A stretch of DNA of 64,000 nt, taken from positions 662,462 through 726,461 of the forward strand of contig JAUYID010000009.1 of assembly GCA_030704665.1 (NCBI GenBank), written 5' to 3'. The stretch is from a bacterium (GTDB taxonomy: Bacteria > Patescibacteriota > Microgenomatia > Woykebacterales > RBG-16-39-9b). The notes beneath the pieces were generated by a model. The model searched no databases, was not told the DNA's origin, and was given only the letters and a program-made list of their open reading frames with translations. This document shows positions 1 through 64,000 of this stretch, piece by piece. The translations under genes and the position numbers were made by a program. Positions within the stretch are counted from its first letter, which is position 1; each line of letters begins with the position of its first letter.

Positions 1-744
1 TCCCCTCGTTCCTAAAGCAAAGCAGGCAAAGGTGACCGCTTCATTGCGGTCAAACATGACTTGGTGATTGGCCCCACGCAAGTTCTCGCTACCGACAACC
101 TCAATCGTTCTGGGTTCCGTACGGGAAGCTTGAGCGCCCATTTTGTTTAATAAGCTGATCAAATCATCAACTTCTGGTTCCGCAGCGGCATTGCGAATCG
201 TTGTTTTTCCGGAAGCTAAACAGCCAGCGAGCAACATCATCTCAGTTCCAGTGTGAGTATTTTTGGCAAAAGTAAATTCCGTTCCAATCAAACTTTCGGC
301 GCTCGCCTCAATAAAACCGTTCTCAACAAAAATCTCAGCTCCGAGAGATTTGAGGGCCTCAAAATGACGATCCAAGGGTCTTTCACCGATTTTGTCCCCA
401 CCGGGAAGAGGAACCCTCGCTTTTTTGAAACGATGCAGCAAAACTGGAAGCAAAAGAGTTGCGGCTCGGCTAGAAGAACCAAAACGAGATTCTAGAGAGT
501 TTTTTTCTAAACCTTGTCCACTTGATTCAACGACATGGTTGCCGGGAAATTGTGCTTTTCCACCCAAAGATTCAATCATTTGTTTGACTACTATAGAATC
601 ACGAACGTAAGAAACGTTCTCAAGTCGGGAAGTTTGATCAGAAAGTAAGGAAGCAATCATTAGTTTGAAAGCAGCGTTTTTGGCTCCGTAAATCTCGACC
701 TCACCTTTGAGGGGGACACCCCCATCAATCACGTATTTAGCCAT
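1..744 (-). CDS. murA: UDP-N-acetylglucosamine 1-carboxyvinyltransferase, partial. The N-terminal ~248 aa are in the window and the gene runs off the left edge.
   Basis: Hand translation of the minus strand from ATG at 744 gives MAKYVIDGGVPLKGEVEIYGAKNAAFKLMIASLL..., a typical MurA N-terminus. It overlaps the murB stop by 8 nt. Confidence 0.8.
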   Translation of the reverse strand, partial: MAKYVIDGGVPLKGEVEIYGAKNAAFKLMIASLLSDQTSRLENVSYVRDSIVVKQMIESLGGKAQFPGNHVVESSGQGLEKNSLESRFGSSSRAATLLLPVLLHRFKKARVPLPGGDKIGERPLDRHFEALKSLGAEIFVENGFIEASAESLIGTEFTFAKNTHTGTEMMLLAGCLASGKTTIRNAAAEPEVDDLISLLNKMGAQASRTEPRTIEVVGSENLRGANHQVMFDRNEAVTFACFALGTRG

Positions 745-1648
745 TGCCCCAGTCTCCTAAGTAACGTACCTCTTCGAGTAGCTCAATATTAAATTTTTCT
801 TCAACCTCTTTTTTCATCAAATCTACGAGTGCTTTTACATCGGCAGCTTTGGCACTACCAGTGTTAATAATGAAGTTGCCGTGTTTTTCACTGATTTTAG
901 CTCCTCCAATTTGCTTTCCCTTCAAACCAGCTTTCTCAATCAACTCACCAGCGTGCCCACCCGGAGGGTTGCGAAAAGTCGAGCCAACCGTAGCTCCAGC
1001 TGGGTGATTTACTTTTCTTTGTAAAATATCCTTGACCCGCTCTTCAATTTCTTTTTTGTTTGAGATCTTGAGAGCAATTTTGGCGGAAAGAATGACTTCA
1101 CCAGAACCCTGAAAACGGCTCGTCCGGTAATCGAACCCGGCTTTCTCAGGATAAACTTTTTCAATTTTACCCTCCGGAGTAAGAACCTTGATTTGGGCAA
1201 CCAAATGACCAAAGAACTCCCCCTTTCCTGTATCTCCGGCATTCATAAAAATCGCTCCTCCCACCGAAGAGGGGACCCGCATCATTCTTTCCAAACCGCT
1301 TAAACCTCGTTTTGAGGCTTCGAGCATCAACTGCACCATGTTAACCCCTGATTCAACTTCCACAAAACCGTGAGGCAAAAACTTGATTGCGGAAGTGCGA
1401 TTCAGAATCACCAAACCTCTGATTCCTTTGTCGGAAATAAGTACGTTGGCCCCTTGACCGAGAATATAGTAGGGAACCTCAAATTCACGGGCGAGGCCGA
1501 CCGCTTCAATTAGTTCTTCTTCTGTCTTGACCTCAAGAAAAACATCGGCTGGTCCACCCACCTTCATGTAGGTGTGCGAACTCATTGGTTCGTTGACCCG
1601 CACGCGATTGAAACCAAGCTTGTTGATAAGTTTTTCTTCTGGATCCAT
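737..1648 (-). CDS. murB: UDP-N-acetylenolpyruvoylglucosamine reductase
   Basis: 303-aa ORF with an FAD-binding MurB-like fold (..YMKVGGPADVF.., GGHAGE). Position in the mur gene run supports the call. Confidence 0.85.
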   Translation of the reverse strand: MDPEEKLINKLGFNRVRVNEPMSSHTYMKVGGPADVFLEVKTEEELIEAVGLAREFEVPYYILGQGANVLISDKGIRGLVILNRTSAIKFLPHGFVEVESGVNMVQLMLEASKRGLSGLERMMRVPSSVGGAIFMNAGDTGKGEFFGHLVAQIKVLTPEGKIEKVYPEKAGFDYRTSRFQGSGEVILSAKIALKISNKKEIEERVKDILQRKVNHPAGATVGSTFRNPPGGHAGELIEKAGLKGKQIGGAKISEKHGNFIINTGSAKAADVKALVDLMKKEVEEKFNIELLEEVRYLGDWGNG

Positions 1649-2931
1649 CAGGCCTTGTTCCCCACTTTCTTTAATATTAGCTCGGAAAGCTCGTTGCTAT
1701 CTCCTGCTCCCAAATTGAGAATAACGCTACCAAAGTCTACATTTTTGGCAAGGTAAACTGCGGCTTGCTCCTTGGAACCAGTGCTAACCACTTCCTTGTT
1801 CTTTATTGCCCGCGCCAGATCATCTGAAACAAATTTTCCTGCTCTCTCCCGAGAAGCATAGACCGGTAAAAGCACAATATTATCGACTGGGGCTTTTTCG
1901 AAAGCTTCGACAAACTGCGGGAACAGCTTCTCGAGGCGGCTGAAGGTGTGGGGCTGAAAAACGCACCAAATCTTCTCATTGGGGAATTTTTCTCGGGCGG
2001 CTTTTAGAGTCACTGCCACCCCACTGGGGTGGTGAGCGTAATCATCAAAAACTTTGATTCCCTTTGCCTCCCCGCGAAACTCAAAGCGGCGGCTGATACC
2101 GTCAAAGACTTCCAAAGCTTGTTTGGCAATTTCAGAACCAACTCCAAGATAAAGCGCTGCAGCAAAAGCAAGAGAAGCGTTTTCTTGATTAAACTGTCCT
2201 GGAACCCTCAAATTAAAATTTTCTTTGACAAAAGTTTTTTGTTTTTCTTTCTGATTTCTCAGCTCAACTTTTGGACCCAGGAAGAGCGCGCCATCGGAAG
2301 CAACTTGGGCGGCAAAATCTTCAAAGGCTGACTGAACTGCTTCCAGTGAAGTAAAGTAGTCTGGATGATCGAACTCGATGTTGGTAATGATCTCAACTTG
2401 TGGTCGATAAAGCAAAAACTTTTCCGAATACTCATCCGCCTCGATGACGAAAATTTCTCCCTTGCCCGCCCGGTAGTTGCTTTGCCAGTCCGGAACTACT
2501 GCTCCCACGAAAACGCTCGGGTCTAAGCGAGCTTTTTCCAAAATTAAGCCGAGCATCGCTGTGGTTGTACTTTTTCCGTTGGTCCCAGCAACTGCAACGA
2601 CCTTCTTGTCCTGAAGCAAAAATTCCGCGAGAAATTCTTCGGCTATCTTGACTGGCAGTTTTAATCTTTCTGCTTCTTCAACTTCAGAATTTTCCGGATC
2701 GATTTTCTTGGTCGCGTTGGAGACAACCAACATTTCCACGTCTTGCAAATGCTCTTTGCTGCACTCTTTGAAGGTGGGTATCTTCAATTTTAAAAGTTCA
2801 CCGAAAAAGGGTGAGTCCGGATTTAAGTGCTCACAAGCGCTCACCTCAAAACCGTTTTTTTCTGCCAAAGCAGCAACCGCACTGACTGCCGCCCCACCGG
2901 CGAAAATAAAATGAACTTTTTTAGGCTTCAT
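1648..2931 (-). CDS. murC: UDP-N-acetylmuramate--L-alanine ligase
   Basis: 427 aa. N-terminal VHFIFAGGAAVSAVA, the Mur ligase P-loop AVAGTNGKSTTTAML, and DYAHHP. Confidence 0.9.
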   Translation of the reverse strand: MKPKKVHFIFAGGAAVSAVAALAEKNGFEVSACEHLNPDSPFFGELLKLKIPTFKECSKEHLQDVEMLVVSNATKKIDPENSEVEEAERLKLPVKIAEEFLAEFLLQDKKVVAVAGTNGKSTTTAMLGLILEKARLDPSVFVGAVVPDWQSNYRAGKGEIFVIEADEYSEKFLLYRPQVEIITNIEFDHPDYFTSLEAVQSAFEDFAAQVASDGALFLGPKVELRNQKEKQKTFVKENFNLRVPGQFNQENASLAFAAALYLGVGSEIAKQALEVFDGISRRFEFRGEAKGIKVFDDYAHHPSGVAVTLKAAREKFPNEKIWCVFQPHTFSRLEKLFPQFVEAFEKAPVDNIVLLPVYASRERAGKFVSDDLARAIKNKEVVSTGSKEQAAVYLAKNVDFGSVILNLGAGDSNELSELILKKVGNKA

Positions 2932-3673
2932 CTTTACTCCAATGCTTCTCGATAAACTCGGAGGTCAAAGAAAGCTGCTCTGGCGTATCGACTCCAAACC
3001 AGCCTTGAGTATCAATCTTGTGGGTAACTATTTTTGCCTCCTCGGCTACTGCCAACTCAACCAAATCGGTGAGAAAATACTCATTTGCTTTAGTTAACTT
3101 TAAGTTTTTGATACTTTTCTCAAGCCAAACCCGGTCAAATAAGTAACAGCCGTCATTGACTTCTTTGATCCTTTTTTGTTCCTCAGTGGCGACTTTTTCC
3201 TCAACAATAGCTTCGAGATTGCCTTGGTCATCTCGAACAATTCTTCCCAAACCGGTCGGGTTTTCGGTCTCGGCGGTCAAAAAACTGATGGTCGGCTTTT
3301 CCAACAAATGTTGGGCGAGTAAAACTTCCAAAATACTCTTTTGGTAAACATCAGCTCCATAAAGAACCAGAACCTTTTCTGATTTTTCGTTGACTCTTTC
3401 CAAGCCAAGGCGGACTGCTTCTCCTGTTCCTGTCGCTTGTGGCTGAAGAGCGTATTTGTAATTGTCCCCAAGAGCTTCTTTGATTTGCTCTCCCAAATGG
3501 CCAATCACTATTACCGTGTCTTCAATCCCCAACTTTTTCACAACCTCTAGAGAGTAATGGATCATTGGTTTTCCTGCCACTTCATAGAGAGCTTTGGGCT
3601 TTGGTGAGGGTTGACCGGAATTTAATCTAGTTCCTTCTCCAGCCGCGAGAATAATTGCTGCAGTACCTTTCAT
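2921..3673 (-). CDS. Sugar-1-phosphate nucleotidyltransferase, GlmU N-terminal (uridylyltransferase)-like. It lacks the hexapeptide domain.
   Basis: 250 aa. AIILAAGEGTRL is the nucleotidyltransferase signature. The gene sits between murE and murC. Confidence 0.6.
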   Translation of the reverse strand: MKGTAAIILAAGEGTRLNSGQPSPKPKALYEVAGKPMIHYSLEVVKKLGIEDTVIVIGHLGEQIKEALGDNYKYALQPQATGTGEAVRLGLERVNEKSEKVLVLYGADVYQKSILEVLLAQHLLEKPTISFLTAETENPTGLGRIVRDDQGNLEAIVEEKVATEEQKRIKEVNDGCYLFDRVWLEKSIKNLKLTKANEYFLTDLVELAVAEEAKIVTHKIDTQGWFGVDTPEQLSLTSEFIEKHWSKDEA

Positions 3674-4977
3674 TTGAAAAACCTTTCTTTCAAGGATTGT
3701 CTAGCCAGTTTTTCATCACTCCAAGGAATTTCCTTGCCCCCAATATTCATCGTTTCTTCATGCCCTTTGCCAAAAATTGCCACGATGTCCCCTTTTTTCG
3801 CTAAATTTTTCGTTGCCAAACCAATCGCCTCGGCACGATCTGCTATCTTCCAAAAGCTTTGGTTGAAAACCCCACCGACTTCAACTGCCCCAGCGGCGAT
3901 TTCTTCGATGATTTTGTTTGGATCCTCATTTCTTGGGTCTTCCGAAGTAAAGATTGAATAATCCGCGAGTTTAGTAGCAACTTTGCCCATGACTCCTCTT
4001 TTGAGAATATCACGTTCGGAAGCAGCGCCAAAGACACAAATTAATTTGTTGTGTTGGTAGTGCTGCAAACTTTTCAGAGCTGCCTCAAGAGCAGCCGGAG
4101 TGTGAGCAAAATCTACCACCACAAAAAAATCCTGGCCTTCAGAAATAAACTGCATTCTTCCTTTCACCCCAGGAAAATCCTCTAGTAAAGGCCCAGTTTT
4201 TGCTCCTTCAAATCCCAAAGCTTTCAAGACTCCAACTGTGGCCAGAATATTGTAAACATTAAATCTTCCCGCCAAAGGGGTGGTCAGAGGAAAACTTTCC
4301 TTATCTTTTTGCTTGCCTCGTAAGTTTATTTTTAGCTCCAGCCCAAATTCAGTCTCGGCTACAGAACTCGCCCGTATATCCGCTCCTTGCCTCAAACCGA
4401 AACTAATTAACTGCCCAAAACCCATGAGCCGAAGTTGGCTAAAACTTGGATCGTCAAAATTTAGAACTCGAAACCTTGTCCCCCGCAAAATTTTTGCCTT
4501 GGCCAAAGTATATTTGTTCAAATTTTTGTGGTAGTCCAGGTGCTCCGGAGTAATGTTGGTAATAACAGCTACCCGCAAAGGAATAAAGGCAACTCGATTT
4601 TGGTCCAGACCGTGCGAAGTCATTTCAACAACTGCGTATTTGGTGCCAGCTTTAACCATTTCCCGCAAAAATTTTTGTACTTGAAAAGAGTCCGGTGTAG
4701 TGACATGAAAGCCTGTTTTGACCTCTTTTTCGCCAATTTTTGCTTCAACTGTTGATACCATGCCAACCTTAAGGCCGAGCTTTTTTAAGCTATGGTAAAC
4801 CATCGAAGTCGTGGTTGTTTTTCCATCAGTCCCGGTGACCCCAATCACAATCAGTTTTCTGGCTGGAAAACGAAAAAACAAGGCCGCAAAAAAAGCTGCG
4901 ACAAGATGAAAATAGTTTTTTATTGTCTGGGGCAAGATCTTTTTCATACCCTCAAACATGGGAGACAATTCTACCAC
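3670..4977 (-). CDS. murE: UDP-N-acetylmuramoyl-L-alanyl-D-glutamate--2,6-diaminopimelate (or L-Lys) ligase
   Basis: 435 aa. P-loop GVTGTDGKTTTTSMV, DFAHTP and FGKGHE motifs of MurE-type Mur ligases. Confidence 0.8.
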   Translation of the reverse strand: MVELSPMFEGMKKILPQTIKNYFHLVAAFFAALFFRFPARKLIVIGVTGTDGKTTTTSMVYHSLKKLGLKVGMVSTVEAKIGEKEVKTGFHVTTPDSFQVQKFLREMVKAGTKYAVVEMTSHGLDQNRVAFIPLRVAVITNITPEHLDYHKNLNKYTLAKAKILRGTRFRVLNFDDPSFSQLRLMGFGQLISFGLRQGADIRASSVAETEFGLELKINLRGKQKDKESFPLTTPLAGRFNVYNILATVGVLKALGFEGAKTGPLLEDFPGVKGRMQFISEGQDFFVVVDFAHTPAALEAALKSLQHYQHNKLICVFGAASERDILKRGVMGKVATKLADYSIFTSEDPRNEDPNKIIEEIAAGAVEVGGVFNQSFWKIADRAEAIGLATKNLAKKGDIVAIFGKGHEETMNIGGKEIPWSDEKLARQSLKERFFK

Positions 4978-5001
4978 AAACTCAGTTAGAGTTAACCTTT
5001 T

Positions 5002-6774
5002 TTAGTGGATCGCTATCCCCCAATACGAATACAATTCTCTCGCAATATCAAAGAAAAGTGGTTCGGAAGTTTCCGCGGCGTAAATCGGAATCGGCTCGTT
5101 AAAACGTACAATCATGGCAAATTTTGGTTTTTCAACTGGGCCGAAGCCTACGAAAGAAGCAACGGTTTTGTTTGGGTCATAGTGACCCGCGATTGGAATT
5201 TGCGCGGTTCCAGTTTTGCCTGCAACACGCAGCCCGTGCGGAATCAGTCTTTTTGCTTCCCCATTCTCGACTGCGGAAAAAAGTAGTTCTTTCATGACTG
5301 AGGCAGTTTTGGGTTTGATAATCTGCCCGACCTCTACGGGTTTGTGCTCGATAGTTTTTTCACCAATAATTTTTTGGACGAGATAGGGTTGCATCATTTT
5401 CCCTCCGTTAGCAATGGCACTGGCTGCGGTCAGCATTTGCAGGGAGGTCACAGAAATTCCTTGTCCAAAAGCAGAAGTCACGTAATCTATCGGATACCAA
5501 TCTGCCGGGTCTTTCAAAAGTCCTGTTTCTTCCCCTTGAAGATCCACGCCAGTCTTTTTCCCAAAGCCGAATTTTTTTACATAGTCAATAAATTTGGCCT
5601 TACCAACCTTTTCCGCCATGAAAGAAGCGCCGACATTGTCGGAGTGTTCAAGAATATCGGAAACTGTTGAGCCGGAGTGATACTGATTATTCCAAGTCCT
5701 GATTTCATAGCCTGCGATTTTTATCGGCCCGGTGCAGGGACAAACTGTTTCGGTGGTAATTGCTCCGCTGTCTAGGGCAGCGGCGGCGGTTATCATTTTG
5801 AAAGTCGATCCAGGTTCGTAAACATCACTAATGGCGCCGTTGCGCAAATCTTTATTCTCAAAACTAAACCATTTGCTCGGGTCAAAACTTGGTACGTTCG
5901 CGACGGCCAGAATGGCACCCGTTTTTATGTCCATGACAATAGCGCTACCGGATTTAGCAGAGTATTTTTTCATTCCGGCTCTCAGGTAACGCTCAACGGT
6001 GTACTGAACCGTGCGGTCAATTGTTGTCACCAAATCAAAACCATCAGCAGGAACAGCTCCTGATTTTAAACCTGCCAAAATTGGGTGGCCCTGGGCATCT
6101 ACTTCTTCGGTCAGCTTTCCTACCCTACCTCTCAACTGATCGTCATAAAAACCCTCAAGCCCAGAGTAGCCTCTGTCATTGCCGTCTTCATCTTCACCCA
6201 CAAATCCAAGAAGCTGGGCTGCCAAACTTCCATTGGGATAGAAACGTGAGGCTTGCTCTTCAAAACCAAGACCGACGAGACCGAGTTTTTCTATTTTCTC
6301 TTTTGTTTTTTCAGTTAGTTTGTGGGCAAGGGCGACCCAAACCACGTTTTCAGTTTCTAAAGATTCTGTCAGAGATCTCTTGAGCGAATCGAGAATTTTC
6401 TTTTTCTCTTTGGTGGTTGCTTTCTCGGGTTTTTTGAGATCGGAAATTTTCTCCTCGGCAAGTAAGGGGGCTAAATCGTCAACAATATCTTTTGCAAGCT
6501 TGCCAAAGTCTTTTTTCCCTTTTTCTGAATCTTTTAATTGTTGTAGGTTGGCAAAAAGCAAAAAGGACGGTTGGTTGGCAACAAGGACTTCGAGATCAAA
6601 AGAAAGGATCTTTCCTCGATCGGCCCCAATTGAAACTGTAGTCAGATGCTGGTTTGCCGCTGCAGTCACAAACTCGTCGTAGTTGATTACTTGCCAAAAA
6701 AAGAGTCGCCCTAGTATCGCTAAAGCAAAAAATAAAAATAAACCCTGGAGAAACCAGGCTCGGGGGTTCTTCAT
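5002..6774 (-). CDS. ftsI: Penicillin-binding protein, FtsI/PBP2-type transpeptidase
   Basis: 590 aa with an N-terminal TM segment. All three PBP motifs are present: SGSTFK (EPGSTFKMI), SDN (HSDNVG) and KTGTA (AGKTGTAQI). Confidence 0.9.
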   Translation of the reverse strand: MKNPRAWFLQGLFLFFALAILGRLFFWQVINYDEFVTAAANQHLTTVSIGADRGKILSFDLEVLVANQPSFLLFANLQQLKDSEKGKKDFGKLAKDIVDDLAPLLAEEKISDLKKPEKATTKEKKKILDSLKRSLTESLETENVVWVALAHKLTEKTKEKIEKLGLVGLGFEEQASRFYPNGSLAAQLLGFVGEDEDGNDRGYSGLEGFYDDQLRGRVGKLTEEVDAQGHPILAGLKSGAVPADGFDLVTTIDRTVQYTVERYLRAGMKKYSAKSGSAIVMDIKTGAILAVANVPSFDPSKWFSFENKDLRNGAISDVYEPGSTFKMITAAAALDSGAITTETVCPCTGPIKIAGYEIRTWNNQYHSGSTVSDILEHSDNVGASFMAEKVGKAKFIDYVKKFGFGKKTGVDLQGEETGLLKDPADWYPIDYVTSAFGQGISVTSLQMLTAASAIANGGKMMQPYLVQKIIGEKTIEHKPVEVGQIIKPKTASVMKELLFSAVENGEAKRLIPHGLRVAGKTGTAQIPIAGHYDPNKTVASFVGFGPVEKPKFAMIVRFNEPIPIYAAETSEPLFFDIARELYSYWGIAIH

Positions 6775-7085
6775 GGTAGAAGAGCAAGACCACTGCTGCT
6801 TCTGTAGATCTGGACTTGTCTGATTGGTACAAAACCAAGTTTTTTCGCTGCTTTTGAGATTTTGGCGACTGAGCCCAAACTGCTGACCTGGTTTCCAAGT
6901 CTTTCATTTTCGCTTTTGAGCTCTTGGAGTTCTGTAGAATAGGCGGAAGCTAAACCCCCGGTCGTGGCCAGCTGATTGGAAACGAATATTTTTGCCAGTA
7001 ACAAGCCGACGACAAGAATTGCCAAAAACCAAACAGTTTTGGACAAAAAGGTATTTTCTTTTTTTCCTAGTTTTTGAGTTTCCAT
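6771..7085 (-). CDS. ftsL: Cell division protein FtsL-like (small bitopic membrane protein with a coiled coil)
   Basis: 104 aa with one TM helix followed by a heptad-like region. It lies between rsmH and ftsI, the canonical ftsL position. Confidence 0.5.
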   Translation of the reverse strand: METQKLGKKENTFLSKTVWFLAILVVGLLLAKIFVSNQLATTGGLASAYSTELQELKSENERLGNQVSSLGSVAKISKAAKKLGFVPIRQVQIYRSSSGLALLP

Positions 7086-7100
7086 GGGCAGGGTCCTCTT

Positions 7101-7964
7101 TTAAATTTTCTCGGCAACTCTCAGCTTTGCACTTCTGGCTCTCGGGTTTCTCTCTACCTCTTCTTCAGAAGGCAAAACCGGATTTTTGGTTATTATTTTC
7201 AAATTCTCTTGGTCCTGGAAAAATCTTTTGACAATTCGGTCCTCTAAGGAGTGGAAACTGATAACGAGCAATTTTCCACCCTTTTCCAAGACTTCCAAAC
7301 TTTCTCTCAGTCCTTCTTCCAGATTTTCTAGCTCGCTATTGACTGCAATTCTCAACGCCATGAAAACTTTGGTCGCCGGATGCAGTCTGCCCTTGCGGGC
7401 CCCGACAACACGGTTGATTATTTTAACTAGCTGATAACTCGTCTGGATTTTTTCTTCTCGACGGGCGTCGACAATAGCACGAGCAAGACGTCGCGCAGAG
7501 TGCTCCTCACCATACTTGTCAAATAGCTCATAAAGTTCCCTTTCTGCTAAAGCATTTATTAAATCTGCTGCACTGACTCCTAGGTTCGGATCCAACCTCA
7601 TGTCTAGCGGTGCATCTAGATTGAAGCTCAAGCCCAAACTAGGATCAGAAAGTTGATCGCTTGATATTCCTAAATCAAAAAGTACTCCTGAAACTGAAGT
7701 AATCCCTTTTTCTCTCAGGATTTCGCCTATTCTGCTAAAATTTTTGTTAATGATCGTCAACCCTGCCAGTGCCTCCTCTTCCAGTTTTTCCACTGTCTTT
7801 GGATCCACTTCGAAACCAATTACCTGACCACCCTGCTTAATTATTTCCTTAGCGTGTCCAGCCGCTCCCAGGGTCGCATCTACGTACAGATGACCTTTTT
7901 TAACGTTCAGAAAATCCAAAACTTCCTTCAGAAGTACGCTTTGGTGCTGCCAAGGATTTCTCAT
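7101..7964 (-). CDS. rsmH: 16S rRNA (cytosine1402-N4)-methyltransferase
   Basis: 287 aa. DATLGAAGH and SFHSLEDR motifs of MraW/RsmH. Confidence 0.9.
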   Translation of the reverse strand: MRNPWQHQSVLLKEVLDFLNVKKGHLYVDATLGAAGHAKEIIKQGGQVIGFEVDPKTVEKLEEEALAGLTIINKNFSRIGEILREKGITSVSGVLFDLGISSDQLSDPSLGLSFNLDAPLDMRLDPNLGVSAADLINALAERELYELFDKYGEEHSARRLARAIVDARREEKIQTSYQLVKIINRVVGARKGRLHPATKVFMALRIAVNSELENLEEGLRESLEVLEKGGKLLVISFHSLEDRIVKRFFQDQENLKIITKNPVLPSEEEVERNPRARSAKLRVAEKI

Positions 7965-8392
7965 ATTCCCGAATCTCTTAGTCTTTCCGCGAGGGCTTCA
8001 CCACCAGCTCGAAGTTTGGCCTCCATCTTTTTCCATTTGTTCTTGTCCCAAACTTCAATTCTTTCTAAAACCCCGATAACAATTGCTTCTTTTTTTAAAG
8101 CCGCGTACTTTCTCAAATATTCTGGCAAACTGATCCTACCTAATTTATCAAAATCAACTTCGACTGCCCCGGCAAAAAGGTAGCGACTAAAGGCTCTGGC
8201 GTCGGCTTGAGTCAGAGGCAAAGCAACCATTTTTTTGGCCAGTTCTTCCCAAGAATTTCTCGAGTACAAAAAAAGGCAACCGTCGAGACCACGAGTCAAG
8301 ACTGGTTCCCTGCCAAGAGCCTCTCTAAATTTTTTAGGTACGCTTACCCGCCCTTTATAATCAATACTGTGTTCGTATTCTCCGACAAACAT
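7961..8392 (-). CDS. mraZ: Transcriptional regulator MraZ
   Basis: 143 aa with a duplicated MraZ fold (MFVGEYEHSIDYKGRVSVPKKFR). It is the first gene of the dcw run. Confidence 0.85.
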   Translation of the reverse strand: MFVGEYEHSIDYKGRVSVPKKFREALGREPVLTRGLDGCLFLYSRNSWEELAKKMVALPLTQADARAFSRYLFAGAVEVDFDKLGRISLPEYLRKYAALKKEAIVIGVLERIEVWDKNKWKKMEAKLRAGGEALAERLRDSGI

Positions 8393-8514
8393 CTGCCTTC
8401 AAAAACTTTCTAGGCAGAGTTTCAAAGAGTTTCCTATCTAAGTCCGGTCAGGACTAAAAATCCTGCTGTCCAGAAGGGCAGGCTGTGGAGGAGCAAAGTG
8501 TAAGAAGTTTGATC

Positions 8515-8549
8515 CACTCTTTACCACTTTTTCCCCTTTTTTACCACTG
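8515..8549 (-). promoter_or_regulatory. Candidate MraZ operator: direct repeats TACCACT (minus strand AGTGGTA) at 8515, 8525 and 8545, 10-bp phased.
   Basis: Three CCACT repeats with 10/20-bp spacing, 120-155 bp upstream of mraZ. MraZ proteins are known to bind phased GTGG-type direct repeats. Confidence 0.3.
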
Positions 8550-8645
8550 TAGTCATTTTATGATCCCCTCCCACACCTGTCAAGCCACGACATATCCCGT
8601 CAAAATTTCTTTAGAACACAACATCTAGTGCCGGGTGCTTTTTCC

Positions 8646-8676
8646 TTGTTAACAACCTGACTAAATGTGCTATCAT
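8646..8676 (+). promoter_or_regulatory. Candidate sigma70-like promoter for the 8690 gene: TTGTTA/TTAACA ... TATCAT
   Basis: Hexamer-like boxes with a 16-19 bp spacer about 15 bp upstream of the ATG. No SD is evident. Confidence 0.25.
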
Positions 8677-8689
8677 CTTTCTTACCCCA

Positions 8690-9349
8690 ATGAAAAATCT
8701 TTTTGAGACTGAAGAAAAAATATTTACTGGCTTTCTGACGCTGAAGGGAACTGCTTGGGAATGCCTCACTTCTCTGGAAACCTATATTGACTCTCTGTTT
8801 GAGAATCCTCCTGAAGGTTTAAATCTGCAAAATAATCTACTCCTTGGAGAAAATGTTAAGCTCGGTAACAACGTCGTTGTTCTCGGTAAAGCCATCCTCT
8901 GTGCTGGTACCGAAGTTTGCGACAACGCAGTTCTACGCGACGGGGTCATTCTAGGACAAAACTCTTTTATTGGTTTTGGTATTGAGATAAAGCATTGCGT
9001 AATAATGAGCAGGACACGAATTCCTCACCTCAACTACGTGGCTGACAGTATCATTGGTAATGGCTGCAATTTTGGGGCTGGAGTCATCACCGCCAACTGG
9101 AAGGGTGGCTTTGCCAACAAAGAAATAGCAGTAAGCTTGGACGAAGAAAGGTTTGACACTGGTTTAGAAAAATTTGGTGCTCTTGTTGGCGACGGGGTTT
9201 ATTTAGGTTGCAACGCTGTTTTGGATCCCGGAGCAGTCATTGGTAAAGGGAGTCTCATCTACCCCTTGAGTTTGATTCGTGGCGAAGTGCCTGTCAAGAC
9301 AATTGTAAAAAACCACCAAAATCTAGAAATGGTGGCAAAGGCAGAATGA
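8690..9349 (+). CDS. Left-handed beta-helix (hexapeptide) acetyltransferase, GlmU C-terminal-domain-like
   Basis: 219 aa of hexapeptide repeats. The stretch HLNYVADSIIGNGCNFGAGVITANWKGG ... FGALVGDGVYLGCNAVLDPGAVIGKGSLI follows the GlmU acetyltransferase pattern (HL.Y.GD..IG...N.GAG.IT.N..G ... IGD.VF.G). Confidence 0.55.
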   Translation: MKNLFETEEKIFTGFLTLKGTAWECLTSLETYIDSLFENPPEGLNLQNNLLLGENVKLGNNVVVLGKAILCAGTEVCDNAVLRDGVILGQNSFIGFGIEIKHCVIMSRTRIPHLNYVADSIIGNGCNFGAGVITANWKGGFANKEIAVSLDEERFDTGLEKFGALVGDGVYLGCNAVLDPGAVIGKGSLIYPLSLIRGEVPVKTIVKNHQNLEMVAKAE

Positions 9350-10485
9350 ATCTCTACGAATTTGAGGGTCTCCAACTTTTTGATAAAGCTGAAATCCCAA
9401 CTCCAAAAAGAGTTTTAGTTAACTCCACTGAAGAATTAAACAAAGTGGACTTTCCTGGTCCTTACGTCGCCAAGGCTCAAGTCCTTTCCGGAAAAAGAGG
9501 TAAATCTGGACTAATCAAAATTTTAGACAACCTGGACGAGAAAGAAATCGCCAGACTTTTGGCTTCTTCAAATGGTCGCGTTTTGATTGAAGAAAAATTA
9601 GTTGCCGAAAAAGAGTATTACTTGTCAATCACCTACAGCACAAAGCGGCGCCAACCAGTCATTCTTTTTTCTGAAGCGGGTGGGGTCGATATCGAAGCGG
9701 TTAAAAATGTTCAAGAGTTTCCGGTTGATTTAACCCTAGACTTTAGTTTTAAAAAACTTGACCCCGAAGTTAACACTATAGTAGAGAAGCTCTGGAAAGT
9801 TTTTACGCAGAACGATGCTCGCTTGGCTGAAATCAACCCACTTTTTAAGACCAAAGCTGGTCTAGTGGCGGTTGATGCCAAAGTAATTTTGGATGATGAC
9901 GCCCTTTCCCGCCATGAGGATCTCAGCTTTGAGCCGCGTGATGTCATCGGCAAAAAACCAACCGAGGAAGAACTAGCTGCAGCTGAAATCGACAAAGAAG
10001 ACCACCGCGGCTCGGCGGGTAGTAGCTACATGCAGCTAGAGGGAAACATAGGAATCATTGCTGCTGGTGGAGGCGGTTCTCTAGTCAATATGGACGCTCT
10101 GGTCGCTCTAGGAGGCGAGCCGGCTAACTACACTGAGCATTCGGGCAATCCACCGAGAGAAAAGATTGAGAAACTAACTAAGGTTGTTCTGGGAAAAACT
10201 GGGTTAATCGGTTGTTGGCTAGTTGGGGCGACTGCCAACTTCACTGATATGTATGAAACTCTCTCCGGCTTTGTGGATGGGTTACGAGCAATTAAACCGA
10301 AACCTGATTATCCGATTGTAATAAGGCGAGGTGGTCCACGCTGGGAAGAGGCGAAAGCCATGCTTGAAAAAGTTAAACAAGAGGAAGGTTTTGATCTTCA
10401 TATTTTTGGACCAGAAACACCAATGACCTCAACTGCCAAAACCATGGTTGAACTGGCCAACAAATACAAGGAAAATAAGCAGTGA
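9346..10485 (+). CDS. sucC: Succinyl-CoA synthetase beta-subunit-like (ATP-grasp; SucC/AclB/CcsA family)
   Basis: 379 aa. MNLYEFEGLQLF N-terminus and a C-terminal EGNIGIIAAGGGGSLVNMDALVALGGEPANY CoA-ligase domain. Confidence 0.75.
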   Translation: MNLYEFEGLQLFDKAEIPTPKRVLVNSTEELNKVDFPGPYVAKAQVLSGKRGKSGLIKILDNLDEKEIARLLASSNGRVLIEEKLVAEKEYYLSITYSTKRRQPVILFSEAGGVDIEAVKNVQEFPVDLTLDFSFKKLDPEVNTIVEKLWKVFTQNDARLAEINPLFKTKAGLVAVDAKVILDDDALSRHEDLSFEPRDVIGKKPTEEELAAAEIDKEDHRGSAGSSYMQLEGNIGIIAAGGGGSLVNMDALVALGGEPANYTEHSGNPPREKIEKLTKVVLGKTGLIGCWLVGATANFTDMYETLSGFVDGLRAIKPKPDYPIVIRRGGPRWEEAKAMLEKVKQEEGFDLHIFGPETPMTSTAKTMVELANKYKENKQ

Positions 10486-10925
10486 TTAAGGGAATCATTT
10501 TTGACTTTGGTTACACTATCTACGACCCCGACAAACAAAGTCTTCTACCCGAAGTCCTAGCCTTACTTGAAAAACTTAAAGGTAAATTCAAGCTTGCTTT
10601 GATAAGTCGAACTGCAGATCCTGAAAAGCGGCTCCAACAAATTGAAGAGCTTGGGTTAAACAAGTGGTTTGAGGCAGTTGCCGTGACACCGAAGGGAGAA
10701 AACAAGGATTTGGAACAATTTTTGGAAAAACTAAAGCTGTCTCCAGAAGAAACTCTAGTGGTTGGGGATCGAGTCGACAGTGAAATACGCCAAGGCAATT
10801 TACTCGGTATGCAAACTGCGCATTTTAATTATGGTCCAAGACAAGAAATCAAACCTCAGAGTGAGGCGGAAAAAGCTAAGTTTGAAATTAACAATTTGGC
10901 AGAAATTGAAAATTTAATCTTATGA
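10482..10925 (+). CDS. HAD-superfamily hydrolase (small)
   Basis: 147 aa. N-terminal IIFDFGYTIYD (DxD-like motif I) and a distal VVGDRVDSEI (motif IV). Its reading frame overlaps both flanking genes by 4 nt. Confidence 0.55.
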   Translation: MIKGIIFDFGYTIYDPDKQSLLPEVLALLEKLKGKFKLALISRTADPEKRLQQIEELGLNKWFEAVAVTPKGENKDLEQFLEKLKLSPEETLVVGDRVDSEIRQGNLLGMQTAHFNYGPRQEIKPQSEAEKAKFEINNLAEIENLIL

Positions 10926-11818
10926 GCATTTTAATTGACAAAAAGACCAAAGTTCTCGTTCAAGGCATTACCGGCAAAGAAGGCTCAAGAGCGGCCGAAC
11001 AAATGCTTGCTTATGGTACTGAGGTGGTCGCCGGAGTAACTCCGGGCAAAGGCGGGCAAGAGGTTTTCGGTAAAGCCGTTTACAACAGCGTCAAAGAAGC
11101 TTTGGTCAAACATCCTGAGATCAACACTACCTCCATCGCTGTCCCCGGCGTCTTCGCCAAGGCAGCTATGCTTGAAGCAATTGAAAATAAAATTCCTCTC
11201 ATTCATGTCTTGACTGAACACGTTCCAATTCTTGATTCAGCAATTGCTTTCGCGAGGGCAAAAAAAGCGGGGGTAAGAATTGTGGGTCCCAGTTCAATTG
11301 GCATCATCTCACCTGGAGAAGCCAAACTCGGTAGTATTGGTGGCTCGGATCCAAATTTTTCCTACCAATCCGGAGAAATAGGTGTTATTTCCAAATCTGG
11401 GGGCATGACCAGCGAAATCTCTTTCATTTTGAAAAAAACCGGTCTTGGCGTCTCCACTGCCGTGGGAATTGGGGGAGACATGATTATTGGCTCGACTTTT
11501 GCTGATCTGGCCGGAATTTTTAAAGACGATCCAAAAACCAAAGCTTTGGTAATTTACGGTGAGCAGGGTGGGACCTATGAAGAAGACTTGGCCGAGTATT
11601 TGCTCAAATCTAAATTTGAAAAACCGGTCGTGGCTTTCATCGCCGGAATTTTTGCTGAAAGTTTGCCGGCCGGCCAAGCACTGGGACACGCCGGAGCACT
11701 CATTGAATCCGGCAAGGGTAGAAGAATCGACAAAGTCAAAGCTCTTGAGAAAGCCGGAGTTGGAGTTGCAGCTGTTCCGGATGAGCTGCCCAAAGTCTTG
11801 CAAGAAAGGTTAAAATAA
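10922..11818 (+). CDS. sucD: Succinyl-CoA synthetase alpha-subunit-like (SucD/AclA-N/CcsB family)
   Basis: 298 aa. MSILIDKKTKVLVQGITGKEGS is near-identical in pattern to SucD N-termini, and the phosphohistidine loop GHAGAL is present. Confidence 0.8.
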   Translation: MSILIDKKTKVLVQGITGKEGSRAAEQMLAYGTEVVAGVTPGKGGQEVFGKAVYNSVKEALVKHPEINTTSIAVPGVFAKAAMLEAIENKIPLIHVLTEHVPILDSAIAFARAKKAGVRIVGPSSIGIISPGEAKLGSIGGSDPNFSYQSGEIGVISKSGGMTSEISFILKKTGLGVSTAVGIGGDMIIGSTFADLAGIFKDDPKTKALVIYGEQGGTYEEDLAEYLLKSKFEKPVVAFIAGIFAESLPAGQALGHAGALIESGKGRRIDKVKALEKAGVGVAAVPDELPKVLQERLK

Positions 11819-11824
11819 TTCCAC

Positions 11825-12307
11825 ATGCAGTTTGTCGAACCGCCCTCGAGAAAGGCAAAACGTCCAGTCATATCAGCTATTTTTTCCTTCCTTTATCTTT
11901 TAATTTTTCTTTTCGCTCTCAGTTTGCCGTTTCTTTATCAAAACTTGCCTTTCATTAGCTACCTGGGGCTCACAAAAACTTTAGTCCTGGTCCCGGCTGC
12001 GGTTTTGGCTGCCTATGCTTTTTTGATTGCTTTTTCCTTTTTTCTGCGGGGGGACAATTGGCTCCTTCTCTCGATTGTCATTCTTTTCTTCTCCACCCTA
12101 GGAGCGGTTTTTCTTCTTGTCCTCGGCATCATGACTGGGAAAAACCTGCCGAACGGGATTCCGAGCTGTGTTAATGATATAAGTTTGTGTAATTCAACTG
12201 ATGGCTTTACCTTGCTTTCTGCCCTTCTTCTTGGTATATCTATACCTACCCTAGTTCTGAATCTTTTAACTTTTATTGCTGCTTACAAAACTATGGGAAC
12301 CAAATAA
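11825..12307 (+). CDS. Hypothetical polytopic membrane protein (about 4 TM)
   Basis: 160 aa, highly hydrophobic. It lies between the sucD-like gene and the citrate-synthase-family gene. Confidence 0.4.
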   Translation: MQFVEPPSRKAKRPVISAIFSFLYLLIFLFALSLPFLYQNLPFISYLGLTKTLVLVPAAVLAAYAFLIAFSFFLRGDNWLLLSIVILFFSTLGAVFLLVLGIMTGKNLPNGIPSCVNDISLCNSTDGFTLLSALLLGISIPTLVLNLLTFIAAYKTMGTK

Positions 12308-13074
12308 TGCGTATGTCAGAAAAAACTTGGAAAACTGCGATCACAACTTCAAAAGACGGTGTTCCCCAAATCAAAGGTTACAAACTAACTGATTTACTTC
12401 AAAAAGTAACCTTCACGCGAGCAATATTTTTAATCTTGACCGGAGAACTACCTGAGCCAAAGCAAGAAAAAATGCTCAACGCGGTCTTGGTTGCCTCGAT
12501 TGATCATGGGGTTGAAGCTCCCTCAACGACAGTGGCGAGAATAACCGTCGGCGATGGTGTTCCTCTTGCCAACGCGGTTGCTGCCGGTATCGGAGCCATT
12601 GGTAAATATCACGGCGGGGCGGTTGAAGCTGCGGCCAAACTTTTCCAAGAGGCTGTCAAGAACAACGAGTCTGCAGACTCAATAGTTAAACAAGCTAAGG
12701 AAGAGTCTCGCCGTTTGCCAGGCTTTGGCCACAAAGTTTACGAAGTAGATCCTAGAACAGCTGCAATTCTCGAAGTTTCCCAAGAAATTGGTTTTGGCGG
12801 GCCACACACAGAACTGGCGACCAAAATCGAAGAAGAACTCAACCAAGTTTCCAGCAAAAAACTGCCGCTTAATATTGATGGTATCACCGCAGCTGTGCTT
12901 TCTGATCTTGGTTTACCTTGGCAACTTGGTAATGGTTTCTTTGTCATTGCTCGCACTGTTGGTCTGGTCGCTCATGTTCATGAAGAATTAACTGCCGAAA
13001 AACCAGTTTCCCACCGCCTCAGTGAGGAAGACGTCCTCTACAACGGCCCCGAAAGTCGTCAACTACCAAAATAA
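12307..13074 (+). CDS. Short citrate-synthase-family protein, citryl-CoA lyase (CCL)-like
   Basis: 255 aa, versus >370 aa for true citrate synthases. It contains the citrate synthase signature region LPGFGHKVYEVDPRTA, and its length matches the CCL / ATP-citrate-lyase C-terminal domain. Confidence 0.6.
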   Translation: MRMSEKTWKTAITTSKDGVPQIKGYKLTDLLQKVTFTRAIFLILTGELPEPKQEKMLNAVLVASIDHGVEAPSTTVARITVGDGVPLANAVAAGIGAIGKYHGGAVEAAAKLFQEAVKNNESADSIVKQAKEESRRLPGFGHKVYEVDPRTAAILEVSQEIGFGGPHTELATKIEEELNQVSSKKLPLNIDGITAAVLSDLGLPWQLGNGFFVIARTVGLVAHVHEELTAEKPVSHRLSEEDVLYNGPESRQLPK

Positions 13075-13161
13075 TCGGCCTTACTTCCCTAATAAATTTG
13101 TTTCTACGGTCGCCAGACTAGATCTCGCTCCTTAATTAGGAATTATAGGATATAATTGTTT

Positions 13162-13175
13162 GCGAATGGATTCGC
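13162..13175 (+). promoter_or_regulatory. Perfect inverted repeat GCGAAT-gg-ATTCGC just downstream of a TATAAT box (13151-13156)
   Basis: 6-bp arms with a 2-nt spacer, about 40 bp upstream of the 13214 ATG. An operator-like position. Confidence 0.3.
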
Positions 13176-13213
13176 TTTAACTACCCCCCCAGTTTAGCGA
13201 ATAGGAGAAGATC

Positions 13214-13771
13214 ATGATTGCCTGGTGTTTCAAGTGTGGTAAGGAAAGGCCGCAAATTGGACGTTGTCCCGTCTGCAAAGGCATGACACGGACACAATTC
13301 CGGTCTTCCAACACTTCCGCGGAATCAACTCCCGATCGTCAGGATCAGGATCGTTTGCTCATCGAAGTCCTAAGTAGCTCTGACGAAATCGATCTTGATG
13401 AACTCTCTGCAGAATTCGACTTGGATCCAACGGAGGTGGACATGACCATCGTCATCGTTGACGACGATCCGACAGTTCGCGTCGCTCTCAAAAACTTCTT
13501 GACCGATTCGGGAAGCAGCACAGTCGCCGTTGAGAGCGCCGGGATAGCCTTACTTGCTCCAGACGGTTATTACGGCAACTTCGACATCGCCGTGATCGAC
13601 GGGCTAAACGGAAGGGCTACCGAGGTGGAGAGACGGATTCTGACCGACAAGCCAAATTGCCGGACTATCTGTTTCAGTGGTGATGAAAAACCCAAAGGCT
13701 TTCGAGGCATCTACGTACCCAAGCCCAATTTCCTCGATCTCACCGCTGCGATTGAAGCCCTGACCGCCTAA
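13214..13771 (+). CDS. Zinc-ribbon plus receiver (REC)-domain protein: a single-domain response regulator with an N-terminal CxxC..CxxC
   Basis: 185 aa. CFKCGKERPQIGRCPVC zinc ribbon and an acidic linker. The REC-like core runs IVIVDDDPTVR...DIAVID...ICFSG...YVPKP. The gene is conspicuously GC-rich and has a strong SD (TAGGAGAAG). Confidence 0.5.
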   Translation: MIAWCFKCGKERPQIGRCPVCKGMTRTQFRSSNTSAESTPDRQDQDRLLIEVLSSSDEIDLDELSAEFDLDPTEVDMTIVIVDDDPTVRVALKNFLTDSGSSTVAVESAGIALLAPDGYYGNFDIAVIDGLNGRATEVERRILTDKPNCRTICFSGDEKPKGFRGIYVPKPNFLDLTAAIEALTA

Positions 13772-13792
13772 GCGCACAAACCCGCCCAAACA

Positions 13793-13826
13793 GACCCCCG
13801 CACGCCGCGAGGGTCTTTCCTTTTTT
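13793..13826. terminator. Bidirectional intrinsic terminator between convergent genes
   Basis: GACCCCCGC-ACGCC-GCGAGGGTC hairpin followed by TTTCCTTTTTTGG. It lies between the 13214 gene (+) and glyQS (-). Confidence 0.55.
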
Positions 13827-13842
13827 GGACATTTTAATTTTG

Positions 13843-15177
13843 TTAGGAAAGTTTTTCGAAAAGGAAGTTTTTTATTTCGGAAATCTTCACCCGTTCTTGC
13901 TCCATACTATCCCGATCACGAACTGTAACTGAAGCGTCCTCAAGTGAATCAAAATCGATGGTGATGCAGAATGGCGTTCCGATCTCGTCGGCTCGTCGGT
14001 AGCGCCGCCCGACAGTGGCGGACTCATCATACTGGACAAACCAGCTTTTCTTCAGATCTTGGTATATCTCTTGGGCGATTTTAACTAGTTTTGTGTCTTT
14101 TACCAGTGGGAGGACTGCCACCTTGATGGGAGCCACTCTCGGAGCAAATTTCATCACCAGCCGCGTTTCCTCTTCCCCTTTTTCGGCAGTTCGTACTTTT
14201 TCCTCAGTGTAAGCGTCAATCAGGACTGCGAGCATGGCTCGACCCACCCCAACTGAAGGCTCAATGACGTAGGGAATGACTCTTTCTTTGCTTTCCGGGT
14301 CGAAATACTCAAGTTTTTTGCCCGCAACTTTAGCGTGGTTTTTCAGATCAAAATCAGTGCGGTTGGCGATTCCTTCCAGCTCCGCAAAACCCATGAAAGG
14401 CCAGTCGTACCAAACCTCGCTAGTTGCCTTGGAATAATGAGCCAGATCTTCTTTGGGGAGATCAACCAGTTTGATATTTTCTTTTTTAATTCCCAGTGTC
14501 TTGATGTGCCAATTGAGTCTTTCTTCTCGCCAGTAATCAAACCACTCTTCGTCTTCGCCTGGTTTGACGAAATATTCTAGCTCCATCATTTCAAATTCGC
14601 GAACGCGGAAAAGAAAGTTGCCGGTGGTGATTTCATTGCGGAAACCTTTACCAATCTGAGCAATTCCAAAGGGAAGTTTAACTCGGCTGGATTGAAGAAC
14701 ATTGTCGAAGTTAATAAAAATTCCCTGAGCAGTTTCGGGCCGCAGGTAAGTAACCGCCGCCTCATTCTCCACTGGACCAAGATGAGTCTTGAACATGAGG
14801 TTAAAGTCCTTTGTGGGAGTCCAATCTTTTTTGCCACAGTTGCTACAATTTTTGTTTATATCAATATTATCGGCACGAAAACGTTGGTGACAGGCCTTAC
14901 ACTCAACCATCGGGTCAGAAAAACCAGCGATATGACCTGAAGCTTCCCAAACCTTGGAGTGATGAAGGATAGTTGAGTCCAGACCGACAACTTCGTCACG
15001 TGCTTGGACCATGGCCCTCCACCACAAACCTTTGATGTTGTCGGCTAGCAAAACTCCCAGTGGCCCAAGATCCCAAGTTCCGTTTAAGCCCCCATAGATT
15101 TCCGAGCCGGGAAAAACAAAACCCCGCCTTTTGGCAAGAGAAACAAGCTTTTCCATTACTTGGTTTTTCTTTTCCAT
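13843..15177 (-). CDS. glyQS: Glycine--tRNA ligase, alpha2 (class II, single-chain) type
   Basis: 444 aa with class II motifs (GFRNEITTGNFLFRVREFEMMELEYF, VIEPSVGVGR) and a C-terminal anticodon-binding domain. Confidence 0.9.
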   Translation of the reverse strand: MEKKNQVMEKLVSLAKRRGFVFPGSEIYGGLNGTWDLGPLGVLLADNIKGLWWRAMVQARDEVVGLDSTILHHSKVWEASGHIAGFSDPMVECKACHQRFRADNIDINKNCSNCGKKDWTPTKDFNLMFKTHLGPVENEAAVTYLRPETAQGIFINFDNVLQSSRVKLPFGIAQIGKGFRNEITTGNFLFRVREFEMMELEYFVKPGEDEEWFDYWREERLNWHIKTLGIKKENIKLVDLPKEDLAHYSKATSEVWYDWPFMGFAELEGIANRTDFDLKNHAKVAGKKLEYFDPESKERVIPYVIEPSVGVGRAMLAVLIDAYTEEKVRTAEKGEEETRLVMKFAPRVAPIKVAVLPLVKDTKLVKIAQEIYQDLKKSWFVQYDESATVGRRYRRADEIGTPFCITIDFDSLEDASVTVRDRDSMEQERVKISEIKNFLFEKLS

Positions 15178-15343
15178 AATTCGAAATAACCCTAATTTTA
15201 AAATTACTAAATTTCGAAATACATCGCGCGCGGGCTTACTTTTAATTTTCTCAGAAAAACCTTTAGCGCGATATTATTTTTGCATCTTTCGACATGGCTA
15301 AAAGTATAAGTGCTCTATAGCTTTATTGCAAGCTAGAGCGCTC

Positions 15344-15937
15344 TCAAAAACAGATTCGGAAAAGAAAGCAGGTTATTGCCGGTGTCACGAAAGCTTCGAC
15401 CAGGGCGGCCACTGCCAACAAAGCAATCACGAAAAACCCAACTCTTAAGCTTGCGATCAAGTCTTGAACAAAGACTTTTCTTTTTTCTTTTTTGGCAAAA
15501 AGCCAATGCAAACCCGTCCTGGTCGAGAGGCCAAACCCCACCAAACTGGCAGTGATTTCAAAAATCCCGTGGGGTAAAATCAGAAAAATTAATTTTAGCG
15601 GCGAGAGGACAGCGTAAATATCGAGGAAGCCAAAGTACATCCCAAAAATCATTCCATTGACAAAGGCAACGATAGTAGGCACCAGTCCAAAAAGGCCGAA
15701 GACAAAAGTTCCAATCAAAATGCCGCCGTTGCGTTCAAAAATAAACCAGGCTGTCTTTAGATCAGTTTCGAAGCCGATCTTTTGTAAGGACTTTCCGTAG
15801 CTTTGAAAAAAAGCTCGACTCAAATCAGGGTTGACTAGGGAAATTATTACCCCGCAGGCCACACCAAGAAGGAAAACAAAGACAATGTAGCCAATCCACC
15901 AACGCGCCTCAGAAACAAAATCCCAGGCCTTTTTCAT
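15344..15937 (-). CDS. DUF95/SpoIIM-family membrane protein
   Basis: 197 aa, multi-TM, with the LPHGIFEITA motif characteristic of the stage-II-sporulation-M/DUF95 family. Confidence 0.55.
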   Translation of the reverse strand: MKKAWDFVSEARWWIGYIVFVFLLGVACGVIISLVNPDLSRAFFQSYGKSLQKIGFETDLKTAWFIFERNGGILIGTFVFGLFGLVPTIVAFVNGMIFGMYFGFLDIYAVLSPLKLIFLILPHGIFEITASLVGFGLSTRTGLHWLFAKKEKRKVFVQDLIASLRVGFFVIALLAVAALVEAFVTPAITCFLFRICF

Positions 15938-16692
15938 AAGTTTTTGACCTGATCAATAAACTCTTCGGAAGCTAGATTTGCCTCAACAATATATTCGAGA
16001 TAAAAACCCAAATGCTGATCAATTTCTTTTTGCAGCAGTTTTGGTATCGAAAGCTTCTTTATTTGCTCCCAGTCTTCTTCAAGCAAAAAGCGCAAGATTT
16101 TTATTGCCTCCACCGAAACCGGACGAGCTAAGGATTCAGAGCTGCAGTTTTTATCAAGCAACCCTCCCATCCCTGGAGATAGTCTCTGACTCTCGGCTTG
16201 TAGAGGCCGGGTGCATTTCGTACAAACAAACAGCTGAGGTCGGAAACCAGCTTTGTCCAAAATTTTAATTTCGAAAGCGGACCGAAACAACTGCGCTTGG
16301 CCAAGATCCTGCGCAGAATTTATTCTTTCCAAGGCTTCTAAAAGTAAACCAAAGCTTCCTCTCGCTTCTTGCTCAGAGTCGAAAAGTCGATCGATAATTT
16401 CCGCAATTTTGTAGCCGTAACTGATTTTTTCGAGATCTTCCTTCAAAGTCTGAAACGAAGAGATCGTGGTTGCTTCGGTCAAGATATTGAAATTTTTGCT
16501 CTCAGAAAAAAAGAGTTTGGAGTGATTGAGCAGCTCAACGTTGCCTGCTCGACGCGACGAGACGCGCCGAATTCCTTTCGCCAAGGCGCGTATTTTGCCC
16601 TTGTTTTTAGTGAAAATTGTGAGGAGTTTGTCAGCTTCGCCAAAGTCACTGCGCTTCAAGACTATCCCTTCAGAACCCCAAGTACTCATCAC
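15934..16692 (-). CDS. recO: DNA repair protein RecO
   Basis: 252 aa. N-terminal OB-fold pattern (EGIVLKRSDFGEADKLLTIFT) and a CTKC...C zinc-finger region. Confidence 0.7.
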   Translation of the reverse strand: MMSTWGSEGIVLKRSDFGEADKLLTIFTKNKGKIRALAKGIRRVSSRRAGNVELLNHSKLFFSESKNFNILTEATTISSFQTLKEDLEKISYGYKIAEIIDRLFDSEQEARGSFGLLLEALERINSAQDLGQAQLFRSAFEIKILDKAGFRPQLFVCTKCTRPLQAESQRLSPGMGGLLDKNCSSESLARPVSVEAIKILRFLLEEDWEQIKKLSIPKLLQKEIDQHLGFYLEYIVEANLASEEFIDQVKNL

Positions 16693-16749
16693 CCTCTATC
16701 CTATACCAAACTAACCTCAACCTTCAACTTAAGTTGAATTTAACCCTCT

Positions 16750-17385
16750 TTACTGAGCTCCTTTACCACTGATGATTGCCGGCAGAGTCTTGAAAATGAC
16801 CTTGAGATCAGTCAGAAGCGATGGGTTCTTCGCGTAGTCCGCGTCCATGGCCGCCCGCTCCCGAAAGGAAATCTCGGACCGGCCCGAGACTTGCCAGACC
16901 CCGGAAGCACCCGGTTTAACTTTGGTCACCTCCTCAAGCAAAGGAACTAGGTCGGAATGGAGTTTCTTCTGCATTTCTAGCTCTTCCGGATAAAGTGCGC
17001 GCGGTCCCACCAAACTCATTTCTCCTTTGAGAACATTGAGCAGTTGGGGAAACTCATCAATACTGTAGCGGCGCAGGAAACGACCAATCCTAGTGATTCT
17101 TGGATCGCGGTCAAGTTTAAAGCTGTTCTTTTTCCACTTCTCCATCAGTTTTTTGTACTGTGGGTTTCTCTTGATTTCTTCGTGAGCGTTGGCAACCATG
17201 GTACGGAATTTGTACATCCGAAAAAGTTTGCCGTCTTTCCCAACTCGATGAGAAACTTCCACGAAAACCGGTCCTTCTGAATCAAATTTGATCAAAATTG
17301 AGGTCAAAACCAAGAAAGGTGAGGTAGCGACCAAAACTAAACTCGAAAGGACCAAATCTATTGTTCTTTTCAAAAATTTGTACAT
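16750..17385 (-). CDS. Initiating polyprenyl-phosphate sugar-phosphate transferase (bacterial sugar transferase, PglC/WbaP C-terminal-type)
   Basis: 211 aa with one N-terminal TM. DEFPQLLNVLKGEMSLVGPR is the hallmark motif. Confidence 0.8.
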   Translation of the reverse strand: MYKFLKRTIDLVLSSLVLVATSPFLVLTSILIKFDSEGPVFVEVSHRVGKDGKLFRMYKFRTMVANAHEEIKRNPQYKKLMEKWKKNSFKLDRDPRITRIGRFLRRYSIDEFPQLLNVLKGEMSLVGPRALYPEELEMQKKLHSDLVPLLEEVTKVKPGASGVWQVSGRSEISFRERAAMDADYAKNPSLLTDLKVIFKTLPAIISGKGAQ

Positions 17386-17419
17386 GTTTTAGAAATTTTT
17401 AGAAGGGCAGCAACCAATC

Positions 17420-18508
17420 TCATAAGTATTCAGTTTTGTTTCTTTTCTTGATTTCAGCGACAACCTTCTTGACATCCTGACTACGGTCTTTGGGACAGAT
17501 CAGTAGTGCGTCTGGGGTGTCTACCACAATCATTCCTTCTAGACCAATAGTCGCGATAAGCTTGCCTTCCTTCGAACCAAAAATGAGACAATCTTTAGTA
17601 TCAATATCAATGTGCTGACCTTTAACAACGTTGGCCGACCCACCCAAACTGGCTAGCTCATCCTTGAGAACATTCCAAGCCCCAACATCAGTCCAACCCA
17701 AATCTGCCTCAATCTCAATCTGGTCCTCACTACTGAGTTTTTCAAAAAGTGCGTAGTCAATCGCCTCTCGAGGAATTTTTTGGTATTCTTGCTCAACTAC
17801 TTTTTCTTCCCGACTGGTTCCGACTGCTTCTTGGATCTTTATCAAGGCAGCATAAACCTCGGGAGTGTGCTTTTGGAAAAGAGCCATGATTTTGTCTAGC
17901 TCCCAAACAAAATAACCGGTATTCCAAAGAAAATTCCCCTGTTTTAAAAACTTTTCTGCTGCTTCGTAGTTTGGTTTTTCGACATGTCGGGAAAATTGCC
18001 AAATGTCGAAGCCTTCCAAATTCTCAATCTTTTTGCCGATTTCGATATAACCTAAATGAACACTGGGAAAACTCGGGCGCACATCAACTTTGACGATAAC
18101 ATTTCTCTCTTTAGCTAGTTTTTCAGCTAGCTTCAAAGCTTTGACAAAAGTCGGCGTATTTTTGACCAAATGATCGGCTCCCCAGACCGCGGCCATGGTT
18201 TCACCAGGGAATTTTTTGGCTAAATAGGAAGCCGCAAAACCAACGGCGGCAAGATTGTCGCGCATTTCCGGCTCTCCCAAAATGTTCTCTGGTTTTAAAT
18301 GCGGCGCCTGTTCGGCAACAGTTTCGAGATAATCCTTACCGGTCAAAACAAAAACATCCTCTGGGTCGAAACCGGTCAGGATACGCTTGACCATCGCTTG
18401 AAAAAGCGACTCATCGTCGATCAATTTTTGAAATTGTTTGGGAAGAGCCTGGCGGCTCAGCGGCCACATTCGCGTCCCGGCTCCACCCGAAAAAATTACA
18501 ATCTTCAA
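17420..18508 (-). CDS. manC: Mannose-1-phosphate guanylyltransferase-like nucleotidyltransferase
   Basis: 362 aa. The SGGAGTRMWPLSR signature of the GMP / mannose-1-P guanylyltransferase family. Confidence 0.7.
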   Translation of the reverse strand: MKIVIFSGGAGTRMWPLSRQALPKQFQKLIDDESLFQAMVKRILTGFDPEDVFVLTGKDYLETVAEQAPHLKPENILGEPEMRDNLAAVGFAASYLAKKFPGETMAAVWGADHLVKNTPTFVKALKLAEKLAKERNVIVKVDVRPSFPSVHLGYIEIGKKIENLEGFDIWQFSRHVEKPNYEAAEKFLKQGNFLWNTGYFVWELDKIMALFQKHTPEVYAALIKIQEAVGTSREEKVVEQEYQKIPREAIDYALFEKLSSEDQIEIEADLGWTDVGAWNVLKDELASLGGSANVVKGQHIDIDTKDCLIFGSKEGKLIATIGLEGMIVVDTPDALLICPKDRSQDVKKVVAEIKKRNKTEYL

Positions 18509-18633
18509 TTTAGTTAACCTCCAATCCTATTGAAATCTTAAATTTTCTGTCATTTCCGAGTATACCCGAAGAATCTCTTTGGTTCTTAATTAATCAAGAC
18601 AAGCACTACTAAGTTTGCGAGACTTTTCTCCGC

Positions 18634-19812
18634 TCAGAGTGACGTCTTTGATCTTTTTGCTTGCAGAGCCTCTTTGACAAAGAGCTTCATTTTTTCTTTA
18701 AATCTTTCTTTAGAAAATTTTTCTGCTTGCTTCTTTGCTTCTTGAGGATCAAATTCCATTTTTTCGAATTTTCTAACTGCCTCTATTATAGACTCTTCTG
18801 TCTGCTCTGAGAAAAAAACTCCGGTTTTTCCTTCGACAATTGTTTCGAGAGCCCCACCTTTTCCAAAAGCGATGACAGCTTTGCCCGCGGCTTGGGCTTC
18901 GACTGGGACAATCCCAAAGTCTTCCTCAGTTGGAAAAATCAAGGCTCGACAGTCTTTCATGTAAGCCGCTACTTGGCTATCAGCTAGCCTTCCCAAAAAC
19001 TCAATGTTGGGCTCGGCCATTGCTTTTAGAGTTGTCAGAGCTGGGCCGTCACCAATTATTTTTAGTGGATAACCGAGTTTGTTGAAAGCTTTGACGGCAA
19101 TATCAATTTTTTTATAGCCCCCAAGACGGGAAACAATGAGATAGAAAAATTTATTTGGCCTTGATACTTGATCTTTGATACTGGGTACGCTGGCAAAGCG
19201 AGCTGTCTCTACTGGGGGGTAAAGCACCGTCGCCGGGACACCATATTTATCTTTAATTCGTTTTTTGATTTCTTCAGAATTGGCGATGACAAAATCGATT
19301 TTTTTCATCGCTGCCCGATCTGCCAAGCGCAAAAGGTTTTTAACAACCGGGACAGTAAGTCGGTAGATTGGCTCCAAGTATTTATCAAAACCGCGGTGTC
19401 GGTAGCCGGTCAGTTCTTGATCGTAGCCGTAGAGGAATCTCGGTGGAGTGTTGATATAGGCAATGTGAAACCCACCTTTTTTTGCTCGAGCAAATTTGGC
19501 GGCGTAGGAGGAGACACTGATCACAATATCTGCGTCGGTCTTCTGCAACCGAAAGGCCAGGGGATAAAGAAAGAAGTAGTGTTTGTTTAAATAATGAGCA
19601 AAAGGAAGTTTTTGTATTAAATTAGTGTGAATTCGACTCGGATCAATTTTTAGCCAAGAATCCATCAACTTTTTATCATAAATAGAAGTGTAGATCTGGG
19701 CTTCCGGCCAGATTTCTGCTAAGGCTCCAACGACCCGTTCTCCTCCACCATACTGGTTGAGAAAGTCGTTGACAATTGCCACACTTGGTTGCTTGCTAAA
19801 CATAGGTTCCAA
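18634..19812 (-). CDS. Glycosyltransferase, GT4 family
   Basis: 392 aa. GT-B fold with a C-terminal E..7..E-type region (FPTEEDFGIVPVEAQAAGKAVIA). Confidence 0.7.
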   Translation of the reverse strand: MEPMFSKQPSVAIVNDFLNQYGGGERVVGALAEIWPEAQIYTSIYDKKLMDSWLKIDPSRIHTNLIQKLPFAHYLNKHYFFLYPLAFRLQKTDADIVISVSSYAAKFARAKKGGFHIAYINTPPRFLYGYDQELTGYRHRGFDKYLEPIYRLTVPVVKNLLRLADRAAMKKIDFVIANSEEIKKRIKDKYGVPATVLYPPVETARFASVPSIKDQVSRPNKFFYLIVSRLGGYKKIDIAVKAFNKLGYPLKIIGDGPALTTLKAMAEPNIEFLGRLADSQVAAYMKDCRALIFPTEEDFGIVPVEAQAAGKAVIAFGKGGALETIVEGKTGVFFSEQTEESIIEAVRKFEKMEFDPQEAKKQAEKFSKERFKEKMKLFVKEALQAKRSKTSL

Positions 19813-19977
19813 TTATAGCGCTTTAGCGATACAAGCGCGAGTCTTTCGGGCTTATACAAGTTTAGACTGCTGCAAGCGATTTCAATTGCTTATAGCGCGC
19901 GGCACAAGCGCGAGCCGAGTACTTCTCAAAGCTAAGCTTGACCACTTAGCCAAATTCAGCATATGATTTTTAAGTAG

Positions 19978-21165
19978 ATGAAACTAAAACTTGCCATCTT
20001 TTCTTTTGTTTTTATCCTCCTTTCCCTGGCCCAAATCAACAAAATAACCACTCGGGAATTTGTTTTGGACGAATACATTTGGATACCTGCGGGAATAACT
20101 TTCGTTGACAAACTTTCTCATGGTGAGTTTGAAAAAACCAACCTCTCCACCCGCCCAGGAGTAACCGTTGAAATAGTTACTGGAACAACTACAACCTTGG
20201 TGCGCAGGCTCAATAATCAAAAAGATCTTTTTACCACACAGATTAGCGAGAATGAAATTTTTGTAAATCGAGTAGTCATCGGGCTGATACTTGCTCTTCT
20301 TGCCAGCTTGTCTTTCTTCCCTTTATCTATTTTATTGGGTCAACGCAACGCAGCCCTAGGTACTCTTTTACTAGGTCTAAACCCGTTGTTAATACGCCTT
20401 CAGGCTGCTTGGACCGATCTTTTTTTAGCTTTGTTTTTGGTTTTAAGTTTATTTTGTTACTTGGTGTTTTGGGAAAAGAAAAACAAGAGTTTTCTCTTTC
20501 TTTCTGCCCTAGCCTTTGGTCTTGCCCTTGCTTCAAAAGCTTTCGCCATCATTCTAATACCAAGTCTAGCCCTTTCTTCGATCTGGTTTAACTTCAACAA
20601 AGAAAACGTTAAAAACGCTTTGCGCTCAGTCTTTGTAGTTTTCGCAGGCGGTTTAGCAATCGTTTACCTTATTTACCCTTTCCTTTGGGTCAAACCGTTT
20701 GGACTTTTTTTTCGTTATCCAGAGCTGACCAACAATTTTTCAACCAGTGTGACAGATCAATACTTTGGATCTTTTAGTGTCTTTTTCTACCCCTACAATC
20801 TTTTTCTCTATGATTTCTTTTTAGCCGTTTTGGTTTCTCTTTTATTGCTACCAACAATTCTTCACTTGGTCCGAAAGCGAAGTTGGCCAAACATAATCCA
20901 ATTTCCGGTTCTGTTCTTCCTTCTAAACCTGGTGGCTTTATTGATAGTGTCACAAGCGAAGTACCTCACTCACAACACCGGCCAAAATATTGCGGGTTAT
21001 CGCTATTTTGCCCCAGCCGTTTTCTCGCTGATCTTGTTTCTAGTGGCATCAAGCGCTTTCGTTGCTGAAAAAGTGAATTTTTGGGGAAGAAAATCTTCTG
21101 TTCCAAAAATCTTTCCCTTTTTAGTACTGGGCTATTACCTTTTCGAATTTTTCTTTTGGAGATAG
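19978..21165 (+). CDS. Polytopic membrane protein, possibly a GT-C-type (ArnT/PMT-like) glycosyltransferase
   Basis: 395 aa with more than 10 predicted TM helices. The call rests on general architecture only. Confidence 0.35.
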   Translation: MKLKLAIFSFVFILLSLAQINKITTREFVLDEYIWIPAGITFVDKLSHGEFEKTNLSTRPGVTVEIVTGTTTTLVRRLNNQKDLFTTQISENEIFVNRVVIGLILALLASLSFFPLSILLGQRNAALGTLLLGLNPLLIRLQAAWTDLFLALFLVLSLFCYLVFWEKKNKSFLFLSALAFGLALASKAFAIILIPSLALSSIWFNFNKENVKNALRSVFVVFAGGLAIVYLIYPFLWVKPFGLFFRYPELTNNFSTSVTDQYFGSFSVFFYPYNLFLYDFFLAVLVSLLLLPTILHLVRKRSWPNIIQFPVLFFLLNLVALLIVSQAKYLTHNTGQNIAGYRYFAPAVFSLILFLVASSAFVAEKVNFWGRKSSVPKIFPFLVLGYYLFEFFFWR

Positions 21166-21253
21166 AGTGAAGAATAATTTAGTTCAGAGGGTTCGACGAG
21201 AAAGAGTGCGTTCTTCCTCGTCGGTGTCTATGCAATCACTAACGCACTAGGTG

Positions 21254-21526
21254 CTAGAACATGATTTTCGCCGAGTTGTCAAAGCCCCAATCTTCAACAA
21301 AGAAGTTGGCCCAGATCACTGTTCCAACAATCATGAGGATGGTGAGGGCTACTGGTATCAGCTCCCATTTTCTCCTCTGTGTATCAGTTGTCAAACTGAA
21401 AACGGCCAGCACCATGGTGGCCGCAGCCAGGTCAAAGACTGGCTTGTTCACCCCAAAGCTCGCGGCGAAGACGACCATCGCCAGGATGAAAACCCAGGTG
21501 AAGCGTTCGCGGATCCAAGTCATCTC
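21254..21526 (-). CDS. Small membrane protein (2 TM) in the GC-rich islet
   Basis: Longest ORF is 21254..21634. I trimmed it to the internal Met (MTWIRERFTW...) because the upstream gene ends at 21550. Confidence 0.35.
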   Translation of the reverse strand, partial: EMTWIRERFTWVFILAMVVFAASFGVNKPVFDLAAATMVLAVFSLTTDTQRRKWELIPVALTILMIVGTVIWANFFVEDWGFDNSAKIMF

Positions 21527-21549
21527 ACTACTCCTTTCGACTTGCGCCG

Positions 21550-21945
21550 TTACGCAAATCTCTCGATGATGATCTTGACTGGCACCGCCAGCAGAAGCAG
21601 CAAGGCACTCAGACCACCACCGCTGTGGATCCAAAAGTCGCGCCGGTTGGCACGACCGTTGAACTCAACACCTTCTTCGGTGATCAGGTAGGTCTTGTCG
21701 ACCACCTCGATCCTGATCCACTCGATCAACTTGAACCACAACACGGCACTGACTACCGCTGCGGGCAAGAAGACTAGCGGGTGGATTCCCAAAACCCACA
21801 CCAGCAGAGGTGGCAGTACCGGCAGTAGCAGCGGTACTCCAATCTTCTTGTAGAAAGGCGTGTGGTCCTTGCCACAAATCAAGTCGTGGGCGATTCTAGC
21901 CGACACGAACTCGAGTCCGGGATGACTTTCCCTTGCCTGAGCCAC
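21550..21945 (-). CDS. Hypothetical membrane protein in the GC-rich islet (GTG start; AAGGAGGA immediately upstream)
   Basis: 131 aa: a proline-rich TM segment followed by a soluble region. Start codon is uncertain. Confidence 0.35.
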   Translation of the reverse strand: MAQARESHPGLEFVSARIAHDLICGKDHTPFYKKIGVPLLLPVLPPLLVWVLGIHPLVFLPAAVVSAVLWFKLIEWIRIEVVDKTYLITEEGVEFNGRANRRDFWIHSGGGLSALLLLLAVPVKIIIERFA

Positions 21946-21978
21946 GACTCCTCCTTCCGGCTTTCGCCAGCTTCCCGA

Positions 21979-22407
21979 TCAGGCACTGACAGGTGATTTC
22001 TTCTGCGCCACCACCAAAACACCCAAACGCATCAGATTGATTCCTGCCACCCTAACCGCACCAACATCGGCAAGATCATCTCGCGAGTCGGACTTGATGA
22101 AAAGGGTCAACCAAAAACCCGGACCAAGTTGCAACAAGAATTCTGCGTCAGGAAGATATCCTCGGATGTCCGTCAGATGAAACCTCACGTTTTCCCTGAG
22201 AAGATCCTCTACCCTCCCAAGACGATCGAGTTCCTGCTCGTCAGTCGTTGCCTCCTTGGCGGCAGCCAACACTATAGCCACTGCCTTGTCAGCTCCATCT
22301 TCATCACTGAAGAAAGCGTGATCCACAACTACCTCCTTGGCATTTGCCTGTTTCTTCCGGTTAGAGCAATTATACTTCTCGTCAGCAAATGAAGGTGTAT
22401 AATCCAA
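21979..22407 (-). CDS. Hypothetical protein in the GC-rich islet
   Basis: 142-aa ORF with no recognisable motif. Other-frame ORFs overlap it. Confidence 0.25.
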   Translation of the reverse strand: MDYTPSFADEKYNCSNRKKQANAKEVVVDHAFFSDEDGADKAVAIVLAAAKEATTDEQELDRLGRVEDLLRENVRFHLTDIRGYLPDAEFLLQLGPGFWLTLFIKSDSRDDLADVGAVRVAGINLMRLGVLVVAQKKSPVSA

Positions 22408-22455
22408 ATCAGCAACACGAAACGAGAGAGCCGAAAGGCTAGAAGGAGATTACCC

Positions 22456-22761
22456 ATGCTCGATGACAAGGTAGGTGAGACCTTTGCCTTTGACCTGGAC
22501 TGTACTCGCGATTGGTATCCAGTCGGAGATATAACCGAGGATGAAGCATGGAATTTAGCCAACTCCGCTGCTCCTCATAGCCAGTGGAATGATGAGGAGA
22601 TCACCGCCTTCATCGGCTACCAATACGCTACTGGCAAACGGGATTGGCCTGAGGAAATTGCTCTGGTTGTCACGGTCGATGAGCAGTTTGCCCATGCAGT
22701 CGTGCGCTGGGAAGGCAACTACTACCGTCTGCGACGGAAAGTTGAACCAGTGGCTGTATAA
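22456..22761 (+). CDS. Hypothetical protein in the GC-rich islet
   Basis: 101 aa. Canonical SD AAGGAGAT 5 nt before the ATG, and protein-like composition. Confidence 0.45.
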   Translation: MLDDKVGETFAFDLDCTRDWYPVGDITEDEAWNLANSAAPHSQWNDEEITAFIGYQYATGKRDWPEEIALVVTVDEQFAHAVVRWEGNYYRLRRKVEPVAV

Positions 22762-22963
22762 CAAGGAGAAGACGATGCCAACTGCACAAGAGTCAGCCTA
22801 CAGAGAACGTCTCAAGAACAGCTGGTGTGCGGTTGCGGCAGCACTGACTACACACAGGTCTGCGACCGTGGCAAGCCCAAGAACGGCCCGCCAGGGCTCT
22901 ACTGTCAATCCTGTTTCGAGGAGGCTGACGAGGATTAGCCAAAAGGCTGGAGGAGAGTTTTCC

Positions 22964-23383
22964 ATGGAAACTTTGCGGTTCCCGGACGATTATGACAGAA
23001 TGAGCCTTTGGCTCGCGACCACACCCGATGGCAGACGGATTGTTGAGGGGAAATTGGAAGAGTTCCCCAATCTCTTCTCCGAACAGTTCGATCAAGGACT
23101 TCGGGAGTTGGGATTCGACAGCGCCAATCTGCTGCGGGTCAAAGAATTAGCCTTGGATTGGCATAGGCAAGGTAGTTCTCAACGCGGACGGCTTTCCAGA
23201 ATCGATGTGGCCCTACTGCGAGCAGTCGAGCAGCAGTTGAGCATGTCTTTGGTGAGCCCACCACTAAAAGTCCGTCTTGAGAAACTCTCAAAGGAACTGC
23301 GACAAAACTCGCGCAAACGGCGTGGCCAGCGGACCGAGAGTCTGCGGGGTGCTGGTAACATCGTCATCGGACCCGGTTGTTAG
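22964..23383 (+). CDS. Hypothetical protein in the GC-rich islet
   Basis: 139 aa (METLRFPDDYDRMSLW...). GGAGGAGAG SD upstream. It is the protein-like 3' part of the 264-aa track ORF. Confidence 0.4.
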   Translation: METLRFPDDYDRMSLWLATTPDGRRIVEGKLEEFPNLFSEQFDQGLRELGFDSANLLRVKELALDWHRQGSSQRGRLSRIDVALLRAVEQQLSMSLVSPPLKVRLEKLSKELRQNSRKRRGQRTESLRGAGNIVIGPGC

Positions 23384-23557
23384 GAGGTGATCCGTGGCAG
23401 GTAACGCAACGGAACGACTACAAATTCGATACCGCAACGGCCGAGCGGTAAAACGCCCGCCTTGGGAAGAAGATCGAGGTGGAATGGTTGTGGTACCAGT
23501 TCACTCACCACTGCCGGTGTCGCAGATACCAAAAGGGCGGGAGTAGAGGAGAAGGTC

Positions 23558-23701
23558 ATGACACGCAAGCGAGGGCGCAAACAGCGCAAGCCCAAGCTTA
23601 CCGTTGAACAAGTCTGGTCCAGAATGGAGCGCTCGCTTGAGGAATGGGAGAAGAAATTACCCAAAGCCTCGGACAAGACGCTCCACATGGTTATCAACTG
23701 A
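23558..23701 (+). CDS. Small basic protein (47 aa) in the GC-rich islet
   Basis: MTRKRGRKQRKPKLTVEQVWSRMERSLEEWEKK... GGAGAAGG SD 6 nt upstream. Confidence 0.3.
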   Translation: MTRKRGRKQRKPKLTVEQVWSRMERSLEEWEKKLPKASDKTLHMVIN

Positions 23702-23729
23702 TAATCAACGGGGCGCAGGATCGACAACA

Positions 23730-23769
23730 CGAGCGACCAAAACTTTTTTGGCCGCTCGCTCCGTTTTTT
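23730..23769 (+). terminator. Intrinsic terminator at the right edge of the GC-rich islet
   Basis: CGAGCGACC-aaaactttttt-GGCCGCTCG stem (one mismatch), then CTCCGTTTTTT. Confidence 0.45.
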
Positions 23770-23787
23770 AGGACCTCTTCCCAAAAA

Positions 23788-24711
23788 ATGTATAATGAAA
23801 AGACTGTGCGGCTTTTTTCCTTTCTTCTCCTTAGTTTAATAGTCCTTTCCTTCCCAGGGAGTATCTTCGCCCACGGTTCTGGTCCCCCAATCCTGCTTAT
23901 GAATGGAAAGTATGCAAACAACAACCCTATCTTTACCTCGAGCACTACTGATATTCCCTTGGGAATGGATGTAGCACCGGAAAATTATTTAGTTAATACC
24001 CAGGTTAAGTTTTCCCTGACCCGCAAGAATTTGCCGGCTCCAAAAGAAGTCATCGATCGCTCTACTTTCGGCTGGAACTTTGCTGATGGCAGGCAGGGCA
24101 GCGGGTTAACCGTTTCTCATACCTTTACCAAACCAGGCACTTATATCGTCAAAATCACCGTCAAAGACCCGACTCAAAATACGGTTTTTGATCTCAATAC
24201 CGTGCAGCTGAATATTCTGCCCAACAAAGACTACTCCCTACCGCAAGCCAAGATAAAAATTAACGGTAAGCTGGTTGCAGACCCCCTCAAGGACACTTTC
24301 AAAGTCAAAAAAGGAGACGAAATTGAATTTGATGCGAGCCAATCTGTTGGCGATGGTTTGTCCTACCAATGGGACTTTGGTGATGGGGTGGCACAGAGAG
24401 GAAAGACTATAAAACATACCTACGCTGCCGACTTCTTCCCTAGTTTTCCACTGCTACGGGTCACTGACAAAAACGGCCTCTACAACGATACTTTTGCTGA
24501 GTTTTTTGGTCCTGAAGGTGGAGAAGGCTTTTTCCCAAACCCAGCCTACAAAGTCAATGATAGCAAAACTTCTTCTCCAACTGCTTCAGCAAACTCAAAA
24601 TCTAAAACTGACTTTCCTCTTTTACCTGCTCTGGGAATTGGAGGGGTAGTAGTATTTCTGACTCTAACTTTTTATTTGACCAAGCTTCGTCGCCAAGTGA
24701 AAAATAAGTAA
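23788..24711 (+). CDS. Secreted/cell-surface protein with two PKD-like domains and a C-terminal TM anchor
   Basis: Signal peptide MYNEKTVRLFSFLLLSLIVLSFPGSIFA. WNFADGRQG...HTFTKPGTYIVKITVKD and WDFGDGVAQRGKTIKHTY are classic PKD motifs. Hydrophobic C-terminus followed by KLRRQVKNK. Confidence 0.6.
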   Translation: MYNEKTVRLFSFLLLSLIVLSFPGSIFAHGSGPPILLMNGKYANNNPIFTSSTTDIPLGMDVAPENYLVNTQVKFSLTRKNLPAPKEVIDRSTFGWNFADGRQGSGLTVSHTFTKPGTYIVKITVKDPTQNTVFDLNTVQLNILPNKDYSLPQAKIKINGKLVADPLKDTFKVKKGDEIEFDASQSVGDGLSYQWDFGDGVAQRGKTIKHTYAADFFPSFPLLRVTDKNGLYNDTFAEFFGPEGGEGFFPNPAYKVNDSKTSSPTASANSKSKTDFPLLPALGIGGVVVFLTLTFYLTKLRRQVKNK

Positions 24712-24718
24712 TTTTGTT

Positions 24719-25861
24719 TTAACTCTTTTTTCCCACTTGGTTGTAAACCGCGAGTGTTTGCTCTGCCATTTTCCGCCAGGAAAACTGCCTGACTCTTTCT
24801 TGCCCAGCTTTGGTTAACCCTTCTCTGAGCTTTTTGTTCTCTGCAACTTCTTTTACTTTTTTCGCAAGCTCGGGGGGCTTGTGCGGATCGAAATAGACTG
24901 CCGCAGTAGCGTAAACTTCAGGTAAACTTGAAATTTTGGCCGCAATGACCGGACAGAGACAGGCCATTGCCTCCAAACCCGGAAGCCCAAAGCCCTCAGA
25001 GAGGGAGGGAAAAACAAAGGCGAGCGCCTCCTGAAAAAGAATGACGAGCTCTTCATTGGGAACAAAACCAACAAACTTGACCCGATCTTCCAAACCGAGA
25101 TCTTTAACTTCTTCCTGCACTTTTTCGGTAAAGCGGTTTCGGGCCCCGACGATGACCAGTTTAGTTTTGGGTTCAAGAAGGCGCAGAGCTTCGAAAATGA
25201 CCTGGATGTTTTTGTAAGGAAAAAGGTTTCCCACGTAAAGCAAGTACGGGTCTCTCACTCCGAAGCTCTCCAAAACTTTTTTCTTTTGCCCTTCAGCAAC
25301 TTTCTTTTCTCCAAGGGACAAGAAAATCTGGTCTGCGGCTTCGTAGGTCACTTCAATTTTTGAAGGCTTGACCCCAAAGCTAGCGGCAACTTTCTTTTTG
25401 ATAAATTCCGATGGAACTAGAATTTTGCTTGCCCGTTTCACGGCTTGGTTGGCGACAATCTTGTAACCAGCACTTTTGACAAAATAAATTGGTTTCATTC
25501 TTGTCGTTGCCGCACTACCACCAAACTCGTTGGTAGTCGTGTCATGAACTGTGACGACAAATTTTCCGCCCCAAAGCAAGGGTACGTTGAGGTGGGGGAA
25601 ATGAACCAAATCTGGCTTTTCGCGAGTAAGAACCGCCGGCACGACGACTTGCTCTTTGACCGAGTACCATTTGGCATCAGTGAGGACTTTTTTGAAATTG
25701 GAGCTCTCCGGGTTGAAAAGGGGGTAGTTGTTTTTGCGTAGGAGAACAACATACTCATTCTCTGTGTCAATTTTCACCAACTCGTTTAGTAGATTTTCAA
25801 CGTAACGGCCGATTCCGGTCCCTTCTGGACCAAAGAAACGCGCGTCAATGGCAATTTTCAT
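24719..25861 (-). CDS. Glycosyltransferase, GT4 family
   Basis: GT-B fold (EGFGLPGLEAMA). Start chosen at MKIAIDARF; the track ORF extends 7 codons further upstream. Confidence 0.7.
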   Translation of the reverse strand: MKIAIDARFFGPEGTGIGRYVENLLNELVKIDTENEYVVLLRKNNYPLFNPESSNFKKVLTDAKWYSVKEQVVVPAVLTREKPDLVHFPHLNVPLLWGGKFVVTVHDTTTNEFGGSAATTRMKPIYFVKSAGYKIVANQAVKRASKILVPSEFIKKKVAASFGVKPSKIEVTYEAADQIFLSLGEKKVAEGQKKKVLESFGVRDPYLLYVGNLFPYKNIQVIFEALRLLEPKTKLVIVGARNRFTEKVQEEVKDLGLEDRVKFVGFVPNEELVILFQEALAFVFPSLSEGFGLPGLEAMACLCPVIAAKISSLPEVYATAAVYFDPHKPPELAKKVKEVAENKKLREGLTKAGQERVRQFSWRKMAEQTLAVYNQVGKKS

Positions 25862-26010
25862 TTTGAAGTAACTAGCGAGCAAATATAAATTCGCTTCGCT
25901 CTTTGTAATTTACGATTCTAGATCTCTTCGCTCTCTGCGCTGCAAGCGTCTTCAACCGCGATCCAAATTCTTGGTTTCTTAAGCAAACACCCTTCCTGGT
26001 CGATACGATG

Positions 26011-27171
26011 CTACTTAGACCTGCCTTCTTTCCCTAAAACTTCCCTGATAAGCTTGCCGCTTTCTTCGATCATACGGCTTTTAGTAAATTTTTCCAGAGC
26101 GCTGCTGTAAGCTTCTTGCGTAAACTTCTCTACTTTGATTTTATCATCCAAGGCTTCGAGCAAGGCTTTTGCCAAAGCCCGACTATCCTTCGCCTCGCAC
26201 AGCCAACCACTTTTTCCTTCTTCTATCTCTTCGGGAATACCACCAACTTTTGTCGCAACCACCGGAACATGGGTAAAAATCGCTTCCAGGACTGACAAAG
26301 GCAAACCCTCACTTTCTGACGGTAAAGTGAAGACATCGGCAGCGTAATAAAAATTCAAAGTCTCTTCTCGTTCAATTTTTCCCAAAAAAGTCACCTCTTT
26401 CAACAGACCAAGGTATTTAACTTTGTTTCTTATTTTCTTCTCCATTAACTTATTTCCCCCACCCACTGAAAGCAGATGCACCTCTGGAATTTTTCGTTTG
26501 ACTTCAACCAAGGCCTCCAACAAAGTTTCATAACCCTTGCCCGCGTTAATACGGGCATTGATACCAATCACTGGTTTTTTTTCCAAACCAAGCTTTTTCT
26601 TTGCAGTCAGCTTTTGCTCCTGCCTCGGAGGGACGAAAAAGTGCTCATCGACTCCGTTGTAAACGACTTTTATTTTTTCTTCTGAAACTGAAAAGTCAGC
26701 TAAATATTTTTTCAGAGCCTGACAATCAACCACCACCTGCTCACAAGAATTTAGTTTAGCAACAACTGCCTTTTTGAGAAGCGGGTTTTTTCGCAGCCAA
26801 GCGGGAAATTGAGGATGTTGGATATGAAGATGCGAAAAGCCCTTTTTTACCCTTTCAACCAAAACTAGCTCTTTGTAATCAAAGGTGATGACCAAATCTT
26901 TTTTGGTAGCCGAGGCAAGTTTCTCGGCCATTTTTTTCTGCAACAAAAGGTTTACCGGGTTAAAAAAATTCAAGCCTCGGTAACGACCAAAAGTACTTCC
27001 CAAACTAACTATCTCAGTTTCGACCCCAGCTTTTTCCATTGCCTTTTTAAATGGGCTTTTTTCGGAAGTAACAAATTTCGTCGGAAACTCTTTTTTTAAA
27101 CTGGAGATCAAATCAAGAATTTGGTATTCTGCTCCACCAAAAAAAGGGGCACCGCTAACAAAGATAATCAT
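26011..27171 (-). CDS. Glycosyltransferase, GT4 family
   Basis: 386 aa. ESEGLPLSVLEAIFTHVPVVAT is a GT4 C-terminal motif. Confidence 0.7.
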   Translation of the reverse strand: MIIFVSGAPFFGGAEYQILDLISSLKKEFPTKFVTSEKSPFKKAMEKAGVETEIVSLGSTFGRYRGLNFFNPVNLLLQKKMAEKLASATKKDLVITFDYKELVLVERVKKGFSHLHIQHPQFPAWLRKNPLLKKAVVAKLNSCEQVVVDCQALKKYLADFSVSEEKIKVVYNGVDEHFFVPPRQEQKLTAKKKLGLEKKPVIGINARINAGKGYETLLEALVEVKRKIPEVHLLSVGGGNKLMEKKIRNKVKYLGLLKEVTFLGKIEREETLNFYYAADVFTLPSESEGLPLSVLEAIFTHVPVVATKVGGIPEEIEEGKSGWLCEAKDSRALAKALLEALDDKIKVEKFTQEAYSSALEKFTKSRMIEESGKLIREVLGKEGRSK

Positions 27172-27201
27172 AAACTTTATTTTACCAAGCCTTGGCTAGG
27201 T

Positions 27202-28632
27202 TTACTCCTTTTTCAGAGCCAACCTTGAGCTGGCCAATAGGAAACCGTAAAGAAACCAAGTGTGCGGATAGTAGAGAGTTGAGTTTGTCAGGTTCTGGAA
27301 ACTCACCGCCAAGACTGCCGTCAAACTGCCCAAAACAACAAGTCTCATTTGCCAATCTTTACTTTGAAAGAGACTTAACAAAGCGCTGACAATGAGTGCG
27401 ATGTTAAACCAAAGGAAGGCCCAAAAGCCAAAAACCCCGGTTTCGGCAAGAATCTGTAAATAAACATTGTGGGCTTGGACACGATCTCGTTTAGCTTCGG
27501 GAAGTTTGTAATCGTGATAGCGAAGCATGAAATTTTCCAAACCAACTCCGGTCAGCCAATTGGCTTTGACCATTTTAATACCGGCTTGCCAAATCTGCAG
27601 CCGTTCGGTGTTGGTTGTTGCTTCTGGATCAACACTTGAACTGATTCGCCTTTCCAAATCACTGACGTGGCTTCTGCCTCGCAAACCCCCAAACTGCAAC
27701 GGCCCTATCGCAACCAACAAAACCACCAACATCACTAGACTAGTGAGCCCCACTACAGCAAATTTTGATAGCAAAGCCACAAGGTTAAAGCGCAAGATTA
27801 CAGTCCCAAAAATGAAGATCAACAAAGCTCCCAACAAAGCAATCCAAGCAGCCCGAGAGAAAGTAATAGCCAAGGCTGATATCCCCGCCCCAACTAGGAA
27901 AATTCTCCACCAATTTTCTCTGGTCTTGTCTACCAAAACGGACAACCCAATTGGAAGTGAAACCAAAAGAAAATTCGCCAGAAAATTAGTGTGGTCAAAA
28001 ATCCCTTTGGGGCGGGCAAAAGTTCCTGGATTTAGAATGTTGACCTTGGTATAAAAATCAATGTCCAAATAAAAAGCGACGAACTGATAAATTGCCACTA
28101 CCGTAGTCACTAGTGTTCCAAGCAAAAGAGCTAGAATAGTTTTTAAAACTCGGGACGAATCAGCAACTAGAGCGAAGACGATTCCAAAAACTGTTAAGTC
28201 ATAAACGAGATTGGCAAAAAAACGCAGTGACCGAGTTTGATCGAGAGCAAAATAAACTGATAACAAAGCAAAGGCGAGAAAAACCACCAACGGTAGACTG
28301 AAGGCTCTTGGTGGCAGAGTCGGTAGGCGTCTTTCTTTGACATGATTGTAGAGTAAAAGCAAAAAGGTAATTAGGAAAACGACCATGTGGATCTTGAGAG
28401 AAAAGCCAACGGAAATGTAGATTTGATCGAAGGAAAGACTAAAAACCGCTAGATAAAAAGCCAAGAGATAGTTCTTGAAATAAAAAAAACTGACTAGCAA
28501 GAAAACGGCAAGAGTAAGGAAAGCGAGGTTGAGCTTCAAGATTGCTGCCAGAACCAGCAAAAGATAAATAAGGATTGGTCCAAAAATTCTCGGCTCTTTA
28601 ATTTTTTGGATGAGCAGCTGCAAATTCTTCAT
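27202..28632 (-). CDS. O-antigen polymerase/ligase-family (Wzy-like) polytopic membrane protein
   Basis: 476 aa with more than 10 TM helices and a large periplasmic loop. It sits inside the glycan cluster. Confidence 0.5.
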   Translation of the reverse strand: MKNLQLLIQKIKEPRIFGPILIYLLLVLAAILKLNLAFLTLAVFLLVSFFYFKNYLLAFYLAVFSLSFDQIYISVGFSLKIHMVVFLITFLLLLYNHVKERRLPTLPPRAFSLPLVVFLAFALLSVYFALDQTRSLRFFANLVYDLTVFGIVFALVADSSRVLKTILALLLGTLVTTVVAIYQFVAFYLDIDFYTKVNILNPGTFARPKGIFDHTNFLANFLLVSLPIGLSVLVDKTRENWWRIFLVGAGISALAITFSRAAWIALLGALLIFIFGTVILRFNLVALLSKFAVVGLTSLVMLVVLLVAIGPLQFGGLRGRSHVSDLERRISSSVDPEATTNTERLQIWQAGIKMVKANWLTGVGLENFMLRYHDYKLPEAKRDRVQAHNVYLQILAETGVFGFWAFLWFNIALIVSALLSLFQSKDWQMRLVVLGSLTAVLAVSFQNLTNSTLYYPHTWFLYGFLLASSRLALKKE

Positions 28633-29800
28633 AGGCTCGAATATCCTCCAAGGCTAATTTTTCAAAATCAAAATACTGGCGGGCTTTTTGTGTCTTTTTC
28701 TTCAAACTCAGGTAAAGTTCTTTATCGGTGATGATTTTTGCTAGCTTTTCTTCCAAGTCATTACCATCATCAGCTTTGAAAGTCAGTCCGTTTTCAAAGG
28801 CAACGAGATGATCTACAAAATTGTTCTTTGGCAGAAGTACGGGTAGGAAGCAACCGATAGCGTTGGAGATGCCAACAGTCGGTCGTTTGGGCCAAACAGC
28901 CAGGTCACCAGCAGAATAGTACTGATAAAGATCGCTTTCTTTGACGAATCCAGCGAAATGTACTTGCTTGCTCAAACCAAGTCTTTGAGTCAAAGCCTCC
29001 AGATCAGCTTTGTAGTCTCCCTCACCGACAACCAACACTTTGGCTTGTCCGCTTTTGATCAGATCAGCACCTGCTTTTAATACTACCTCAAAACCTTTAT
29101 CCGCTGCTAGTCTGCCAACCAAAAGGATCAGAAATTCTTTTGTGTTAACTGCAAAGCGCTTTCTGATTTCCTCTCGAGCTTTTTGAGAAAAAAAGAAAAC
29201 TTTGGGATCAAAACCAATGGGAACCAATTTAAGCTTGCTCTCCGGAACCTGCAGATTGTTTTGCAAATACTCTTTGGTGCCGTTGTTGGGACAAAAGATC
29301 ACGTCCGCCTTCTTGTAATAATAGGAATTGGCATATTTTTGAAACAGAAAATAACGAAGAAAACCGGCAACTGATTTGTAAGGCTTATTCGACTCTGGTT
29401 GGATCTGATCGTCCCCAATCAGAAAGTAACCCAGCTCGTCTTTGTATCTGGCCCCGAGAAGAGTCAAACCCTGATTGGGCGCGTAAGTGTGGACAATATC
29501 CGGTTTGATTTTCGCCAAAGCTTCTTTAACTCCGAAAGCAAAGATACTTTCCTTGATTTCAACCCTGGCCGCGAGACGGTGAATCTTGATTCCCTCGAAA
29601 ACGCTCTCCCCTGCCTGCCTTTTTCTGCTCGCCGGCAGATCTAAACGCTTCGCCATAACTTGATAATCAGGAAAAGGGAAAAATTTGTTGGAAGTAATGA
29701 CGTGAACCTCGTGCCCGGCTCGAACTTGGTTGAGAGCGATGTAATATTCTTTGTATCCCAACTCTGGTTGGAAATAGCCGATAAGATGAACGATTTTCAT
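28598..29800 (-). CDS. Glycosyltransferase, GT4 family
   Basis: 400 aa. GT-B C-terminal domain (VGEGDYKADLE..., AGDLAVWPK). Confidence 0.65.
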   Translation of the reverse strand: MKIVHLIGYFQPELGYKEYYIALNQVRAGHEVHVITSNKFFPFPDYQVMAKRLDLPASRKRQAGESVFEGIKIHRLAARVEIKESIFAFGVKEALAKIKPDIVHTYAPNQGLTLLGARYKDELGYFLIGDDQIQPESNKPYKSVAGFLRYFLFQKYANSYYYKKADVIFCPNNGTKEYLQNNLQVPESKLKLVPIGFDPKVFFFSQKAREEIRKRFAVNTKEFLILLVGRLAADKGFEVVLKAGADLIKSGQAKVLVVGEGDYKADLEALTQRLGLSKQVHFAGFVKESDLYQYYSAGDLAVWPKRPTVGISNAIGCFLPVLLPKNNFVDHLVAFENGLTFKADDGNDLEEKLAKIITDKELYLSLKKKTQKARQYFDFEKLALEDIRAYEEFAAAHPKN

Positions 29801-30870
29801 GGTCTAGCTTCTTCCAAAAATTCCTTTATCTTCTCAACAAGAAGACCACTAGCATTTCCAGCACCAAAACTAGTTTTCTGCCCGCCTCGGGATTGAAAAT
29901 TTCTAATCGCCTCAACTATTTTTTCTTTGTCAGACCCCACCAAGAGGTTCCAACCATCCTCGATAGTCTCCACCCACTCGGTTTCTTCTCGCAAAGTAAT
30001 GCAAGGAATTTTGAGAAAATAGGCTTCTTTTTGCACTCCGCCTGAATCAGTCAGAATTTTTTTGGCGTTAGCTTCAAGTTTTAACAAATCAAGATAACCA
30101 AGAGGTTCAATCGCCAGTACATTTTCGGGAATTTTTGTTTCTGAATCTTCAAGAGCCTTTTTTGTGCGTGGATGCAAAGGCAGAACAATTTTTTCCCCAC
30201 TCTGAAGAAAACCTTCAAGAATATTTTGTAAATTTTTAATCGAATCAGTGTTTTCAGCCCGGTGGATTGTTGCTAGTAAGTAATTTTTTTCTTCTAAAGC
30301 CAACTTTTCAAGAATTGTGGAATTTCTTTCTGCTAAATCTTTGTAGTTAATGATACTGTCAAACATAACATCACCAACTTTCCAAACTCCTTTTGTGATG
30401 CCTTCCTTTTTTAGGTTTTCTACTGCCGTCTCCGTCGGGCAAAAAAGTAGCGCTGAAAGGTGATCAGTCAGAACTCGATTGATCTCTTCAGCCATAGATC
30501 GGTTGAAACTACGCAAACCAGCTTCCACGTGGGCAACTGGATAGTGAAGCTTGGCGGCTGCAAGACCACCTGCCAAGGTTGAGTTTGTGTCTCCATAAAC
30601 CAGGACCAGATCTGGATGCTCTTTGACAAGCACTTCTTCTAGACGGACGAGCATTTCTCCAGTTTGTTTGCCTTGGCTTAAGGATCCAACGCCCAATTTA
30701 TAGTCAGGCTCCGGAATCTCCAACTCCTCAAAAAAAGCCTCTGACATATTTGGATCGTAATGTTGCCCGGTGTGGATTAAAACTTCCTGAAACTTTTTTC
30801 GTAATTCTTTTGAAACAACCGCTGCTTTGATAAATTGCGGTCGAGCTCCGACGACACTTACTATTTTCAT
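29797..30870 (-). CDS. UDP-N-acetylglucosamine (or UDP-2,3-diacetamido-glucuronate) 2-epimerase, WecB/WbpI family
   Basis: 357 aa. MKIVSVVGARPQFIKAA, HVEAGLRSFNR and the GDTNSTLAG motifs of non-hydrolysing 2-epimerases. Confidence 0.8.
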   Translation of the reverse strand: MKIVSVVGARPQFIKAAVVSKELRKKFQEVLIHTGQHYDPNMSEAFFEELEIPEPDYKLGVGSLSQGKQTGEMLVRLEEVLVKEHPDLVLVYGDTNSTLAGGLAAAKLHYPVAHVEAGLRSFNRSMAEEINRVLTDHLSALLFCPTETAVENLKKEGITKGVWKVGDVMFDSIINYKDLAERNSTILEKLALEEKNYLLATIHRAENTDSIKNLQNILEGFLQSGEKIVLPLHPRTKKALEDSETKIPENVLAIEPLGYLDLLKLEANAKKILTDSGGVQKEAYFLKIPCITLREETEWVETIEDGWNLLVGSDKEKIVEAIRNFQSRGGQKTSFGAGNASGLLVEKIKEFLEEARP

Positions 30871-32030
30871 ATTGTTAAACGCTTGTAAATAGCGAACAGT
30901 TTTTTTTCTTCAAGCTGCCAATTATACCTTCCCTCAGCTGCCTTTAGGGCATTGTTTTTCATTTTTTCATAAACACCTACCTCATTCAAAACTTGGTTGA
31001 TTTTACTCGCAATCTCTTTGGGGTTCTCTGGGTCAAAGACAACACCAATCTCTTCTTCCTCCACCAACTTTTTCATTTCCTTCATATTGCTGACCGCAAC
31101 CGGAAGTCCTGCAACTAAGTATTCAAAAAGTTTATTTGGAGTTGCCAAGTATTGATTTAAATTTGTTTTTAACATAGGAACAACCCCAAGATCAGCTGAA
31201 CTTGTATAATCCAACAACTGCTCGAGTGGCACTGATTCTAAAAAAACAATTTTCTTTTCAATACCAAGATTCCTCGCCAATTTTTCTAGTTGCGTTTTGA
31301 TTGGTCCCCCACCCATCAAAACTAGACCAAAGTTTTCCGGCCAGTAGACAACTGACTCAAGAAGCTGCCTTAAACCTCGCAGCCAACCAAAGGCTCCTTG
31401 ATACAAAACTACTTTTGTTCCTGGTCCAAAAAGGTCTTTAAACTTGTCCCTACTGGTCACCACGCCACTTCTGGGAGGAACATTGAGCAAAGTTTCAACT
31501 GCTTTAATCTTGTAACGCTTTTTCAATTCTTCCTTGATTGACTCATTGACCGTGATGACCAAATCAACTTTTCCAATAAGCTTTCTTTCAGAAAGACCCA
31601 TAATCAAAAACTTCAGTTTTAACAATAGATATTTGAACAAATTCATGTTTTTTCTATCCAAGGTTTCTAAGTAAAGCTCATGAGAATCATAAACCACTTT
31701 GGAGTTATTAGCTTTTGCTGCTAAATAACACAGAGGTAAAACAGGAAGGTCGTGGGCATGATAAACATCTGCTTTCTCTGCTTTTAATTCTTTCAGCGCC
31801 TTTTGCAAAGAAAAAACAAATCTCCAAGGTTTATAGATAGAGAAACAATCATAATTTGCCGAGGCTCTTTTAACTAAGAATTTGTTAACCTTCTCCTCAC
31901 TTGAATTTTTGACTGTTTTCTGAGCGTAAACTACTACTTCATAACCTGCTTTCGCTAAAGAAGCGGCCTCTTTGTTGACTCGGCTGTCATGATCCAAAGA
32001 ATTGTCAACGACCATACAAATTTTCTTCAT
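30867..32030 (-). CDS. Glycosyltransferase, GT4 family
   Basis: 387 aa, GT-B fold. Confidence 0.65.
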   Translation of the reverse strand: MKKICMVVDNSLDHDSRVNKEAASLAKAGYEVVVYAQKTVKNSSEEKVNKFLVKRASANYDCFSIYKPWRFVFSLQKALKELKAEKADVYHAHDLPVLPLCYLAAKANNSKVVYDSHELYLETLDRKNMNLFKYLLLKLKFLIMGLSERKLIGKVDLVITVNESIKEELKKRYKIKAVETLLNVPPRSGVVTSRDKFKDLFGPGTKVVLYQGAFGWLRGLRQLLESVVYWPENFGLVLMGGGPIKTQLEKLARNLGIEKKIVFLESVPLEQLLDYTSSADLGVVPMLKTNLNQYLATPNKLFEYLVAGLPVAVSNMKEMKKLVEEEEIGVVFDPENPKEIASKINQVLNEVGVYEKMKNNALKAAEGRYNWQLEEKKLFAIYKRLTI

Positions 32031-33079
32031 AGCACACTTTCATAAACTTCTTGATATTGCTTCGCCACAACTTTTGCATCATGATACTTCTGAACAAATT
32101 CGTAGCCTTTCTTTCCCAAAGCCTTCAGTTCCTCTTTTTCGGAAATTGCTTTTTTCAAGATTTCTTTTAGAGTGTCTTTACTTGCGTTAATGATTGGAAT
32201 TTCGTCCCCAAAAGGGACTAGGTCCTTGTACTCGTCCTCTAAATAACAAACTACCGGTTTTTCTAGGGCCATAGCTTCAACAGAAAAACCACCATACCAA
32301 CCAATCAAAAGTTGGTCGACAACGATATCAGAGCGGTTGATCTGTTCAAAAAGTTCTTCTTTTTGCACTTTTTCTACAAGAGTTAACTCTATCTCCATGC
32401 CTTCTTTTTTTAACTCCTCTACAGCACCCGTAACAAACTTAGTGCCTTTTATTTCCTGTTTTGTTGGAGCGTGCAAAATTGTGAAAGCTTTTTTCTCGTT
32501 ATTTTGTTTTTTAAACGCGTGAATTTCTTCTATATTTCTCGAGTAAGGAATTATGTGTGCCGACTTATTAGCCTGACTAGCCAACCAAGGACCAGCAAGG
32601 ACGATCGCGTCTGCATTGTCGATCAAAAATCCGTTTCTCTTCTTTTCATTTTCAAAAAATGTAGCTCCTTTCTTATGGAAGAAAGAGTAGTAAGGGCTTT
32701 CTTTTCCATCAGTTTCGACAGATTTTTTTACATCATAAAGCTCTGAGCCACGAAAATCGTAAATAACTTTTTTGCCTAAAAGTTTGAAGAAGAAATGGTC
32801 AAATCGATACTGGAAAAAGGTCCTTCCGTAGAAAAAATGAAAAATATCGTATTTAAAAAGTGAGGAAATTAATAGGTAGAGACCTTGAAGTTTTTGCAAA
32901 AGTTTGTTTGAAAACGGTCTGAGGGTTACATCACAAGGGGTGTTGACCCACCTTCCGGAAAAGCCAAAAAAATCAATCCTAAAGCCTTCTTTCCTTAGAA
33001 TCCTAGTGAAACTGTAGATTCCTTCCGAACCAGCGTTGTTGAAACCAACAAAAATCTTCTTTTTTTTCAGATCAGGCAT
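32027..33079 (-). CDS. Putative glycosyltransferase (divergent GT-B)
   Basis: 350 aa with a GT4-like C-terminal half (DIVVDQLLIGWYGGFSVEAMALEKPVV). Confidence 0.45.
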   Translation of the reverse strand: MPDLKKKKIFVGFNNAGSEGIYSFTRILRKEGFRIDFFGFSGRWVNTPCDVTLRPFSNKLLQKLQGLYLLISSLFKYDIFHFFYGRTFFQYRFDHFFFKLLGKKVIYDFRGSELYDVKKSVETDGKESPYYSFFHKKGATFFENEKKRNGFLIDNADAIVLAGPWLASQANKSAHIIPYSRNIEEIHAFKKQNNEKKAFTILHAPTKQEIKGTKFVTGAVEELKKEGMEIELTLVEKVQKEELFEQINRSDIVVDQLLIGWYGGFSVEAMALEKPVVCYLEDEYKDLVPFGDEIPIINASKDTLKEILKKAISEKEELKALGKKGYEFVQKYHDAKVVAKQYQEVYESVL

Positions 33080-34064
33080 TTTTGTTTTTAAGCTTGGTTA
33101 TATAATCTTTCATCTCTTTGATCGTTTCCTTGAGCCGAACGGAAAAATCAGTGGAAAATTCCATTCCCAACTTCTTTATTTTTGTGTTGTCGACCTCAAA
33201 GTTTTTGATGTCACCAATAGTCCAATCTTTGTAGTCTATCTGTGATTCATCTCTGCCAAAAGTCTCCAAAACTGCTTTGGCAAGCTCCCCGACAGTAACT
33301 TTGACACCAGAAGCGCAGTTATAAACTTTTCCAATACTACCATCATTTACCGCCACCAAAAGGTTTGCTCTGACAACATCCTTTACATAGGTGAAAGAAC
33401 GCTGCTGACTTCCATCTCCAAAGATAATCAGCGGTTTGTTTTCCATCATATTTCTGATAAAAATCGCCACTACTCCTCCAAAATCATTAAACTCTTGCCT
33501 AGAACCAAAAACATGAAAGTAGCGAAGCACCGTAGTATTGAGACCAAAGAGCTTGTGAAAAAGTATCGCGTATCTTTCCCCTGCCAATTTGCTAACTCCA
33601 TAGGTAGAAACTGGGCTCAGGGGATGACTCTCATCCTGAGGGAAAACAACAGGCTCACCGTAAACAGAACCAGTTGAAGCGTGAACAAATCTTTTTACTC
33701 CGGTGTCTCTTGAAAGCTCAAGTAAGTTAAAGGTTCCCTTGGCGTTTACTTCTAAATCCCTTCTTGGGTCTTTCAAAGAAACCGTTTTTTTCGAAGCTGC
33801 GTTGTGAAAAACAATATCAACTCCTGAAAAATGTTTTTTTAGGTCGTCAAAATCAGTGATGTCAGCTTTAACCCCTAGGAAATTTGGAAACTTTTTTAAG
33901 TCTTGAATATTTTCTTCTTTTCCAGCTACATAGCTATCCAAAGAAACGACCTCAATTCCGGTTTTGACCAACTCTTCACAGATATGTGAGCCGATAAAGC
34001 CGGCTCCACCAGTGACAAGCGCTTTTTTGTATTTTCTAGCAACTTCCTTGTTCAAATCCATCAT
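33072..34064 (-). CDS. NAD-dependent nucleotide-sugar epimerase/dehydratase (extended SDR)
   Basis: 330 aa. ALVTGGAGFIGSH Rossmann motif and a YxxxK region. Confidence 0.7.
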   Translation of the reverse strand: MMDLNKEVARKYKKALVTGGAGFIGSHICEELVKTGIEVVSLDSYVAGKEENIQDLKKFPNFLGVKADITDFDDLKKHFSGVDIVFHNAASKKTVSLKDPRRDLEVNAKGTFNLLELSRDTGVKRFVHASTGSVYGEPVVFPQDESHPLSPVSTYGVSKLAGERYAILFHKLFGLNTTVLRYFHVFGSRQEFNDFGGVVAIFIRNMMENKPLIIFGDGSQQRSFTYVKDVVRANLLVAVNDGSIGKVYNCASGVKVTVGELAKAVLETFGRDESQIDYKDWTIGDIKNFEVDNTKIKKLGMEFSTDFSVRLKETIKEMKDYITKLKNKNA

Positions 34065-34573
34065 TTCTCCTGACTAAATCTTTTTTTAATAAGCAGTGCC
34101 GGAACTCCTGCATAAACACCGTTTTTTTCCAAATCTTTAGTGACTACCGCTCCAGCTCCGATCACAACTCCAGATCCTACTTTCACTCCAGGAGTTATAA
34201 CTACATTGGCTCCAACCCAAACGTTATCTCCAATTTCAACTGGAAGTTTTTGCAAAACTCCCTCTCTGATTTTTACCTCTTTATCATCAAAAGGGTGAGT
34301 TGAAGAAAATATCTTTGTTCCAGTCGCGATAGAAACGTCATTACCAATTTTCACACCACCAAAGCCGGAGATGACACAAAACTCATGGATCGAAACATTG
34401 TTACCAATTTCGATTTCTTCCGGCTCCATGATAAAAACCGCCGTGCCGATCGAAACTGGGCGCCCCATTTTTTTCAGCAGCTTGCGATAACAAAACCTTC
34501 TCAACCGAAGAAAACTAGTTCCTTCCAAATATCTTATCAAGGTGACCAGTTTTCTCGCAATTAAAGTTTTCAT
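34061..34573 (-). CDS. Hexapeptide-repeat acetyltransferase
   Basis: 170 aa of left-handed beta-helix repeats (IGNNVSIH..., IGDNVWVGANVVI). Confidence 0.65.
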   Translation of the reverse strand: MKTLIARKLVTLIRYLEGTSFLRLRRFCYRKLLKKMGRPVSIGTAVFIMEPEEIEIGNNVSIHEFCVISGFGGVKIGNDVSIATGTKIFSSTHPFDDKEVKIREGVLQKLPVEIGDNVWVGANVVITPGVKVGSGVVIGAGAVVTKDLEKNGVYAGVPALLIKKRFSQEK

Positions 34574-36072
34574 GGCCTTGATCTAAATTTGTTAAGAGAA
34601 TTTGCAAGAATCTTGTTTACATAGCCGCTAAGCAGTTGCCTATCTAAATGACTCAGAGCGTTTAGTTTTATTATCAACAAAAGATAGACCAGAGAATAAA
34701 CAGTTCCTGCCAAAAACATTTTAACCAAGACCTCCAAATTTAGATACAAAATAAGGCTGATCGGCAAAGCTGAGAGAATCGAGATTGAGAGTATTTTCAA
34801 CACAACCGTCCAAGGAAAAACGTCTGCCAAGGAAATCTTCACGTAGCGTTTAATCACTATTACATAGTAAAAAACGTTGATAAAGGTTGAGATTACAGTC
34901 GCGACCGCTGGACCGGCCAAACCTAGAGTGAAAACCAAAACTGGATTCAAAATTGCGTTAATAACAAAAAAGACTATTGAGCCCTTTAAGTTTTCTCTAG
35001 TTTTTCCAATTGCCTGAAGTACTATACCGTAGCTAGCTACTCTGATCAAAAGTAAAAGCAGGTAAATTCTGAAATAAGGAACACTACTGGCGAATTTTTC
35101 TGAATAAAGAAGCGTAATTATCTCGTGGGAAAAAATCATGGCGATGACAAAAACGGGCAAGATAATCAAACTAATTTTTCTGATTGAGTTGTGCCAAACC
35201 TCTACCAATCTCTTTGTATTTCCTTCTGAATAGGCTTTGGCCATTTCCGGTAAAACGACTTGGTTTACCGAAGATCGTATTAAACTCACAAAAGGTATTT
35301 CGGTCGCTCCAACCACGTAAACAGCATAAAGTTCTGGGGGGAAGTTGATTGAAACTACAAGTTTATCGAACTCCCAAGCGATCAGACCAATGATTGAAGT
35401 CACCCCCAGTGGGATACCGTAAGCCAGTTGCTCTTTATAGTTTGAAAGATCAAAACTAAGGATCTTTTCCAAAGCAACCATTCTTTTGGTATAAATGATT
35501 CCAAAAAACGGGAAAATCAAACTCACCAATGACAAAGCCAAGAAGATTATTTGTAAATTACCTCCAAACAAAAAGGCCAAAGTCACCGTTGGAATAAAGA
35601 AAAGAGTACTTCTGACTATTGGGTAAATCAAAAGCAAATTTAGCTTGTTGTACATGATCAATAAAGGTTGGAAAAATTGCTCCACGACCGTGGCAAAAGC
35701 ATAAACGCTAAAAATCATCAGGGGGATCATCAGTTTGGGGTTGTGCATGACTCTCGGAGCCCAAAAAGCTGAAACAAAAATAAAGACGGTTAACAAAATG
35801 GCCGTAAAAATCAGCAAGGAAATAGACCGGCTGATAAACTGCTTTTTTAGTTCCAAATCCCTGATACGGGGAAGAAAATAAAATAGACCAGCAGGAATAC
35901 CAACAGTAAAGATTGGAGTAAAAATTTGATAGACTAAAAAGACTTGTTTATAAGTTCCAAAATCGGTTCTTGACAAAAGTCTAGCTAGTACAACACCGGT
36001 CAAAACAGTCAAAACCTGGGCGGCGCCACTTCCGAAGGCAATCAATATAGCTTTTGAAGTAAGCGTTGTCAT
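34570..36072 (-). CDS. Polysaccharide flippase (Wzx / MOP superfamily)
   Basis: 500 aa with about 14 TM helices. N-terminus is typical of polysaccharide biosynthesis protein (Wzx) family members. Confidence 0.65.
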   Translation of the reverse strand: MTTLTSKAILIAFGSGAAQVLTVLTGVVLARLLSRTDFGTYKQVFLVYQIFTPIFTVGIPAGLFYFLPRIRDLELKKQFISRSISLLIFTAILLTVFIFVSAFWAPRVMHNPKLMIPLMIFSVYAFATVVEQFFQPLLIMYNKLNLLLIYPIVRSTLFFIPTVTLAFLFGGNLQIIFLALSLVSLIFPFFGIIYTKRMVALEKILSFDLSNYKEQLAYGIPLGVTSIIGLIAWEFDKLVVSINFPPELYAVYVVGATEIPFVSLIRSSVNQVVLPEMAKAYSEGNTKRLVEVWHNSIRKISLIILPVFVIAMIFSHEIITLLYSEKFASSVPYFRIYLLLLLIRVASYGIVLQAIGKTRENLKGSIVFFVINAILNPVLVFTLGLAGPAVATVISTFINVFYYVIVIKRYVKISLADVFPWTVVLKILSISILSALPISLILYLNLEVLVKMFLAGTVYSLVYLLLIIKLNALSHLDRQLLSGYVNKILANSLNKFRSRP

Positions 36073-36075
36073 GAT

Positions 36076-36927
36076 CTAGGCCACAAACCGTTTCAGCCCT
36101 TCCTCAATACCAATTTTGGGCTTAATAAGTAATTTCTCCATGAGAGCGGTGTCCACTATTTGATTACCTTTGTTTTTGTCCTCAATATACTCAAATTCAG
36201 GTTTTTTTCCAGTGATTTTGACCAAACTCTCTACGATTTCTTTTGGTGTTTTTGTCTCCGGTCCGCCGAGATTGATAGTGTGGCTACCCCCCAGTTCCAG
36301 ACTTTTTTTGGTTGCTTCAACTAAATCGTCTATATAAATAGGATTAGCTTTGGGGTTTTCCCCACCATTGAAAAATTCCACTTTTCTTCCCGGCTCCATG
36401 TTGTTGAGAAGATGAAAAACTAAACCGTGGCGCATTCCGGCTCCGTAAGGATCGTTGTAGCGAAAAATCAAAGTTTCAAAATGGTTTGAATAAAAGCTAA
36501 CAAGTTCTTCAGCGGCAACCTTACTTTCCGCATAAAGATTTTGTGGATTGAGCCGCTCACTTTCCTTGGCCAAGTCTTGCTTTGGACCGTAAACCGCTAC
36601 TGAGGAAGCAAAAGCAAATTTTTTTAACCCAACATCTTTCCCGTACTCTAACAATTTTCTTGTCCCTTCAACGTTTATTTTTAAAAGCTCGGCTGGATTG
36701 GTTTGCTTACGTCCCACCAGAGCAGCTTGGTGAATGATGATATCCAAACTCTTGGGGAGTTTTTCTCTGTCCAGCTCTTCTGCCAGATCGTGTTCGAGGA
36801 AGTTTTCTCCTAACCCAAACTCTTTCCTGTGGACCAAAAGATAAAGTTCGTGATCGGCCAAAGCCTTGGCTAGACTACTGCCAACAAATCCTGAAGCTCC
36901 TGTAATTAAAATCTTTAGCTTTTTCAT
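36076..36927 (-). CDS. NAD(P)-dependent sugar epimerase/reductase (SDR)
   Basis: 283 aa. ILITGASGFVGS Rossmann motif. Confidence 0.65.
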   Translation of the reverse strand: MKKLKILITGASGFVGSSLAKALADHELYLLVHRKEFGLGENFLEHDLAEELDREKLPKSLDIIIHQAALVGRKQTNPAELLKINVEGTRKLLEYGKDVGLKKFAFASSVAVYGPKQDLAKESERLNPQNLYAESKVAAEELVSFYSNHFETLIFRYNDPYGAGMRHGLVFHLLNNMEPGRKVEFFNGGENPKANPIYIDDLVEATKKSLELGGSHTINLGGPETKTPKEIVESLVKITGKKPEFEYIEDKNKGNQIVDTALMEKLLIKPKIGIEEGLKRFVA

Positions 36928-38354
36928 TTTATTTCCTTAAGTTTGGCGATAATTTTTTCTCTACTACCCTGTCTTGAAATAAGTAAAAGTTCTTCAGCAA
37001 ATTCCTCTATATCTTCCTTCTCCGTAGAGTAAACCCGGGAAATTTTTTCATGCTCAGTGCCAACCTTCTTTTCATCGTCCTTGTAGAGTGTTTCTGTCAG
37101 TTTTTCCCCTGGGCGCAAGCCGACAAACTTGATTTCAATATCTTTTTCTGGTTCAAAACCAGCCAAGCGAATCACTTCTTTGGCTAAATCAACAATTTTT
37201 ATTTTTTCGCCCATTTCTAGCATAAAGATTTCTCCGCCCTGAGAAGTAGCTGCTGCCTGAAGAACGAGTTGGGCTGCCTCCGGAATGGTCATAAAGTAGC
37301 GCTCGACTTTTGGATCGGTAACTGTCACCGGCCCACCAAGAGCAATTTGTTTGAGAAACAAAGGCACGACACTACCTCGACTGCCGAGAACATTACCGAA
37401 GCGGACGGCACAAAGTTTAGTTTTTTTGTTTCTTTTTTCTCGGTCAAGAGTGAGCAACTCACCAATTCTTTTGGTCAAACCCATGACATTCTCTGGGTAA
37501 ACTGCCTTGTCCGTCGAAACGAAAACAAAACTTTGCCCCGGGTGCTCGTCATTGGCTCTAAGGATGTTTAATACACCACGAACGTTGGTCTCAACCGCAG
37601 CAGCCGGAAAGGCTTCCATCAAAGGAACGTGTTTGTAGGCGGCCGCGTGAAAAACGATTTCCGGTTTGTACTTTTCAAAAACTTCTTGAACTTCTGAAAA
37701 AACTCTGATATCTCCCATCACCGGCAAGACTTGCTCTTCCTTTCCCAAGGCAAGCAACTCCATGTGTAGGTCATAAAGTTCGCTCTCATTTTGATCGAAA
37801 AGAATTATTTTTTTGGGCTTGAAGTTGGCAATTTGTCGGACCATTTCTGAACCAATTGAACCCCCCGCACCAAAGATCAGAACCTTCTTGGCGTTGAGAA
37901 ACTTCGAAATTTTTTCAAAACTTACTTTGACTGGTTCTCGGCCAAGAATGTCTTCTATCTTCACCTCTCGCACCGGACTGACTTTTCTTTTGCCGGTAAT
38001 AATGTCATAAATTCCCGGCAAGATTTTGTAGTCTAAACCCACCTTTTCACAACCTTGGACGATCTTTCTGATTGTTTTTGCCGGAGCCGAAGGAATAGCA
38101 ATCAAAATTTCTTCAACCGCCGGTTTTTCTGTTTTTGTTTTTTCCAAATAGTCCAAGCCACCCAAAACTTCCACACCCTCAACCAAGGCAGCAATTTTTT
38201 TCTTATCATCATCAAGAAAACCACCAACTTCGTAATTTTTCTCTTGATAACGTCTGATTTCTTCCAGAATCAATTTTCCGGCAACACCAGCACCGTAAAT
38301 CAACACCTGCTTTTTTTTGACTTCTTTGGGAAGGTAAATTCTGTTTTGCACCAT
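36924..38354 (-). CDS. UDP-GlcNAc 4,6-dehydratase-type polysaccharide biosynthesis protein (CapD/PglF/WbpM family)
   Basis: 476 aa. An N-terminal CoA-binding-like domain is followed by the VLIFGAGGSIGSEMVRQI dehydratase core. Confidence 0.75.
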   Translation of the reverse strand: MVQNRIYLPKEVKKKQVLIYGAGVAGKLILEEIRRYQEKNYEVGGFLDDDKKKIAALVEGVEVLGGLDYLEKTKTEKPAVEEILIAIPSAPAKTIRKIVQGCEKVGLDYKILPGIYDIITGKRKVSPVREVKIEDILGREPVKVSFEKISKFLNAKKVLIFGAGGSIGSEMVRQIANFKPKKIILFDQNESELYDLHMELLALGKEEQVLPVMGDIRVFSEVQEVFEKYKPEIVFHAAAYKHVPLMEAFPAAAVETNVRGVLNILRANDEHPGQSFVFVSTDKAVYPENVMGLTKRIGELLTLDREKRNKKTKLCAVRFGNVLGSRGSVVPLFLKQIALGGPVTVTDPKVERYFMTIPEAAQLVLQAAATSQGGEIFMLEMGEKIKIVDLAKEVIRLAGFEPEKDIEIKFVGLRPGEKLTETLYKDDEKKVGTEHEKISRVYSTEKEDIEEFAEELLLISRQGSREKIIAKLKEIK

Positions 38355-38357
38355 TTT

Positions 38358-39395
38358 TTATTTTAACTTGTCTTCCTTGAGACGAATTTTTTCAGTTGCT
38401 AAAGTAGCGATACGCAGGGCTTTGAGTGCTTCTTCCGGACTGGCGGCCAAACTTTTTCTTTCCGGATTTTTGATGCTCGCGACAAAATCTTCAAGCTCAG
38501 AGAGCAAGGGTTCTTTGGTTTTGACAGCAATTTTCTTGCTCTTACTCTCCCGAAATTTGCCAACGTAGTCCTCAAAGTCATCAAACTCAGTCGTGTAGCT
38601 AGTATCGAAAACGAACAGTTCTTGGCTGATAAGATTGGCCACCGCATAACCTTTGGTCCCGGTAACATTGAGTTTGCGAATCTTCACCGGGGTGATCCAG
38701 TTGACTTGGATATGACCAGTAATAGCTAGCCCTTGATTATTAATTGGATACTCAAGAAAAATATCCGCGTAATCTTCAAGCTTGCGTAGAATTGCTTTTC
38801 CTCCTGAGGCGTAAACACCTTCCGGACTAGAGTCGAGAAGAAAATTGAGCAGATCAATATCGTGCACTCCGATATCAAAGATAACGTTGGCGTCCTTGAT
38901 CCGAGAGGGAATCGCATTGGCTCGGCGCGCCATGACTGAAACGATTGTCCCCAAACTTCCTTTGCCAATCAACTCTTTGAGTTTCAGAACAGCGGGATTG
39001 AACCTCTCAATGTGGCCAACGCTCAGGACCAAGCCCTTCTCTTTGGCTAGTTTGATCAAAGCCTTGGCCTCATCCACGTTGCTGGCGATTGGTTTTTCCA
39101 CCAAAACGTTGCTTCCTGACTCCAAAGCTTCACTGGCAATTTTTAAATGAAGTTGGGTTGGAACACAAACACTGACCAAATCCGGTTTTTCGTTTTTGAA
39201 AAATTCTTTGTAGTCAGCGTAGTAGCGGGTAGAAAACTTCTTGGCTAGCTGCCGGCCAAGTTTTTTATCAAGATCAACAATCCCTACCAAAGCAACACCA
39301 CCCATCTCCGCGTAATTGCGTACGTGGTGTCGGCCCATGTTGCCAATACCAATCACCCCTGCTTTGAGTTTTCCCGGCTGAAGCTCTCTAGTCAT
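38358..39395 (-). CDS. Gfo/Idh/MocA-family oxidoreductase (WbpB-like UDP-sugar 3-dehydrogenase)
   Basis: 345 aa. KAGVIGIGNMGRHH Rossmann start and an EKP motif. Confidence 0.65.
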   Translation of the reverse strand: MTRELQPGKLKAGVIGIGNMGRHHVRNYAEMGGVALVGIVDLDKKLGRQLAKKFSTRYYADYKEFFKNEKPDLVSVCVPTQLHLKIASEALESGSNVLVEKPIASNVDEAKALIKLAKEKGLVLSVGHIERFNPAVLKLKELIGKGSLGTIVSVMARRANAIPSRIKDANVIFDIGVHDIDLLNFLLDSSPEGVYASGGKAILRKLEDYADIFLEYPINNQGLAITGHIQVNWITPVKIRKLNVTGTKGYAVANLISQELFVFDTSYTTEFDDFEDYVGKFRESKSKKIAVKTKEPLLSELEDFVASIKNPERKSLAASPEEALKALRIATLATEKIRLKEDKLK

Positions 39396-39404
39396 AATGA
39401 AAAC

Positions 39405-40418
39405 CTAACTAATCTTTATTTCTTGGCCACCCTTTTGCAAAGATTGGTCAACGGACGCAAGCAATTTTACTACCAGCAAACCTTGTTCTGCTCCTGAAAT
39501 CGGCTCTTCTCCACTTTGAATACAATCAAGAAAATGTTTGCAAACTCCCTCGAGCGCTTCCTTTGCTTCTGTTCTCGGAATCCAAACGTCGCCAGCGCGA
39601 TAAATTGGGCTGAAAGGAGTTTCTGTGCTGCGCTTCAGTTTGACGCCATAGTCATACACTTTAATCTTCTCACTAGGGTGGATTTGGTCGTAGGCAACCA
39701 TTTTTTTGTCTCCACTGATCAGCATCAAGCGCATTTTGACTGGTGAAAGCCAACTGACATTGATATGGACAAAGAGATCGTCTGGGTAGCGAACTGTCAG
39801 GTAAGCAATCGCTTCTTTGCTATCCCCCGGGTGTTTAAAGCCTTGGGCTGACAAGCTGATTGGTTTTTTGCCGATCAGATGATTAACAATTGAAAAGTCA
39901 TGTGGTGCCAAATCCCAAACGACGTTGATATCTGATTGAAAGAGCCCCAAATTTATTCGAGTTGAGTCGATATAGTGCAGTTGCCCCAGCTCTCCACTAT
40001 CAACCAATTCCTTGATTTTCTCTACCTGTGGACTAAACAAAAAAGTGTGGTCGACCATCAAAGTCAGCTTTTTTCTTTTGGCGATTTCGAGCAGCTCCTC
40101 GGCTTGAGCCACAGTCGCCGTCATTGGTTTCTCGACCAAGACATGTTTGCCTGCTTCTAAAGCTTCTTTGGCTAGTTGAAAGTGACTAGAAACCGGAGTG
40201 GCAATGACGATTGCCTCGATCTCCTTGTCGTTTAACAAGTCTTGATAATTTGTCGTCGTCCTAGCAATTGAAGGAAAATCTCCTTTGATTTTGGCAAGCC
40301 GGTCTTCTGACAAATCAGCTACTGTCTTTACCCGCACCCCCTCTTGTTTGTGGAAATTGCGAATCAGGTTTGGGCCCCAATACCCAAGACCAATAAAACC
40401 AAGAACAATTCTAGACAT
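39405..40418 (-). CDS. Gfo/Idh/MocA-family oxidoreductase (second copy)
   Basis: 337 aa. LGFIGLGYWGPNLIRN ... VLVEKPM. Confidence 0.65.
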   Translation of the reverse strand: MSRIVLGFIGLGYWGPNLIRNFHKQEGVRVKTVADLSEDRLAKIKGDFPSIARTTTNYQDLLNDKEIEAIVIATPVSSHFQLAKEALEAGKHVLVEKPMTATVAQAEELLEIAKRKKLTLMVDHTFLFSPQVEKIKELVDSGELGQLHYIDSTRINLGLFQSDINVVWDLAPHDFSIVNHLIGKKPISLSAQGFKHPGDSKEAIAYLTVRYPDDLFVHINVSWLSPVKMRLMLISGDKKMVAYDQIHPSEKIKVYDYGVKLKRSTETPFSPIYRAGDVWIPRTEAKEALEGVCKHFLDCIQSGEEPISGAEQGLLVVKLLASVDQSLQKGGQEIKIS

Positions 40419-41496
40419 TCTTGATCACCCCAACAATTTTGTCCAAATCATTTTTGGTCAGGCCGGGATGAACTGGCAAAGAAAGAATAGTTTGGTGCAG
40501 CTTTTCAGCTTTGGCCAAATCTCTGTGTTTAGCCCCTGAATAAATTTTTTCCTGGCTCAAAAGTTTTGGATAGTAAATTCTTGCTCCAATTTCCTCAGCT
40601 AGCAATTTTTTTAACAACTGGTCGCGCTCCAAAGGGTAAGGTTTTTCAATCTTGATCGTATACTGGTGGTAGACGTGACGGCTAGCCTGCGGGACAAAAG
40701 GAGTAGTCAGACCAGAAATCTTCGAGAACTGTTTATCAAAATAGGCCGCATTTTCAATTCTCTTTTTGGTGAAGCCCTCTAGTTTTTTAAGCTGTTGTCT
40801 GCCAATAGCGGCCTCTATTTCCGTCATTCTGAAGTTAAAACCGAGGCTATCATGTTGGTACTGCGCGCTCATGCCTTGGTGACGGAAAATTTTGGCTTTT
40901 TCCATCAAAGCTTTGTCGCTCGTGGTAATCATTCCTCCTTCACCGGTAGTCATGTTCTTCGACGGATAAAAAGAAAAAGTTCCAGCGAGACCCCAACTAC
41001 CCGCTTTTTTGTTTTTAATACTCGCTCCATGAGCTTGGGCCGCGTCCTCGATCACCAAAAGACCGTGCTTTTTGGCAAGAGCACCAATTCTTTCCATATC
41101 TGCCATCAGACCATAAATGTGAACTGGCATGATCGCGCGGGTCTTTTTTGTAATTGCTGACTCAATTTTGCTCGGGTCAAGGTTGAAAGTTTTTTCATCA
41201 ATATCAACAAAAACTGGCTCAGCCCCGAGAAAAGAAATTGCGTTGGCGGTGGCAATAAAAGTAAAAGGAGTAGTAATCACCTGGTCACCTCTTTTAATAC
41301 CTGCCGCAGCCAGGGCGACGATCAAAGCCGAAGTCCCGTTCTCGACTGCCACTGCGTATTTCGTCCCAGAGTAGCCTGCAAATTCTTCTTCGAAAGCTTT
41401 GACCTGCTCTCCTTGGACCAAATTGCCACTGCGAATTACTTTGACAACTGCCTCCTCTTCTTCTTTTCCTAGTTCGGGTTTGGAAATATTAATCAT
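40411..41496 (-). CDS. DegT/DnrJ/EryC1/StrS-family PLP-dependent sugar aminotransferase (WbpE/PglE-like)
   Basis: 361 aa. The [14 protein letters not shown] lysine motif and N-terminal pattern. Confidence 0.85.
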
Positions 41497-42013
41497 TTAC
41501 TTTTTCTCCTTTTTTGTTAACTTTGCCAATCAGTCGAGCGGGGTTACCAACAACCAGACCGAAGTCGGGAACGCCCTTGGTGACGACCGAACCGGCCCCA
41601 ATCATGGCCCACTTACCAATTTTTATACCCGGCAAAATCGTGGCGTTGGCGCCAATTGCGGCCCCGTCCTCAACGATAGTTTCCGAAACAGTCCAATCCG
41701 CACCTGATTTTAAAGTCAAATCCCCATTGACTGCTCGGGGGTGCTTGTCGTTGGTAAAACAAACGTGCGGTCCAATAAAGACTCCGTTGCCTATCTTGAC
41801 TCCTTTGAAAACCGAGGAATCAACTTGCATTTTTACCTTATCCCCGATAGTAACGTCTTGATCAACGAAGACTCCTTTGTGAAGCAGACAATTTTTACCA
41901 ATTTTCGCTCCTTCACGGATTTTGACAAAATTCCAGATCTCGGTTCCCTCACCGATTTCAGCGCTATCAGCGACCTCAGCCGTAGAATGAATTTTTGCTT
42001 TTTCAGCCGACAT
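41489..42013 (-). CDS. Hexapeptide N-acetyltransferase (WbpD/PglD-like UDP-amino-sugar acetyltransferase)
   Basis: 174 aa LbH protein (NPARLIG C-terminal motif). Confidence 0.7.
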
Positions 42014-43352
42014 TGCCGACTCCTTTGTAAATAAAGCCGGCTTTTTTTACTTTTTCTTTATCAAAAAAAGCCCATGCATCAACAATGACTGGCTTGTTCA
42101 AAAGTGCTTTTGTTTCTGCTAGGTCAATTTCTTTATACACATCATGTTTCACCATCAACACCAAAACATCTACGCCTTTTAGGGTTTCCTCAAGTTTTCC
42201 TTGATAGTTCTGAACGAAAGGATCATGGATTTTTATCTCAGCAACGCGTCCTTGCAAACACTCGACCAAAGCTTCGGTAGGTGAGTTTCTAGTATCATCC
42301 GTATTGGCTTTGTAAGCAAAGCCGAGGAGAGCTACCTTGGCTTTTTTGGGATCTATTGTAGCTTGAGCTAAAGCTTCTTCGATCAAAACCGTCATGTTCT
42401 CCGGCATGTAGTCATTAATAGCCCGATTCAAGTTCACTAAATTTGCCACTAGCTCTTTTGCTCTTGACTCTCCGGGAGAAGCCTTAAGCTGCATGATTTT
42501 TAAATAAGGGTCTTTCGGCAGACAGTGGCCACCGACTCCTGGGCCGGGGTTTAAATAAGCGCCCCAGTAGCCAGGGATTTTCCGAATCAGCTTGATAATT
42601 TGGTTGGCATCAACACCGTAGCTTTGACACAGAAGAGCAAAGGCATTGGCCTGGGCAATCAAAGCGTCTCCGAAAGAGTTTTCTTCGGTTTTAGTTACCT
42701 CAGCTGTCAGAGGGTCAACTAAATCCAAATCCCCAGAAGTAATGTTTCGATAAAGCTCCGTCATTGCTTCCGCCGTTTTTGGGCTCGTCCCACCAACCAC
42801 TCTTGGGTAAGTTTTTAGCTGAGCAAAAATGCGTGTTGGCATCAGCCGCTCTGGACAATGACCCACAAAAAAATCTACTTCTAGCTTCATTCCCGACTTT
42901 TCTTCAAGAGTAGGGATGACAATCTGCTTGGTTGTTCCCGGAGCAATCGTCGATTCAACAATGACCAGTGAACCCTTTTGTAAATTTTCACCTACCGAGG
43001 AAAGCGCGCTCCGTAAAGCTTTGTAAGCAGGTAAGTGATCGACCTCTTCAACTGGAGTTTCTACACAAACAATGACAACATCGGCCTCTTTGCTCACCGC
43101 GTAATCATCAGTCGCTAACAGTTTTTTGTTTTTGACAGTTTCTTCAACCAATTGACCGATACCTTCTTCGACTGTATCTAGAGGAGACACACCTTTATTG
43201 ATGAGAGTGATCTTTTCTTTATTTAGATCAATGCCCTTTACGGCAAAACCAGCCTTGGCAAGCAAGCAAGCAACTGGTAGACCTACGTAACCAAGCCCGA
43301 CCACGACTATTTTTGCTTCTTTGTTTTTTATCTTCTGTTTTAGCTTTTCCAT
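42003..43352 (-). CDS. UDP-N-acetyl-D-glucosamine/mannosamine 6-dehydrogenase (WbpA/WecC family nucleotide-sugar dehydrogenase)
   Basis: [13 protein letters not shown] Rossmann fold and the catalytic Cys region GGHCLPKDP. Start set at ATG 43352; the track ORF begins at a GTG 21 codons upstream (43415). Confidence 0.8.
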
Positions 43353-43468
43353 TTTGGGGTTTTCAGAAACTGATTTTAACACAGGCAAACCTAGCAGACA
43401 AACTAACGCTTGCACAGAAAAATAAAGAGTGGTAGATTTATTACCATAAAACTTTTTTAGGGGGCCTT

Positions 43469-43702
43469 ATGAAAAAACCTTCGACTTTTAATATCAGCTT
43501 ACTTACTCTTACCCTTTTCGCTCTTTTTACCAAACCAGCCCATGCTTACTTGAATCCCGGTACTGGAAGCGTCCTCTTTCAGTTTATGATCATCGGTATC
43601 GCGGGTGGGCTTTTTACTGTCAAAACTTATTGGTCGAGTATTAAAACCTTTTTCTCAAGATTCACTCAGAAAAAAACTGCCACGAAAAATGGCAAAAAAT
43701 AA
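43469..43702 (+). CDS. Small signal-peptide/membrane protein (77 aa)
   Basis: MKKPSTFNISLLTLTLFALFTKPAHA signal peptide plus a second hydrophobic segment. Confidence 0.35.
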   Translation: MKKPSTFNISLLTLTLFALFTKPAHAYLNPGTGSVLFQFMIIGIAGGLFTVKTYWSSIKTFFSRFTQKKTATKNGKK

Positions 43703-45083
43703 TCTTGCCGCCTCTTTTCGAGACCCAAGTGGTTTTCTTTTCAAAATTGACAATACCGTCTACCGACAAATAAATTCTTCTTACCGAGAGCACTTTGATT
43801 TTTTGCTAAAAAGCGGGCTCTATAAAAAATTAACCAGCGAAGGACTTTTAATTCCCCATCAAGAAGCCAACCTTTCTTTGAAACAAACCTCCCGGGCTTA
43901 CAAAATTATTAAACCCACTCAAATTCCGTTCATCTCTTATCCTTACGAGTGGTGTTTTAGCCAGTTGAAGGACTCTGCTTTGGTAACTTTAAAAATTCAG
44001 AAAATCGCTTTGGAACACGGAATGACCCTCAAAGATGCCAGCGCCTTCAATATTCAGTTTTTTGAAGGCAAACCCGTGCTGATTGATACTCTTTCCTTCG
44101 AAAAATACAAAGAAGGTGAACCTTGGGTGGCTTACAAGCAGTTTTGCCAGCATTTTTTGGCTACCTTGGCGCTTATGGCTTATACAGATTTTCGACTCTC
44201 CTCTTTGTTCAAAAATTACATTGACGGAATTCCTCTAGACTTAACTGTTAAACTTCTTCCTTTTAAAGCAAGGCTACGTATTCCACTTTTTTTGCATCTT
44301 TTCATGCACGCCAAGAGCCAAATTAACTACGCCGACAAGCAAGTGAAAAAAGAAGAAATTAAGAAAAGTATTTCAAAAACTTCCCTCCTGGCTCTAATTG
44401 ACAGTTTGGAAAGTGGGGTAAACCTACTAAAATGGAAGCCAGCAGGAACCGAGTGGGGCGACTACTACCCAGAAAACAACAATTATGTTTCTAGCGCACT
44501 AAAACAAAAAACGAATTTGGTGAAGGCTTTCTTAAACAGCCAAAAAACAAACTCTGTTTGGGATTTGGGAGGAAATACAGGCTTGTTTAGTAGACTTGCT
44601 TCTGATCAAAATATCCCCACCGTTTCTTTTGATATTGATCCGGATGCGATTGAAGTTAGTTATGAAACTCTTAAAAATAAAAAAGAGAAGTTCATTCTGC
44701 CTCTGCTGCTTGATCTAACTAATCCCAGTCCGGCTTTAGGCTGGGACAACCAGGAAAGGGACCCTATACTTTACCGAGCCAAGGTTGATACGATCTTCGC
44801 TCTAGCTATAATCCATCATCTGGCAATTTCGAACAATGTCTCTTTAGAAAATTTGGCTTCTCTATTCGCCAAACTTTGTAATAACTTGGTCGTTGAATTT
44901 ATCCCCAAAGAAGATTCTCAAGTTCAAAAACTTCTGGCCACACGAGAAGACATTTTCCCCGACTATACCAAGGAAGGTTTTGAAAAAGCCTTTGCAAACT
45001 TTTTTCTGATTGAAAAGTGCGAACTTATCAAGGCTAGCAAAAGATTTTTGTATTTAATGAGAAAAAATGGCCAAAAAGAATAA
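43689..45083 (+). CDS. Two-domain protein with a C-terminal class I SAM-dependent methyltransferase fold
   Basis: Start at MAKNNLAASF. WDLGGNTGLFS matches motif I (D/E-x-G-x-G-x-G). Confidence 0.5.
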   Translation: MAKNNLAASFRDPSGFLFKIDNTVYRQINSSYREHFDFLLKSGLYKKLTSEGLLIPHQEANLSLKQTSRAYKIIKPTQIPFISYPYEWCFSQLKDSALVTLKIQKIALEHGMTLKDASAFNIQFFEGKPVLIDTLSFEKYKEGEPWVAYKQFCQHFLATLALMAYTDFRLSSLFKNYIDGIPLDLTVKLLPFKARLRIPLFLHLFMHAKSQINYADKQVKKEEIKKSISKTSLLALIDSLESGVNLLKWKPAGTEWGDYYPENNNYVSSALKQKTNLVKAFLNSQKTNSVWDLGGNTGLFSRLASDQNIPTVSFDIDPDAIEVSYETLKNKKEKFILPLLLDLTNPSPALGWDNQERDPILYRAKVDTIFALAIIHHLAISNNVSLENLASLFAKLCNNLVVEFIPKEDSQVQKLLATREDIFPDYTKEGFEKAFANFFLIEKCELIKASKRFLYLMRKNGQKE

Positions 45084-46695
45084 AGTAACTGTAACTTTCT
45101 CAAAAGACTCTCTACTAAATTTCTTCAAAAAGCTGATCCAAGAACCGATCTATTTTTTCTTGTTTGCTCTCTATCCAACTTTATCGCTCTACTCGCAAAA
45201 CATTTCCGAGCTTTTTCCGGAAAAGATTCTTCCTTCACTAATTTTCGTTCCCACTCTAAGTTTAGTAATTTTTTTCCTCCTCTCCAAGCTTTTCAAAAGC
45301 AAAGACAAGGCAGCTCTCCTGGTCCTCTTGGTGCTGGTTTTAGCTTTCAATTATGACTTAGTCAAAACCTCTTTGCCTGATTTCACTTTTAATATCTTTG
45401 GTCTTGCCCTTGGTGCAAACAAAACCCTGGTTCCTCTCTTTGGATTTATTCTTCTTTTTGGTAGCTATTTAATCATCAGAAAAGGTAGTGCCAAGCTGAG
45501 GCAACCTCTAAATTGGTTGGTCATTCTTCTCCTTGTCTTTCCTTTGTTCAAAATCTTTTCTTACGAAGTAGGAACGAAAAGGTTTTTTGGTTTAACAAAA
45601 AGAGAAGTGGTGATTGAAAGCACTGACAAGCTGACCCTACCAAAAGACCCACCAGATGTTTATTACTTCATTTTTGACCGCTACGCTAGCTTTCAAAACC
45701 TCAAGGAGTTCTACAACTATGACAACAAAGAATTAGCTGACTTTCTAACTGAGAAAGGTTTTTATCTCGCCAAGGCCAGTCGCGACAATTATCCAGCTAC
45801 CTTCCTGTCTGTTTCAAGCTCTTTAAACTTAAATTACATCACTTCTCTGGTCAAGGCTTTGCCCAAAGATTCAAATGACCAGACTTTAGTTTATCCTCTC
45901 ATGGCCAACTACAAAGTCGAAAAAGATTTGAGAGCCCTTGGTTATAAATATTTTCATGTGGGCAGCTGGTGGAATCCGACCCGGGCCAACAAAAACGCCG
46001 ACAAAAACTATGTCTTTCGATTGTCCAATTTTGTCAATCTGGACGAGTTTTCTTCCAAACTTTTGGAAACAACCATTTTTTCACCAATCATCCAAAAACT
46101 AAATCGTTTCGATCTTGATGAACCCTACGGAAACTTTGATCACAGAAACAGAATTCTTTTTGGTCTGCAAAGTCTGAAAAAAATTCCCCAAGAGAGGGGA
46201 GGCCCAAAATTCGTTTTTGGTCATATACTTCTTCCACACGCTCCTTATGTTCTCGACCAAAACTGCAAACCAATCAGACCGGAACAGACAAAAAAACACT
46301 CTCCGGTAGTAAATTATCTCAACCACATCAAGTGTGCCAATTCAAATATCAAAGAAATTGTGAACAATATCCTGGCACAGTCGAAAAACTCGATCATCGT
46401 CATCCAGGCTGATGAGGGTCCAACCCCAATTTTGAACAAGGTCAGTCAGCGCTGGGACAAATCAAGCTTGAAGTCCCTGAAAGAAAAAACCGGAATTCTC
46501 AATGCCTACTATTTCCCTGACCAGAATTACAAAAACCTCTACCAGACGATTACCCCGGTCAACACTTTCCGGCTGGTTTTCAATCAGTACTTTGGGGCCA
46601 ATTTTAAAAAATTGGAAGACAAAATTTTCATTTTCGAAAACCCTACCGGAGCTCCGTACAAACTCCACGATCGAACCAAAGAAATTTTTAAATAG
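45067..46695 (+). CDS. Membrane-anchored alkaline-phosphatase-superfamily (sulfatase/phosphotransferase-like) protein
   Basis: 542 aa: an N-terminal multi-TM domain, then a soluble domain with YYFIFDRYAS and HILLPHAPY motifs. Confidence 0.5.
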   Translation: MAKKNKVTVTFSKDSLLNFFKKLIQEPIYFFLFALYPTLSLYSQNISELFPEKILPSLIFVPTLSLVIFFLLSKLFKSKDKAALLVLLVLVLAFNYDLVKTSLPDFTFNIFGLALGANKTLVPLFGFILLFGSYLIIRKGSAKLRQPLNWLVILLLVFPLFKIFSYEVGTKRFFGLTKREVVIESTDKLTLPKDPPDVYYFIFDRYASFQNLKEFYNYDNKELADFLTEKGFYLAKASRDNYPATFLSVSSSLNLNYITSLVKALPKDSNDQTLVYPLMANYKVEKDLRALGYKYFHVGSWWNPTRANKNADKNYVFRLSNFVNLDEFSSKLLETTIFSPIIQKLNRFDLDEPYGNFDHRNRILFGLQSLKKIPQERGGPKFVFGHILLPHAPYVLDQNCKPIRPEQTKKHSPVVNYLNHIKCANSNIKEIVNNILAQSKNSIIVIQADEGPTPILNKVSQRWDKSSLKSLKEKTGILNAYYFPDQNYKNLYQTITPVNTFRLVFNQYFGANFKKLEDKIFIFENPTGAPYKLHDRTKEIFK

Positions 46696-46700
46696 TTTCC

Positions 46701-48239
46701 ATGTTTAAATTTACAAACTCAAAAAAACTTCCTTTATGGGTAAAAAACTCTTATCCGATTGCGCAGCTTTTTTTCTTTTCTATTTCCCCAATACTTTATT
46801 TGTTTTCAAACAACACTGATCAGGCAACTGTAAAAGAACTTGTTTTCCCAATCATTTTGTCCCTTTCTTTTTCGCTTCTTCTTTTTAGAGCCGCTCTTTA
46901 CACTTTGGGGAAAATCAAAGCCGCTCTTTTTGTTAGCCTCTTCAACATTCTCTTTTTTTCCTATGGGCACCTAAAAACCTCGCTTGGTGAGATAAGACTA
47001 ACCCTAAATTTTTCGAAAGATGAAATACTTTTACCTATTTTTGTCCTCACTTTGCTCTCTGCTTTCTTTTTTCTCTGGAAAAGTAAAAAAGCGCTCGCCC
47101 CTTTGGCAAAGCTGATCAGCAATCTCGGTTTACTTCTTATCATCTTTGCACTTTTCAATACCTTTTCTACCTCTCTAAAAAACGGTTTTCCAAAGTGGGA
47201 GGAGAAAGAACCAACCAGTGCCTCAGAACTAAAAACAAGAGTTTCAAACCAACCGGATATTTATTACCTAATTCTTGATGGTTATGCCAATGAAAAAATC
47301 CTAAAAAGTGGTTATAAATTCGATAACGCGAGTTTTTTGGATTCTTTGAGCAATAGAGGTTTTTATATTGCTCATGATAGCCGAAGCAATTACCCACTCA
47401 CTTTGCTGTCGCTGTCAAGCTCGATGAATATGAATTATCTGGACTTTATTGATGATAAAAATCTCACTGATCAGGAAAAAAGGCGTAAAGCTTACTTGGG
47501 AATAAGAAACGGAGAACTGCCAAAATTCTTGAAAGCAATGGGCTACACTTTTCTAGACATCGGTACTGGCTGGGTCGGTACCGACCACAACCAGTATGCC
47601 CACGAAGTTATCAAATATCCGCAAAGAACTGAGTTTATCAAGCTTCTTTTCAGTACCAGTGCTCTTACTTTGATAGAGCGTTACCAAAACGATGCGGCCA
47701 AATCGATTCTCTATGCCTTTGACCAAATCGAAAAGATTTCGAAAAGAAAGGAGAGTACTTTTACTTTTGCTCATATTATTTCTCCGCACCCACCTTATCT
47801 TTTTGACGAAGCAGGAAACATCCTCGCGCAACCAGAAAAAGACATTGGTGTTTTCAAACTTTGGAAGCAAAAGGACAGTTATATCAGTCAGTTAAAGTTT
47901 ATCAACAAAAAAGTTCTGAGCCTGGTTGAGCAGATTTTGAAGAATTCCCCTCAACCTCCACTCATTGTCATTCAGTCCGATCACGGACCCACAACCATGG
48001 ATCAATTTTTTCTGCCCCTAGAAAGCTTGACTGAAGAACAAACAAACGAGCGCTTTGGAATTTTGAACGCTTATTACTTACCCGCCGGCGGCCAAAGGCA
48101 GCTGACCCAAACCATAAGTCCGGTCAATTCATTCCGAAAAATATTGAATTTTTATTTTGGTGGCAACTTCAAAACTTTAGAAGACAAACATTACTTTACC
48201 GGCTACAGTGATTTTCAAGAAGCAGTCAAGTTTGATTGA
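46701..48239 (+). CDS. Membrane-anchored alkaline-phosphatase-superfamily protein, tandem paralog of the preceding gene
   Basis: 512 aa with the same architecture (IYYLILDGYAN, HIISPHPPY) and collinear similarity to 45067..46695. Confidence 0.5.
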   Translation: MFKFTNSKKLPLWVKNSYPIAQLFFFSISPILYLFSNNTDQATVKELVFPIILSLSFSLLLFRAALYTLGKIKAALFVSLFNILFFSYGHLKTSLGEIRLTLNFSKDEILLPIFVLTLLSAFFFLWKSKKALAPLAKLISNLGLLLIIFALFNTFSTSLKNGFPKWEEKEPTSASELKTRVSNQPDIYYLILDGYANEKILKSGYKFDNASFLDSLSNRGFYIAHDSRSNYPLTLLSLSSSMNMNYLDFIDDKNLTDQEKRRKAYLGIRNGELPKFLKAMGYTFLDIGTGWVGTDHNQYAHEVIKYPQRTEFIKLLFSTSALTLIERYQNDAAKSILYAFDQIEKISKRKESTFTFAHIISPHPPYLFDEAGNILAQPEKDIGVFKLWKQKDSYISQLKFINKKVLSLVEQILKNSPQPPLIVIQSDHGPTTMDQFFLPLESLTEEQTNERFGILNAYYLPAGGQRQLTQTISPVNSFRKILNFYFGGNFKTLEDKHYFTGYSDFQEAVKFD

Positions 48240-48241
48240 AG

Positions 48242-50008
48242 TTATTTGACCGTCACACTTTTGGCGAGGTTGCGGGGTTTGTCGGGATCTTTGACTCCTT
48301 TGGCGAGTGCAAGATAATACCCAAGAAGGTGAGAAATAGTGATCTGGGCCAGGATCGTCGCTTCACCGATATCCTCCGTGGGTAGGAAAATATCAAAGAC
48401 CTGGTTGTTTTTCGGGCCAATACCGACGATGAAGCCTCCACGTGCTTTGACCTCTGCTGCATTGGAAACTATTTCTTCGTAAGTTTCATCGTTGGGCGCA
48501 AAGACTAGCAAAGGTGTGCCTTTGTCGATCAGAGCAATGACCCCGTGTTTGAGCTCTCCTCCAGGGAAAGCTTCAGCGTGGGTGTAGCTTCCTTCTTTAA
48601 TCTTCAGAGTCGCCTCAAGAGCAACTGCGTAAGACAAACCTCTTCCAATGATATAAATGTGGTCTTGCTTTTTGAGCGTTTCTGCAAGGTCCTTCACCTT
48701 TTTAATATAACTTGGAGCGAGAATCTCTTTGACATTTTTGGCCGCTTTTTTGAGTAGCTCCTGCCCTTGCTTTTGTTTTTTTGCCAGACTGTAAGCGGTC
48801 AAAAGCAAAACCGCAATCATGGCAGTGAAGCTTTTAGTCGCCACGACTGCTTTTTCAGGACCAGACTCGAGCAGAACTTTGAAATCGGCCATCCGGTAAA
48901 GAGTTGAACCCAAAACGTTGACGATCGCGGCAATTTTCGCGCCTTTTTGCTTTTTCGCCTTGGTGATTGGCTCGATGACATCGATTGACTCTCCTGATTG
49001 GGAAATCGGAATCACCAAAGTTTTTTCGCGCACAAAATCCTCAAGATATTTAAATTCTGAGCCAATTGAAAAATTAACGTGTTTTTTGGCGATTTTGGAA
49101 AAAAGATAAGTCGCCCCAACGGCTGAGTAAGAAGCTGATCCGCAAGCAATCAGAAAAGTTCCAAAAGCCCCCTCAATCAGCTCCGCCAGTTTTTTGGTCT
49201 GCGCTAAACTGTTCAAGGCAACCCGCTCAATTACGGCCGCTTCCTCGTGAATTTCTTTGATAAAGAAGTGCTCATAGTTTCCCTTTTCCGCTTCCTCAAA
49301 TCTCCACGTCAGGGTGGTAAACTCAGGCTCTACCTCTTGACCTTCGGGTAGCTCGAGAAGTTTTAATTCTTCGCCAAGAATGACTAGCTGACCATCCTCC
49401 AAAAAAAGGACTTTCTTGGTGTGCTTCAAAATTCCTGCTGCATCGGAAGCGAGATAATAGCCATCTTCTCCAACCCCAACTACCAGAGGGGAACCATTTT
49501 TGCCAGCAATGATTTCTTTCGAGGCCGCATTGGCAACGACAATCGCGTTCATTCCCTCAAGGCGATTGAAGCTGTCACGTACGGCCGAAGCAAAGCCTTT
49601 CTTTTTGAGATTTTCCTCAATCAAATGAACTGCAACTTCTGTGTCAGTTTCCGAAATAAACTTGTGTCCTTGTTTCAGAAGCTCTTCTTTTATTTCCAAG
49701 AAATTTTCGATAATACCGTTGTGTATCAAAGCCAGCTCTCGACTACAGTCAAAGTGGGGATGGGCGTTTTCAGCAGTAACTCCTCCGTGAGTCGCCCAGC
49801 GGGTGTGTCCTATACCCAAATTACTTTCCGGCAAGATCGTTTCGGCTTGACCAATCTTGCCAACATGCTTTTCCAAAGTGATTTTCTTACCGGTCTTGAC
49901 CGCGATTCCCCAAGAGTCGTAACCACGATATTCAAGTTGTTTCAACCCTTCGAGAACAATTTGAGCTACGTCATTTCTTTTTCCGACGTAACCAAAAATT
50001 CCGCACAT
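48242..50008 (-). CDS. glmS: Glutamine--fructose-6-phosphate aminotransferase (isomerising)
   Basis: 588 aa. N-terminal MCGIFGY amidotransferase Cys and two SIS domains. Confidence 0.95.
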   Translation of the reverse strand: MCGIFGYVGKRNDVAQIVLEGLKQLEYRGYDSWGIAVKTGKKITLEKHVGKIGQAETILPESNLGIGHTRWATHGGVTAENAHPHFDCSRELALIHNGIIENFLEIKEELLKQGHKFISETDTEVAVHLIEENLKKKGFASAVRDSFNRLEGMNAIVVANAASKEIIAGKNGSPLVVGVGEDGYYLASDAAGILKHTKKVLFLEDGQLVILGEELKLLELPEGQEVEPEFTTLTWRFEEAEKGNYEHFFIKEIHEEAAVIERVALNSLAQTKKLAELIEGAFGTFLIACGSASYSAVGATYLFSKIAKKHVNFSIGSEFKYLEDFVREKTLVIPISQSGESIDVIEPITKAKKQKGAKIAAIVNVLGSTLYRMADFKVLLESGPEKAVVATKSFTAMIAVLLLTAYSLAKKQKQGQELLKKAAKNVKEILAPSYIKKVKDLAETLKKQDHIYIIGRGLSYAVALEATLKIKEGSYTHAEAFPGGELKHGVIALIDKGTPLLVFAPNDETYEEIVSNAAEVKARGGFIVGIGPKNNQVFDIFLPTEDIGEATILAQITISHLLGYYLALAKGVKDPDKPRNLAKSVTVK

Positions 50009-50010
50009 TT

Positions 50011-50985
50011 TTAGATTATCTCCATGATGGCTGAGGCTATTTTTTCGGTATCATGACGGATTAAACTTCGTTTTAGGCTGTCCCCAGCTGTTTTTTGCAC
50101 TGGAGAACTAGCTAGCAAGTCTGTGCGGATTATTTTGTAACCGTCATCTTCTAGATCGTCTTTGACGGGCTCGTCCCCTTCCTGCTTGTAACGCTGCAAA
50201 ATTTCCTCTGGCAACTCTTGATTGTTAATGAGAACAAAATCCAGGCAAGGTTTGTCTAAATAGCGTTCGATCTCGGCAACAAATTTTGTTGCGGTCCAAC
50301 CAAAAGTTTGTCCATACTTCGTCATCAAGTTCATCACAAAAATTTTCTTGGCACTAGAACCACAAATTGCCTCTGCTGCCCCTGCCACTAGAAGGTTGGG
50401 AATCAAACTAGTAAAAATGTCTCCTGGACCAAGAATGATCGCGTCAGCTTGCTCTATTGCTTCTGCAGTCGGTGGAAAAACTTTGGCCAGCGGATCAAGG
50501 CTCAGTTGTTTGATCGCAATTTTTCCATCGTGCTCCGGCTCATCAATTTTACCTTCTCCGCGAACAACAGAACCGTCTTCATATTCTGCCACCAAAGTGG
50601 CGTGATCAGTAGTCACGGGCAAAACTTTTCCTTTGACATTGAGAATTTGGCTGGCAACAGCAACTGCTTGATCCATCCCACCACTAACTTCAGCCAAGGC
50701 CGTTAAAAATAGGTTGCCGAAAGAATGTCCCTCCAAGCCTTCTCCCTTTGAGTAGCGGTAGTTGAAAAGCTCTCGCAGAACTGAGGTGTCTTTACTGAGG
50801 GCAACTAGAGCTTGGCGTAGATCCCCCGCCGGAAGCTGCCCAAACTCGTCACGCAGCCTTCCTGAGGAGCCACCTGAATCCATCATTGTCACCACGGCAA
50901 CCAGTTCCGAGGTGTATTTTTTCAGCCCCGTCAAAACCGGAAATGTCCCAGTCCCACCGCCAATGACAACAAGCTTTTTGTCCAT
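50011..50985 (-). CDS. yvcK: YvcK/UPF0052 (CofD-like) family protein
   Basis: 324 aa with the VVIGGGTG ... DSGGSSGRLR signature. Confidence 0.8.
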   Translation of the reverse strand: MDKKLVVIGGGTGTFPVLTGLKKYTSELVAVVTMMDSGGSSGRLRDEFGQLPAGDLRQALVALSKDTSVLRELFNYRYSKGEGLEGHSFGNLFLTALAEVSGGMDQAVAVASQILNVKGKVLPVTTDHATLVAEYEDGSVVRGEGKIDEPEHDGKIAIKQLSLDPLAKVFPPTAEAIEQADAIILGPGDIFTSLIPNLLVAGAAEAICGSSAKKIFVMNLMTKYGQTFGWTATKFVAEIERYLDKPCLDFVLINNQELPEEILQRYKQEGDEPVKDDLEDDGYKIIRTDLLASSPVQKTAGDSLKRSLIRHDTEKIASAIMEII

Positions 50986-51021
50986 GATTGAAAAAGAGTA
51001 TAGTACGAGCTCTGCCTGATA

Positions 51022-51957
51022 TCAACTTGACGGCTCTGCGTTCAGCTTTTTTTGGAAATGATCAATAGTTTTTTGCAAGCCCTCTACTAGGCTGGTTTGT
51101 GCTTCCCAACCAAGAACTTTCTTGATCATCTCGACACTAGCGTAAGTTTCCTGAGCATCCCCTGCTCTCGGGCCAAGATCAGTGATCGGTACTGAATGCC
51201 CGACTAAACTAAAGATTTGCTTGACGAGGTCAATCACTTTTTCGCCACTGCCGGTACCAACATTGAGAGTGTTCATTCCTTCCAGCTCCAAAGCCCGAAC
51301 GTGAGCGACTGCCAAATCCTCGACGTAAATAAAGTCCCGAACTTGCTCTCCTTTCCAGTATAAAGGAATTGGCTCATTTTTAATGGTTTTAACAACAAAA
51401 TTCGGAATGGCGTGTGTCTCCGGCTCGTGATTCTCCCCTGGTCCATAAGGATTGAAATAGCGCAGCAAGGTAGCCTCAAAACCCCAATTGTGGTGGTAGG
51501 CTGCGATCATCTGCTCCATCGCTACCTTCGTCGCGCCGTAAGGATTGGTCGAAAGGCCAATTGGATCGGTTTCTTTGATTGGTAAGTTTTTGATTTCCCC
51601 GTAAACGGTGGCTGAAGAAGAAAAAATTATTTTTGTCACTCTTGCTTGCCGCATCACTTCCAGCAATTTCACGGTCTTAACGATGTTGTTTTCCGTATAC
51701 TCAACCGCCCGCTCAACTGATTCGGGAACAACGATGTAATTCGCCAAATGAATAACTGCTTCTTGCCCAGAAAGAACTGCGCTCATTTTTTCGCTGTCCG
51801 CAATATCAGCTTCAACAAATTTCGCTTTTGGATTTATTCCTTCTGGAAAGCTCCGGGAAAGATTGTCAACAATTGTAACTTCGTGACCAGCTTCAATTAG
51901 CTTGTCGGCAACATGTCTACCTATAAATCCGGCGCCCCCGGTCACGACTACTTTCAT
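51022..51957 (-). CDS. UDP-glucose 4-epimerase-family NAD-dependent epimerase
   Basis: 311 aa. VVVTGGAGFIGRH and a YGATK catalytic region. Confidence 0.75.
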   Translation of the reverse strand: MKVVVTGGAGFIGRHVADKLIEAGHEVTIVDNLSRSFPEGINPKAKFVEADIADSEKMSAVLSGQEAVIHLANYIVVPESVERAVEYTENNIVKTVKLLEVMRQARVTKIIFSSSATVYGEIKNLPIKETDPIGLSTNPYGATKVAMEQMIAAYHHNWGFEATLLRYFNPYGPGENHEPETHAIPNFVVKTIKNEPIPLYWKGEQVRDFIYVEDLAVAHVRALELEGMNTLNVGTGSGEKVIDLVKQIFSLVGHSVPITDLGPRAGDAQETYASVEMIKKVLGWEAQTSLVEGLQKTIDHFQKKLNAEPSS

Positions 51958-52099
51958 TTAGTGACTCCACTTCCTTTCAAGAGTTCTTCAACTTTAAAAC
52001 CTTTATCCAGCTTTGCGCTTATGCTCCGCATAATCTTAAATCCGGCTCCTACAGTTACTAAAAACCTCAACGAGGAATCCTCCTTTTCTAATTAATAAA

Positions 52100-52147
52100 A
52101 CCCTAACCCCTAACCCCTAACCCCTAACCCCTAACCCCTAACCCCTT
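52100..52147. repeat. Tandem heptamer repeat (CCCCTAA)n of about 6.5 units; TTAGGGG on the minus (coding) strand
   Basis: Direct reading: ccctaa cccctaa cccctaa cccctaa cccctaa cccctaa cccctt. It overlaps the last codons and stop of the GT2 gene and lies about 165 bp upstream of the GalE-like start. Confidence 0.9.
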
Positions 52148-52873
52148 CAATTTTAACCTTCGGTCGCGCAGTTTAAAGGCGGTCCAAACAAACTCTATTA
52201 TATCCCCTGGGCCAATTTTGGTATGCCCTATCTTTCTTTCGACAAACTCCACCGGAACTTCTTTGATCTTTCCGCCTCCCACAAAAGCTTCAAAAAGTAA
52301 GCTCATTTGAAAAGAATAGCCTTTGACGTGAAGCTTGGTGAGATCGATTTTTTTGAGCAACTCAACTCTGATTGCGCGGAAACCGGCCGTACAATCCGCC
52401 ACGTCATCGATGCCAGCGATATAACGGGCAAAACGGTTGCCCCAACGGCTGTTGGCTTTTCGTAACAAACTCCAACCCTCTGGTATCTTACCTCCGGGGA
52501 CGTAACGACTACCAATGACAAAGTCAGCCCCAGAATCAATTTCAGCAATCAGTCGCGGTAAATCCTCTGGCTTGTGGGAAAGATCGGCATCCATCTCGAC
52601 GACGATCTCTGCCTCTAACTTTTCCATTGCGTAGCGCATTCCGCGAATATAGGCTGCTCCAAGGCCTTGTTTTTCACCGCTAACCAAATGAAGGTTTTTG
52701 TGAGTTTTAATTAGTTCGCCGACTGCCTGCGCTGTTCCATCCGGAGAGTTGTCGTCAACCACCAGTATTTGCAGGTCGTGATTAATTCTATTTCTTTGCT
52801 CCGCGAGCAATGGAATAAGTTTTTGGATGTTTTCGCGCTCACGGTAAGTGGGGATGATGACAACAATTTTCAC
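52124..52873 (-). CDS. Polyprenol-phosphate glycosyltransferase, GT2 family (DPM1-like)
   Basis: 249 aa. IIPTYRERENI ... VVDDNSPDGT ... EMDADLSH (DxD) motifs. The C-terminal GLGVRG residues are encoded by the heptamer repeat. Confidence 0.8.
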   Translation of the reverse strand: MKIVVIIPTYRERENIQKLIPLLAEQRNRINHDLQILVVDDNSPDGTAQAVGELIKTHKNLHLVSGEKQGLGAAYIRGMRYAMEKLEAEIVVEMDADLSHKPEDLPRLIAEIDSGADFVIGSRYVPGGKIPEGWSLLRKANSRWGNRFARYIAGIDDVADCTAGFRAIRVELLKKIDLTKLHVKGYSFQMSLLFEAFVGGGKIKEVPVEFVERKIGHTKIGPGDIIEFVWTAFKLRDRRLKLKGLGVRG

Positions 52874-52904
52874 TAAAATAGGATATCTTTAAAAAGAAAG
52901 TCTG

Positions 52905-54116
52905 TCAAAAACTTGGAGCAGAAAGGGTCGAGACTTCTGATTTTTGACCGGTACTTAAGTTAATAATTACAATAGTTTTTTCTCCTGTAAAACTACCGTC
53001 TGTCACACACTCACCTGAATTGCATTCTCTCAACTTTAAAGTAACCAAAATATTATCATTTACCCAAGCGGGAGTAGCTAAATGCTTCCCTAAACTTTTG
53101 TCTATCTTGCTGTTCAAATTAAATAGACCAACACTCGAATCGGAAGCTTCTGATTCATTAACGGCATAACCTTTGCTGTGAGCAAGGTTTTTACCGTCAG
53201 GGGAAACCGAAGGGCTAGACCAATCTTTTTCAGAACTGATTTTCTCGTCAGTCTTTGAAGCAAGGTCGTAAATATGCATTCCCTCAGAAATCTCCTTGTA
53301 AACAAAGCTAGTGTTTGATACCCAAACTGGCAAAGTCACGTCTCCCTTTATACTAGCTACCTTCGCTCCATTGGTGTCAAAGACTAATATTTTTTCATCA
53401 GTACTGTAGAAAGTGTCAACTATAAGGACCTTATTTGTGTCTGGAGAAAATTTGGCCGAAAAAGCATCGTCTTGTGAAGCTCCCCTACCAACAGAAGCCT
53501 TTTCATAAAGCACTTTGTCTTGATCGGTGGTTAAATCAAAAAGATGTACCGTCACTTTGTCGGAAAAATAGTTAAAAAGTAGTTTTTTATAATCTTTTGT
53601 GATGTCAGTTAGATAAATAGGCTTTTTAAATTTTTTATCTTGGCTAAGAGAAAATTTATTTCCCTTGAAAACCCCTTGCCAAAGCTCACTGCCACTGCCT
53701 TTCTCTTTAACAAAAACAAATGTCGTCTGGGTAAGGAAAGTAGGATTCCGATAAAGAAGGTCGTTTGATCCATCTTTGGTTATCTGAGTTTTCTTTTTAC
53801 TGACAACATCAAGTACCCAAATATTGTTCTTGTCCACAAAACCAACTTTTGTAATCGTCTCGCTCTGAGCGTCTTTGTCCTTTGAAGTTTGCTTTGAACT
53901 GGAAGAAGCTTGTTTGGTGGTATCAGTCTTCGGATTTTTGTTGCTGGTTTTATTCAGTACTAAGTAACCGCCTGCTCCTAAAAGCGCGACTATTACTAAA
54001 ACCCCGAGAGCCAAAAAAAGTTTGTTAATGCCTTTTGTTGGATTTGTTAAGTTTATTTCTTGTTTGGGAAATTCAGCGGGTTTCTGGTTGTCTACTGGGT
54101 TTGATTCATCGGGCAT
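52905..54116 (-). CDS. Membrane-anchored beta-propeller (TolB/PD40-like) protein
   Basis: Single N-terminal TM, a Ser/Thr/Lys-rich linker, then a beta-rich region with FSPDTNKVL / SVSPDGKNLAH PD40-like repeats. The first ATG is at 54116; the track ORF starts at a TTG at 54152. Confidence 0.4.
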   Translation of the reverse strand: MPDESNPVDNQKPAEFPKQEINLTNPTKGINKLFLALGVLVIVALLGAGGYLVLNKTSNKNPKTDTTKQASSSSKQTSKDKDAQSETITKVGFVDKNNIWVLDVVSKKKTQITKDGSNDLLYRNPTFLTQTTFVFVKEKGSGSELWQGVFKGNKFSLSQDKKFKKPIYLTDITKDYKKLLFNYFSDKVTVHLFDLTTDQDKVLYEKASVGRGASQDDAFSAKFSPDTNKVLIVDTFYSTDEKILVFDTNGAKVASIKGDVTLPVWVSNTSFVYKEISEGMHIYDLASKTDEKISSEKDWSSPSVSPDGKNLAHSKGYAVNESEASDSSVGLFNLNSKIDKSLGKHLATPAWVNDNILVTLKLRECNSGECVTDGSFTGEKTIVIINLSTGQKSEVSTLSAPSF

Positions 54117-54150
54117 TGTTCTAATTATAGGTTGCCGGAAATTGCTTGTC

Positions 54151-54178
54151 AAAAAAAGACCCCGCCTTGCAGCGGGGT
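54151..54178 (-). terminator. Intrinsic-terminator-like hairpin read on the minus strand (ACCCCGC-tgcaag-GCGGGGT, then T7)
   Basis: 7-bp GC-rich stem with a 6-nt loop and a U-run on the minus strand. It abuts the alternative TTG start (54152) and lies 35 bp upstream of the first ATG (54116) of the minus-strand gene. Confidence 0.4.
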
Positions 54179-54185
54179 TAGGGTA

Positions 54186-54220
54186 ACACCCGCTGACATA
54201 TTAGCAGGGGTGTTTTTTTT
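54186..54220 (+). terminator. Intrinsic-terminator-like hairpin read on the plus strand (ACACCCgCTG...CAGgGGGTGT, then T8)
   Basis: Stem-loop then TTTTTTTT, about 55 bp upstream of secA. No plus-strand gene lies upstream of it. Confidence 0.4.
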
Positions 54221-54276
54221 GTCAACCCTTTACTTTCGACCTCTAGTTTATTATAACTAGTCTTTTTTGAGGACAG

Positions 54277-57045
54277 ATGCTATACTGCTCGGGCTTTGAG
54301 GACCCAACAAAAATGCTAAAGTTTTTTGGCCAACTACTTGATTCAAACGAACGGGAAATAAAAAAACTTCAACCTATTGTTGAGGCGACTGCTGCTTTTG
54401 AGCCAGAACTAAAAAAACTCTCTGCTGCAAAATTAAAGAAGCAAACCGAGGATTTCAAAAAGCGCCTGGAAAAGGGTGAGACTCTTGATGACCTCCTTCC
54501 AGAAGCTTTTGCTACTGTCAGAGAAGCCTTCCGTCGCACTCTTGGGGTGCGGCCCTACGACGTCCAAATCATGGGTGGCACAGTCCTCCACCAAGGCAAA
54601 ATTGCCGAAATGCGCACCGGAGAAGGAAAAACTTTCGTCGCTACTCTACCTCTCTATCTCAACTCTTTGGTTGGTAAAGGCGCTCATCTAGTCACGGTCA
54701 ACGATTATTTGGCTCGTCGTGACGCTGAATGGGTCGGACCGGTCTTTCACTTGCTGGGAGTAAGCGTTGGCGTCATCAACCATGAAAAATCCTATCTTTA
54801 TGACCCCAACCCGAAAACCAAAGAAGATGATGCGGCTGAAGTTCATTTGACGGCTGCTCAAGCCGCCTCCCCAGATTTGGAAGGAATCGGTATTGGTCGT
54901 TTTTTACGAGAAGTGACTCGCACCCAAGCTTATGGGGCTGACATTACCTACGGAACTAACAATGAATATGGCTTTGATTATCTCCGGGACAACATGGCTG
55001 ATAGTTTGGACAATTATGTTCAAAGAGGGCATCACTACGCTATCGTCGATGAAGTTGACTCAATTTTGATTGATGAGGCCCGCACCCCTCTGATCATTTC
55101 CGCTCCAGCCGAAGAATCGACAGAAAAATACTACGAATTTTCTCGTCTCGTCGATAAACTCACTATCGAAACTGATTTTGTCGTTGATGAAAAAATGCGC
55201 ACTGCCTCTCTGACTGAAATCGGGATTGCCAAAATCGAAAAGCTTCTGGGAGTCGACAATTTGTATGAAAAAGATTTTGAAACGATCCATCATCTCGAGG
55301 AGGCTCTCAAATCCAAAACTCTCTTTTTCCGCGACCGCGACTATGTCGTCAAAGATGGCGAGGTCATCATTGTTGATGAATTTACCGGTCGCATGCTCCC
55401 GGGCCGGCGCTACAGTGAAGGCTTGCACCAAGCCATTGAAGCCAAAGAAGGTGTCGAAATTCAGCGGGAGAGCCGCACCTTGGCAACAATTTCTTTCCAA
55501 AATTATTTCCGTCTTTATGAAAAACTCGCCGGTATGACCGGTACAGCCACTACCTCGGCGGAAGAGTTTCACAAAGTTTATACACTGGACGTCATCACCG
55601 TCCCAACCAACAAACCCATGATTAGAAAAGACCTTCCTGATGCAGTCTACAAAACCACGGCTGCCAAATACGAAGCGATCGTCAAGGACGTCGTAGAGCG
55701 ACACAAAAAGGGTCAACCGGTGCTGGTAGCAACCATTGATATCAACAAGAACCAACTTCTAAGTGACTTGCTGAAACGAAAAGGTATCCCTCACGAGCTT
55801 CTCAATGCAAAATCTATCGCCGAGCAAGATGATCGTGAATCAAAAATCATCGCTTCTGCTGGTCAAAAAGGAGCAGTGACTGTCGCCACCAACATTGCCG
55901 GTCGAGGGGTCGATATTAAGCTAGGCGAAGGCGCTGATAAAGCCGGTGGACTGCACATCATTGGCTCAGAACGCCATGACGCTCGGCGCATTGACAACCA
56001 ACTCCGTGGTCGGTCTGGTCGTCAGGGGGACCCGGGTTCAAGTCAATTTTACGTCAGTTTGCAGGACGATTTGATGAAGCTTTTTGGTGGCGACACGGTC
56101 GCCGGTTTGATGAACGCTCTGAAAATTCCCGATGATGTCCCAATCGAAAACCCAGTTGTCTCCAAGTCAATTGAATCGGCTCAAAGTCGCGTCGAAGGCC
56201 AGAATTTTGACAGCCGTAAGCGCGTCGTCGAGTATGACGATGTCATGAACAAACAAAGAGAGGTCATTTACTCGCTACGGCGCGAAATCCTCGAACTGGG
56301 AGACCCGAACAACGAGAATAAGGAAGAGGCTGAAAAAAAGCTGCGCGAAATGGTCTTTCCAAAAATTGAAGAAGAAATCGAGGTTCTCGTCGACACTTCC
56401 TTGGCCGAAACCAAAATTGATCTGGATATTAATCATCTGACGGCCGAATACTTCACGATTCTTCCTTTTGACGAAGCTTCACAGAAAGAAGTTTTGGAAG
56501 AAGTCGGGAAAAAGAAGAGTAGTCCTGAAGAAGTAAAAGACTATCTGAAAGGCCTGGCGAAAAAGGTTTATGAAACTCGCGAGGCTGCTTTGGGAAGAGA
56601 AGTTTCGCGGCAAATCGAAAAACTAGTTTTGATCTCGGTCATCGATACTCTCTGGATCAATCACTTGGAGGATATTGATGATTTGCGTGAAGGTATTGGT
56701 TTGCGTGGTTATGCCCAGCGCGACCCGCTTGTCGAATACAAAGCTGAAGCCTACAAACTTTTTGAGGATCTCATGGACGCGATCGACTACGAAACTGTCC
56801 ACCGTATTTTCAAAGTTCAAGTCCAAACCCAACCCACTCCTCCAGCGGTCCAAACCACGATGACGACTTCTTCCGGGGCTGCCACAGAGTCTCATGCTGG
56901 CCACAACCACCCAGTGGCTGAAGCGGTTCTAGTAGGGGATAAAATCGGCCGCAATGATCCCTGTCCTTGTGGTAGTGGTCTTAAGTACAAAAAATGTGGG
57001 CTTGTAAATAGCCCAACACATCAAGAAAATATGGCTAAAGCCTAA
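54277..57045 (+). CDS. secA: Preprotein translocase ATPase SecA
   Basis: 922 aa with DEAD-like motor motifs (MRTGEGKT, DEVDSILIDEARTPLIIS) and a C-terminal zinc-binding tail CPCGSGLKYKKCG. Confidence 0.97.
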   Translation: MLYCSGFEDPTKMLKFFGQLLDSNEREIKKLQPIVEATAAFEPELKKLSAAKLKKQTEDFKKRLEKGETLDDLLPEAFATVREAFRRTLGVRPYDVQIMGGTVLHQGKIAEMRTGEGKTFVATLPLYLNSLVGKGAHLVTVNDYLARRDAEWVGPVFHLLGVSVGVINHEKSYLYDPNPKTKEDDAAEVHLTAAQAASPDLEGIGIGRFLREVTRTQAYGADITYGTNNEYGFDYLRDNMADSLDNYVQRGHHYAIVDEVDSILIDEARTPLIISAPAEESTEKYYEFSRLVDKLTIETDFVVDEKMRTASLTEIGIAKIEKLLGVDNLYEKDFETIHHLEEALKSKTLFFRDRDYVVKDGEVIIVDEFTGRMLPGRRYSEGLHQAIEAKEGVEIQRESRTLATISFQNYFRLYEKLAGMTGTATTSAEEFHKVYTLDVITVPTNKPMIRKDLPDAVYKTTAAKYEAIVKDVVERHKKGQPVLVATIDINKNQLLSDLLKRKGIPHELLNAKSIAEQDDRESKIIASAGQKGAVTVATNIAGRGVDIKLGEGADKAGGLHIIGSERHDARRIDNQLRGRSGRQGDPGSSQFYVSLQDDLMKLFGGDTVAGLMNALKIPDDVPIENPVVSKSIESAQSRVEGQNFDSRKRVVEYDDVMNKQREVIYSLRREILELGDPNNENKEEAEKKLREMVFPKIEEEIEVLVDTSLAETKIDLDINHLTAEYFTILPFDEASQKEVLEEVGKKKSSPEEVKDYLKGLAKKVYETREAALGREVSRQIEKLVLISVIDTLWINHLEDIDDLREGIGLRGYAQRDPLVEYKAEAYKLFEDLMDAIDYETVHRIFKVQVQTQPTPPAVQTTMTTSSGAATESHAGHNHPVAEAVLVGDKIGRNDPCPCGSGLKYKKCGLVNSPTHQENMAKA

Positions 57046-57050
57046 AACGC
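56982..57050 (+). repeat. Direct repeat copy 1 (DR1): the native secA 3' end, encoding ...KYKKCGLVNSPTHQENMAKA*
   Basis: Template for two downstream degenerate copies. See DR2 and DR3. Confidence 0.7.
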
Positions 57051-57191
57051 CATTAATTTCTCTAAATTATAGGACTAAAAATTAGACTGTTTATAACTTA
57101 TGACGTCCACAAGGAGTCTCAAGACTCTTACTCGTTTATCAAATAGTATCCCAGTCCATCAAAGCTTAATACCAACTAGCTAACAGCCTAC

Positions 57192-57235
57192 TTGACAGCG
57201 AATTGTTGTTTGTTAATATACTTATATATTAAGTA
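57192..57235 (+). promoter_or_regulatory. Sigma70-like promoter (TTGACA-16 bp-TAATAT) overlapping an inverted repeat ATACTTA-tatat-TAAGTAT. Probable MarR autoregulatory operator.
   Basis: Consensus -35 at 57192-57197 and -10 at 57214-57219. 7-bp perfect arms at 57217-57223 / 57229-57235, 17 bp upstream of the marR-family ATG. Confidence 0.55.
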
Positions 57236-57251
57236 TCTAACATAACTTCGT

Positions 57252-57695
57252 ATGTCGACAAGAGACCAACTCATTGAAGAAATTCTGCATAGCCTCCACG
57301 CTATTCGTAATCATATTAAGGCAAAGGCTGTTCATTTGGGGCATCAAAATCATATTACCCACTCCCAATGGTTTATTTTGAAAACTATCGAACACTATAA
57401 AAGCGTAAGTATCAAAGATATAGCGGAAACACTAGGGATGTCTTCAAGTGCTGCAACTCAGCTTGTGGACGGTCTTGTGCAAGCGGGTTTTGTGATAAGA
57501 CAAGAAAACCCCAATGACCGCCGATTGGTACGGTTGGAGCTTTCGCCAAAAGGCAAGAGGCATATCGCTGCTACGAAAGAAAATCGCATAACCGAAATGG
57601 CACAAGTTTTTGACGCATTGAACGATAAGGAACTTGCGGGATACCTGAAATTGCAGAAGAAAATTCTATCAAAATTTTTGCACAAAAAATCTTAA
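57252..57695 (+). CDS. MarR-family transcriptional regulator
   Basis: 147 aa with a winged-HTH region (VSIKDIAETLGMSSSAATQLVDGLVQAGFVIRQENPNDRRLVRLELSPKG). Confidence 0.8.
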   Translation: MSTRDQLIEEILHSLHAIRNHIKAKAVHLGHQNHITHSQWFILKTIEHYKSVSIKDIAETLGMSSSAATQLVDGLVQAGFVIRQENPNDRRLVRLELSPKGKRHIAATKENRITEMAQVFDALNDKELAGYLKLQKKILSKFLHKKS

Positions 57696-57728
57696 CTCAA
57701 ATAAAACAATGCGATTACTAGGACTAAA

Positions 57729-58562
57729 ATGAACACTTTTCTTCAGTATATCGGGAGATATTTTAGATCTATGCATTATGTCACCATTGTTGTTCTACTG
57801 GTGGTAGCACTTGTTGCAAATACCGGCCGTGGATTTCCTGTAAATTTGGCTGTGGCCGTTCTTGTGGCACCCGTCCTGGATGTTGCTATAAAACGCTTTT
57901 GGCTGAAAAAGAAACCAACTCTACCCTTATCAGCAATCATTACGGGCTTGATAATCGGCACTGTATCAGTAAATGCACCCGTTTCTGGAGTTCTTATTGC
58001 CACATTTCTGGCGATAGGTTCTAAATTCATCATTAGGTGGAACGATTTACACATCTTCAATCCAGCTGTGTTTGGCGTGGTTATTGCACAAGTCTTTAAC
58101 CCAGCCGCTCACGGTGCCGTTACCCATGGTTCATCCCAGGTAGTAGAAGGTTTTGGGGTAGGAGGTTTTACTGTAACTCTCTGGCTCGTGCCGCTTTTGA
58201 TATTTGCGAACTGGCGGGCAAGAAAACTGTGGACTTCAATCCCATTTCTGACTGCAACAGCATTGCTTTTCTACTTCACAAGACTCGCAAGTCTCAATTC
58301 ATTCAATACTCAAGGTGTAATGGGATTTCTTGAAGTCCTGCCCTATTATTTTGCATTCATTATTGTTTCAGAACCGAAGACTTCGCCTAGTGCTAAGAAA
58401 GAGCAGGTCTTGTTTGGACTGGCAATCGCAGTTTTTTCCGTTTTGCCTCTAATTGTTTTGGGTTCCTATTCCCACCTCGGAGCACTTGCAGCAGTGCTTC
58501 TTGGAAATTTAATTTATGTGGCTTATCGCACCAGGAAGATAACTAAATCCTTACAAAAATAA
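57729..58562 (+). CDS. Polytopic membrane protein (about 8 TM), possibly NqrB/RnfD-like
   Basis: 277 aa, Gly/Ala-rich TM helices. The family assignment is tentative. Confidence 0.35.
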   Translation: MNTFLQYIGRYFRSMHYVTIVVLLVVALVANTGRGFPVNLAVAVLVAPVLDVAIKRFWLKKKPTLPLSAIITGLIIGTVSVNAPVSGVLIATFLAIGSKFIIRWNDLHIFNPAVFGVVIAQVFNPAAHGAVTHGSSQVVEGFGVGGFTVTLWLVPLLIFANWRARKLWTSIPFLTATALLFYFTRLASLNSFNTQGVMGFLEVLPYYFAFIIVSEPKTSPSAKKEQVLFGLAIAVFSVLPLIVLGSYSHLGALAAVLLGNLIYVAYRTRKITKSLQK

Positions 58563-58693
58563 TTAACTCCTCGGTAGTACAATTAAACAACAATACCATA
58601 GTGATTGAACAAAACTCTTGTGAAGCGACTGCTATGGGGTTTCATTCTGAGGCTATCAGTCTCACCCATTGAACCTATGGGTGGGCCATTATG

Positions 58694-58762
58694 TAAGCAC
58701 TTCAAAAAATGTTGTCTTGTAAATATACCGGCACATCAAGAAAATATTGCTAAGGCAAAAGA
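58694..58762 (+). repeat. Direct repeat copy 2 (DR2): degenerate copy of the secA 3' end (about 80% identical to DR1)
   Basis: taagcacttcaaaaaatgttgtcttgtaaatataccggcacatcaagaaaatattgctaaggcaaaaga versus DR1 taagtacaaaaaatgtgggcttgtaaatagcccaacacatcaagaaaatatggctaaagcctaaaac. Confidence 0.7.
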
Positions 58763-58816
58763 CCGGGTTTAGGACAAGATTGACTAGCTTATTTTTTTGT
58801 ATTATTCTATATATAG

Positions 58817-59347
58817 ATGAAAATCGCTGCCCTGCTCATCTCCTTTCTTATTTTTATCGGCTCTATTACTATTGTTAACGCAGCTGATACCGGAACAGTT
58901 GCTGCCACTGTCACTCCTCAAAGCATTTCTGTAACTGTTACAGATGGTTCAGTCGCCTATGGAACCGTTGATCTTAGTAGTACCCAAGCTACTACTTCTG
59001 GTGGTTTAGATGATACTCAGGTAGCAACCAACAACGGAAATGTAGCTGAAGACTTCAATATCACAAGTACAAATGCAACTGGGGGAACAGCCTGGACTCT
59101 AGCTAGTACTATCGGTACTGATCAATATAAGCATTCTTTTTGTACCGCCGGTGGCGGCAGTCCAGATCCATGTGACAGCACTCCAACCTGGACAGCAATA
59201 ACAACTGCCGGGTCTTATCAGTCTCTTTCAACAAATGTCGCTGCGAGCGGTACAACAAGATTTGACCTCCAACTCAGCACCCCAAGCTCAGTTGCTGACT
59301 ATGTTCAGAAATCTATCACGGTAACTGTCCAAGCAGTCGCTAACTAA
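58817..59347 (+). CDS. Secreted surface protein with a conserved C-terminal domain (WxL-like, Cys pair)
   Basis: Sec signal peptide (MKIAALLISFLIFIGSITIVNA). The C-terminal ~140 aa are collinear with the C-terminus of the 61051 gene: SVAYGTVDLS ... AEDFNI ... AWTL ... SFCTAGGGSPDPCDSTPTWT ... RFDLQL ... VTVQAV. Confidence 0.5.
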   Translation: MKIAALLISFLIFIGSITIVNAADTGTVAATVTPQSISVTVTDGSVAYGTVDLSSTQATTSGGLDDTQVATNNGNVAEDFNITSTNATGGTAWTLASTIGTDQYKHSFCTAGGGSPDPCDSTPTWTAITTAGSYQSLSTNVAASGTTRFDLQLSTPSSVADYVQKSITVTVQAVAN

Positions 59348-59401
59348 GAAATCTCACCACTTTCATTTTCTTTTTGACTTCTGCTATAGTAGCAGCACTT
59401 T

Positions 59402-60016
59402 ATGGGAAAGCTCTGCTTTTTTTTCGTTTTGCTTGTTTTTTTTCTTGCTGTTCCAAAGGCTGCTCTTTCTGATATTGGGGTTGGAGTTGGAACTGGAAAA
59501 ATAGTTTTGAATGAAAAACTAAAACCCGGAGCTACCTACAAACTTCCACCGTTGACGGTCTTTAATACCGGCACCGTGACCGCCACTTATAAGATCAGAC
59601 CAGCGTTCAACGAAAAACAATCTCAAAAAAAACCAAAAGCCTCATGGTTCTCATTTTCACCAGAAAAAATTAGTATTAATCCGAAAAAATCAGAAGTAGT
59701 AACAGCGAGACTTTCTCTGCCTTTATCGGCTCCACCGGGAGATTATTTTGTCTATTTAGAAGCCGTTCCTGATCAAACAGTCCAAAAAGGTACTACCTCT
59801 GTGGGAGTAGCTGCCGCTACAAAACTTTATTTCACGGTGGTCCCAGCCAACTTTCTGATGGCTCTTCTTTATCGAATAATATCAATCTATCAGCAATTTG
59901 CACCTTGGAGCTATCTGCTAACCCTACTTGTAGTATCGATAACGCTAATCATAGTGCTGAGGAGAGTCATTATAAGACTTCTCCTCACAATCGCAAGGCT
60001 GCTAGAAAAGATATGA
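59402..60016 (+). CDS. Membrane-anchored surface protein (signal peptide, ~150-aa beta-rich domain, C-terminal TM); DUF916/DUF3324-like in pattern
   Basis: 204 aa. GKIVLNEKLKPGATYKLPPLTVFNTGTVTATYKIRP ... SWFSFSPEKISINPKKSEVVTARLSLPLSAPPGDYFVYLEA, then a hydrophobic C-terminus. Confidence 0.5.
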   Translation: MGKLCFFFVLLVFFLAVPKAALSDIGVGVGTGKIVLNEKLKPGATYKLPPLTVFNTGTVTATYKIRPAFNEKQSQKKPKASWFSFSPEKISINPKKSEVVTARLSLPLSAPPGDYFVYLEAVPDQTVQKGTTSVGVAAATKLYFTVVPANFLMALLYRIISIYQQFAPWSYLLTLLVVSITLIIVLRRVIIRLLLTIARLLEKI

Positions 60017-60069
60017 CCGAATTAAAGTCGCGACTAATAAAAAATGCCAAAGCCTTCCACAGGGACTTT

Positions 60070-60684
60070 ATGAGAAATTTCTGTTTGATTCTTACCATTT
60101 TTTTCTTTTTTCTATTCGTAGCCGCGCTTCCTACTGTAGCTGACGTAGGCGTAGGCGTGGGCACTGGAAAGATCAATGTCACTGAGAAACTCAAGCCGGG
60201 TGCTAGTTACACTCTTCCACCAATGACCGTCTTTAATACCGGCACCGTGACCGCCACTTATAAGATCAGACCAGCGTTCAACGAAACTCAACCGCAGAAA
60301 AAACCGGATGCGAGTTGGTTTTCCTTTTCCCCTGAAAATTTTACTCTTACAACCAAAGACTCCCAAAGAGTCACACCAAGACTTTCTCTTCCTTTGAGAA
60401 CACCCCCGGGTGATTATTTTGTCTATCTAGAAGCTGTACCCGACAAGACAGTTCAGAAAGGTGACACCTCTGTGGGAGTAGCTGCCGCCACCAAACTTTA
60501 CTTTACTGTTGTACCAGCAAACCTCTTCATGGCCATCCTCTACTGGATTATCTCTTTTTATCAAAACTATGCTCCTTTCAGCTACATTCTTACTGCTCTT
60601 TTTGTCTTTGGTGTCCTGACAACTATCTTTAGAAAATACTTTAACTTTTCATTCAGGATTCAAAAGAAAGGCAGAGGCAGCTAA
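60070..60684 (+). CDS. Membrane-anchored surface protein, tandem paralog of 59402..60016
   Basis: Start chosen at MRNFCLILTIFFFFLF (a signal-peptide-like start). An alternative ATG at 60013 overlaps the upstream stop (ATGA). About 70% aa identity to the paralog, with identical nucleotide blocks. Confidence 0.5.
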   Translation: MRNFCLILTIFFFFLFVAALPTVADVGVGVGTGKINVTEKLKPGASYTLPPMTVFNTGTVTATYKIRPAFNETQPQKKPDASWFSFSPENFTLTTKDSQRVTPRLSLPLRTPPGDYFVYLEAVPDKTVQKGDTSVGVAAATKLYFTVVPANLFMAILYWIISFYQNYAPFSYILTALFVFGVLTTIFRKYFNFSFRIQKKGRGS

Positions 60685-60686
60685 AG

Positions 60687-61010
60687 ATGAAGATCCACAA
60701 TTTTTACTTAATCTTGCTTTTCACAAGCTTCTTCTTTTTGCTCGCTAGCTTCATCCCAAAAAAGGTCTTGGCCAACAATACAGTCACCGCTACTGTCCAA
60801 ATTCGGCCTCCAGCAAAATCAAGTGTCGAGCTGCCTGGATCAAAATTAGACGAGAAGACCTTTGTTTCCCACGAAACCGGTTTATTAAACAAAAGCGGCT
60901 GGAAAAGCTCTATCTTGCAATACGGTCAACTATCACCAGAGGCACTTGAAGTGAGGAAGCAAACTATTTATCTAAAATCGTTGTTGAACTACTTCATCGC
61001 TGGCCCTTAA
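60687..61010 (+). CDS. Small secreted protein (107 aa) related to the N-terminal segment of the membrane-anchored paralogs
   Basis: Signal peptide. NNTVTATVQIRPPAK resembles TGTVTATYKIRPAF in the paralogs. Confidence 0.4.
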   Translation: MKIHNFYLILLFTSFFFLLASFIPKKVLANNTVTATVQIRPPAKSSVELPGSKLDEKTFVSHETGLLNKSGWKSSILQYGQLSPEALEVRKQTIYLKSLLNYFIAGP

Positions 61011-61050
61011 CATACGGTCTAATACTAGCCTTTACTTAATTTGACTAAAC

Positions 61051-62160
61051 ATGATAAACCCTTTTCTTAACTCAAAAAAATCGTTTTTAAAAAGATTTAT
61101 TGTTTTTCTTTTAATTTTATTCTGGTTATTGTCCGGTTGGCCACCCCTTTGGCAAAATCCCAGCTTCCCACCAAAAATTGGTTTTGTCCAAGCTAGTACT
61201 CTGACCAAAACGTTTACTTTTGATGCAGATACCGAAAGTTGGACCGCCACTGCCTGTGGAGCTGCCGGAGCAACTTGCGCTTGGCAATCCAGTGCTGGTA
61301 GCCCAGCCAATGGAAGTTTGGAAGAGCCGGAAACCAGAAAAAACAAAAGTGGAACCTGGACTTGGGAACTTTCTGGAATTTCGTGGGAGAGCCTTGGCGT
61401 ACCGACAGGTAGTGTTGTAACTGTCGTTGATGGTTCCTACAACCACACCATGGCTACTTGTACGAATTGTAACACTACCGGAGGAAATACATCCGGCACT
61501 TTATCGATCCGCGACTCAGGAGATACCACAACAGTCACTACTCTGGAAACAGAAGTTTCTTACACTGGCGCTACTAGTTGGGCGGCTCGTAATGCTTCTG
61601 GTGCCCAGTCCATCGGTGCTTCTTACCAAGCAAGTTCAACCGGCATTATTCTGCGTCTTTCCGGTAGTATCCAAACCAACAATGTTAACGGTGCGGCCGC
61701 TGTGATAAGACAAGACCAAATCTCCATGGTAATCACCTACACCACTCCAGTGATCTCCGTTTCTATCAGTGACGGCTCTACCGCTTACGGAACCTTGGCA
61801 GTAAATACCAACGAAGATACCACCTCCTCGGGCTTAAACGATACCCAGGTAGCAACCAACGACGGTGACGCTGCCGAAGATTTCAATATCAAAGGACAAT
61901 CTAGTGCTGCTTGGACTCTTGGTGCTAGCGCCGGTAGTGAACAGTATGTCCATTCTTTCTGTACTTCGGGGACTGGTAGTCCAGATCCCTGTGACAGTAG
62001 TCCGACTTGGACAACCCTAACTACAGGTTATACAACTTTGGCCAGTAATATTGCTACTAGCGGTACTCAACGCTTCGACCTGAAAATTACGACACCTACA
62101 TCTACCACCGCCACCACCCAACAAAGCGTCAATGTGACAATACAGGCAGTTCTCCACTAA
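61051..62160 (+). CDS. Large secreted surface protein (369 aa) with the same conserved C-terminal domain as 58817..59347
   Basis: Signal/TM N-terminus and a Thr/Ser-rich middle region. C-terminus: STAYGTLAVN ... AEDFNIKG ... AAWTL ... SFCTSGTGSPDPCDSSPTWTTL ... RFDLKI ... VTIQAV. Confidence 0.5.
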   Translation: MINPFLNSKKSFLKRFIVFLLILFWLLSGWPPLWQNPSFPPKIGFVQASTLTKTFTFDADTESWTATACGAAGATCAWQSSAGSPANGSLEEPETRKNKSGTWTWELSGISWESLGVPTGSVVTVVDGSYNHTMATCTNCNTTGGNTSGTLSIRDSGDTTTVTTLETEVSYTGATSWAARNASGAQSIGASYQASSTGIILRLSGSIQTNNVNGAAAVIRQDQISMVITYTTPVISVSISDGSTAYGTLAVNTNEDTTSSGLNDTQVATNDGDAAEDFNIKGQSSAAWTLGASAGSEQYVHSFCTSGTGSPDPCDSSPTWTTLTTGYTTLASNIATSGTQRFDLKITTPTSTTATTQQSVNVTIQAVLH

Positions 62161-62173
62161 TTCAGCTATATCA

Positions 62174-62246
62174 CGAGCACTTCAAGAAGTGTGGTCTTAC
62201 CGACTCACCCCAACACCAGGAAAACCTGGTTAAAGCCCAAACATAA
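62174..62246 (+). repeat. Direct repeat copy 3 (DR3): more diverged copy of the secA 3' end
   Basis: gagcacttcaagaagtgtggtcttaccgactcaccccaacaccaggaaaacctggttaaagcccaaacataa. Its conceptual translation HFKKCGLTDSPQHQENLVKAQT* mirrors the SecA tail YKKCGLVNSPTHQENMAKA*. Confidence 0.6.
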
Positions 62247-62267
62247 CTGCTTTTCCACAAAAACAAT

Positions 62268-63914
62268 CTAAAAATGGTCTCTGACGTGCTGGAGTGAGTA
62301 TTCCATTGAGGCATCAGTTTTTTTGTGCGGGTTGAAAATGTTCTCGGGATCAAAAATATTTTTCACCTCTTTGAAAAAGTTGAACATTTTCTCTCCATAC
62401 ATTTTTTGCAAATATGGTCCTCTTATCAAACCATCGTTGTGTTCGGCCGAAATAGAGCCTTTGTATTCAAGAACAAGATCGTAAACTTCATTTGCGACAA
62501 TGGGAATTTTTTCTTTTTCGCCAGCTAGAGCTAGGTTCATCAGGGGGATAACGTGAAAATTTCCATCTCCCATGTGTCCGGCAATAGTATAGAGGAGCTG
62601 GTATTTATCCAAAATCGCCGTCAGGCGTGGAAAGAATTCCAGCAAATGCTCCGGAGAAACAATGAAATCATCAATAAAAGGAGCGGTGTGTTTGTCTTTA
62701 ATATTTTTTCTCAAAAGGTTGAAGCTTTCCCGCCGTATCACCCAATATTTTTCGGCTTTGCTTTTTGTATTTGCTTTACTTGTTTTGATATTGAAATGTT
62801 TGATCTGTTGGTGGAGTTCCTCAAGCTTTTGGTCGACTTCATCTTGAGTTTCACCACCGTACTCAACTAAAAGAGTAAATTTGGGGATTCCCTCAGTTGC
62901 AAACATCAAAAGCTGGGGCAGAAAATTCAGGCCCATTTCTATGGTTCCTTTTAGCCCCAGAATTTGGACGAATTTGGGAATAAATTTCAATGCTAGTTTC
63001 ATTGTATGGTCATCAAAAGCTTCAAAACTTTCTGGTTTTGTCGGAACAACCGCATGGACCAGCTCTGGAAGTTTGTGTAAATCTTCAACATAGATGACCA
63101 AAAGCCCGGAATATTTTCTGATTGGGATCAGTTTTAACTTCGCTTCGGTTACCAAGCCCAGAGTACCCTGTGAGCCGACGAAAAGTTTGCTGAGATCAAA
63201 AACACCTTTCTCCCGATCCCAAACATCCCAAAGATTGTAGGCAGTAGAGTTTTTGCTGACCTTGGGTTTAGCAGCTTTGATCGTCTCGTAATTTTCCTCG
63301 ACAATCCGGTAGATCTGGCGGTAGAATTCCCCTTCAAAATTCTCCGCTTTGAGTTTTTCGTCCAATTGTTGTCTGTTGAGCGCTTCCAGGCTGTACTCAT
63401 TGCCGTCACGGAGAATCACTTTTAACCCTTCCACATAGTCAATCGTTTTTCCATGAATCAGGGTTTTTTCTCCGCCTGAATTGTTGTTGATCATCCCACC
63501 CAAAGCGCAAATGTTCTTTGAGGCTGGATAGCTAGGCAGATAAAGCCCTCGCTTTAGTGTCTCTTTTTCAAAATCACGGTAAAAGACCCCTGGTTGGGCT
63601 GTTATTGTTTCCTCTTCAAAATTCTTGATCTGGTTGAAATGTTTTGTAAAATCAACAATGATTGAATCGTTGATTGCCCCACCACCCATATCAGTTCCAC
63701 CAGAACGGGCGGTCAAGGAAATGGTTGGATCCTCCTGCTTTTTCTTGACAATATACTGAACTAACCTTTCAACGTCTTCGCTATCTTTGGGATAAACAAC
63801 TACTTTGGGTTTTATTTCAAAAAGGCTGGTGTCATGGCTGTAAAAACTGAGGGTTTGCGGGTCACTTAAAACCTCACCTTTAATAACTTCTTTAAGGTCT
63901 TCAAATAAGCTCAT
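62268..63914 (-). CDS. FAD-linked oxidase (FAD-binding PCMH type; GlcD/D-lactate dehydrogenase-like)
   Basis: 548 aa. N-terminal FAD_binding_4-type region (ISLTARSGGTDMGGGAIN) and a C-terminal oxidase domain. Confidence 0.75.
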   Translation of the reverse strand: MSLFEDLKEVIKGEVLSDPQTLSFYSHDTSLFEIKPKVVVYPKDSEDVERLVQYIVKKKQEDPTISLTARSGGTDMGGGAINDSIIVDFTKHFNQIKNFEEETITAQPGVFYRDFEKETLKRGLYLPSYPASKNICALGGMINNNSGGEKTLIHGKTIDYVEGLKVILRDGNEYSLEALNRQQLDEKLKAENFEGEFYRQIYRIVEENYETIKAAKPKVSKNSTAYNLWDVWDREKGVFDLSKLFVGSQGTLGLVTEAKLKLIPIRKYSGLLVIYVEDLHKLPELVHAVVPTKPESFEAFDDHTMKLALKFIPKFVQILGLKGTIEMGLNFLPQLLMFATEGIPKFTLLVEYGGETQDEVDQKLEELHQQIKHFNIKTSKANTKSKAEKYWVIRRESFNLLRKNIKDKHTAPFIDDFIVSPEHLLEFFPRLTAILDKYQLLYTIAGHMGDGNFHVIPLMNLALAGEKEKIPIVANEVYDLVLEYKGSISAEHNDGLIRGPYLQKMYGEKMFNFFKEVKNIFDPENIFNPHKKTDASMEYSLQHVRDHF

Positions 63915-64000
63915 TACTACCCCCTAATTTTGGAAAAGTATTCATTTAGAACAGGTTTACTTGATAAAACTGCTACTTTATCTATTTTAATGGTTTTTAC

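Follow-up and report, generated by a model that had tools for sequence, protein, structure and literature searches.

The DNA analysed here, a 64-kb window from the genome of a CPR bacterium (Patescibacteria, Microgenomates-like), carries at positions 8690-13074 a single six-gene translationally coupled operon. Its core (9346-13074) is predicted to encode a citryl-CoA synthetase (CCS) with beta-like and alpha-like subunits, together with a citryl-CoA lyase (CCL), which in two steps would convert citrate to acetyl-CoA and oxaloacetate at the expense of ATP. This assignment, in which substrate and direction are putative, is supported by sequence comparisons: family cut-offs, solved relatives, citrate-site motifs, CCS-type indels, catalytic residues and NJ trees agree on a split CCS accompanied by CCL, as the initial annotation had proposed. 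For the operon as a whole, the best and a quite probable explanation is that its core is the two-enzyme citrate-cleavage system known from Aquificae; more tentatively, this core may supply acetyl-CoA, made from scavenged citrate, for the N-acetylation of amino sugars.

Organization of the operon

All six genes lie on the forward strand. The first, which encodes the left-handed beta-helix acetyltransferase half of a GlmU-type protein (LbH, 8690..9349, 219 aa), is followed by those for the large, beta-like subunit of CCS (9346..10485, 379 aa), a capless protein of the HAD superfamily (10482..10925, 147 aa, GTG start), the small, alpha-like subunit of CCS (10922..11818, 298 aa), a 4-helix membrane protein (TM, 11825..12307, 160 aa) and CCL (12307..13074, 255 aa; 253 aa in the NCBI version, from the ATG at 12313). 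All these proteins are also gene calls in public assemblies of the contig, and the NCBI annotation correctly labels the last one as citryl-CoA lyase. The five ORFs at 9346-13074 have the coordinates and lengths given in the initial annotation, which had regarded them as one coupled operon; they do form one unit, but its extent was underestimated, as the LbH gene precedes the beta gene with a 4-nt ATGA overlap. Likewise, the 4-nt overlaps that had been ascribed to both extra genes are present on both sides of the HAD gene (GTGA with beta, ATGA with alpha), but not around the TM gene, which follows alpha after a gap of 6 nt and overlaps CCL by 1 nt (TAATG). All five junctions were read directly.

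A consensus scan of the region returned a promoter-like site at 8649..8676 on the forward strand (TTAACA-16 nt-TATCAT with a TG extension), 14 nt upstream of the LbH gene, and no forward-strand match inside the operon. The site, which lies in the gap between mraZ and LbH, is the sole intergenic match on this strand; it is a consensus match only, and the regional total of such matches does not exceed that in shuffled sequences.

Sequence analysis of the predicted citrate-cleavage core

The large subunit, which combines an ATP-grasp module with a citrate-binding domain of the ACL type (ATP-citrate lyase), matches the Pfam family Citrate_bind (PF16114) with 89.7 bits (cut-off 26.8) and falls below the curated NCBIfam cut-off for the beta subunit of succinyl-CoA synthetase (SCS; 173 vs 376). 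Among proteins of known structure, its best match is the large subunit of CCS (6hxq_B, 196 bits), followed by the beta subunits of ATP-citrate lyase (ACL, 155 bits) and SCS (119 bits). It carries the motifs ANFTD (aa 297-301) and RRGGP (aa 327-331), which correspond to N346-T348 and R378-P382 of ACLY and whose counterparts in SCS are GGI(V/T)R and VR(L/V)xGT.

The small subunit comprises the Pfam domains CoA_binding and Ligase_CoA and retains the phosphohistidine loop GHAGA reported in the initial annotation (aa 255-259). It is also below the curated SCS cut-off (297 vs 336), and has two indels, IGGSDP (aa 139-144) and FAESLP (aa 244-249), in common only with the small subunit of CCS (6hxq_A). 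At the position of SRSGTLTYE in SCS it has SKSGGMT, a motif of the form SKSGG(M/L)T that is otherwise found only in the small subunit of CCS. Its overall score is slightly higher against the SCS alpha subunit of Aeropyrum (2yv2, 278 bits) than against the small subunit of CCS (247 bits), so that its assignment to CCS rests on the indels, the motifs, the tree and its partners. In NJ trees built with few references (3 to 4 of them SCS), some of which were rebuilt from local PDB alignments, each subunit forms a clade with CCS of Hydrogenobacter thermophilus with 100% bootstrap, the SCS references and, in the case of beta, two ACL references remaining outside.

The third protein, which had been noted as unusually short for a member of the citrate synthase family, passes the curated NCBIfam cut-off for citryl-CoA lyase (NF004869, 280 bits, cut-off 212). 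It aligns with CCL of H. thermophilus (6hxp) end to end, with 232 bits (E 7e-68), whereas no citrate synthase exceeds 90 bits, a roughly 2.5-fold difference, and all residues for oxaloacetate and acetyl-CoA are conserved. The previously quoted motif GFGHKVYEVDPR is found at aa 139-150; H102, H142, R150, D191 and R216 are invariant among 16 homologues, and the catalytic His/His/Asp triad (H102, H142, D191) is intact.

These results bear on the more conventional interpretation that the locus encodes an ordinary SCS (SucCD) beside unrelated genes, as the initial annotation had allowed for, and that the short protein is a degenerate citrate synthase. The best single PDB match of alpha is indeed an SCS, the highest-scoring NCBIfam models are those of SCS, and KO-style annotation often labels such genes as SCS. 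However, the failure of both subunits at the SCS cut-offs, the replacement of SCS motifs in beta by those of ACL/CCS, the CCS-only indels of alpha, the separation of both subunits from SCS in the trees and the above-threshold CCL with an intact active site all argue against it, as does the gene order beta-alpha-CCL, which is kept across two domains, with colinear genes at about 30 CPR and DPANN loci. At the sequence level this interpretation appears effectively refuted, and we regard it as extremely improbable. An enzyme of the ACL type, also considered at the outset, gives way to the CCS/CCL type, in which alpha and CCL are not fused.

It could also be envisaged that a CCS/CCL-like pair acts on a related acid, e.g. 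2-methylcitrate (methylcitryl-CoA being split into propionyl-CoA and oxaloacetate) or another hydroxy-di- or tricarboxylate. Citrate synthases and methylcitrate synthases interconvert easily, and NCBIfam models of 2-methylcitrate synthase score 113 bits; moreover, CPR and DPANN sequences form a clade apart from the sole characterised CCS in the NJ tree, and the stand-alone homologues of CCL in Zixibacteria and Ignavibacteria hint at a diversity of functions. On the other hand, ACL has exactly the same citrate-site motif, ANFT/RRGGP, and the end-to-end match to the H. thermophilus CCL with its conserved ligand residues makes a different substrate very unlikely. Citrate is the substrate that we favour, and the reaction may be outlined from the mechanism established for the SCS/ACL/CCS superfamily. 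ATP would phosphorylate His256 of alpha, the phosphoryl group would be passed to citrate bound on beta, CoA would attack the resulting citryl-phosphate to give citryl-CoA, and CCL would split the latter into acetyl-CoA and oxaloacetate.

The HAD and membrane protein genes

The two additional genes are interleaved with the core, as originally described, but they behave as separable residents of the locus rather than as integral parts, and are not required for the citrate module: most CCS/CCL operons lack both. The TM protein has no match in Pfam or NCBIfam, and belongs to a conserved family of 38 members (155-171 aa) with an invariant P113 and a C115-x6-C122 loop. Its AlphaFold model (pLDDT 88) consists of four long helices, and no structure in the PDB resembles it significantly. 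Across relatives, the TM gene occupies the same locus both with and without CCS/CCL.

The HAD protein has no cap, and in its motif I (FDFGYT) the Asp+2 residue is replaced by Gly (DxGxT instead of the usual DxDxT). Since no variation is seen in the nucleophile Asp or in motifs II-IV, and Gly is present in all close members, this replacement appears to be selected and not a sign of decay. Such conservation would fit a facultative accessory of CCS beta. It could act in proofreading or regulation, removing citryl-phosphate or the phospho-enzyme as a phosphoryl acceptor or a hydrolase, or it could play a structural part. In L087, L088 and L089 the same gene also separates beta from alpha; its placement exactly there in four lineages (HADs 53-56% identical to that of the window), where its start and stop codons overlap those of its neighbours, points in the same direction, as does an in-frame beta-HAD fusion (P0172, 561 aa) with 44% and 47% identity to the window beta and HAD, respectively. 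However, this lone fusion might be an artefact of read-through in sequencing or assembly; the HAD gene is missing from most CCS/CCL operons, including those of the closest relatives (76-77% CCL identity); in L090 and L091 HAD and TM are kept where CCS/CCL is absent; and the broader family of capless HADs, with 7545 matches, is a large one that includes fusions to unrelated proteins, among them a TruB-like one. An accessory role is on balance unlikely, although the HAD may still be a facultative partner of beta.

Association with a GlmU-type acetyltransferase

The leading gene encodes a hexapeptide acetyltransferase (Pfam Hexapep, 64.7 bits), which matches positions 221-392 of the archaeal-type GlmU model TIGR03992 (NCBIfam, E 6e-39) with a score that does not reach the cut-off for full-length GlmU, as expected of a half protein. 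Equivalents of H363, Y366, N377, A380, N386 and K392 of E. coli GlmU are retained, and S405 is replaced by Cys. The likely partner activity is a stand-alone N-terminal (uridyltransferase) half of GlmU, encoded on the reverse strand inside the dcw/mur cluster (2921..3673, 250 aa), which matches positions ~2-240 of the ~450 in NCBIfam GlmU models (E 2e-55) and is 36% identical to residues 7-233 of E. coli GlmU. At other loci (L087, L016, L074) LbH has an NTP-transferase domain either fused to it or next to it, and in L087 the upstream gene encodes a full-length GlmU-like protein.

In about 15 of 17 related CPR loci the LbH gene precedes beta, either immediately or at a short distance, but it is present in none of about 50 stand-alone CCL loci, and it is absent along with CCS/CCL from the same syntenic slot in L090-L092; none was found in DPANN CCS/CCL operons. 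The operon and the dcw/mur cell-wall cluster stand back-to-back within an island of envelope-sugar genes, the window encoding MurB, Mur ligases, GlmS, UDP-GlcNAc 2-epimerase and three hexapeptide acetyltransferases. On the basis of gene order, co-variation and genomic context we tentatively suggest that the module may provide acetyl-CoA from scavenged citrate for amino-sugar N-acetylation, the link of GlmU to CCS/CCL being one of guilt by association. None of the ~57 scanned ORFs (larger, non-overlapping) of the window is a TCA-cycle gene, and neither a citrate transporter nor an oxaloacetate-consuming enzyme was found in it; it covers 64 kb of a ~0.94-Mb genome, which may hold TCA genes, or further sources of acetyl-CoA such as PFOR and ACS, elsewhere.

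The same enzymes might instead run in reverse in a fermenter, CCL joining acetyl-CoA and oxaloacetate to citryl-CoA and CCS releasing citrate with the formation of ATP by substrate-level phosphorylation. The ACL/CCS reaction is close to equilibrium and CPR bacteria are fermenters without respiration; Moller, Schauder, Fuchs and Thauer reportedly described in 1987 an ATP-citrate lyase of Desulfobacter working in the citrate-forming, ATP-yielding direction. Neither the window nor the operon yielded a citrate importer, and the TM protein has no transporter-like fold; both points are consistent with such a direction. However, no use for the citrate is visible in the window, which lacks aconitase and IDH, oxaloacetate would be needed in stoichiometric amounts, and the operon-leading, co-varying acetyltransferase consumes acetyl-CoA and so fits its production better; the reverse direction is accordingly quite unlikely, and citrate cleavage remains our preferred reading.

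Comparison with known systems

The closest counterpart of the module is CCS/CCL of Hydrogenobacter (Aquificae), which has the same domain content in three separate polypeptides and includes the best solved relatives of the window beta and CCL; the indels and motifs of alpha, the fully supported clade of both subunits, and the intact phosphohistidine loop and His/His/Asp triad extend the likeness. Unlike in Hydrogenobacter, the subunits are smaller (large 379 vs 429 aa, small 298 vs 353 aa), the citrate loop reads ANFT (as in ACL) instead of ANNT, the genes belong to an ultra-small CPR bacterium that is not autotrophic and in which no reductive TCA context can be seen, and their operon also includes genes for a capless HAD, a 4-TM protein and a GlmU-type acetyltransferase. 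Prokaryotic ACL (AclBA, EC 2.3.3.8; Chlorobium limicola 6hxj, Methanosaeta concilii 6hxi) has the same overall reaction, the same three modules, identical citrate-binding motifs (GAxANFTD, VRRGGP) and the Citrate_bind match in common with the window proteins. However, its alpha and CCL modules are fused, whereas in the window they are separate with the membrane protein gene between them, the window beta groups with CCS rather than with ACL beta in the NJ tree, and ACL scores are lower than those of CCS (155 vs 196 bits for beta, 154 vs 247 bits for alpha). With SCS (SucCD, EC 6.2.1.5) the window pair has in common the superfamily, subunit architecture, phosphohistidine mechanism and order of beta then alpha, but it fails the curated cut-offs, has replaced GGIVRC, VRLEG and SRSGTLTYE, is phylogenetically separate and is partnered by CCL, not by TCA genes.

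CCS/CCL in CPR and DPANN has already been reported in a 2022 bioRxiv preprint (10.1101/2022.10.25.513756), according to the matched passages of which sequences annotated as SCS or citrate synthase in these groups are monophyletic with CCS or CCL, and which frames them there in terms of rTCA evolution and syntrophy. The window genes belong to this group; the linkage to the GlmU-type acetyltransferase, the dcw-adjacent position and the HAD and TM genes are unmentioned in those passages. The window presents a known enzyme system in an unusual setting, beside cell-wall genes.

Organization of the operon

The initial annotation had described a module of five ORFs with a putative split citryl-CoA synthetase (CCS) and a citryl-CoA lyase (CCL), all of which we found on the forward strand with the coordinates and sizes claimed: the predicted CCS large subunit (β, 9346-10485, 379 aa), a HAD-superfamily protein (10482-10925, 147 aa), the predicted CCS small subunit (α, 10922-11818, 298 aa), a four-helix membrane protein (TM, 11825-12307, 160 aa) and CCL (12307-13074, 255 aa). 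The two motifs quoted there are also in place, the phosphohistidine loop GHAGA at residues 255-259 of α and GFGHKVYEVDPR at residues 139-150 of CCL. Direct reading of the junctions corroborated the reported 4-nt overlaps on both sides of the HAD gene (GTGA with β and ATGA with α), but not those of the TM gene, which is separated from α by a 6-nt gap and overlaps CCL by 1 nt (TAATG). The initial annotation also named the right five genes as a unit, but missed a sixth: a 219-aa hexapeptide-repeat protein (LbH, 8690-9349, +; matches to Hexapep and TIGR03992), whose gene shares an ATGA overlap with β. The intergenic region between mraZ and LbH contains a promoter-like site at 8649-8676 (TTAACA-16-TATCAT with a TG extension), which is a consensus match only and the sole intergenic match of this kind on the forward strand. 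Because of the LbH-β overlap and this upstream site, the operon most likely comprises six genes and extends from 8690 to 13074. No convincing terminator was found 3' of CCL. Just downstream lies an ORF encoding 185 aa (13214-13771, +), which begins with a zinc-ribbon-like N-terminal CxxC...CxxC and exhibits a weak, sub-threshold match to receiver domains; it was left out of the unit, since its position next to CCL is not conserved in the closest relatives.

The window as a whole is a cell-envelope island. The operon is flanked on one side by genes for MurB, Mur ligases, PBP, FtsL, RsmH and MraZ, while further along there are GlmS, UDP-GlcNAc 2-epimerase, a WbpABED-like set, two more hexapeptide acetyltransferases, many glycosyltransferases, Wzy and a flippase. 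A long same-strand envelope-polysaccharide cluster (~24700-43400, -) is reminiscent of the WbpABED pathway for di-N-acetylated uronic sugars and encodes GT4 glycosyltransferases, Wzy, UDP-GlcNAc 2-epimerase, a flippase, a PglF/CapD-like dehydratase, hexapeptide acetyltransferases, two GFO/IDH/MocA oxidoreductases, a DegT aminotransferase and a UDP-sugar dehydrogenase. Within it, at 30-36 kb, the GC content falls to 0.38-0.39, markedly below the rest of the window. One of the few enzymes of central-metabolism type is a FAD-linked oxidase (62268-63914, -), GlcD/YdiJ-like and of the D-2-hydroxyacid dehydrogenase type, which scores below all curated cut-offs. Neither tRNA genes nor Rfam families at gathering threshold were detected in the whole window (1-64000).

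The predicted citryl-CoA lyase

The 255-aa protein is predicted to be a citryl-CoA lyase, as the initial annotation had proposed from its size and signature. It exceeds the curated cut-offs for this enzyme (NCBIfam NF004869, 280 bits with a cut-off of 212; NF004868, 199.8 bits with a cut-off of 193), its length falls in the range of ~250-270 aa expected for a short citrate-synthase fold without the N-terminal portion of citrate synthase (CS), and the Pfam PF00285 (Citrate_synt) match spans just profile positions 162-351 of 357. Among proteins of solved structure the closest is the Hydrogenobacter thermophilus CCL (6hxp; 232 bits, E 7e-68), aligned end-to-end over its 268-aa chain, while any citrate synthase scores at most 90 bits. 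H102 (HGGA), H142 (GFGHKVY), R150 (DPR), D191 (NIDG) and R216 are invariant across 16 homologues, and in the printed alignments the catalytic residues coincide with the CS motifs HGGA, GFGHRVY..DPR and NVD. The set thus includes, besides the catalytic His/His/Asp, the Arg residues by which the CS active site binds oxaloacetate. We take the catalytic His/His/Asp to be the equivalents of pig CS H274, H320 and D375. Loss of the catalytic His and Asp residues, which the initial annotation had named as an observation that would speak against a lyase, is not what we found: all of them are retained.

The predicted synthetase subunits

The alternative for the two larger proteins is a plain succinyl-CoA synthetase (SCS). 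The β subunit matches Pfam ATP-grasp_2 (91 bits) and the ACL-type Citrate_bind domain PF16114 (89.7 bits, cut-off 26.8), where ACL stands for ATP-citrate lyase. Against the SCS models it reaches less than half of each curated cut-off (172.7 vs 375.55 for TIGR01016 and 167.4 vs 370 for NF001913), and among PDB chains it ranks the CCS large subunit (6hxq_B, 196 bits) above ACL β (6hxj_A, 155 bits) and SCS β (119 bits). At two sites it carries GATANFTD and VIRRGGP (ANFTD at residues 297-301, RRGGP at 327-331) in place of the SCS-type β motifs GGI(V/T)R(C/A)D and VR(L/V)xG(T/N). The corresponding stretches read GAIANFTD and VRRGGP in the ACL of Chlorobium and Methanosaeta, GGTANNTR and VRRNGP in CCS (6hxq), but FGGI(T/V)R and VR(V/L)xGT in SCS. 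In human ACLY these positions are N346-F347-T348 and R378-R379-G380-G381-P382, which, as Sun et al. reportedly found in 2010, line the citrate site.

The α subunit comprises the Pfam domains CoA_binding and Ligase_CoA and likewise remains under the SCS cut-offs (296.9 vs 336 and 293.7 vs 353.2). Its overall score is slightly higher with Aeropyrum SCS α (278 bits) than with the CCS small subunit (247 bits). It shares with the latter two indels, IGG(S/K)DP and F(A/Q)ESL, that are absent from all four displayed SCS α sequences, and it has SKSGGMTSE, of the SKSGG(M/L)T form, at the place of SCS SRSGTLTYE.

Neighbour-joining trees (100 bootstraps) were calculated with few references, rebuilt from PDB alignments and partly truncated, plus E. 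coli SucC and SucD from RefSeq. For both β and α the window sequence, its homologues from the Candidate Phyla Radiation (CPR) and from DPANN archaea, and H. thermophilus CCS form one clade with 100% support, which excludes all SCS references and, in the β tree, also both ACL references, which occupy a separate branch. The two subunits thus group with CCS and apart from SCS; a firm placement within SCS, which the initial annotation had regarded as contrary to its reading, is not seen, and we favour CCS for both. SCS is rejected because both subunits lie under the curated cut-offs, the SCS motifs are replaced and the trees are separate. Taken together, the family cut-offs, motifs, indels and trees bear out the proposed combination of a split CCS with CCL, as far as sequence can tell. 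Among the ORFs scanned in the 64-kb window there was no TCA-cycle gene.

A predicted GlmU-type acetyltransferase heads the operon

LbH is a left-handed β-helix protein (Hexapep, 64.7 bits) that matches positions 221-392 of TIGR03992, the archaeal-type GlmU model, with an E-value of 6e-39, i.e. its C-terminal half. The score does not reach the cut-off of that model, which applies to the complete bifunctional protein, so that a half protein is expected to fall short. Equivalents of E. coli GlmU H363, Y366, N377, A380, N386 and K392 are kept (HLNYVAD, residues 113-119), the equivalent of S405 is Cys in the window protein and Ser in its relatives, and the R333/E349/K351 region of GlmU is unaligned. 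We take H363, Y366, N377, N386, K392 and S405 of E. coli GlmU to be the catalytic His and the substrate-binding residues.

A stand-alone protein of 250 aa (2921-3673, -), encoded inside the dcw/mur cluster, matches bacterial GlmU in the N-terminal half of the latter, the uridyltransferase (E 2e-55), with 36% identity to the E. coli sequence. The GlmU activities would be distributed between two genes, one for a bacterial-type uridyltransferase half in the dcw/mur cluster, the other for an archaeal-type acetyltransferase half at the head of the CCS/CCL operon. In one related locus (L087), and apparently also in two others (L016 and L074), the gene upstream of β encodes a full-length bifunctional protein with an NTP-transferase domain and LbH, and the C-terminal half of the L087 protein matches the window LbH. 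Simple fission of one GlmU gene was considered and rejected, since BLAST finds no similarity between the stand-alone uridyltransferase and the L087 protein in its N-terminal half, and the two halves are of different ancestry. LbH lies upstream of β on the same strand in ~15 of the 17 evaluable CPR loci; all 8 DPANN loci and all loci with stand-alone CCL lack it.

Distribution and mosaic structure of the locus

A CCL profile scan of GTDB species representatives yielded matches in at least 592 species. Among the best 80 loci, β, α and CCL are colinear in ~30, all of them from CPR or DPANN except three, while in ~50 (Zixibacteria, Ignavibacteria, Calditrichota and others) CCL occurs without a β or α gene within 8 kb. 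These stand-alone homologues (L005-L078; also from Acidobacteria and Thermoplasmata) show 41-49% identity. The three exceptions (L040, L059 and L081, from Hydrothermota, Aminicenantes and TA06) constitute a deeper-branching β-α-CCL group with ~30% identity to the window β, which in the trees belongs neither to the CCS clade nor with the ACL references; its β proteins are unusually long in L040 and L059 (519-570 aa) and have 393 aa in L081.

We compared the contents of the syntenic slot delimited by mraZ on one side and by GlyRS, SpoIIM and RecO on the other, and confirmed the presence matrix by a profile-HMM scan of all ORFs of the fetched loci. The complete order LbH-β-HAD-α-TM-CCL is found in the window and in L087; L004, L082 and L084 have LbH-β-α-TM-CCL, as does L083 except that its contig starts at the β gene, so that LbH is not assessable; L002, L003 and L007 have LbH-β-α-CCL; L090 and L091 retain only HAD-TM, and L092 only TM. 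It follows from this matrix that LbH, β, α and CCL occur as a set or not at all, and that HAD and TM vary independently of this set; the two are not obligatory for the citrate module, and the module is independent of them.

The α/CCL junction is an insertion hot spot for unrelated genes (L011, L014, L015, L027, L029, L076), with inserts that include a thioredoxin-like lipoprotein and a 7-TM protein (L011), small basic ORFs (L014, L027) and two secreted proteins (L076). Some taxonomic labels look wrong. L003 (DASVHF010000076.1), labelled as Nanoarchaeia, has a mraZ of bacterial type, the LbH-CCS-CCL genes and a GlyRS with 76% identity to that of the window, so that this contig of an archaeal MAG probably comes from CPR and was binned wrongly. 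Five loci are labelled as Gammaproteobacteria (L007, L016, L042, L074, L080), and these records include a 915-kb chromosome with a CPR-type locus. The nearest named relatives of the window are Candidatus Woykebacteria, Daviesbacteria and Curtissbacteria (Patescibacteria/CPR, Microgenomates group), and identical proteins are encoded on a Logan contig (SRR13727534) and on an NCBI MAG contig.

The HAD and membrane proteins

The HAD protein matches Pfam Hydrolase, HAD_2 and Hydrolase_like above the cut-offs and lacks a cap domain, its 147 aa comparing with 227-230 aa in relatives that have one. Its motif I is F-D8-F-G10-Y-T12, unlike DxDx(T/V), and all seven close homologues have Gly at Asp+2, while capped distant relatives exhibit the canonical DLDDT or DADDT. 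Motifs II-IV and the Rossmannoid core are kept, with S42-R-T44, K75 and G95-D96...E101 as invariant as the nucleophile Asp. The invariance of the nucleophile, of motifs II-IV and of Gly itself points to a selected state at Asp+2 rather than decay.

This family of capless proteins, ~147 aa in length, appeared tiny in a word-indexed search (10 matches), but its rarity proved an artefact of that method, as an exhaustive profile search gave 7545 matches. Motif I among the top 150 members is DxNxT in 74, DxGxT in 18 and DxDxT in 14, so that Asn or Gly mostly replaces the Asp+2 general acid, which suggests an uncharacterised HAD clade that may not consist of phosphatases. In one member (P0213, 384 aa) the fusion partner is a TruB-like pseudouridine synthase with the motif HAGTLDPLASG. 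A recent lineage-specific insertion of HAD, considered because it is absent from the 80 GTDB loci and from the closest relatives, was overturned by more distant lineages, where the same HAD is found between β and α, or elsewhere together with TM in the absence of CCS/CCL. Moreover, P0172 (561 aa) is an in-frame fusion, in which residues 1-402 are 44% identical to the window β and residues 410-552 are 47% identical to the window HAD. This single fusion and the recurrent β-HAD-α order in a few loci suggest a facultative physical or functional link of HAD to CCS β.

The TM family has 38 members without a Pfam match, and its P113 and C115-x6-C122 loop are invariant. The AlphaFold model exhibits four long helices (pLDDT 88) and has no significant neighbour in the PDB (best E 0.14, generic 4-helix membrane bundles). 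A citrate transporter was dropped as a candidate function, given the lack of a family match and of a PDB neighbour and the retention of the gene where CCS/CCL is absent.

Proposed function

The ATP-grasp, citrate-binding, CoA-binding and phosphohistidine elements and the CS-type active site are intact in sequence. By analogy with the chemistry of the SCS/ACL/CCS superfamily, ATP would phosphorylate His256 of α, the phosphoryl group would be transferred to citrate to give citryl-phosphate, and attack by CoA would yield citryl-CoA (net citrate + ATP + CoA -> citryl-CoA + ADP + Pi), which CCL would split into acetyl-CoA and oxaloacetate. The role that we tentatively favour, as a possibility somewhat short of an even chance, is supply of acetyl-CoA for N-acetylation of amino sugars, since the gene for the GlmU acetyltransferase half overlaps β by 4 nt and co-varies with CCS/CCL, and since the operon lies among envelope genes. 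Neither a citrate importer nor an oxaloacetate sink was seen in the window. Operation of CCS/CCL in the reverse, ATP-yielding direction seems to us unlikely.

Acetyl-CoA supply could be part of a broader scenario, which we consider rather unlikely in its entirety: some ultra-small CPR bacteria would have taken CCS/CCL from the reductive TCA cycle and hard-wired it to a GlmU-type acetyltransferase, as a dedicated line from citrate via acetyl-CoA to N-acetyl sugars for the cell wall and envelope, with citrate scavenged from the host or the environment; in some lineages the capless, Asp+2-less HAD would have been attached or fused to β as a new accessory, acting for instance on citryl-phosphate or the phospho-enzyme. 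The coupling of CCS/CCL to an acetyl-CoA-consuming GlmU half beside dcw offers a testable idea for the source of acetyl groups in peptidoglycan precursors. Read as citrate-cleaving enzymes, CCS and CCL also point to citrate as a compound that episymbionts would scavenge for carbon and acetyl-CoA.

Comparison with known systems

A TCA cycle is usually reported to be missing from CPR bacteria and DPANN archaea. KO-style pipelines keep labelling genes such as those studied here 'succinyl-CoA synthetase', and recognition of CCS/CCL alters the metabolic reading of many reduced genomes. The misreading persists: in a DPANN survey from 2026, 'succinyl-CoA synthetase alpha' is still listed for genomes without citrate synthase. 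The enzymes themselves are already known: NCBI correctly names CCL 'citryl-CoA lyase', and CCS/CCL of CPR and DPANN was noted in a 2022 preprint (10.1101/2022.10.25.513756), where sequences annotated as SCS or CS are stated to be monophyletic with CCS or CCL. The other NCBI names are 'ATP citrate lyase citrate-binding domain-containing protein' for β, 'CoA-binding protein' for α, 'HAD family hydrolase' for HAD and 'hypothetical' for LbH and TM. Three features appear to be new: CCS/CCL is coupled within one operon to a GlmU-type acetyltransferase next to the dcw cluster, a capless Asp+2-less HAD occurs in a mosaic pattern and is once fused to β, and a conserved 4-TM protein is present.

Judged by its sequences, the system belongs to the CCS/CCL kind. 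The compact CPR enzymes (379, 298 and 255 aa) represent a minimal ACL machinery and bear on the debate over the origin of ACL and CS from CCS/CCL-like ancestors. ACL itself (AclBA) is rejected, since it is characterized by fusion of the α module to the CCL module in a ~600-aa polypeptide, which has no counterpart in the window, where α (298 aa) and CCL (255 aa) are encoded by separate genes with the 160-aa TM gene between them, and β is outside the ACL clade.

Follow-up and report, generated by a model that had tools for sequence, protein, structure and literature searches.

Within a 64,000-nt stretch of bacterial DNA (hereafter the window), a 2.6-kb islet of small genes interrupts a glycan locus, and the conclusion that this islet is genuine, horizontally acquired accessory DNA is well supported. 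It is regarded as acquired DNA and not as an artefact because one of its genes recurs in a similar islet of another ultra-small genome; an assembly chimera is unlikely. Our whole explanation, to which we give a somewhat better than even chance, is that the islet is an acquired, self-contained, two-armed module belonging to a recurrent cassette type from a GC-richer mobile pool. Its host, the MAG of an unclassified bacterium (NCBI locus tags Q8P13_04035-04055), is probably a Patescibacteria/CPR-type organism.

Composition and boundaries of the islet

Measured in 200-nt windows, GC content is 0.39-0.41 at 21000-21299, climbs to 0.53-0.585 over 21300-23599 and returns to 0.43-0.47 past 23700. The islet as a whole (21.2-23.77 kb) has a GC of 0.52-0.58 and its flanks 0.38-0.45; when the 64-kb window is divided into 1-kb bins, the top values are those of the three bins in the islet (0.511-0.516). 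The islet is also the top tetranucleotide outlier of the window (distance 0.40; median 0.19, sd 0.044). GC, GC3 and tetranucleotide usage thus confirm the abrupt GC-rich islet in an AT-rich glycan locus described in the initial annotation. The skew and codon-position checks that it proposed gave the same picture: GC skew flips sign at about 22400, the divergence point of the two arms, and GC3 is 0.45-0.74 in the islet genes versus a host mean of 0.42 +/- 0.05.

The host locus (16.7-39.4 kb) is a glycan biosynthesis locus in which mobility genes are absent. The neighbours of the islet are glycan-synthesis and housekeeping genes; both junctions fall within this locus, in gaps of 89 nt and 18 nt beside intact host genes, on a 938-kb contig, and the flanks carry no more foreign DNA. 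The islet displays no self-similarity to the remainder of the window, and none of 4227 Rfam families matched anywhere in the window at gathering score.

The coding content consists of three small genes on the minus strand and five on the plus strand. This agrees with the earlier count of eight small ORFs, but the second plus-strand gene (22775) is not intact. Six of the eight islet starts are preceded by an SD core of 5 nt or longer, versus 8 of 51 host genes, which bears out the earlier remark that host genes mostly lack an SD; strong SD sites overall were counted at 6-7 of the 8 islet genes, against the same 8/51. Every SD quoted for the plus-strand starts was located in the sequence (AAGGAGAT 5' of 22456, GGAGGAGAG 5' of 22964, AGGAGGTGA 5' of 23394 and GGAGAAGG 5' of 23558), and AAGGAGAAG was located 5' of 22775 in addition. 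SD-led ORFs cover 812 aa of the islet, a value matched by none of 500 dinucleotide shuffles (mean 145, maximum 616).

Five islet genes were called independently by the NCBI pipeline (P89, P131, P115, P101 and a 202-aa fusion). These five products, all the islet proteins present in the collection, are singletons at 90% clustering, and identical proteins also come from a Logan run-level assembly; contig look-ups by exact product for window proteins gave no record. Because all genes stop at standard codons and have sensible lengths, the idea of an alternative genetic code was abandoned.

Gene content of the two arms

Features of the islet, in window coordinates.
Feature	Position	Strand	Basis
Left-edge hairpin, 20 nt downstream of P89 stop	21205..21234	-	RNA fold
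P89, 89-aa membrane protein, MDP2671594.1	21254..21523	-	ORF and SD AAGGAG, hydropathy
P89 leader: mini-hairpin CGGC-GCAA-GTCG, then GAAAGGAG	21524..21549	-	motif scan; covariance model, 22.4 bits
P131, 131-aa membrane protein, GTG start, MDP2671595.1	21550..21945	-	ORF, hydropathy
P131 leader: hairpin CTGGC-GAAA-GCCGG, then AAGGAGGAG	21946..21970	-	motif scan; covariance model, 27.3 bits
P115, 115-aa acidic protein (pI 4.7), GTG start, MDP2671596.1	21979..22326	-	SD, NCBI product
Divergent control region	22327..22455	.	read from sequence; motif; homology to L016
P101, 101-aa acidic, Trp-rich alpha/beta protein, MDP2671597.1	22456..22761	+	homologues; AF2
Zn-ribbon-like small gene, disrupted	22775..22938	+	translations; SD AAGGAGAAG
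P139 leader: hairpin TTAGCC-AAAA-GGCTGG, overlapping SD GGAGGAGAG	22935..22963	+	covariance model, 26.8 bits
P139, 139-aa basic protein (pI 9.9)	22964..23383	+	ORF
P50, 50-aa basic ORF, GTG start, 9-nt SD AGGAGGTGA	23394..23546	+	ORF
P47, 47-aa very basic ORF (pI 10.7), SD GGAGAAGG	23558..23701	+	ORF
Right-arm intrinsic terminator	23708..23769	+	composite hairpin 23708-23763, then U6; fold z = -2.4

Of the three minus-strand genes, two encode membrane proteins, as initially annotated and as hydropathy confirmed. P115 is the first gene of this left arm, and its SD AAGGAGG sits 5 nt ahead of GTG 22326. A 142-aa reading of the same ORF from a TTG has no SD, and the NCBI collection holds the exact 115-aa product and not the 142-aa version; GTG 22326, giving 115 aa, is most likely the true start. 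P131 has two adjacent TM helices, a soluble stretch of about 30 aa and a hydrophobic C-terminus (2-3 TM in total). A bPH-domain reading of this protein received no support from Pfam and was rejected. P89, the final gene of the arm, has about three hydrophobic/TM segments. The hairpin described at the left edge proved real: folded as minus-strand RNA, it has a stem of 12 bp, G-U pairs among them, and lacks a U-tract, and its fold (-24.7 kcal/mol, z = -3.2) was equalled by 1 of 200 shuffles. Possibly it marks a transcript end or a boundary and is common to the islet and the convergent host GT39 gene.

The control region between the arms contains two back-to-back -10 boxes with putative promoter activity, which make up an inverted repeat, ATTATAC (22369-22375)/GTATAAT (22397-22403), with 21 nt between the halves. 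It also holds the leaders of P115 (GGC-AAAT-GCC followed by AAGGAGG) and of P101 (AGCC-GAAA-GGCT followed by AGAAGGAG, 22429-22448).

P101 leads the right arm and is followed by the disrupted gene. The frame opened by ATG 22775 reads 17 codons, and a TG duplication then shifts it (surplus TG at 22826-22827). The Cys-rich, Zn-ribbon-like part CGCGSTDYTQVCDRGKPKNGPPGLYCQSCFEEADED lies in the -1 frame at 22825-22938, with its stop TAG at 22936-22938. GC at the three codon positions of this frame is 0.58/0.50/0.74, similar to islet genes, whereas the in-frame alternative has a GC2 of 0.74. Programmed frameshifting was rejected, as no slippery heptamer occurs at 22815-22830; the gene may be a pseudogene, the product of an assembly indel, or a 37-aa gene started by GTG. 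In place of this gene and P139, NCBI calls the single 202-aa fusion (22775-23383), which probably represents the frameshifted Zn-ribbon gene and a separate 139-aa gene.

P139 is mostly helical with an Arg/Lys-rich C-terminal tail. It had no match in family libraries, PDB or phage records, and an AF2 model made from its single sequence, with no alignment, was discarded (pLDDT 49). P50 is less certain as a gene: its GC3 is 0.45 and its exact product is absent from the protein collection. The exact product of P47, the last gene of the arm (N-terminal MTRKRGRKQRKPK), is likewise absent. The terminator reported at the right edge is also real, though unlisted by a simple consensus scan. It is built from an inner stem GAGCGaCCAAAA/UUUUGGcCGCUC and an outer stem CGGGGC/GCUCCG, and stops 18 nt ahead of the ATG (23788) of the host PKD-protein gene.

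A hairpin abutting the SD

Several islet genes share a leader motif, in which a mini-hairpin of 3-6 bp, mostly with a GAAA loop, abuts the SD. It was found at five gene starts in the window, three in locus L015, two in L016 and one in L014, and at no host start; the remaining 61 kb of the window lack it. The exact motif AGCCGAAAGGCT, with at most one mismatch, occurs twice in the 64 kb, both times inside the islet.

The stem covaries, with 88% of cells paired, seven two-sided changes and no match among 500 shuffles, a result that is partly due to construction since the instances were picked by eye at gene starts. In the covariance model, training instances scored 21.7-29.1 bits, except the P115 leader (14.8), and the best score elsewhere in 288 kb was 17.1. 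The model did not recover the L014 leader, which has a 3-nt loop and is the sole instance outside the training set. The stem of the P139 leader incorporates the stop codon (TAG) of the Zn-ribbon frame, and the same arrangement is seen in L015.

The P101 family and a second islet

The large protein databases were properly searched with P101 alone among the eight islet proteins, and within this scope P101 is the only islet protein with detected homologues. The earlier statement that no islet protein has a recognisable family thus holds for curated libraries but not for P101, which has four uncharacterised homologues. Identities include 71% for P0006, 57% for P0001 and 42% for P0002; E-values range from 3.5e-36 to 8e-13 (phmmer) and from about 1e-39 to 1e-51 (profile). 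The family is under purifying selection (dN/dS 0.17-0.30, with dS saturated). Its members, of about 100 aa, share the invariants W20, AW31-32, AP39-40, QW43-44, WPE64-66 and WEG85-87, to which P101 conforms. The AF2 model of P101 (pLDDT 72) gave no fold match, and a metagenome scan with the P101 alignment returned nothing.

One relative, P0006, lies in a second islet (L016, 7100-8216, 1.1 kb) of a Woykebacteria-like genome, with GC 0.51-0.56 in a host of 0.33-0.39. This islet consists of P0006, a 222-aa gene and a terminator, between lysC and a membrane-protein gene, a site non-syntenic with the window. Nucleotide homology between the two islets begins exactly at the hairpin (22429 to 7104) and amounts to 75% over 309 bp; the promoter region of the window shows no significant similarity to that of L015 or L016. 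The right terminator weakly resembles that of the L016 islet (8148-8225), in a local alignment equalled by 6 of 1000 shuffles. The lead gene keeps a GC of about 0.52 both in a genome of 0.36 GC and in one of 0.43 GC, at sites that are non-syntenic.

Two independent Hainich assemblies from groundwater of well H41 match L016 over the left junction and the interior, L017 at 100% and L036 at 99.9% identity. In L035, from a related strain, DNA in common with L016 starts only 5 nt past the islet terminator. The P101-type lead gene and its leader are also found on two short metagenome contigs. In L014, a lone P101-family gene with a TTATAAT box, leader and terminator is located between 23-nt direct repeats. 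The partners of the P101-family gene in L015 and L016 are entirely different from those in the window.

Searches for known families and elements

Searches of Pfam and NCBIfam with the islet proteins gave no match, and no toxin, antitoxin, HTH or transposase domain. No PHROG (best E-value 0.04) and no PADLOC model (best 0.022, over a short stretch) was matched at E <= 0.01, and PDB sequence searches with islet-related proteins were empty or insignificant. Tblastn against 50,697 INPHARED phage records found nothing for P101, P139, P131, P115 or the 222-aa protein of L016; P101 had no tblastn match among 72,556 plasmids, and blastn against phages and plasmids was negative. IMG/VR scans with proteins or with the L015/L016 promoter block were empty or at chance level, with no family relative, and a scan of IMG/VR for the hairpin+SD pattern gave 17 single, unrelated matches, against which tblastx was empty. 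The phage/plasmid, toxin-antitoxin or defence origin put forward in the initial annotation is not supported by these libraries.

There is no tRNA in the 64-kb window. No convincing flanking direct or inverted repeats, target duplication or att sites were seen at the islet edges, including a terminal inverted- or direct-repeat pair at 21.2/23.77 kb. No integrase or recombinase was seen, and tyrosine recombinases are absent among annotated neighbours. The islet thus has the composition of an acquired genomic island, with no integrase or transposase, tRNA target or flanking repeats to indicate mobility, and in these searches it showed none of the defining features of a prophage, a toxin-antitoxin or PADLOC defence system, an integron, or an IS, transposon or MITE. 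A genome-collection scan with the flanking GT4 gave relatives of at most 44% identity from assorted phyla, without synteny, and a metagenome scan with the GT39 flank gave nothing; these flank-protein scans found no sister strain with an empty site.

Origin of the islet

Horizontal acquisition, as initially proposed, is supported by composition, SD usage and leader style, and by the recurrence of the lead gene with its leader in a second islet. We propose that a two-armed expression module, without mobility genes of its own, was dropped into an intergenic gap of the surface-glycan locus. Back-to-back promoters would drive both arms, the left one encoding P115, which is acidic and soluble, and then the small membrane proteins P131 and P89, the right one comprising P101, the broken Zn-ribbon gene, P139, P50, P47 and the terminator. 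Most cistrons come with a translation-initiation region of their own, in which a mini-hairpin, as a rule with a GAAA-type tetraloop, directly adjoins a strong SD. This leader would make initiation dependent on the SD and has a probable role in protecting or delimiting the mRNA, in a style foreign to the host genes. The right arm would be a recurrent cassette (leader hairpin and SD, P101-family gene, variable small genes, terminator) of a type circulating in a GC-richer mobile gene pool of groundwater ultra-small bacteria. The DNA may have been taken up and then inserted by host recombination, or may stem from an element that has since decayed. As to function, a phage/plasmid-type 'moron' role in genetic conflict, acting at the envelope or on nucleic acids, is a tentative guess that we rate as likelier wrong than right; it is prompted by the two small membrane proteins together with small acidic and basic proteins.

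The wrong joining of a chimeric or contaminant fragment would produce an abrupt composition switch such as that observed, and no close relative of the host was found for comparison. It would however require two false joins, each exactly in the 89-nt or the 18-nt gap of a 938-kb contig, while the exact proteins also come from the Logan assembly and an islet with a homologous lead gene was recovered from another genome in three independent assemblies; we give this reading scarcely any credence. Native lineage-specific genes, made GC-rich and SD-rich by selection, for example for expression, would fit the singleton status of the five collected proteins and the absence of mobility signatures. Yet GC3, on which the protein sequence places little constraint, shows a shift of 0.1-0.3, the lead gene keeps its GC in two unlike hosts, and the leader motif is missing from the rest of the window, so that a native origin appears very improbable.

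An early- or immunity-type fragment of a decayed CPR prophage or integrative plasmid, with its structural and integration genes deleted, is a rather unlikely but more substantial candidate. The dense packing of small orphan genes, their strong SDs and the divergent promoters are consistent with it, as are a terminator at each end and a frameshifted gene that suggests decay; Patescibacteria are also reported to carry genomic islands and prophages commonly (PMC12455944, mSystems 2025). Against it stand the negative PHROG, tblastn and IMG/VR results, the lack of an integrase, att site or tRNA, and the intact flanking host genes. The islet could also be a toxin-antitoxin, abortive-infection or other defence islet, with P115 as neutraliser, P131 and P89 as membrane-damaging effectors and the right-arm proteins as regulators. 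Small genes, a divergent promoter region with an inverted repeat resembling autoregulation, two small membrane proteins after an acidic soluble one, and a position in a variable surface-glycan locus all fit this loosely. PADLOC, Pfam and NCBIfam gave no such system, toxin, antitoxin or HTH, however, and P101, the sole conserved gene, recurs with wholly different partners in L015 and L016, which is unexpected for a co-adapted pair; we consider a defence role improbable. In a further reading, which we hold to be a long shot, hairpin and SD would be the recombination boundaries of an undescribed cassette system of CPR bacteria (or of their phages or plasmids), in which whole units hop without a recombinase in cis and the P101-family lead gene and terminator frame exchangeable orphan genes. 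It fits because homology begins at the hairpin, stop codons lie within the motif, and the L014 unit sits between 23-nt repeats.

Comparison with known systems

Like an integron array, the right arm strings together small genes, most of them orphans, in a single direction, and its content varies after a conserved head. Unlike in such arrays, no IntI or attI was found, the genes have SDs of their own, and the arm is equipped with a separate promoter region and terminator; moreover, attC sites span 57-141 nt and cannot fit into intergenic gaps of 10-25 nt.

Stem-loops beside the ribosome-binding site act as 5' mRNA stabilisers in the E. coli ompA leader hairpin and the Bacillus STAB-SD of cryIIIA. 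By analogy, the islet hairpin, whose stem covaries, would resemble these in standing directly 5' of a strong SD, but it is repeated before internal cistrons and sometimes holds the preceding stop codon. The single-gene unit of L014 is similar to phage 'morons', and the right arm of the window would be a longer version with its own terminator; morons are, however, promoter-gene-terminator units defined within prophages, between genes, and there is no prophage at the islet.

Orphan-gene cassettes flanked by PeSLs are reported from hyperplastic regions of T4-like phages (PMC2839356, PMC4122927). In a PeSL, an early promoter is joined to a terminator-like stem-loop, and the element is defined in T4-like phage genomes. 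These cassettes resemble the islet in that a short conserved regulatory element with a stem-loop stands ahead of each small orphan gene. Islet homology begins at the element and the neighbouring genes differ, which is what recombination at such boundaries would produce. The islet element, by contrast, is a hairpin with an SD, in no T4-like or other phage context; the likeness is one of analogy, and recombination at the motif would be hypothetical.

The islet shares with Patescibacteria islands (PMC12455944) its atypical DNA, small AT-rich genome, hypothetical genes and variable locus. It differs from them in its size (2.6 kb), in having small orphans alone with no integrase, tRNA or repeat boundaries, and in having been recognised through a common lead gene and leader motif instead of island-prediction software.

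Biological significance

Taken alone the islet is ordinary: a short piece of foreign DNA lodged in the variable surface-glycan locus of a bacterium with a streamlined genome. The public annotation is corrected in that the 202-aa fusion is probably two genes, and that P50 and P47 are missing from the protein collection. The islet is also a clean case of foreign genes importing their own style of translation initiation into a host whose genes mostly lack an SD, and this imported style, with SD and 5' hairpin, raises the question of how, or whether, the islet genes are expressed. The mobile elements of CPR bacteria are poorly known, and the P101 family with its hairpin+SD leader provides a searchable signature of a hidden mobile gene pool in the CPR bacteria of groundwater.

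Composition and gene content of the islet

In 200-nt windows, GC content rises from 0.37-0.44 (up to 21299) to 0.53-0.585 (21300-23599) and returns to 0.43-0.47 after 23700. The abrupt switch to GC-rich DNA described in the initial annotation of the islet (the 21.2-23.77 kb segment of the window) was thus confirmed. Of the 64 1-kb bins, none has a higher GC than the three in the islet (0.511-0.516), and GC at the third codon position is 0.45-0.74 in islet genes versus 0.42 ± 0.05 in host genes (n=51). The islet is also the top tetranucleotide outlier of the window, at a distance of 0.40 (median 0.19, sd 0.044). The second most atypical segment, 57046-57728, harbors the gene of a 147-aa MarR-family regulator (57252-57695, Pfam E = 1.5e-18) after SecA, which looks like an ordinary host gene. 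GC skew is negative from 21400 to 22400 and positive from 22400 to 23600, in keeping with minus-strand genes to the left and plus-strand genes to the right.

Gene models of the islet, from the left arm (minus strand) to the right arm (plus strand). Proteins are named by their length in aa.
Gene	Position	Strand	Features
P89	21254-21523	minus	hydrophobic membrane protein
P131	21550-21945	minus	GTG start; hydrophobic membrane protein
P115	21979-22326	minus	GTG start, SD AAGGAGG; acidic
P101	22456-22761	plus	
Zn-ribbon gene, disrupted	22775-22938	plus	
P139	22964-23383	plus	
P50	23394-23546	plus	
P47	23558-23701	plus	

All the Shine-Dalgarno sequences (SD) initially quoted were recovered, as were the three small minus-strand genes, two of them encoding membrane proteins (P131 and P89). 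Six of the eight islet starts (seven counting ATG 22775) have an SD core of 5 nt or more, versus 8 of 51 host genes. ORFs with an SD cover 812 aa in 2.58 kb, compared with an average of 145 aa and at most 616 aa over 500 shuffles that preserved dinucleotides. A 142-aa reading of P115 from a TTG is less likely: it lacks an SD and differs from the NCBI product. With the boundaries used here, P50 and P47 are absent from the protein collection; they are the least certain islet genes. TTG starts without an SD are also apparent in host genes at 17420-18508, 18634-19812, 24719-25882 and 52905-54152, which may reflect an unusual choice of start site or miscalled ORF starts.

Downstream of ATG 22775, which has an ideal SD, the Cys-rich sequence moves to the -1 frame after 17 codons, a shift explained by a surplus TG (22826-22827) within TGGTGTGC. 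No slippery site was found for this shift; with the frame repaired, the Zn-ribbon would be 53 aa long. GC1/2/3 in the -1 frame is 0.58/0.50/0.74, resembling other islet genes; the in-frame alternative has a GC2 of 0.74 and a stretch rich in Ala, Arg, Ser and Thr. In the NCBI annotation, 22775-23383 encodes a single 202-aa fusion protein (MDP2671598.1). We regard this fusion as a probable error, since P139 is preceded by a separate leader, a hairpin followed by an SD, and the stem of this hairpin includes the TAG at the end of the Zn-ribbon frame. The frameshifted gene hints at decay.

Edges and surroundings

The predicted hairpin at the left edge (21205-21234) was borne out as a 12-bp minus-strand stem (z = -3.2), without a U-tract. 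At the right edge, a composite hairpin (23708-23763) and the U6 behind it form the expected intrinsic terminator, which ends the right arm. Between the arms (22327-22455), two back-to-back TATAAT boxes form the inverted repeat ATTATAC-N21-GTATAAT and would act as promoters. Searches for tRNAs, Rfam families and convincing terminal direct or inverted repeats found none.

On the left, the islet adjoins an intact GT39/PMT_2 membrane glycosyltransferase gene (19978-21165, MDP2671593.1). On the right lies a gene for a PKD-domain protein, with its ATG (23788) 18 nt past the islet terminator. This start codon shares bases with a TGTATAAT box (23789-23796), and an alternative start at GTG 23806 would make a leaderless mRNA opening with a signal peptide (MRLFSFLLL...). 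Both start variants are absent from the protein collection. The two neighbors belong to a polysaccharide locus that starts near 16.7 kb, reaches 39.4 kb or beyond and comprises a priming sugar transferase, ManC, several GT4, Wzy, a flippase, epimerases and dehydratases. The rest of the window carries housekeeping genes (e.g. Mur ligases, PBP2, ProRS, RecO, SecA). It also contains, at 9346-11818, a pair of genes with ATP-grasp_2 + Citrate_bind and CoA_binding + Ligase_CoA domains; this pair resembles ATP-citrate lyase or citryl-CoA synthetase, unexpected if the genome is indeed of the reduced CPR type. The small genome of the source MAG, with a 938,369-bp contig, would fit a CPR/Patescibacteria organism.

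The P101 family

Two true homologues of P101, P0001 (57%) and P0002 (42%), were returned when 1.84 billion representatives were scanned in full with HMMER; two long repeat proteins in the same list were spurious. A profile search added the P101 self-entry and P0006 (71%). The large-database protein search is valid for P101. In a word-indexed protein search, negatives from a concatenated multi-protein query cannot be trusted: such queries missed even an identical entry in the 5.8-billion-protein set, and their negatives are void.

The family has 28 invariant positions, five of them Trp. The dN/dS values of 0.17-0.30, with saturated synonymous sites, indicate purifying selection. Therefore, the family represents a genuine protein with anciently diverged copies. 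AF2 modeling from the four-sequence alignment gave a pLDDT of 72 for the best model and 49-55 for the others, with a predicted beta-alpha-alpha-beta3 layout; no structural neighbor of the model was found in the PDB or BFVD. On the P0001 contig (L014), two 23-nt direct repeats (TTTYCCYTCCCTCAAAAAGCAAAT; 288-310 and 756-778, 91% identical, 468 nt apart) enclose the gene together with its leader hairpin, a terminator and a TTATAAT box. Possible explanations for these repeats are a target duplication, an att scar and a promoter present twice.

A hairpin leader common to several loci

A hairpin of 3-6 bp abutting the SD precedes five window genes (P89, P131, P115, P101 and P139). The same leader is found before three genes (one divergent) on L015, two on L016 and one on L014, all contigs with P101-family genes. 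Its loop is usually GAAA, and also AAAA, TAAA, AAAT or GCAA; in two cases the TAG stop of the preceding gene lies inside the stem. Over ten instances, 88% of the stem cells are paired and seven cells are changed on both sides, values reached by none of 500 shuffles; in slid registers, pairing drops to 2-48%. As the instances were chosen by eye at gene starts, this covariation is supportive and not independent.

Of the ten training instances, all but the P115 leader (14.8 bits) scored 21.7-29.1 bits with a covariance model, which missed the L014 variant. The maximum elsewhere in 288 kb (the host window and 17 other loci) was 17.1 bits. Allowing at most one mismatch, the 12-mer AGCCGAAAGGCT occurs twice in 64 kb, both times within the islet. 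In IMG/VR, the hairpin and SD pattern gave 17 isolated matches on unrelated contigs, about the chance expectation.

A second islet in a Woykebacteria-like genome

P0006 is encoded on L016, an 8.9-kb contig (GCA_964357925.1), beside a gene that matches proteins of Candidatus Woykebacteria MAGs at 90% identity or more. It heads a 1.1-kb stretch with a GC of 0.51-0.56 versus a background of 0.33-0.39, located between lysC and a small membrane-protein gene; besides P0006, this stretch consists of an unrelated 222-aa gene and a terminator. The phenomenon of the window recurs here at another locus and in another genome. Two contigs from Hainich groundwater assemblies, 100% (L017) and 99.9% (L036) identical to L016, span its left junction (6845-7724) and its interior (7429-8179), respectively. 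A contig from a related strain (L035, 86% identity) has DNA in common with L016 only from 5 nt past the islet terminator.

Nucleotide homology between the window and L016 (75% over 309 bp) covers only P101 and begins exactly at the leader hairpin (22429 and 7104, respectively). The two terminators resemble each other weakly, at a level equalled by 6 of 1000 shuffles, and the window promoter region has no significant similarity to L015 or L016. These two contigs carry a nearly identical AT-rich upstream block of about 80 nt (668-760 in L015, 7003-7075 in L016), AATTACC..ATTATACGCTGCAA..GCAAACAAATTGCAA..GTTGCTTAATTA..GAAAAGTAA, with an alignment score of 80 versus a shuffle maximum of 29. The block is far more conserved than their P101-family proteins (each 40-71% identical to P101) and is absent from IMG/VR; a role in regulation or recombination is possible.

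L016 carries a second compositionally foreign piece, here a housekeeping gene: a homoserine dehydrogenase (1485-2780; GC 0.55-0.58) in a lysC-dapB-dapA-asd-hom operon of 0.33-0.42. Its DUF2958 gene (497-805) has 23 near-identical copies (at least 90%) across NCBI, JGI, ENA and Logan contigs, including Candidatus Woykebacteria MAGs, and is unusually widespread for a small gene.

Origin and significance of the islet

The compositional outlier status and the related P101-led islet in a Woykebacteria-like genome support the initial proposal of horizontal acquisition. The evidence supports an islet that is a horizontally acquired, self-contained accessory module; an assembly chimera is very unlikely. 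Islet proteins gave no hit in Pfam, PHROGs, PADLOC or NCBIfam, nor in the PDB by sequence. Thus, the claim that none has a recognizable family stands for these collections, with the amendment that P101 has uncharacterized homologues. At 90% clustering, each of the five islet proteins present in the collection (P89, P131, P115, P101 and the 202-aa fusion) forms a cluster of its own. Moreover, tblastn was negative against 50,697 phage records (queries P101, P139, P131, P115 and the 222-aa protein of L016) and, with P101 as query, against 72,556 plasmids. A prophage remnant and a toxin-antitoxin or defence islet, both suggested initially, found no positive evidence. Two small membrane proteins combined with small acidic and very basic ones are typical of 'moron'-like accessory genes of phages or plasmids with a part in conflict, a role that the islet genes might share.

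The source of the acquired module would be a GC-richer mobile gene pool, which would also have seeded the Woykebacteria-like islet; the module brings its own translation-initiation style and terminator, together with putative promoters. No mobility genes were seen in the window. Because the islet carries none, it was probably fixed after uptake by recombination of the host itself, or represents the remnant of a larger element.

Genomic islands are reportedly common in Patescibacteria (PMC12455944), and the islet is therefore of a known kind. What is new is a small uncharacterized protein family (P101) and a hairpin and SD leader signature connecting islets of different genomes. In the boldest reading, which is circumstantial, the leaders may mark exchangeable cassettes. 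If they do bound such cassettes, the PeSL elements of T4-like phages (PMC2839356) would be their functional analogue.

Follow-up and report, generated by a model that had tools for sequence, protein, structure and literature searches.

A TTAGGGG heptanucleotide tract between a glycosyltransferase gene and an epimerase gene in a small-genome bacterium is probably a young, near-neutral microsatellite

The STRR1-type heptamer CCCCAGT of cyanobacteria was reportedly described by Mazel et al. in 1990, and we take it to belong to the class of G-rich heptameric SSRs. Rehm et al. (2015; PMC4692102) described such repeats as GGGAATC in Xanthomonas and GGGGA(C/T)T in Nostoc, the latter with about 89 tracts in 6.4 Mb. 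They prefer sites between co-directional ORFs, near the ORF on the 5′ side, and the positional criterion for the class is a non-coding location that overlaps a stop codon or lies within 50 bp of one. The tracts are mostly transcribed, are unlinked to mobile elements and differ in length between species, and oligonucleotides carrying them form G-quadruplexes (G4s) in CD experiments; a regulatory role was not found, and phase variation was judged unlikely (PMC4692102). Other repeats also bear comparison. The (ATCTTTC)n repeat of hmw1A and hmw2A in H. influenzae is a transcribed, non-coding heptanucleotide SSR upstream of a gene, where the number of units alters the length of the RNA and shifts no frame; it is pyrimidine-rich, needs at least 11 units and pairs with a G-rich arm in a hairpin that is cleaved by RNase III (PMC12721329). 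The TAACTGA repeats of Beggiatoaceae, Cyanobacteria and Bacteroidetes are intergenic heptamer direct repeats found in several phyla, with a stop codon in the unit; they lie a few nucleotides before start codons, and a post-transcriptional role has been proposed for them (PMC4679880). Eukaryotic telomeres have repeats of the TTAGGG family, which in Cutaneotrichosporon take the form TTAGGGG.

The window, by which we mean the whole 64-kb stretch of DNA analysed here, contains on its minus strand, at 52101–52146, the heptamer tract (GGGGTTA)6GGG with seven G-runs, which was delimited by Tandem Repeats Finder (TRF), by the sequence itself, by its uniqueness and by G4Hunter. The coding strand at this point reads GAA(GGGGTTA)6GGGTTTTATTAATTAG. 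TRF assigns the tract a period of 7, 6.6 copies, 100% matches and a score of 92, against 44 for the second-best repeat of the 64 kb. When a two-unit probe was run over the window with up to two mismatches, its matches were confined to the tract, and their count was reached in none of 100 dinucleotide-preserving shuffles. The tract is a real feature of the window. The original prediction of a perfect TTAGGGG tract on the coding strand of a co-directional gene junction, encoding GLGVRG* (asterisk, stop) at the end of a GT2 gene, agrees with the TRF result, the ORF and the sequence; further TTAGGGG tracts, which it had proposed to look for, are absent from the window, where the two-unit probe finds this one alone. 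Each GGGGTTA unit brings a TAG (on the opposite strand, a TAA), and since 7 is coprime to 3 the array has stop codons in every one of the six frames.

In most respects the tract resembles the repeats of Rehm et al. It has a 7-nt unit made of a G3–4 run and a 3-nt A/T-rich spacer, more than the four G-tracts that are the minimum (seven, with a G4 in silico), co-directional ORFs on its two sides with the G strand coding, an overlap with a stop codon (that of GT2, in unit 3), no association with mobile elements and a length that varies between relatives. It differs in its unit, GGGGTTA, which has no occurrence in PMC4692102; in its host, a small-genome bacterium of the CPR/Patescibacteria type with one copy in 64 kb; in its 6.6 units, which exceed the four-unit mode of the class; and in a G4 that is predicted rather than shown by CD. 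One tract in 64 kb is a density not incompatible with the about 89 in 6.4 Mb of Nostoc. A literature search for the exact TTAGGGG unit returned telomere and primer matches and no report of a bacterial array. With the hmw repeats the tract shares a heptanucleotide unit, a transcribed (here probably transcribed) position upstream of a gene and a unit number that would alter RNA length with no shift of frame, but it has no complementary arm and only 6.6 units, and it is located at the 3′ end of the preceding ORF. It is like the TAACTGA repeats in being a heptamer direct repeat at a gene junction, with a stop codon in the unit and an occurrence in several phyla; unlike it, those repeats are not G-rich, cannot form a G4 and sit a few nucleotides before start codons. 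The telomere-like form claimed for the tract stands as far as the unit goes, which is identical to that of Cutaneotrichosporon and has the same G4 propensity. Its setting is not that of a telomere: the tract is internal and not at a replicon end, is 46 nt long, lies between syntenic bacterial genes and runs in the same direction at the two contig ends of an independent assembly (see below), and comes with no evidence of telomerase.

On the 5′ side of the tract lies a gene for a GT2 glycosyltransferase (52124–52873, minus strand; PF00535, 3.5e-30) that resembles polyprenol-phosphate mannose synthases. A protein identical to it over 100% of positions, on a 938-kb MAG contig, is named polyprenol monophosphomannose synthase at NCBI, and its closest named relatives, at ~65% identity, come from Woykebacteria and other Patescibacteria. 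The protein ends in ...KGLGVRG*, of which the last six codons and the stop derive from the tract; both the sequence and the allele simulation described below place the TAG stop codon (52124–52126, minus strand) in the third repeat unit. The next functional cistron, 143 nt on the 3′ side of the tract and on the same strand, encodes a GalE-like NAD-dependent epimerase (51022–51957, minus strand), which matches PF01370 and scores 251.8 bits against the GalE model TIGR01179, slightly below the cutoff of 262.3. The 166-nt spacer between the two genes is occupied. It holds TTTTATTAATTAG (52088–52100, minus strand), identified from the allele with no units and from comparison with relatives as the remnant of the ancestral GT2 tail and stop, then an AAGGAGG ribosome-binding site (RBS; 52079–52085, minus strand) with a duplex energy of −11.6 kcal/mol against a generic, not host-specific, anti-SD, and then, 8 nt further on, the TTG start of a 38-codon ORF (51954–52070, minus strand) whose TGA overlaps the ATG of the epimerase (ATGA). 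The junction had been described as the upstream region of the GalE-like gene, which is correct as far as it goes; what had been missed is that this short ORF, with its own AAGGAGG site, is a relic of the epimerase itself. Its peptide, MRFLVTVGAGF..., resembles the Rossmann N-terminus of the epimerase, and alignment points to a partial tandem duplication of the epimerase 5′ end. Orthologous relics occur in two related loci (L125, 4646–4753; L126, 2135–2242) and are missing from five others (L123, L124, L127, L128 and L200); relic aligns with relic at a score of 68 and with the functional epimerase at 14–24. Since the frames differ among the window, L125 and L126, and that of L125 closes after 25 codons, the 38-codon ORF is on these alignments a pseudogene fragment, consisting of the duplicated epimerase 5′ end and RBS, and predates the tract. 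A conserved small protein in the spacer is ruled out by the unconserved frame in L125 and L126 and by a Pfam search of the 38 residues, which gave no match.

The best sigma-70-like promoter match (54124–54152, minus strand), with 12 of 12 positions, is found upstream of the 403/415-aa gene that precedes GT2, directly after a terminator-like hairpin (54178–54159, minus), and we regard it as the probable promoter of the operon. With this promoter upstream, and with the minus strand free of terminator-like sites from 54124 to the end of the epimerase gene at 51022, the tract is probably transcribed within a polycistronic mRNA. The tract is not itself an intrinsic terminator, as it ends in GGGTTTT but has no hairpin. 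Rfam 15 covariance models gave no match at E≤1 in 51800–52400 and no family at gathering score across the 64-kb window, in which ARAGORN found no tRNA genes. We note that the TTG listed as the start of the 415-aa ORF shares bases with the −35 hexamer; the true start is therefore probably further downstream, and the gene call in the Logan assembly is 403 aa.

For comparison, we aligned the corresponding junctions of six related loci (L123–L128) and of L200, whose GT2 proteins are 70–82% identical to that of the window. The order SecA, GT2, epimerase, CofD, GlmS is conserved in L123–L128, where the spacers between GT2 and epimerase measure 9, 13, 105, 105, 32 and 71 nt and none contains the tract. 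In L200 (82% GT2 identity) the GT2 stop overlaps the epimerase start, again with no tract. At the 3′ end of GT2, a search of 78 related loci (320 kb) revealed neither a period-7 repeat nor a G4 tract; these loci together contain one period-7 repeat of at least three units, located elsewhere, and three G4 motifs, in keeping with the predicted rarity of such tracts, at least in this lineage. Beyond the conserved RRLKLK, the GT2 tail changes from lineage to lineage (KNLRGG*, SNHF*, GKIKKEALI* and KVISKG*, against GLGVRG* in the window). If the tract is deleted in silico, GT2 becomes a protein of 247 aa ending in ...KLKGFIN*, with an intact TAG at 52090–52088, 2 nt before the RBS, and this tight arrangement of stop and RBS matches that of the relatives. 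The window also has in common with L125 the short G-run AAGGG. The tract-free junctions of the relatives, the divergent GT2 tails, the intact ancestral stop and the 6.6 perfect copies with no degenerate unit lead us to conclude that the tract is, by this comparison, a recent and lineage-specific expansion in the unconserved tail of GT2. In the closest relatives, the Shine–Dalgarno site of the epimerase lies inside the GT2 tail, beside the stop codon (L123, 4720–4760, GGAGGTTAA; L200, ~880–905, AAGGGGTATCGTGA, where the GT2 stop overlaps the epimerase GTG). The likeness of these junction sequences to the GGGGTTAG unit suggests that heptamers of this kind may originate where an SD site and a stop codon meet.

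When prokaryotes were scanned with one genome for each species, at least 120 loci with (GGGGTTA)3GGGG came to light. The matches listed do not include the source genome; they come from Planctomycetota, Acidobacteriota, Cyanobacteria, Chloroflexota, Gammaproteobacteria, Bacteroidota and CPR (Parcubacteria, L031; Uhrbacteria, L068), and several genomes are matched repeatedly. The listed tracts have a median length of 30 nt, 17 of 120 being as long as that of the window; many sit within degenerate GGGGNNN units, and they share no flank with the window tract. Flanking genes, called by a longest-ORF heuristic, were resolved at 75 of the at least 120 loci, and are co-directional at 46, convergent at 20 and divergent, an under-represented arrangement, at nine. 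Among the matches listed, the tract lies nearer to its 5′ neighbour, as read along the G strand, than to its 3′ neighbour in 56 of 75 cases (p=2e-5; median gaps of 18 versus 69 nt), and ORFs end inside the tract more often on the G strand (19/47) than on the C strand (8/61; p=0.0016). Going by these sequences, the window tract is a typical, rather long and unusually clean member of a widespread class. By the statistics, within the matches listed, the positional rule of Xanthomonas and Nostoc holds for a further unit and across many phyla; the bias towards cistron ends suggests that the placement of such tracts is not purely neutral and bears on a possible function of repeats at cistron boundaries.

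We consider it probable that the tract is a young, lineage-specific and near-neutral G-rich heptanucleotide microsatellite, born by slippage and belonging to the described G4-prone class. It would have arisen in place by replication slippage, from the short G-run AAGGG in the unconserved 3′ tail of GT2, possibly through an intermediate of one to two units at the junction, GGGGTTAGGG. Such an insertion would be tolerated because its TAG/TAA unit puts a stop in all six frames; the GT2 frame would be closed within 21 nt at any copy number and the catalytic domain left untouched. The consequences are that the GT2 tail changes from KGFIN* to KGLGVRG* and that the GT2 stop, once 2 nt before the next RBS, is now 38 nt before it; seven G-tracts would in addition be present in the polycistronic mRNA and on the non-template strand of the DNA. 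The slippage origin and the near-neutrality, the latter from the absence of the tract in relatives, are what we infer, as is any G4-mediated loosening of the coupling between GT2 and the cistrons downstream.

An entirely different account would be that the tract marks an error of assembly, unrelated contigs having been joined via telomere-like reads, for instance those of a fungus whose telomeres consist of TTAGGGG, or the ends of two replicons having been fused. The telomere unit of Cutaneotrichosporon is indeed TTAGGGG, and the Logan assembly of the sample from which the window comes (SRR13727534), which contains the exact GT2 and epimerase proteins, has them on two contigs that both end in the tract: one closes with ...GAAGGGGTTAGGGGTTAGGGGTTAGGGGTTAG (in a longer form, ...ATTGAAGGGGTTAGGGGTTAGGGGTTAGGGGTTAG) and the other opens with GGGTTTAGGGGTTAGGGTTTTATT. 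A break at this point is, however, the normal behaviour of a k=31 graph in a perfect repeat of 46 nt. Each flank carries the repeat independently and in direct (same) orientation, where true ends would be inverted, and the order GT2, epimerase, CofD, GlmS is conserved in L123–L128 and L200, with the join as expected. Gene order in the relatives and repeat orientation on both contig ends together establish that the join of GT2 to the epimerase is correct; mis-joined telomeres or a chimera are ruled out on these grounds, and we assign an artefact next to no probability. Exact matches to GT2, to the epimerase, to the relic ORF and to CofD came from SRR13727534 alone, and a metagenome scan returned no contig of the same species and no relative above 73% identity. 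At the tip of one of the Logan contigs (L002, 1–24; SRR13727534_45945) the sequence is GGGTTTAGGGGTTAGGG, compared with GGGGTTAGGGGTTAGGG in the window, a G-to-T substitution in the penultimate unit with no change of length, which may be a read error or a minor heterogeneity of the population. The original prediction had taken the tract for a contingency locus, in which slippage would switch the frame or stop of GT2, or a promoter, on and off. That the unit length is not a multiple of 3, that the genes on either side are concerned with glycans of the cell envelope, which phase variation typically targets, and that a one-base repeat variant exists in the same sample are all in its favour. We simulated alleles of 0 to 11 units, asserted against the native sequence. 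GT2 is 247 aa long with no unit, 248 aa with one and 269 aa with two, and an identical protein of 249 aa results from every allele of 3 to 11 units, as the GT2 frame, read into the tract at its 5′ edge, meets its stop in unit 3; the stops in all six frames account for this constancy. The changes at two units or fewer all fall in the tail that is unconserved among relatives. Contrary to what had been expected of a 7-mer, slippage over 3 to 11 units thus alters neither the C-terminus nor the stop of GT2, and because the protein is the same a frameshift switch is rejected for all alleles of at least three units. The tract is furthermore at the 3′ end of its ORF and not at the 5′ end, it lies outside the interval between the −35 and −10 hexamers of every predicted promoter, the one-base variant is a substitution that may be a read error and not a change of length, and phase variation was judged unlikely for the heptamer class by Rehm et al. 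(PMC4692102). The frameshift version of the contingency reading is largely refuted, and a classical contingency locus as a whole seems to us very improbable. What does vary with copy number is how far the GT2 stop lies from the RBS: the spacing, now 38 nt, shifts by 7 nt per unit.

A role in expression deserves more weight. The predicted G4 capability of the tract is upheld in silico: its G4Hunter mean is 2.16, it is the sole canonical G4 motif of the 64-kb window (the other region above 1.5, at 13775–13806, is marginal at 1.56), and ViennaRNA gives the 71-nt RNA around it −33.3 kcal/mol with G-quadruplexes and −2.1 kcal/mol without. An RNA G4, or a G4 in the non-template DNA, could after the GT2 stop tune the polarity of the operon through pausing of RNA polymerase, a block to 3′–5′ decay, uncoupled downstream translation or a weak SD-like array, and the copy number of the tract would then be a graded rheostat. 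Consistent with such a functional intercistronic element, the tract lies in a probable operon with no terminator nearby, four of its seven G-runs are 3′ of the GT2 stop codon, so that a G4 could persist while the ribosome terminates, and each unit is calculated to pair with a generic, not host-specific, anti-SD at −6.4 kcal/mol, compared with −12.2 kcal/mol for a canonical SD; a heptamer SSR is moreover a graded regulator in the hmw1A 5′-UTR of H. influenzae (PMC12721329). The hmw mechanism, on the other hand, needs a long hairpin with a complementary arm and at least 11 repeats, and the 71-nt RNA has no complementary C-rich arm and only the −2.1 kcal/mol given above when G4s are left aside, which does not correspond to a 5′-UTR rheostat of that type. 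Rehm et al. found no regulatory role for the class (PMC4692102), and the tract is missing from all relatives with the same operon, so it is no conserved regulatory part. A very stable predicted G4 inside an operon could nevertheless affect expression, which counts against near-neutrality, and a G4 or spacing effect on the downstream cistrons is possible on these models, without support from conservation. We regard a functional element of this kind as unlikely. A broader proposal is that TTAGGGG-type arrays are a widespread and convergently evolved operon punctuation: where a cistron ends, they would unite a six-frame stop with an RNA or DNA G-quadruplex and weak SD-like sites, and so insulate the following cistron or tune its expression. 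On this view the window tract would have only just arisen, as a new case of such punctuation in a minimal CPR genome. This we consider a speculative reading with a low probability. The recurrence of one heptamer across phyla and within genomes would also be accounted for if the tracts were deposited by an enzyme or a mobile element, such as a templated reverse transcriptase or a MITE with repeat arms, and the at least 120 (GGGGTTA)3GGGG loci over diverse phyla, with some genomes matched repeatedly, speak for it, as do some tracts in Gammaproteobacteria MAGs that form the outer arms of a conserved palindromic element. Yet within 2 kb of the 120 listed tracts the only gene families that recur are generic large ones, with no reverse transcriptase or transposase among them, the window tract has neither the TCGGAGGTG flank of that element nor a target-site duplication, and the many arrays in degenerate GGGGNNN units are typical of slippage followed by decay. 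Deposition of this sort is in our judgement highly implausible for the window tract.

As a slippage-born microsatellite, the tract would by itself be a small, probably near-neutral insertion, and its analysis corrects an attractive phase-variation reading. It would provide a clean natural example of the birth of a repeat, one in which the tract can be set beside its ancestral stop, its seed G-run and orthologous junctions that lack it. It also suggests how G-rich heptamers that bear TAG/TAA could settle harmlessly at gene ends, by closing every reading frame.

The palindromic element of the Gammaproteobacteria MAGs has the form (GGGGTTA)n-G-TCGGAGGTG, then 15–110 nt, then CACCTCCGA-C-(TAACCCC)n. 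We located it in L008 (4350–4524), L020 (4962–5064), L098 (4430–4522) and L113 (102–208), and it is also present in L011, L034, L041, L058 and L099; its sequence has the appearance of a REP- or MITE-like unit whose arms are heptamer arrays, and it has no relation to the window tract. A G4 motif resembling plant telomeres, GGGTTTAGGGTATAGGGTTTAGGG, occurs in two metagenome contigs (L153 and L154, minus strand, 5468–5491), where a distant GT2 homologue (46% identity) lies about 2 kb away. In the window, where GC is ~0.44, deviating stretches occur among 22001–24000, 30001–36000 and 44001–48000 (one 2-kb bin at 0.516 and two stretches at 0.38–0.39), which could be islands or differently constrained genes.
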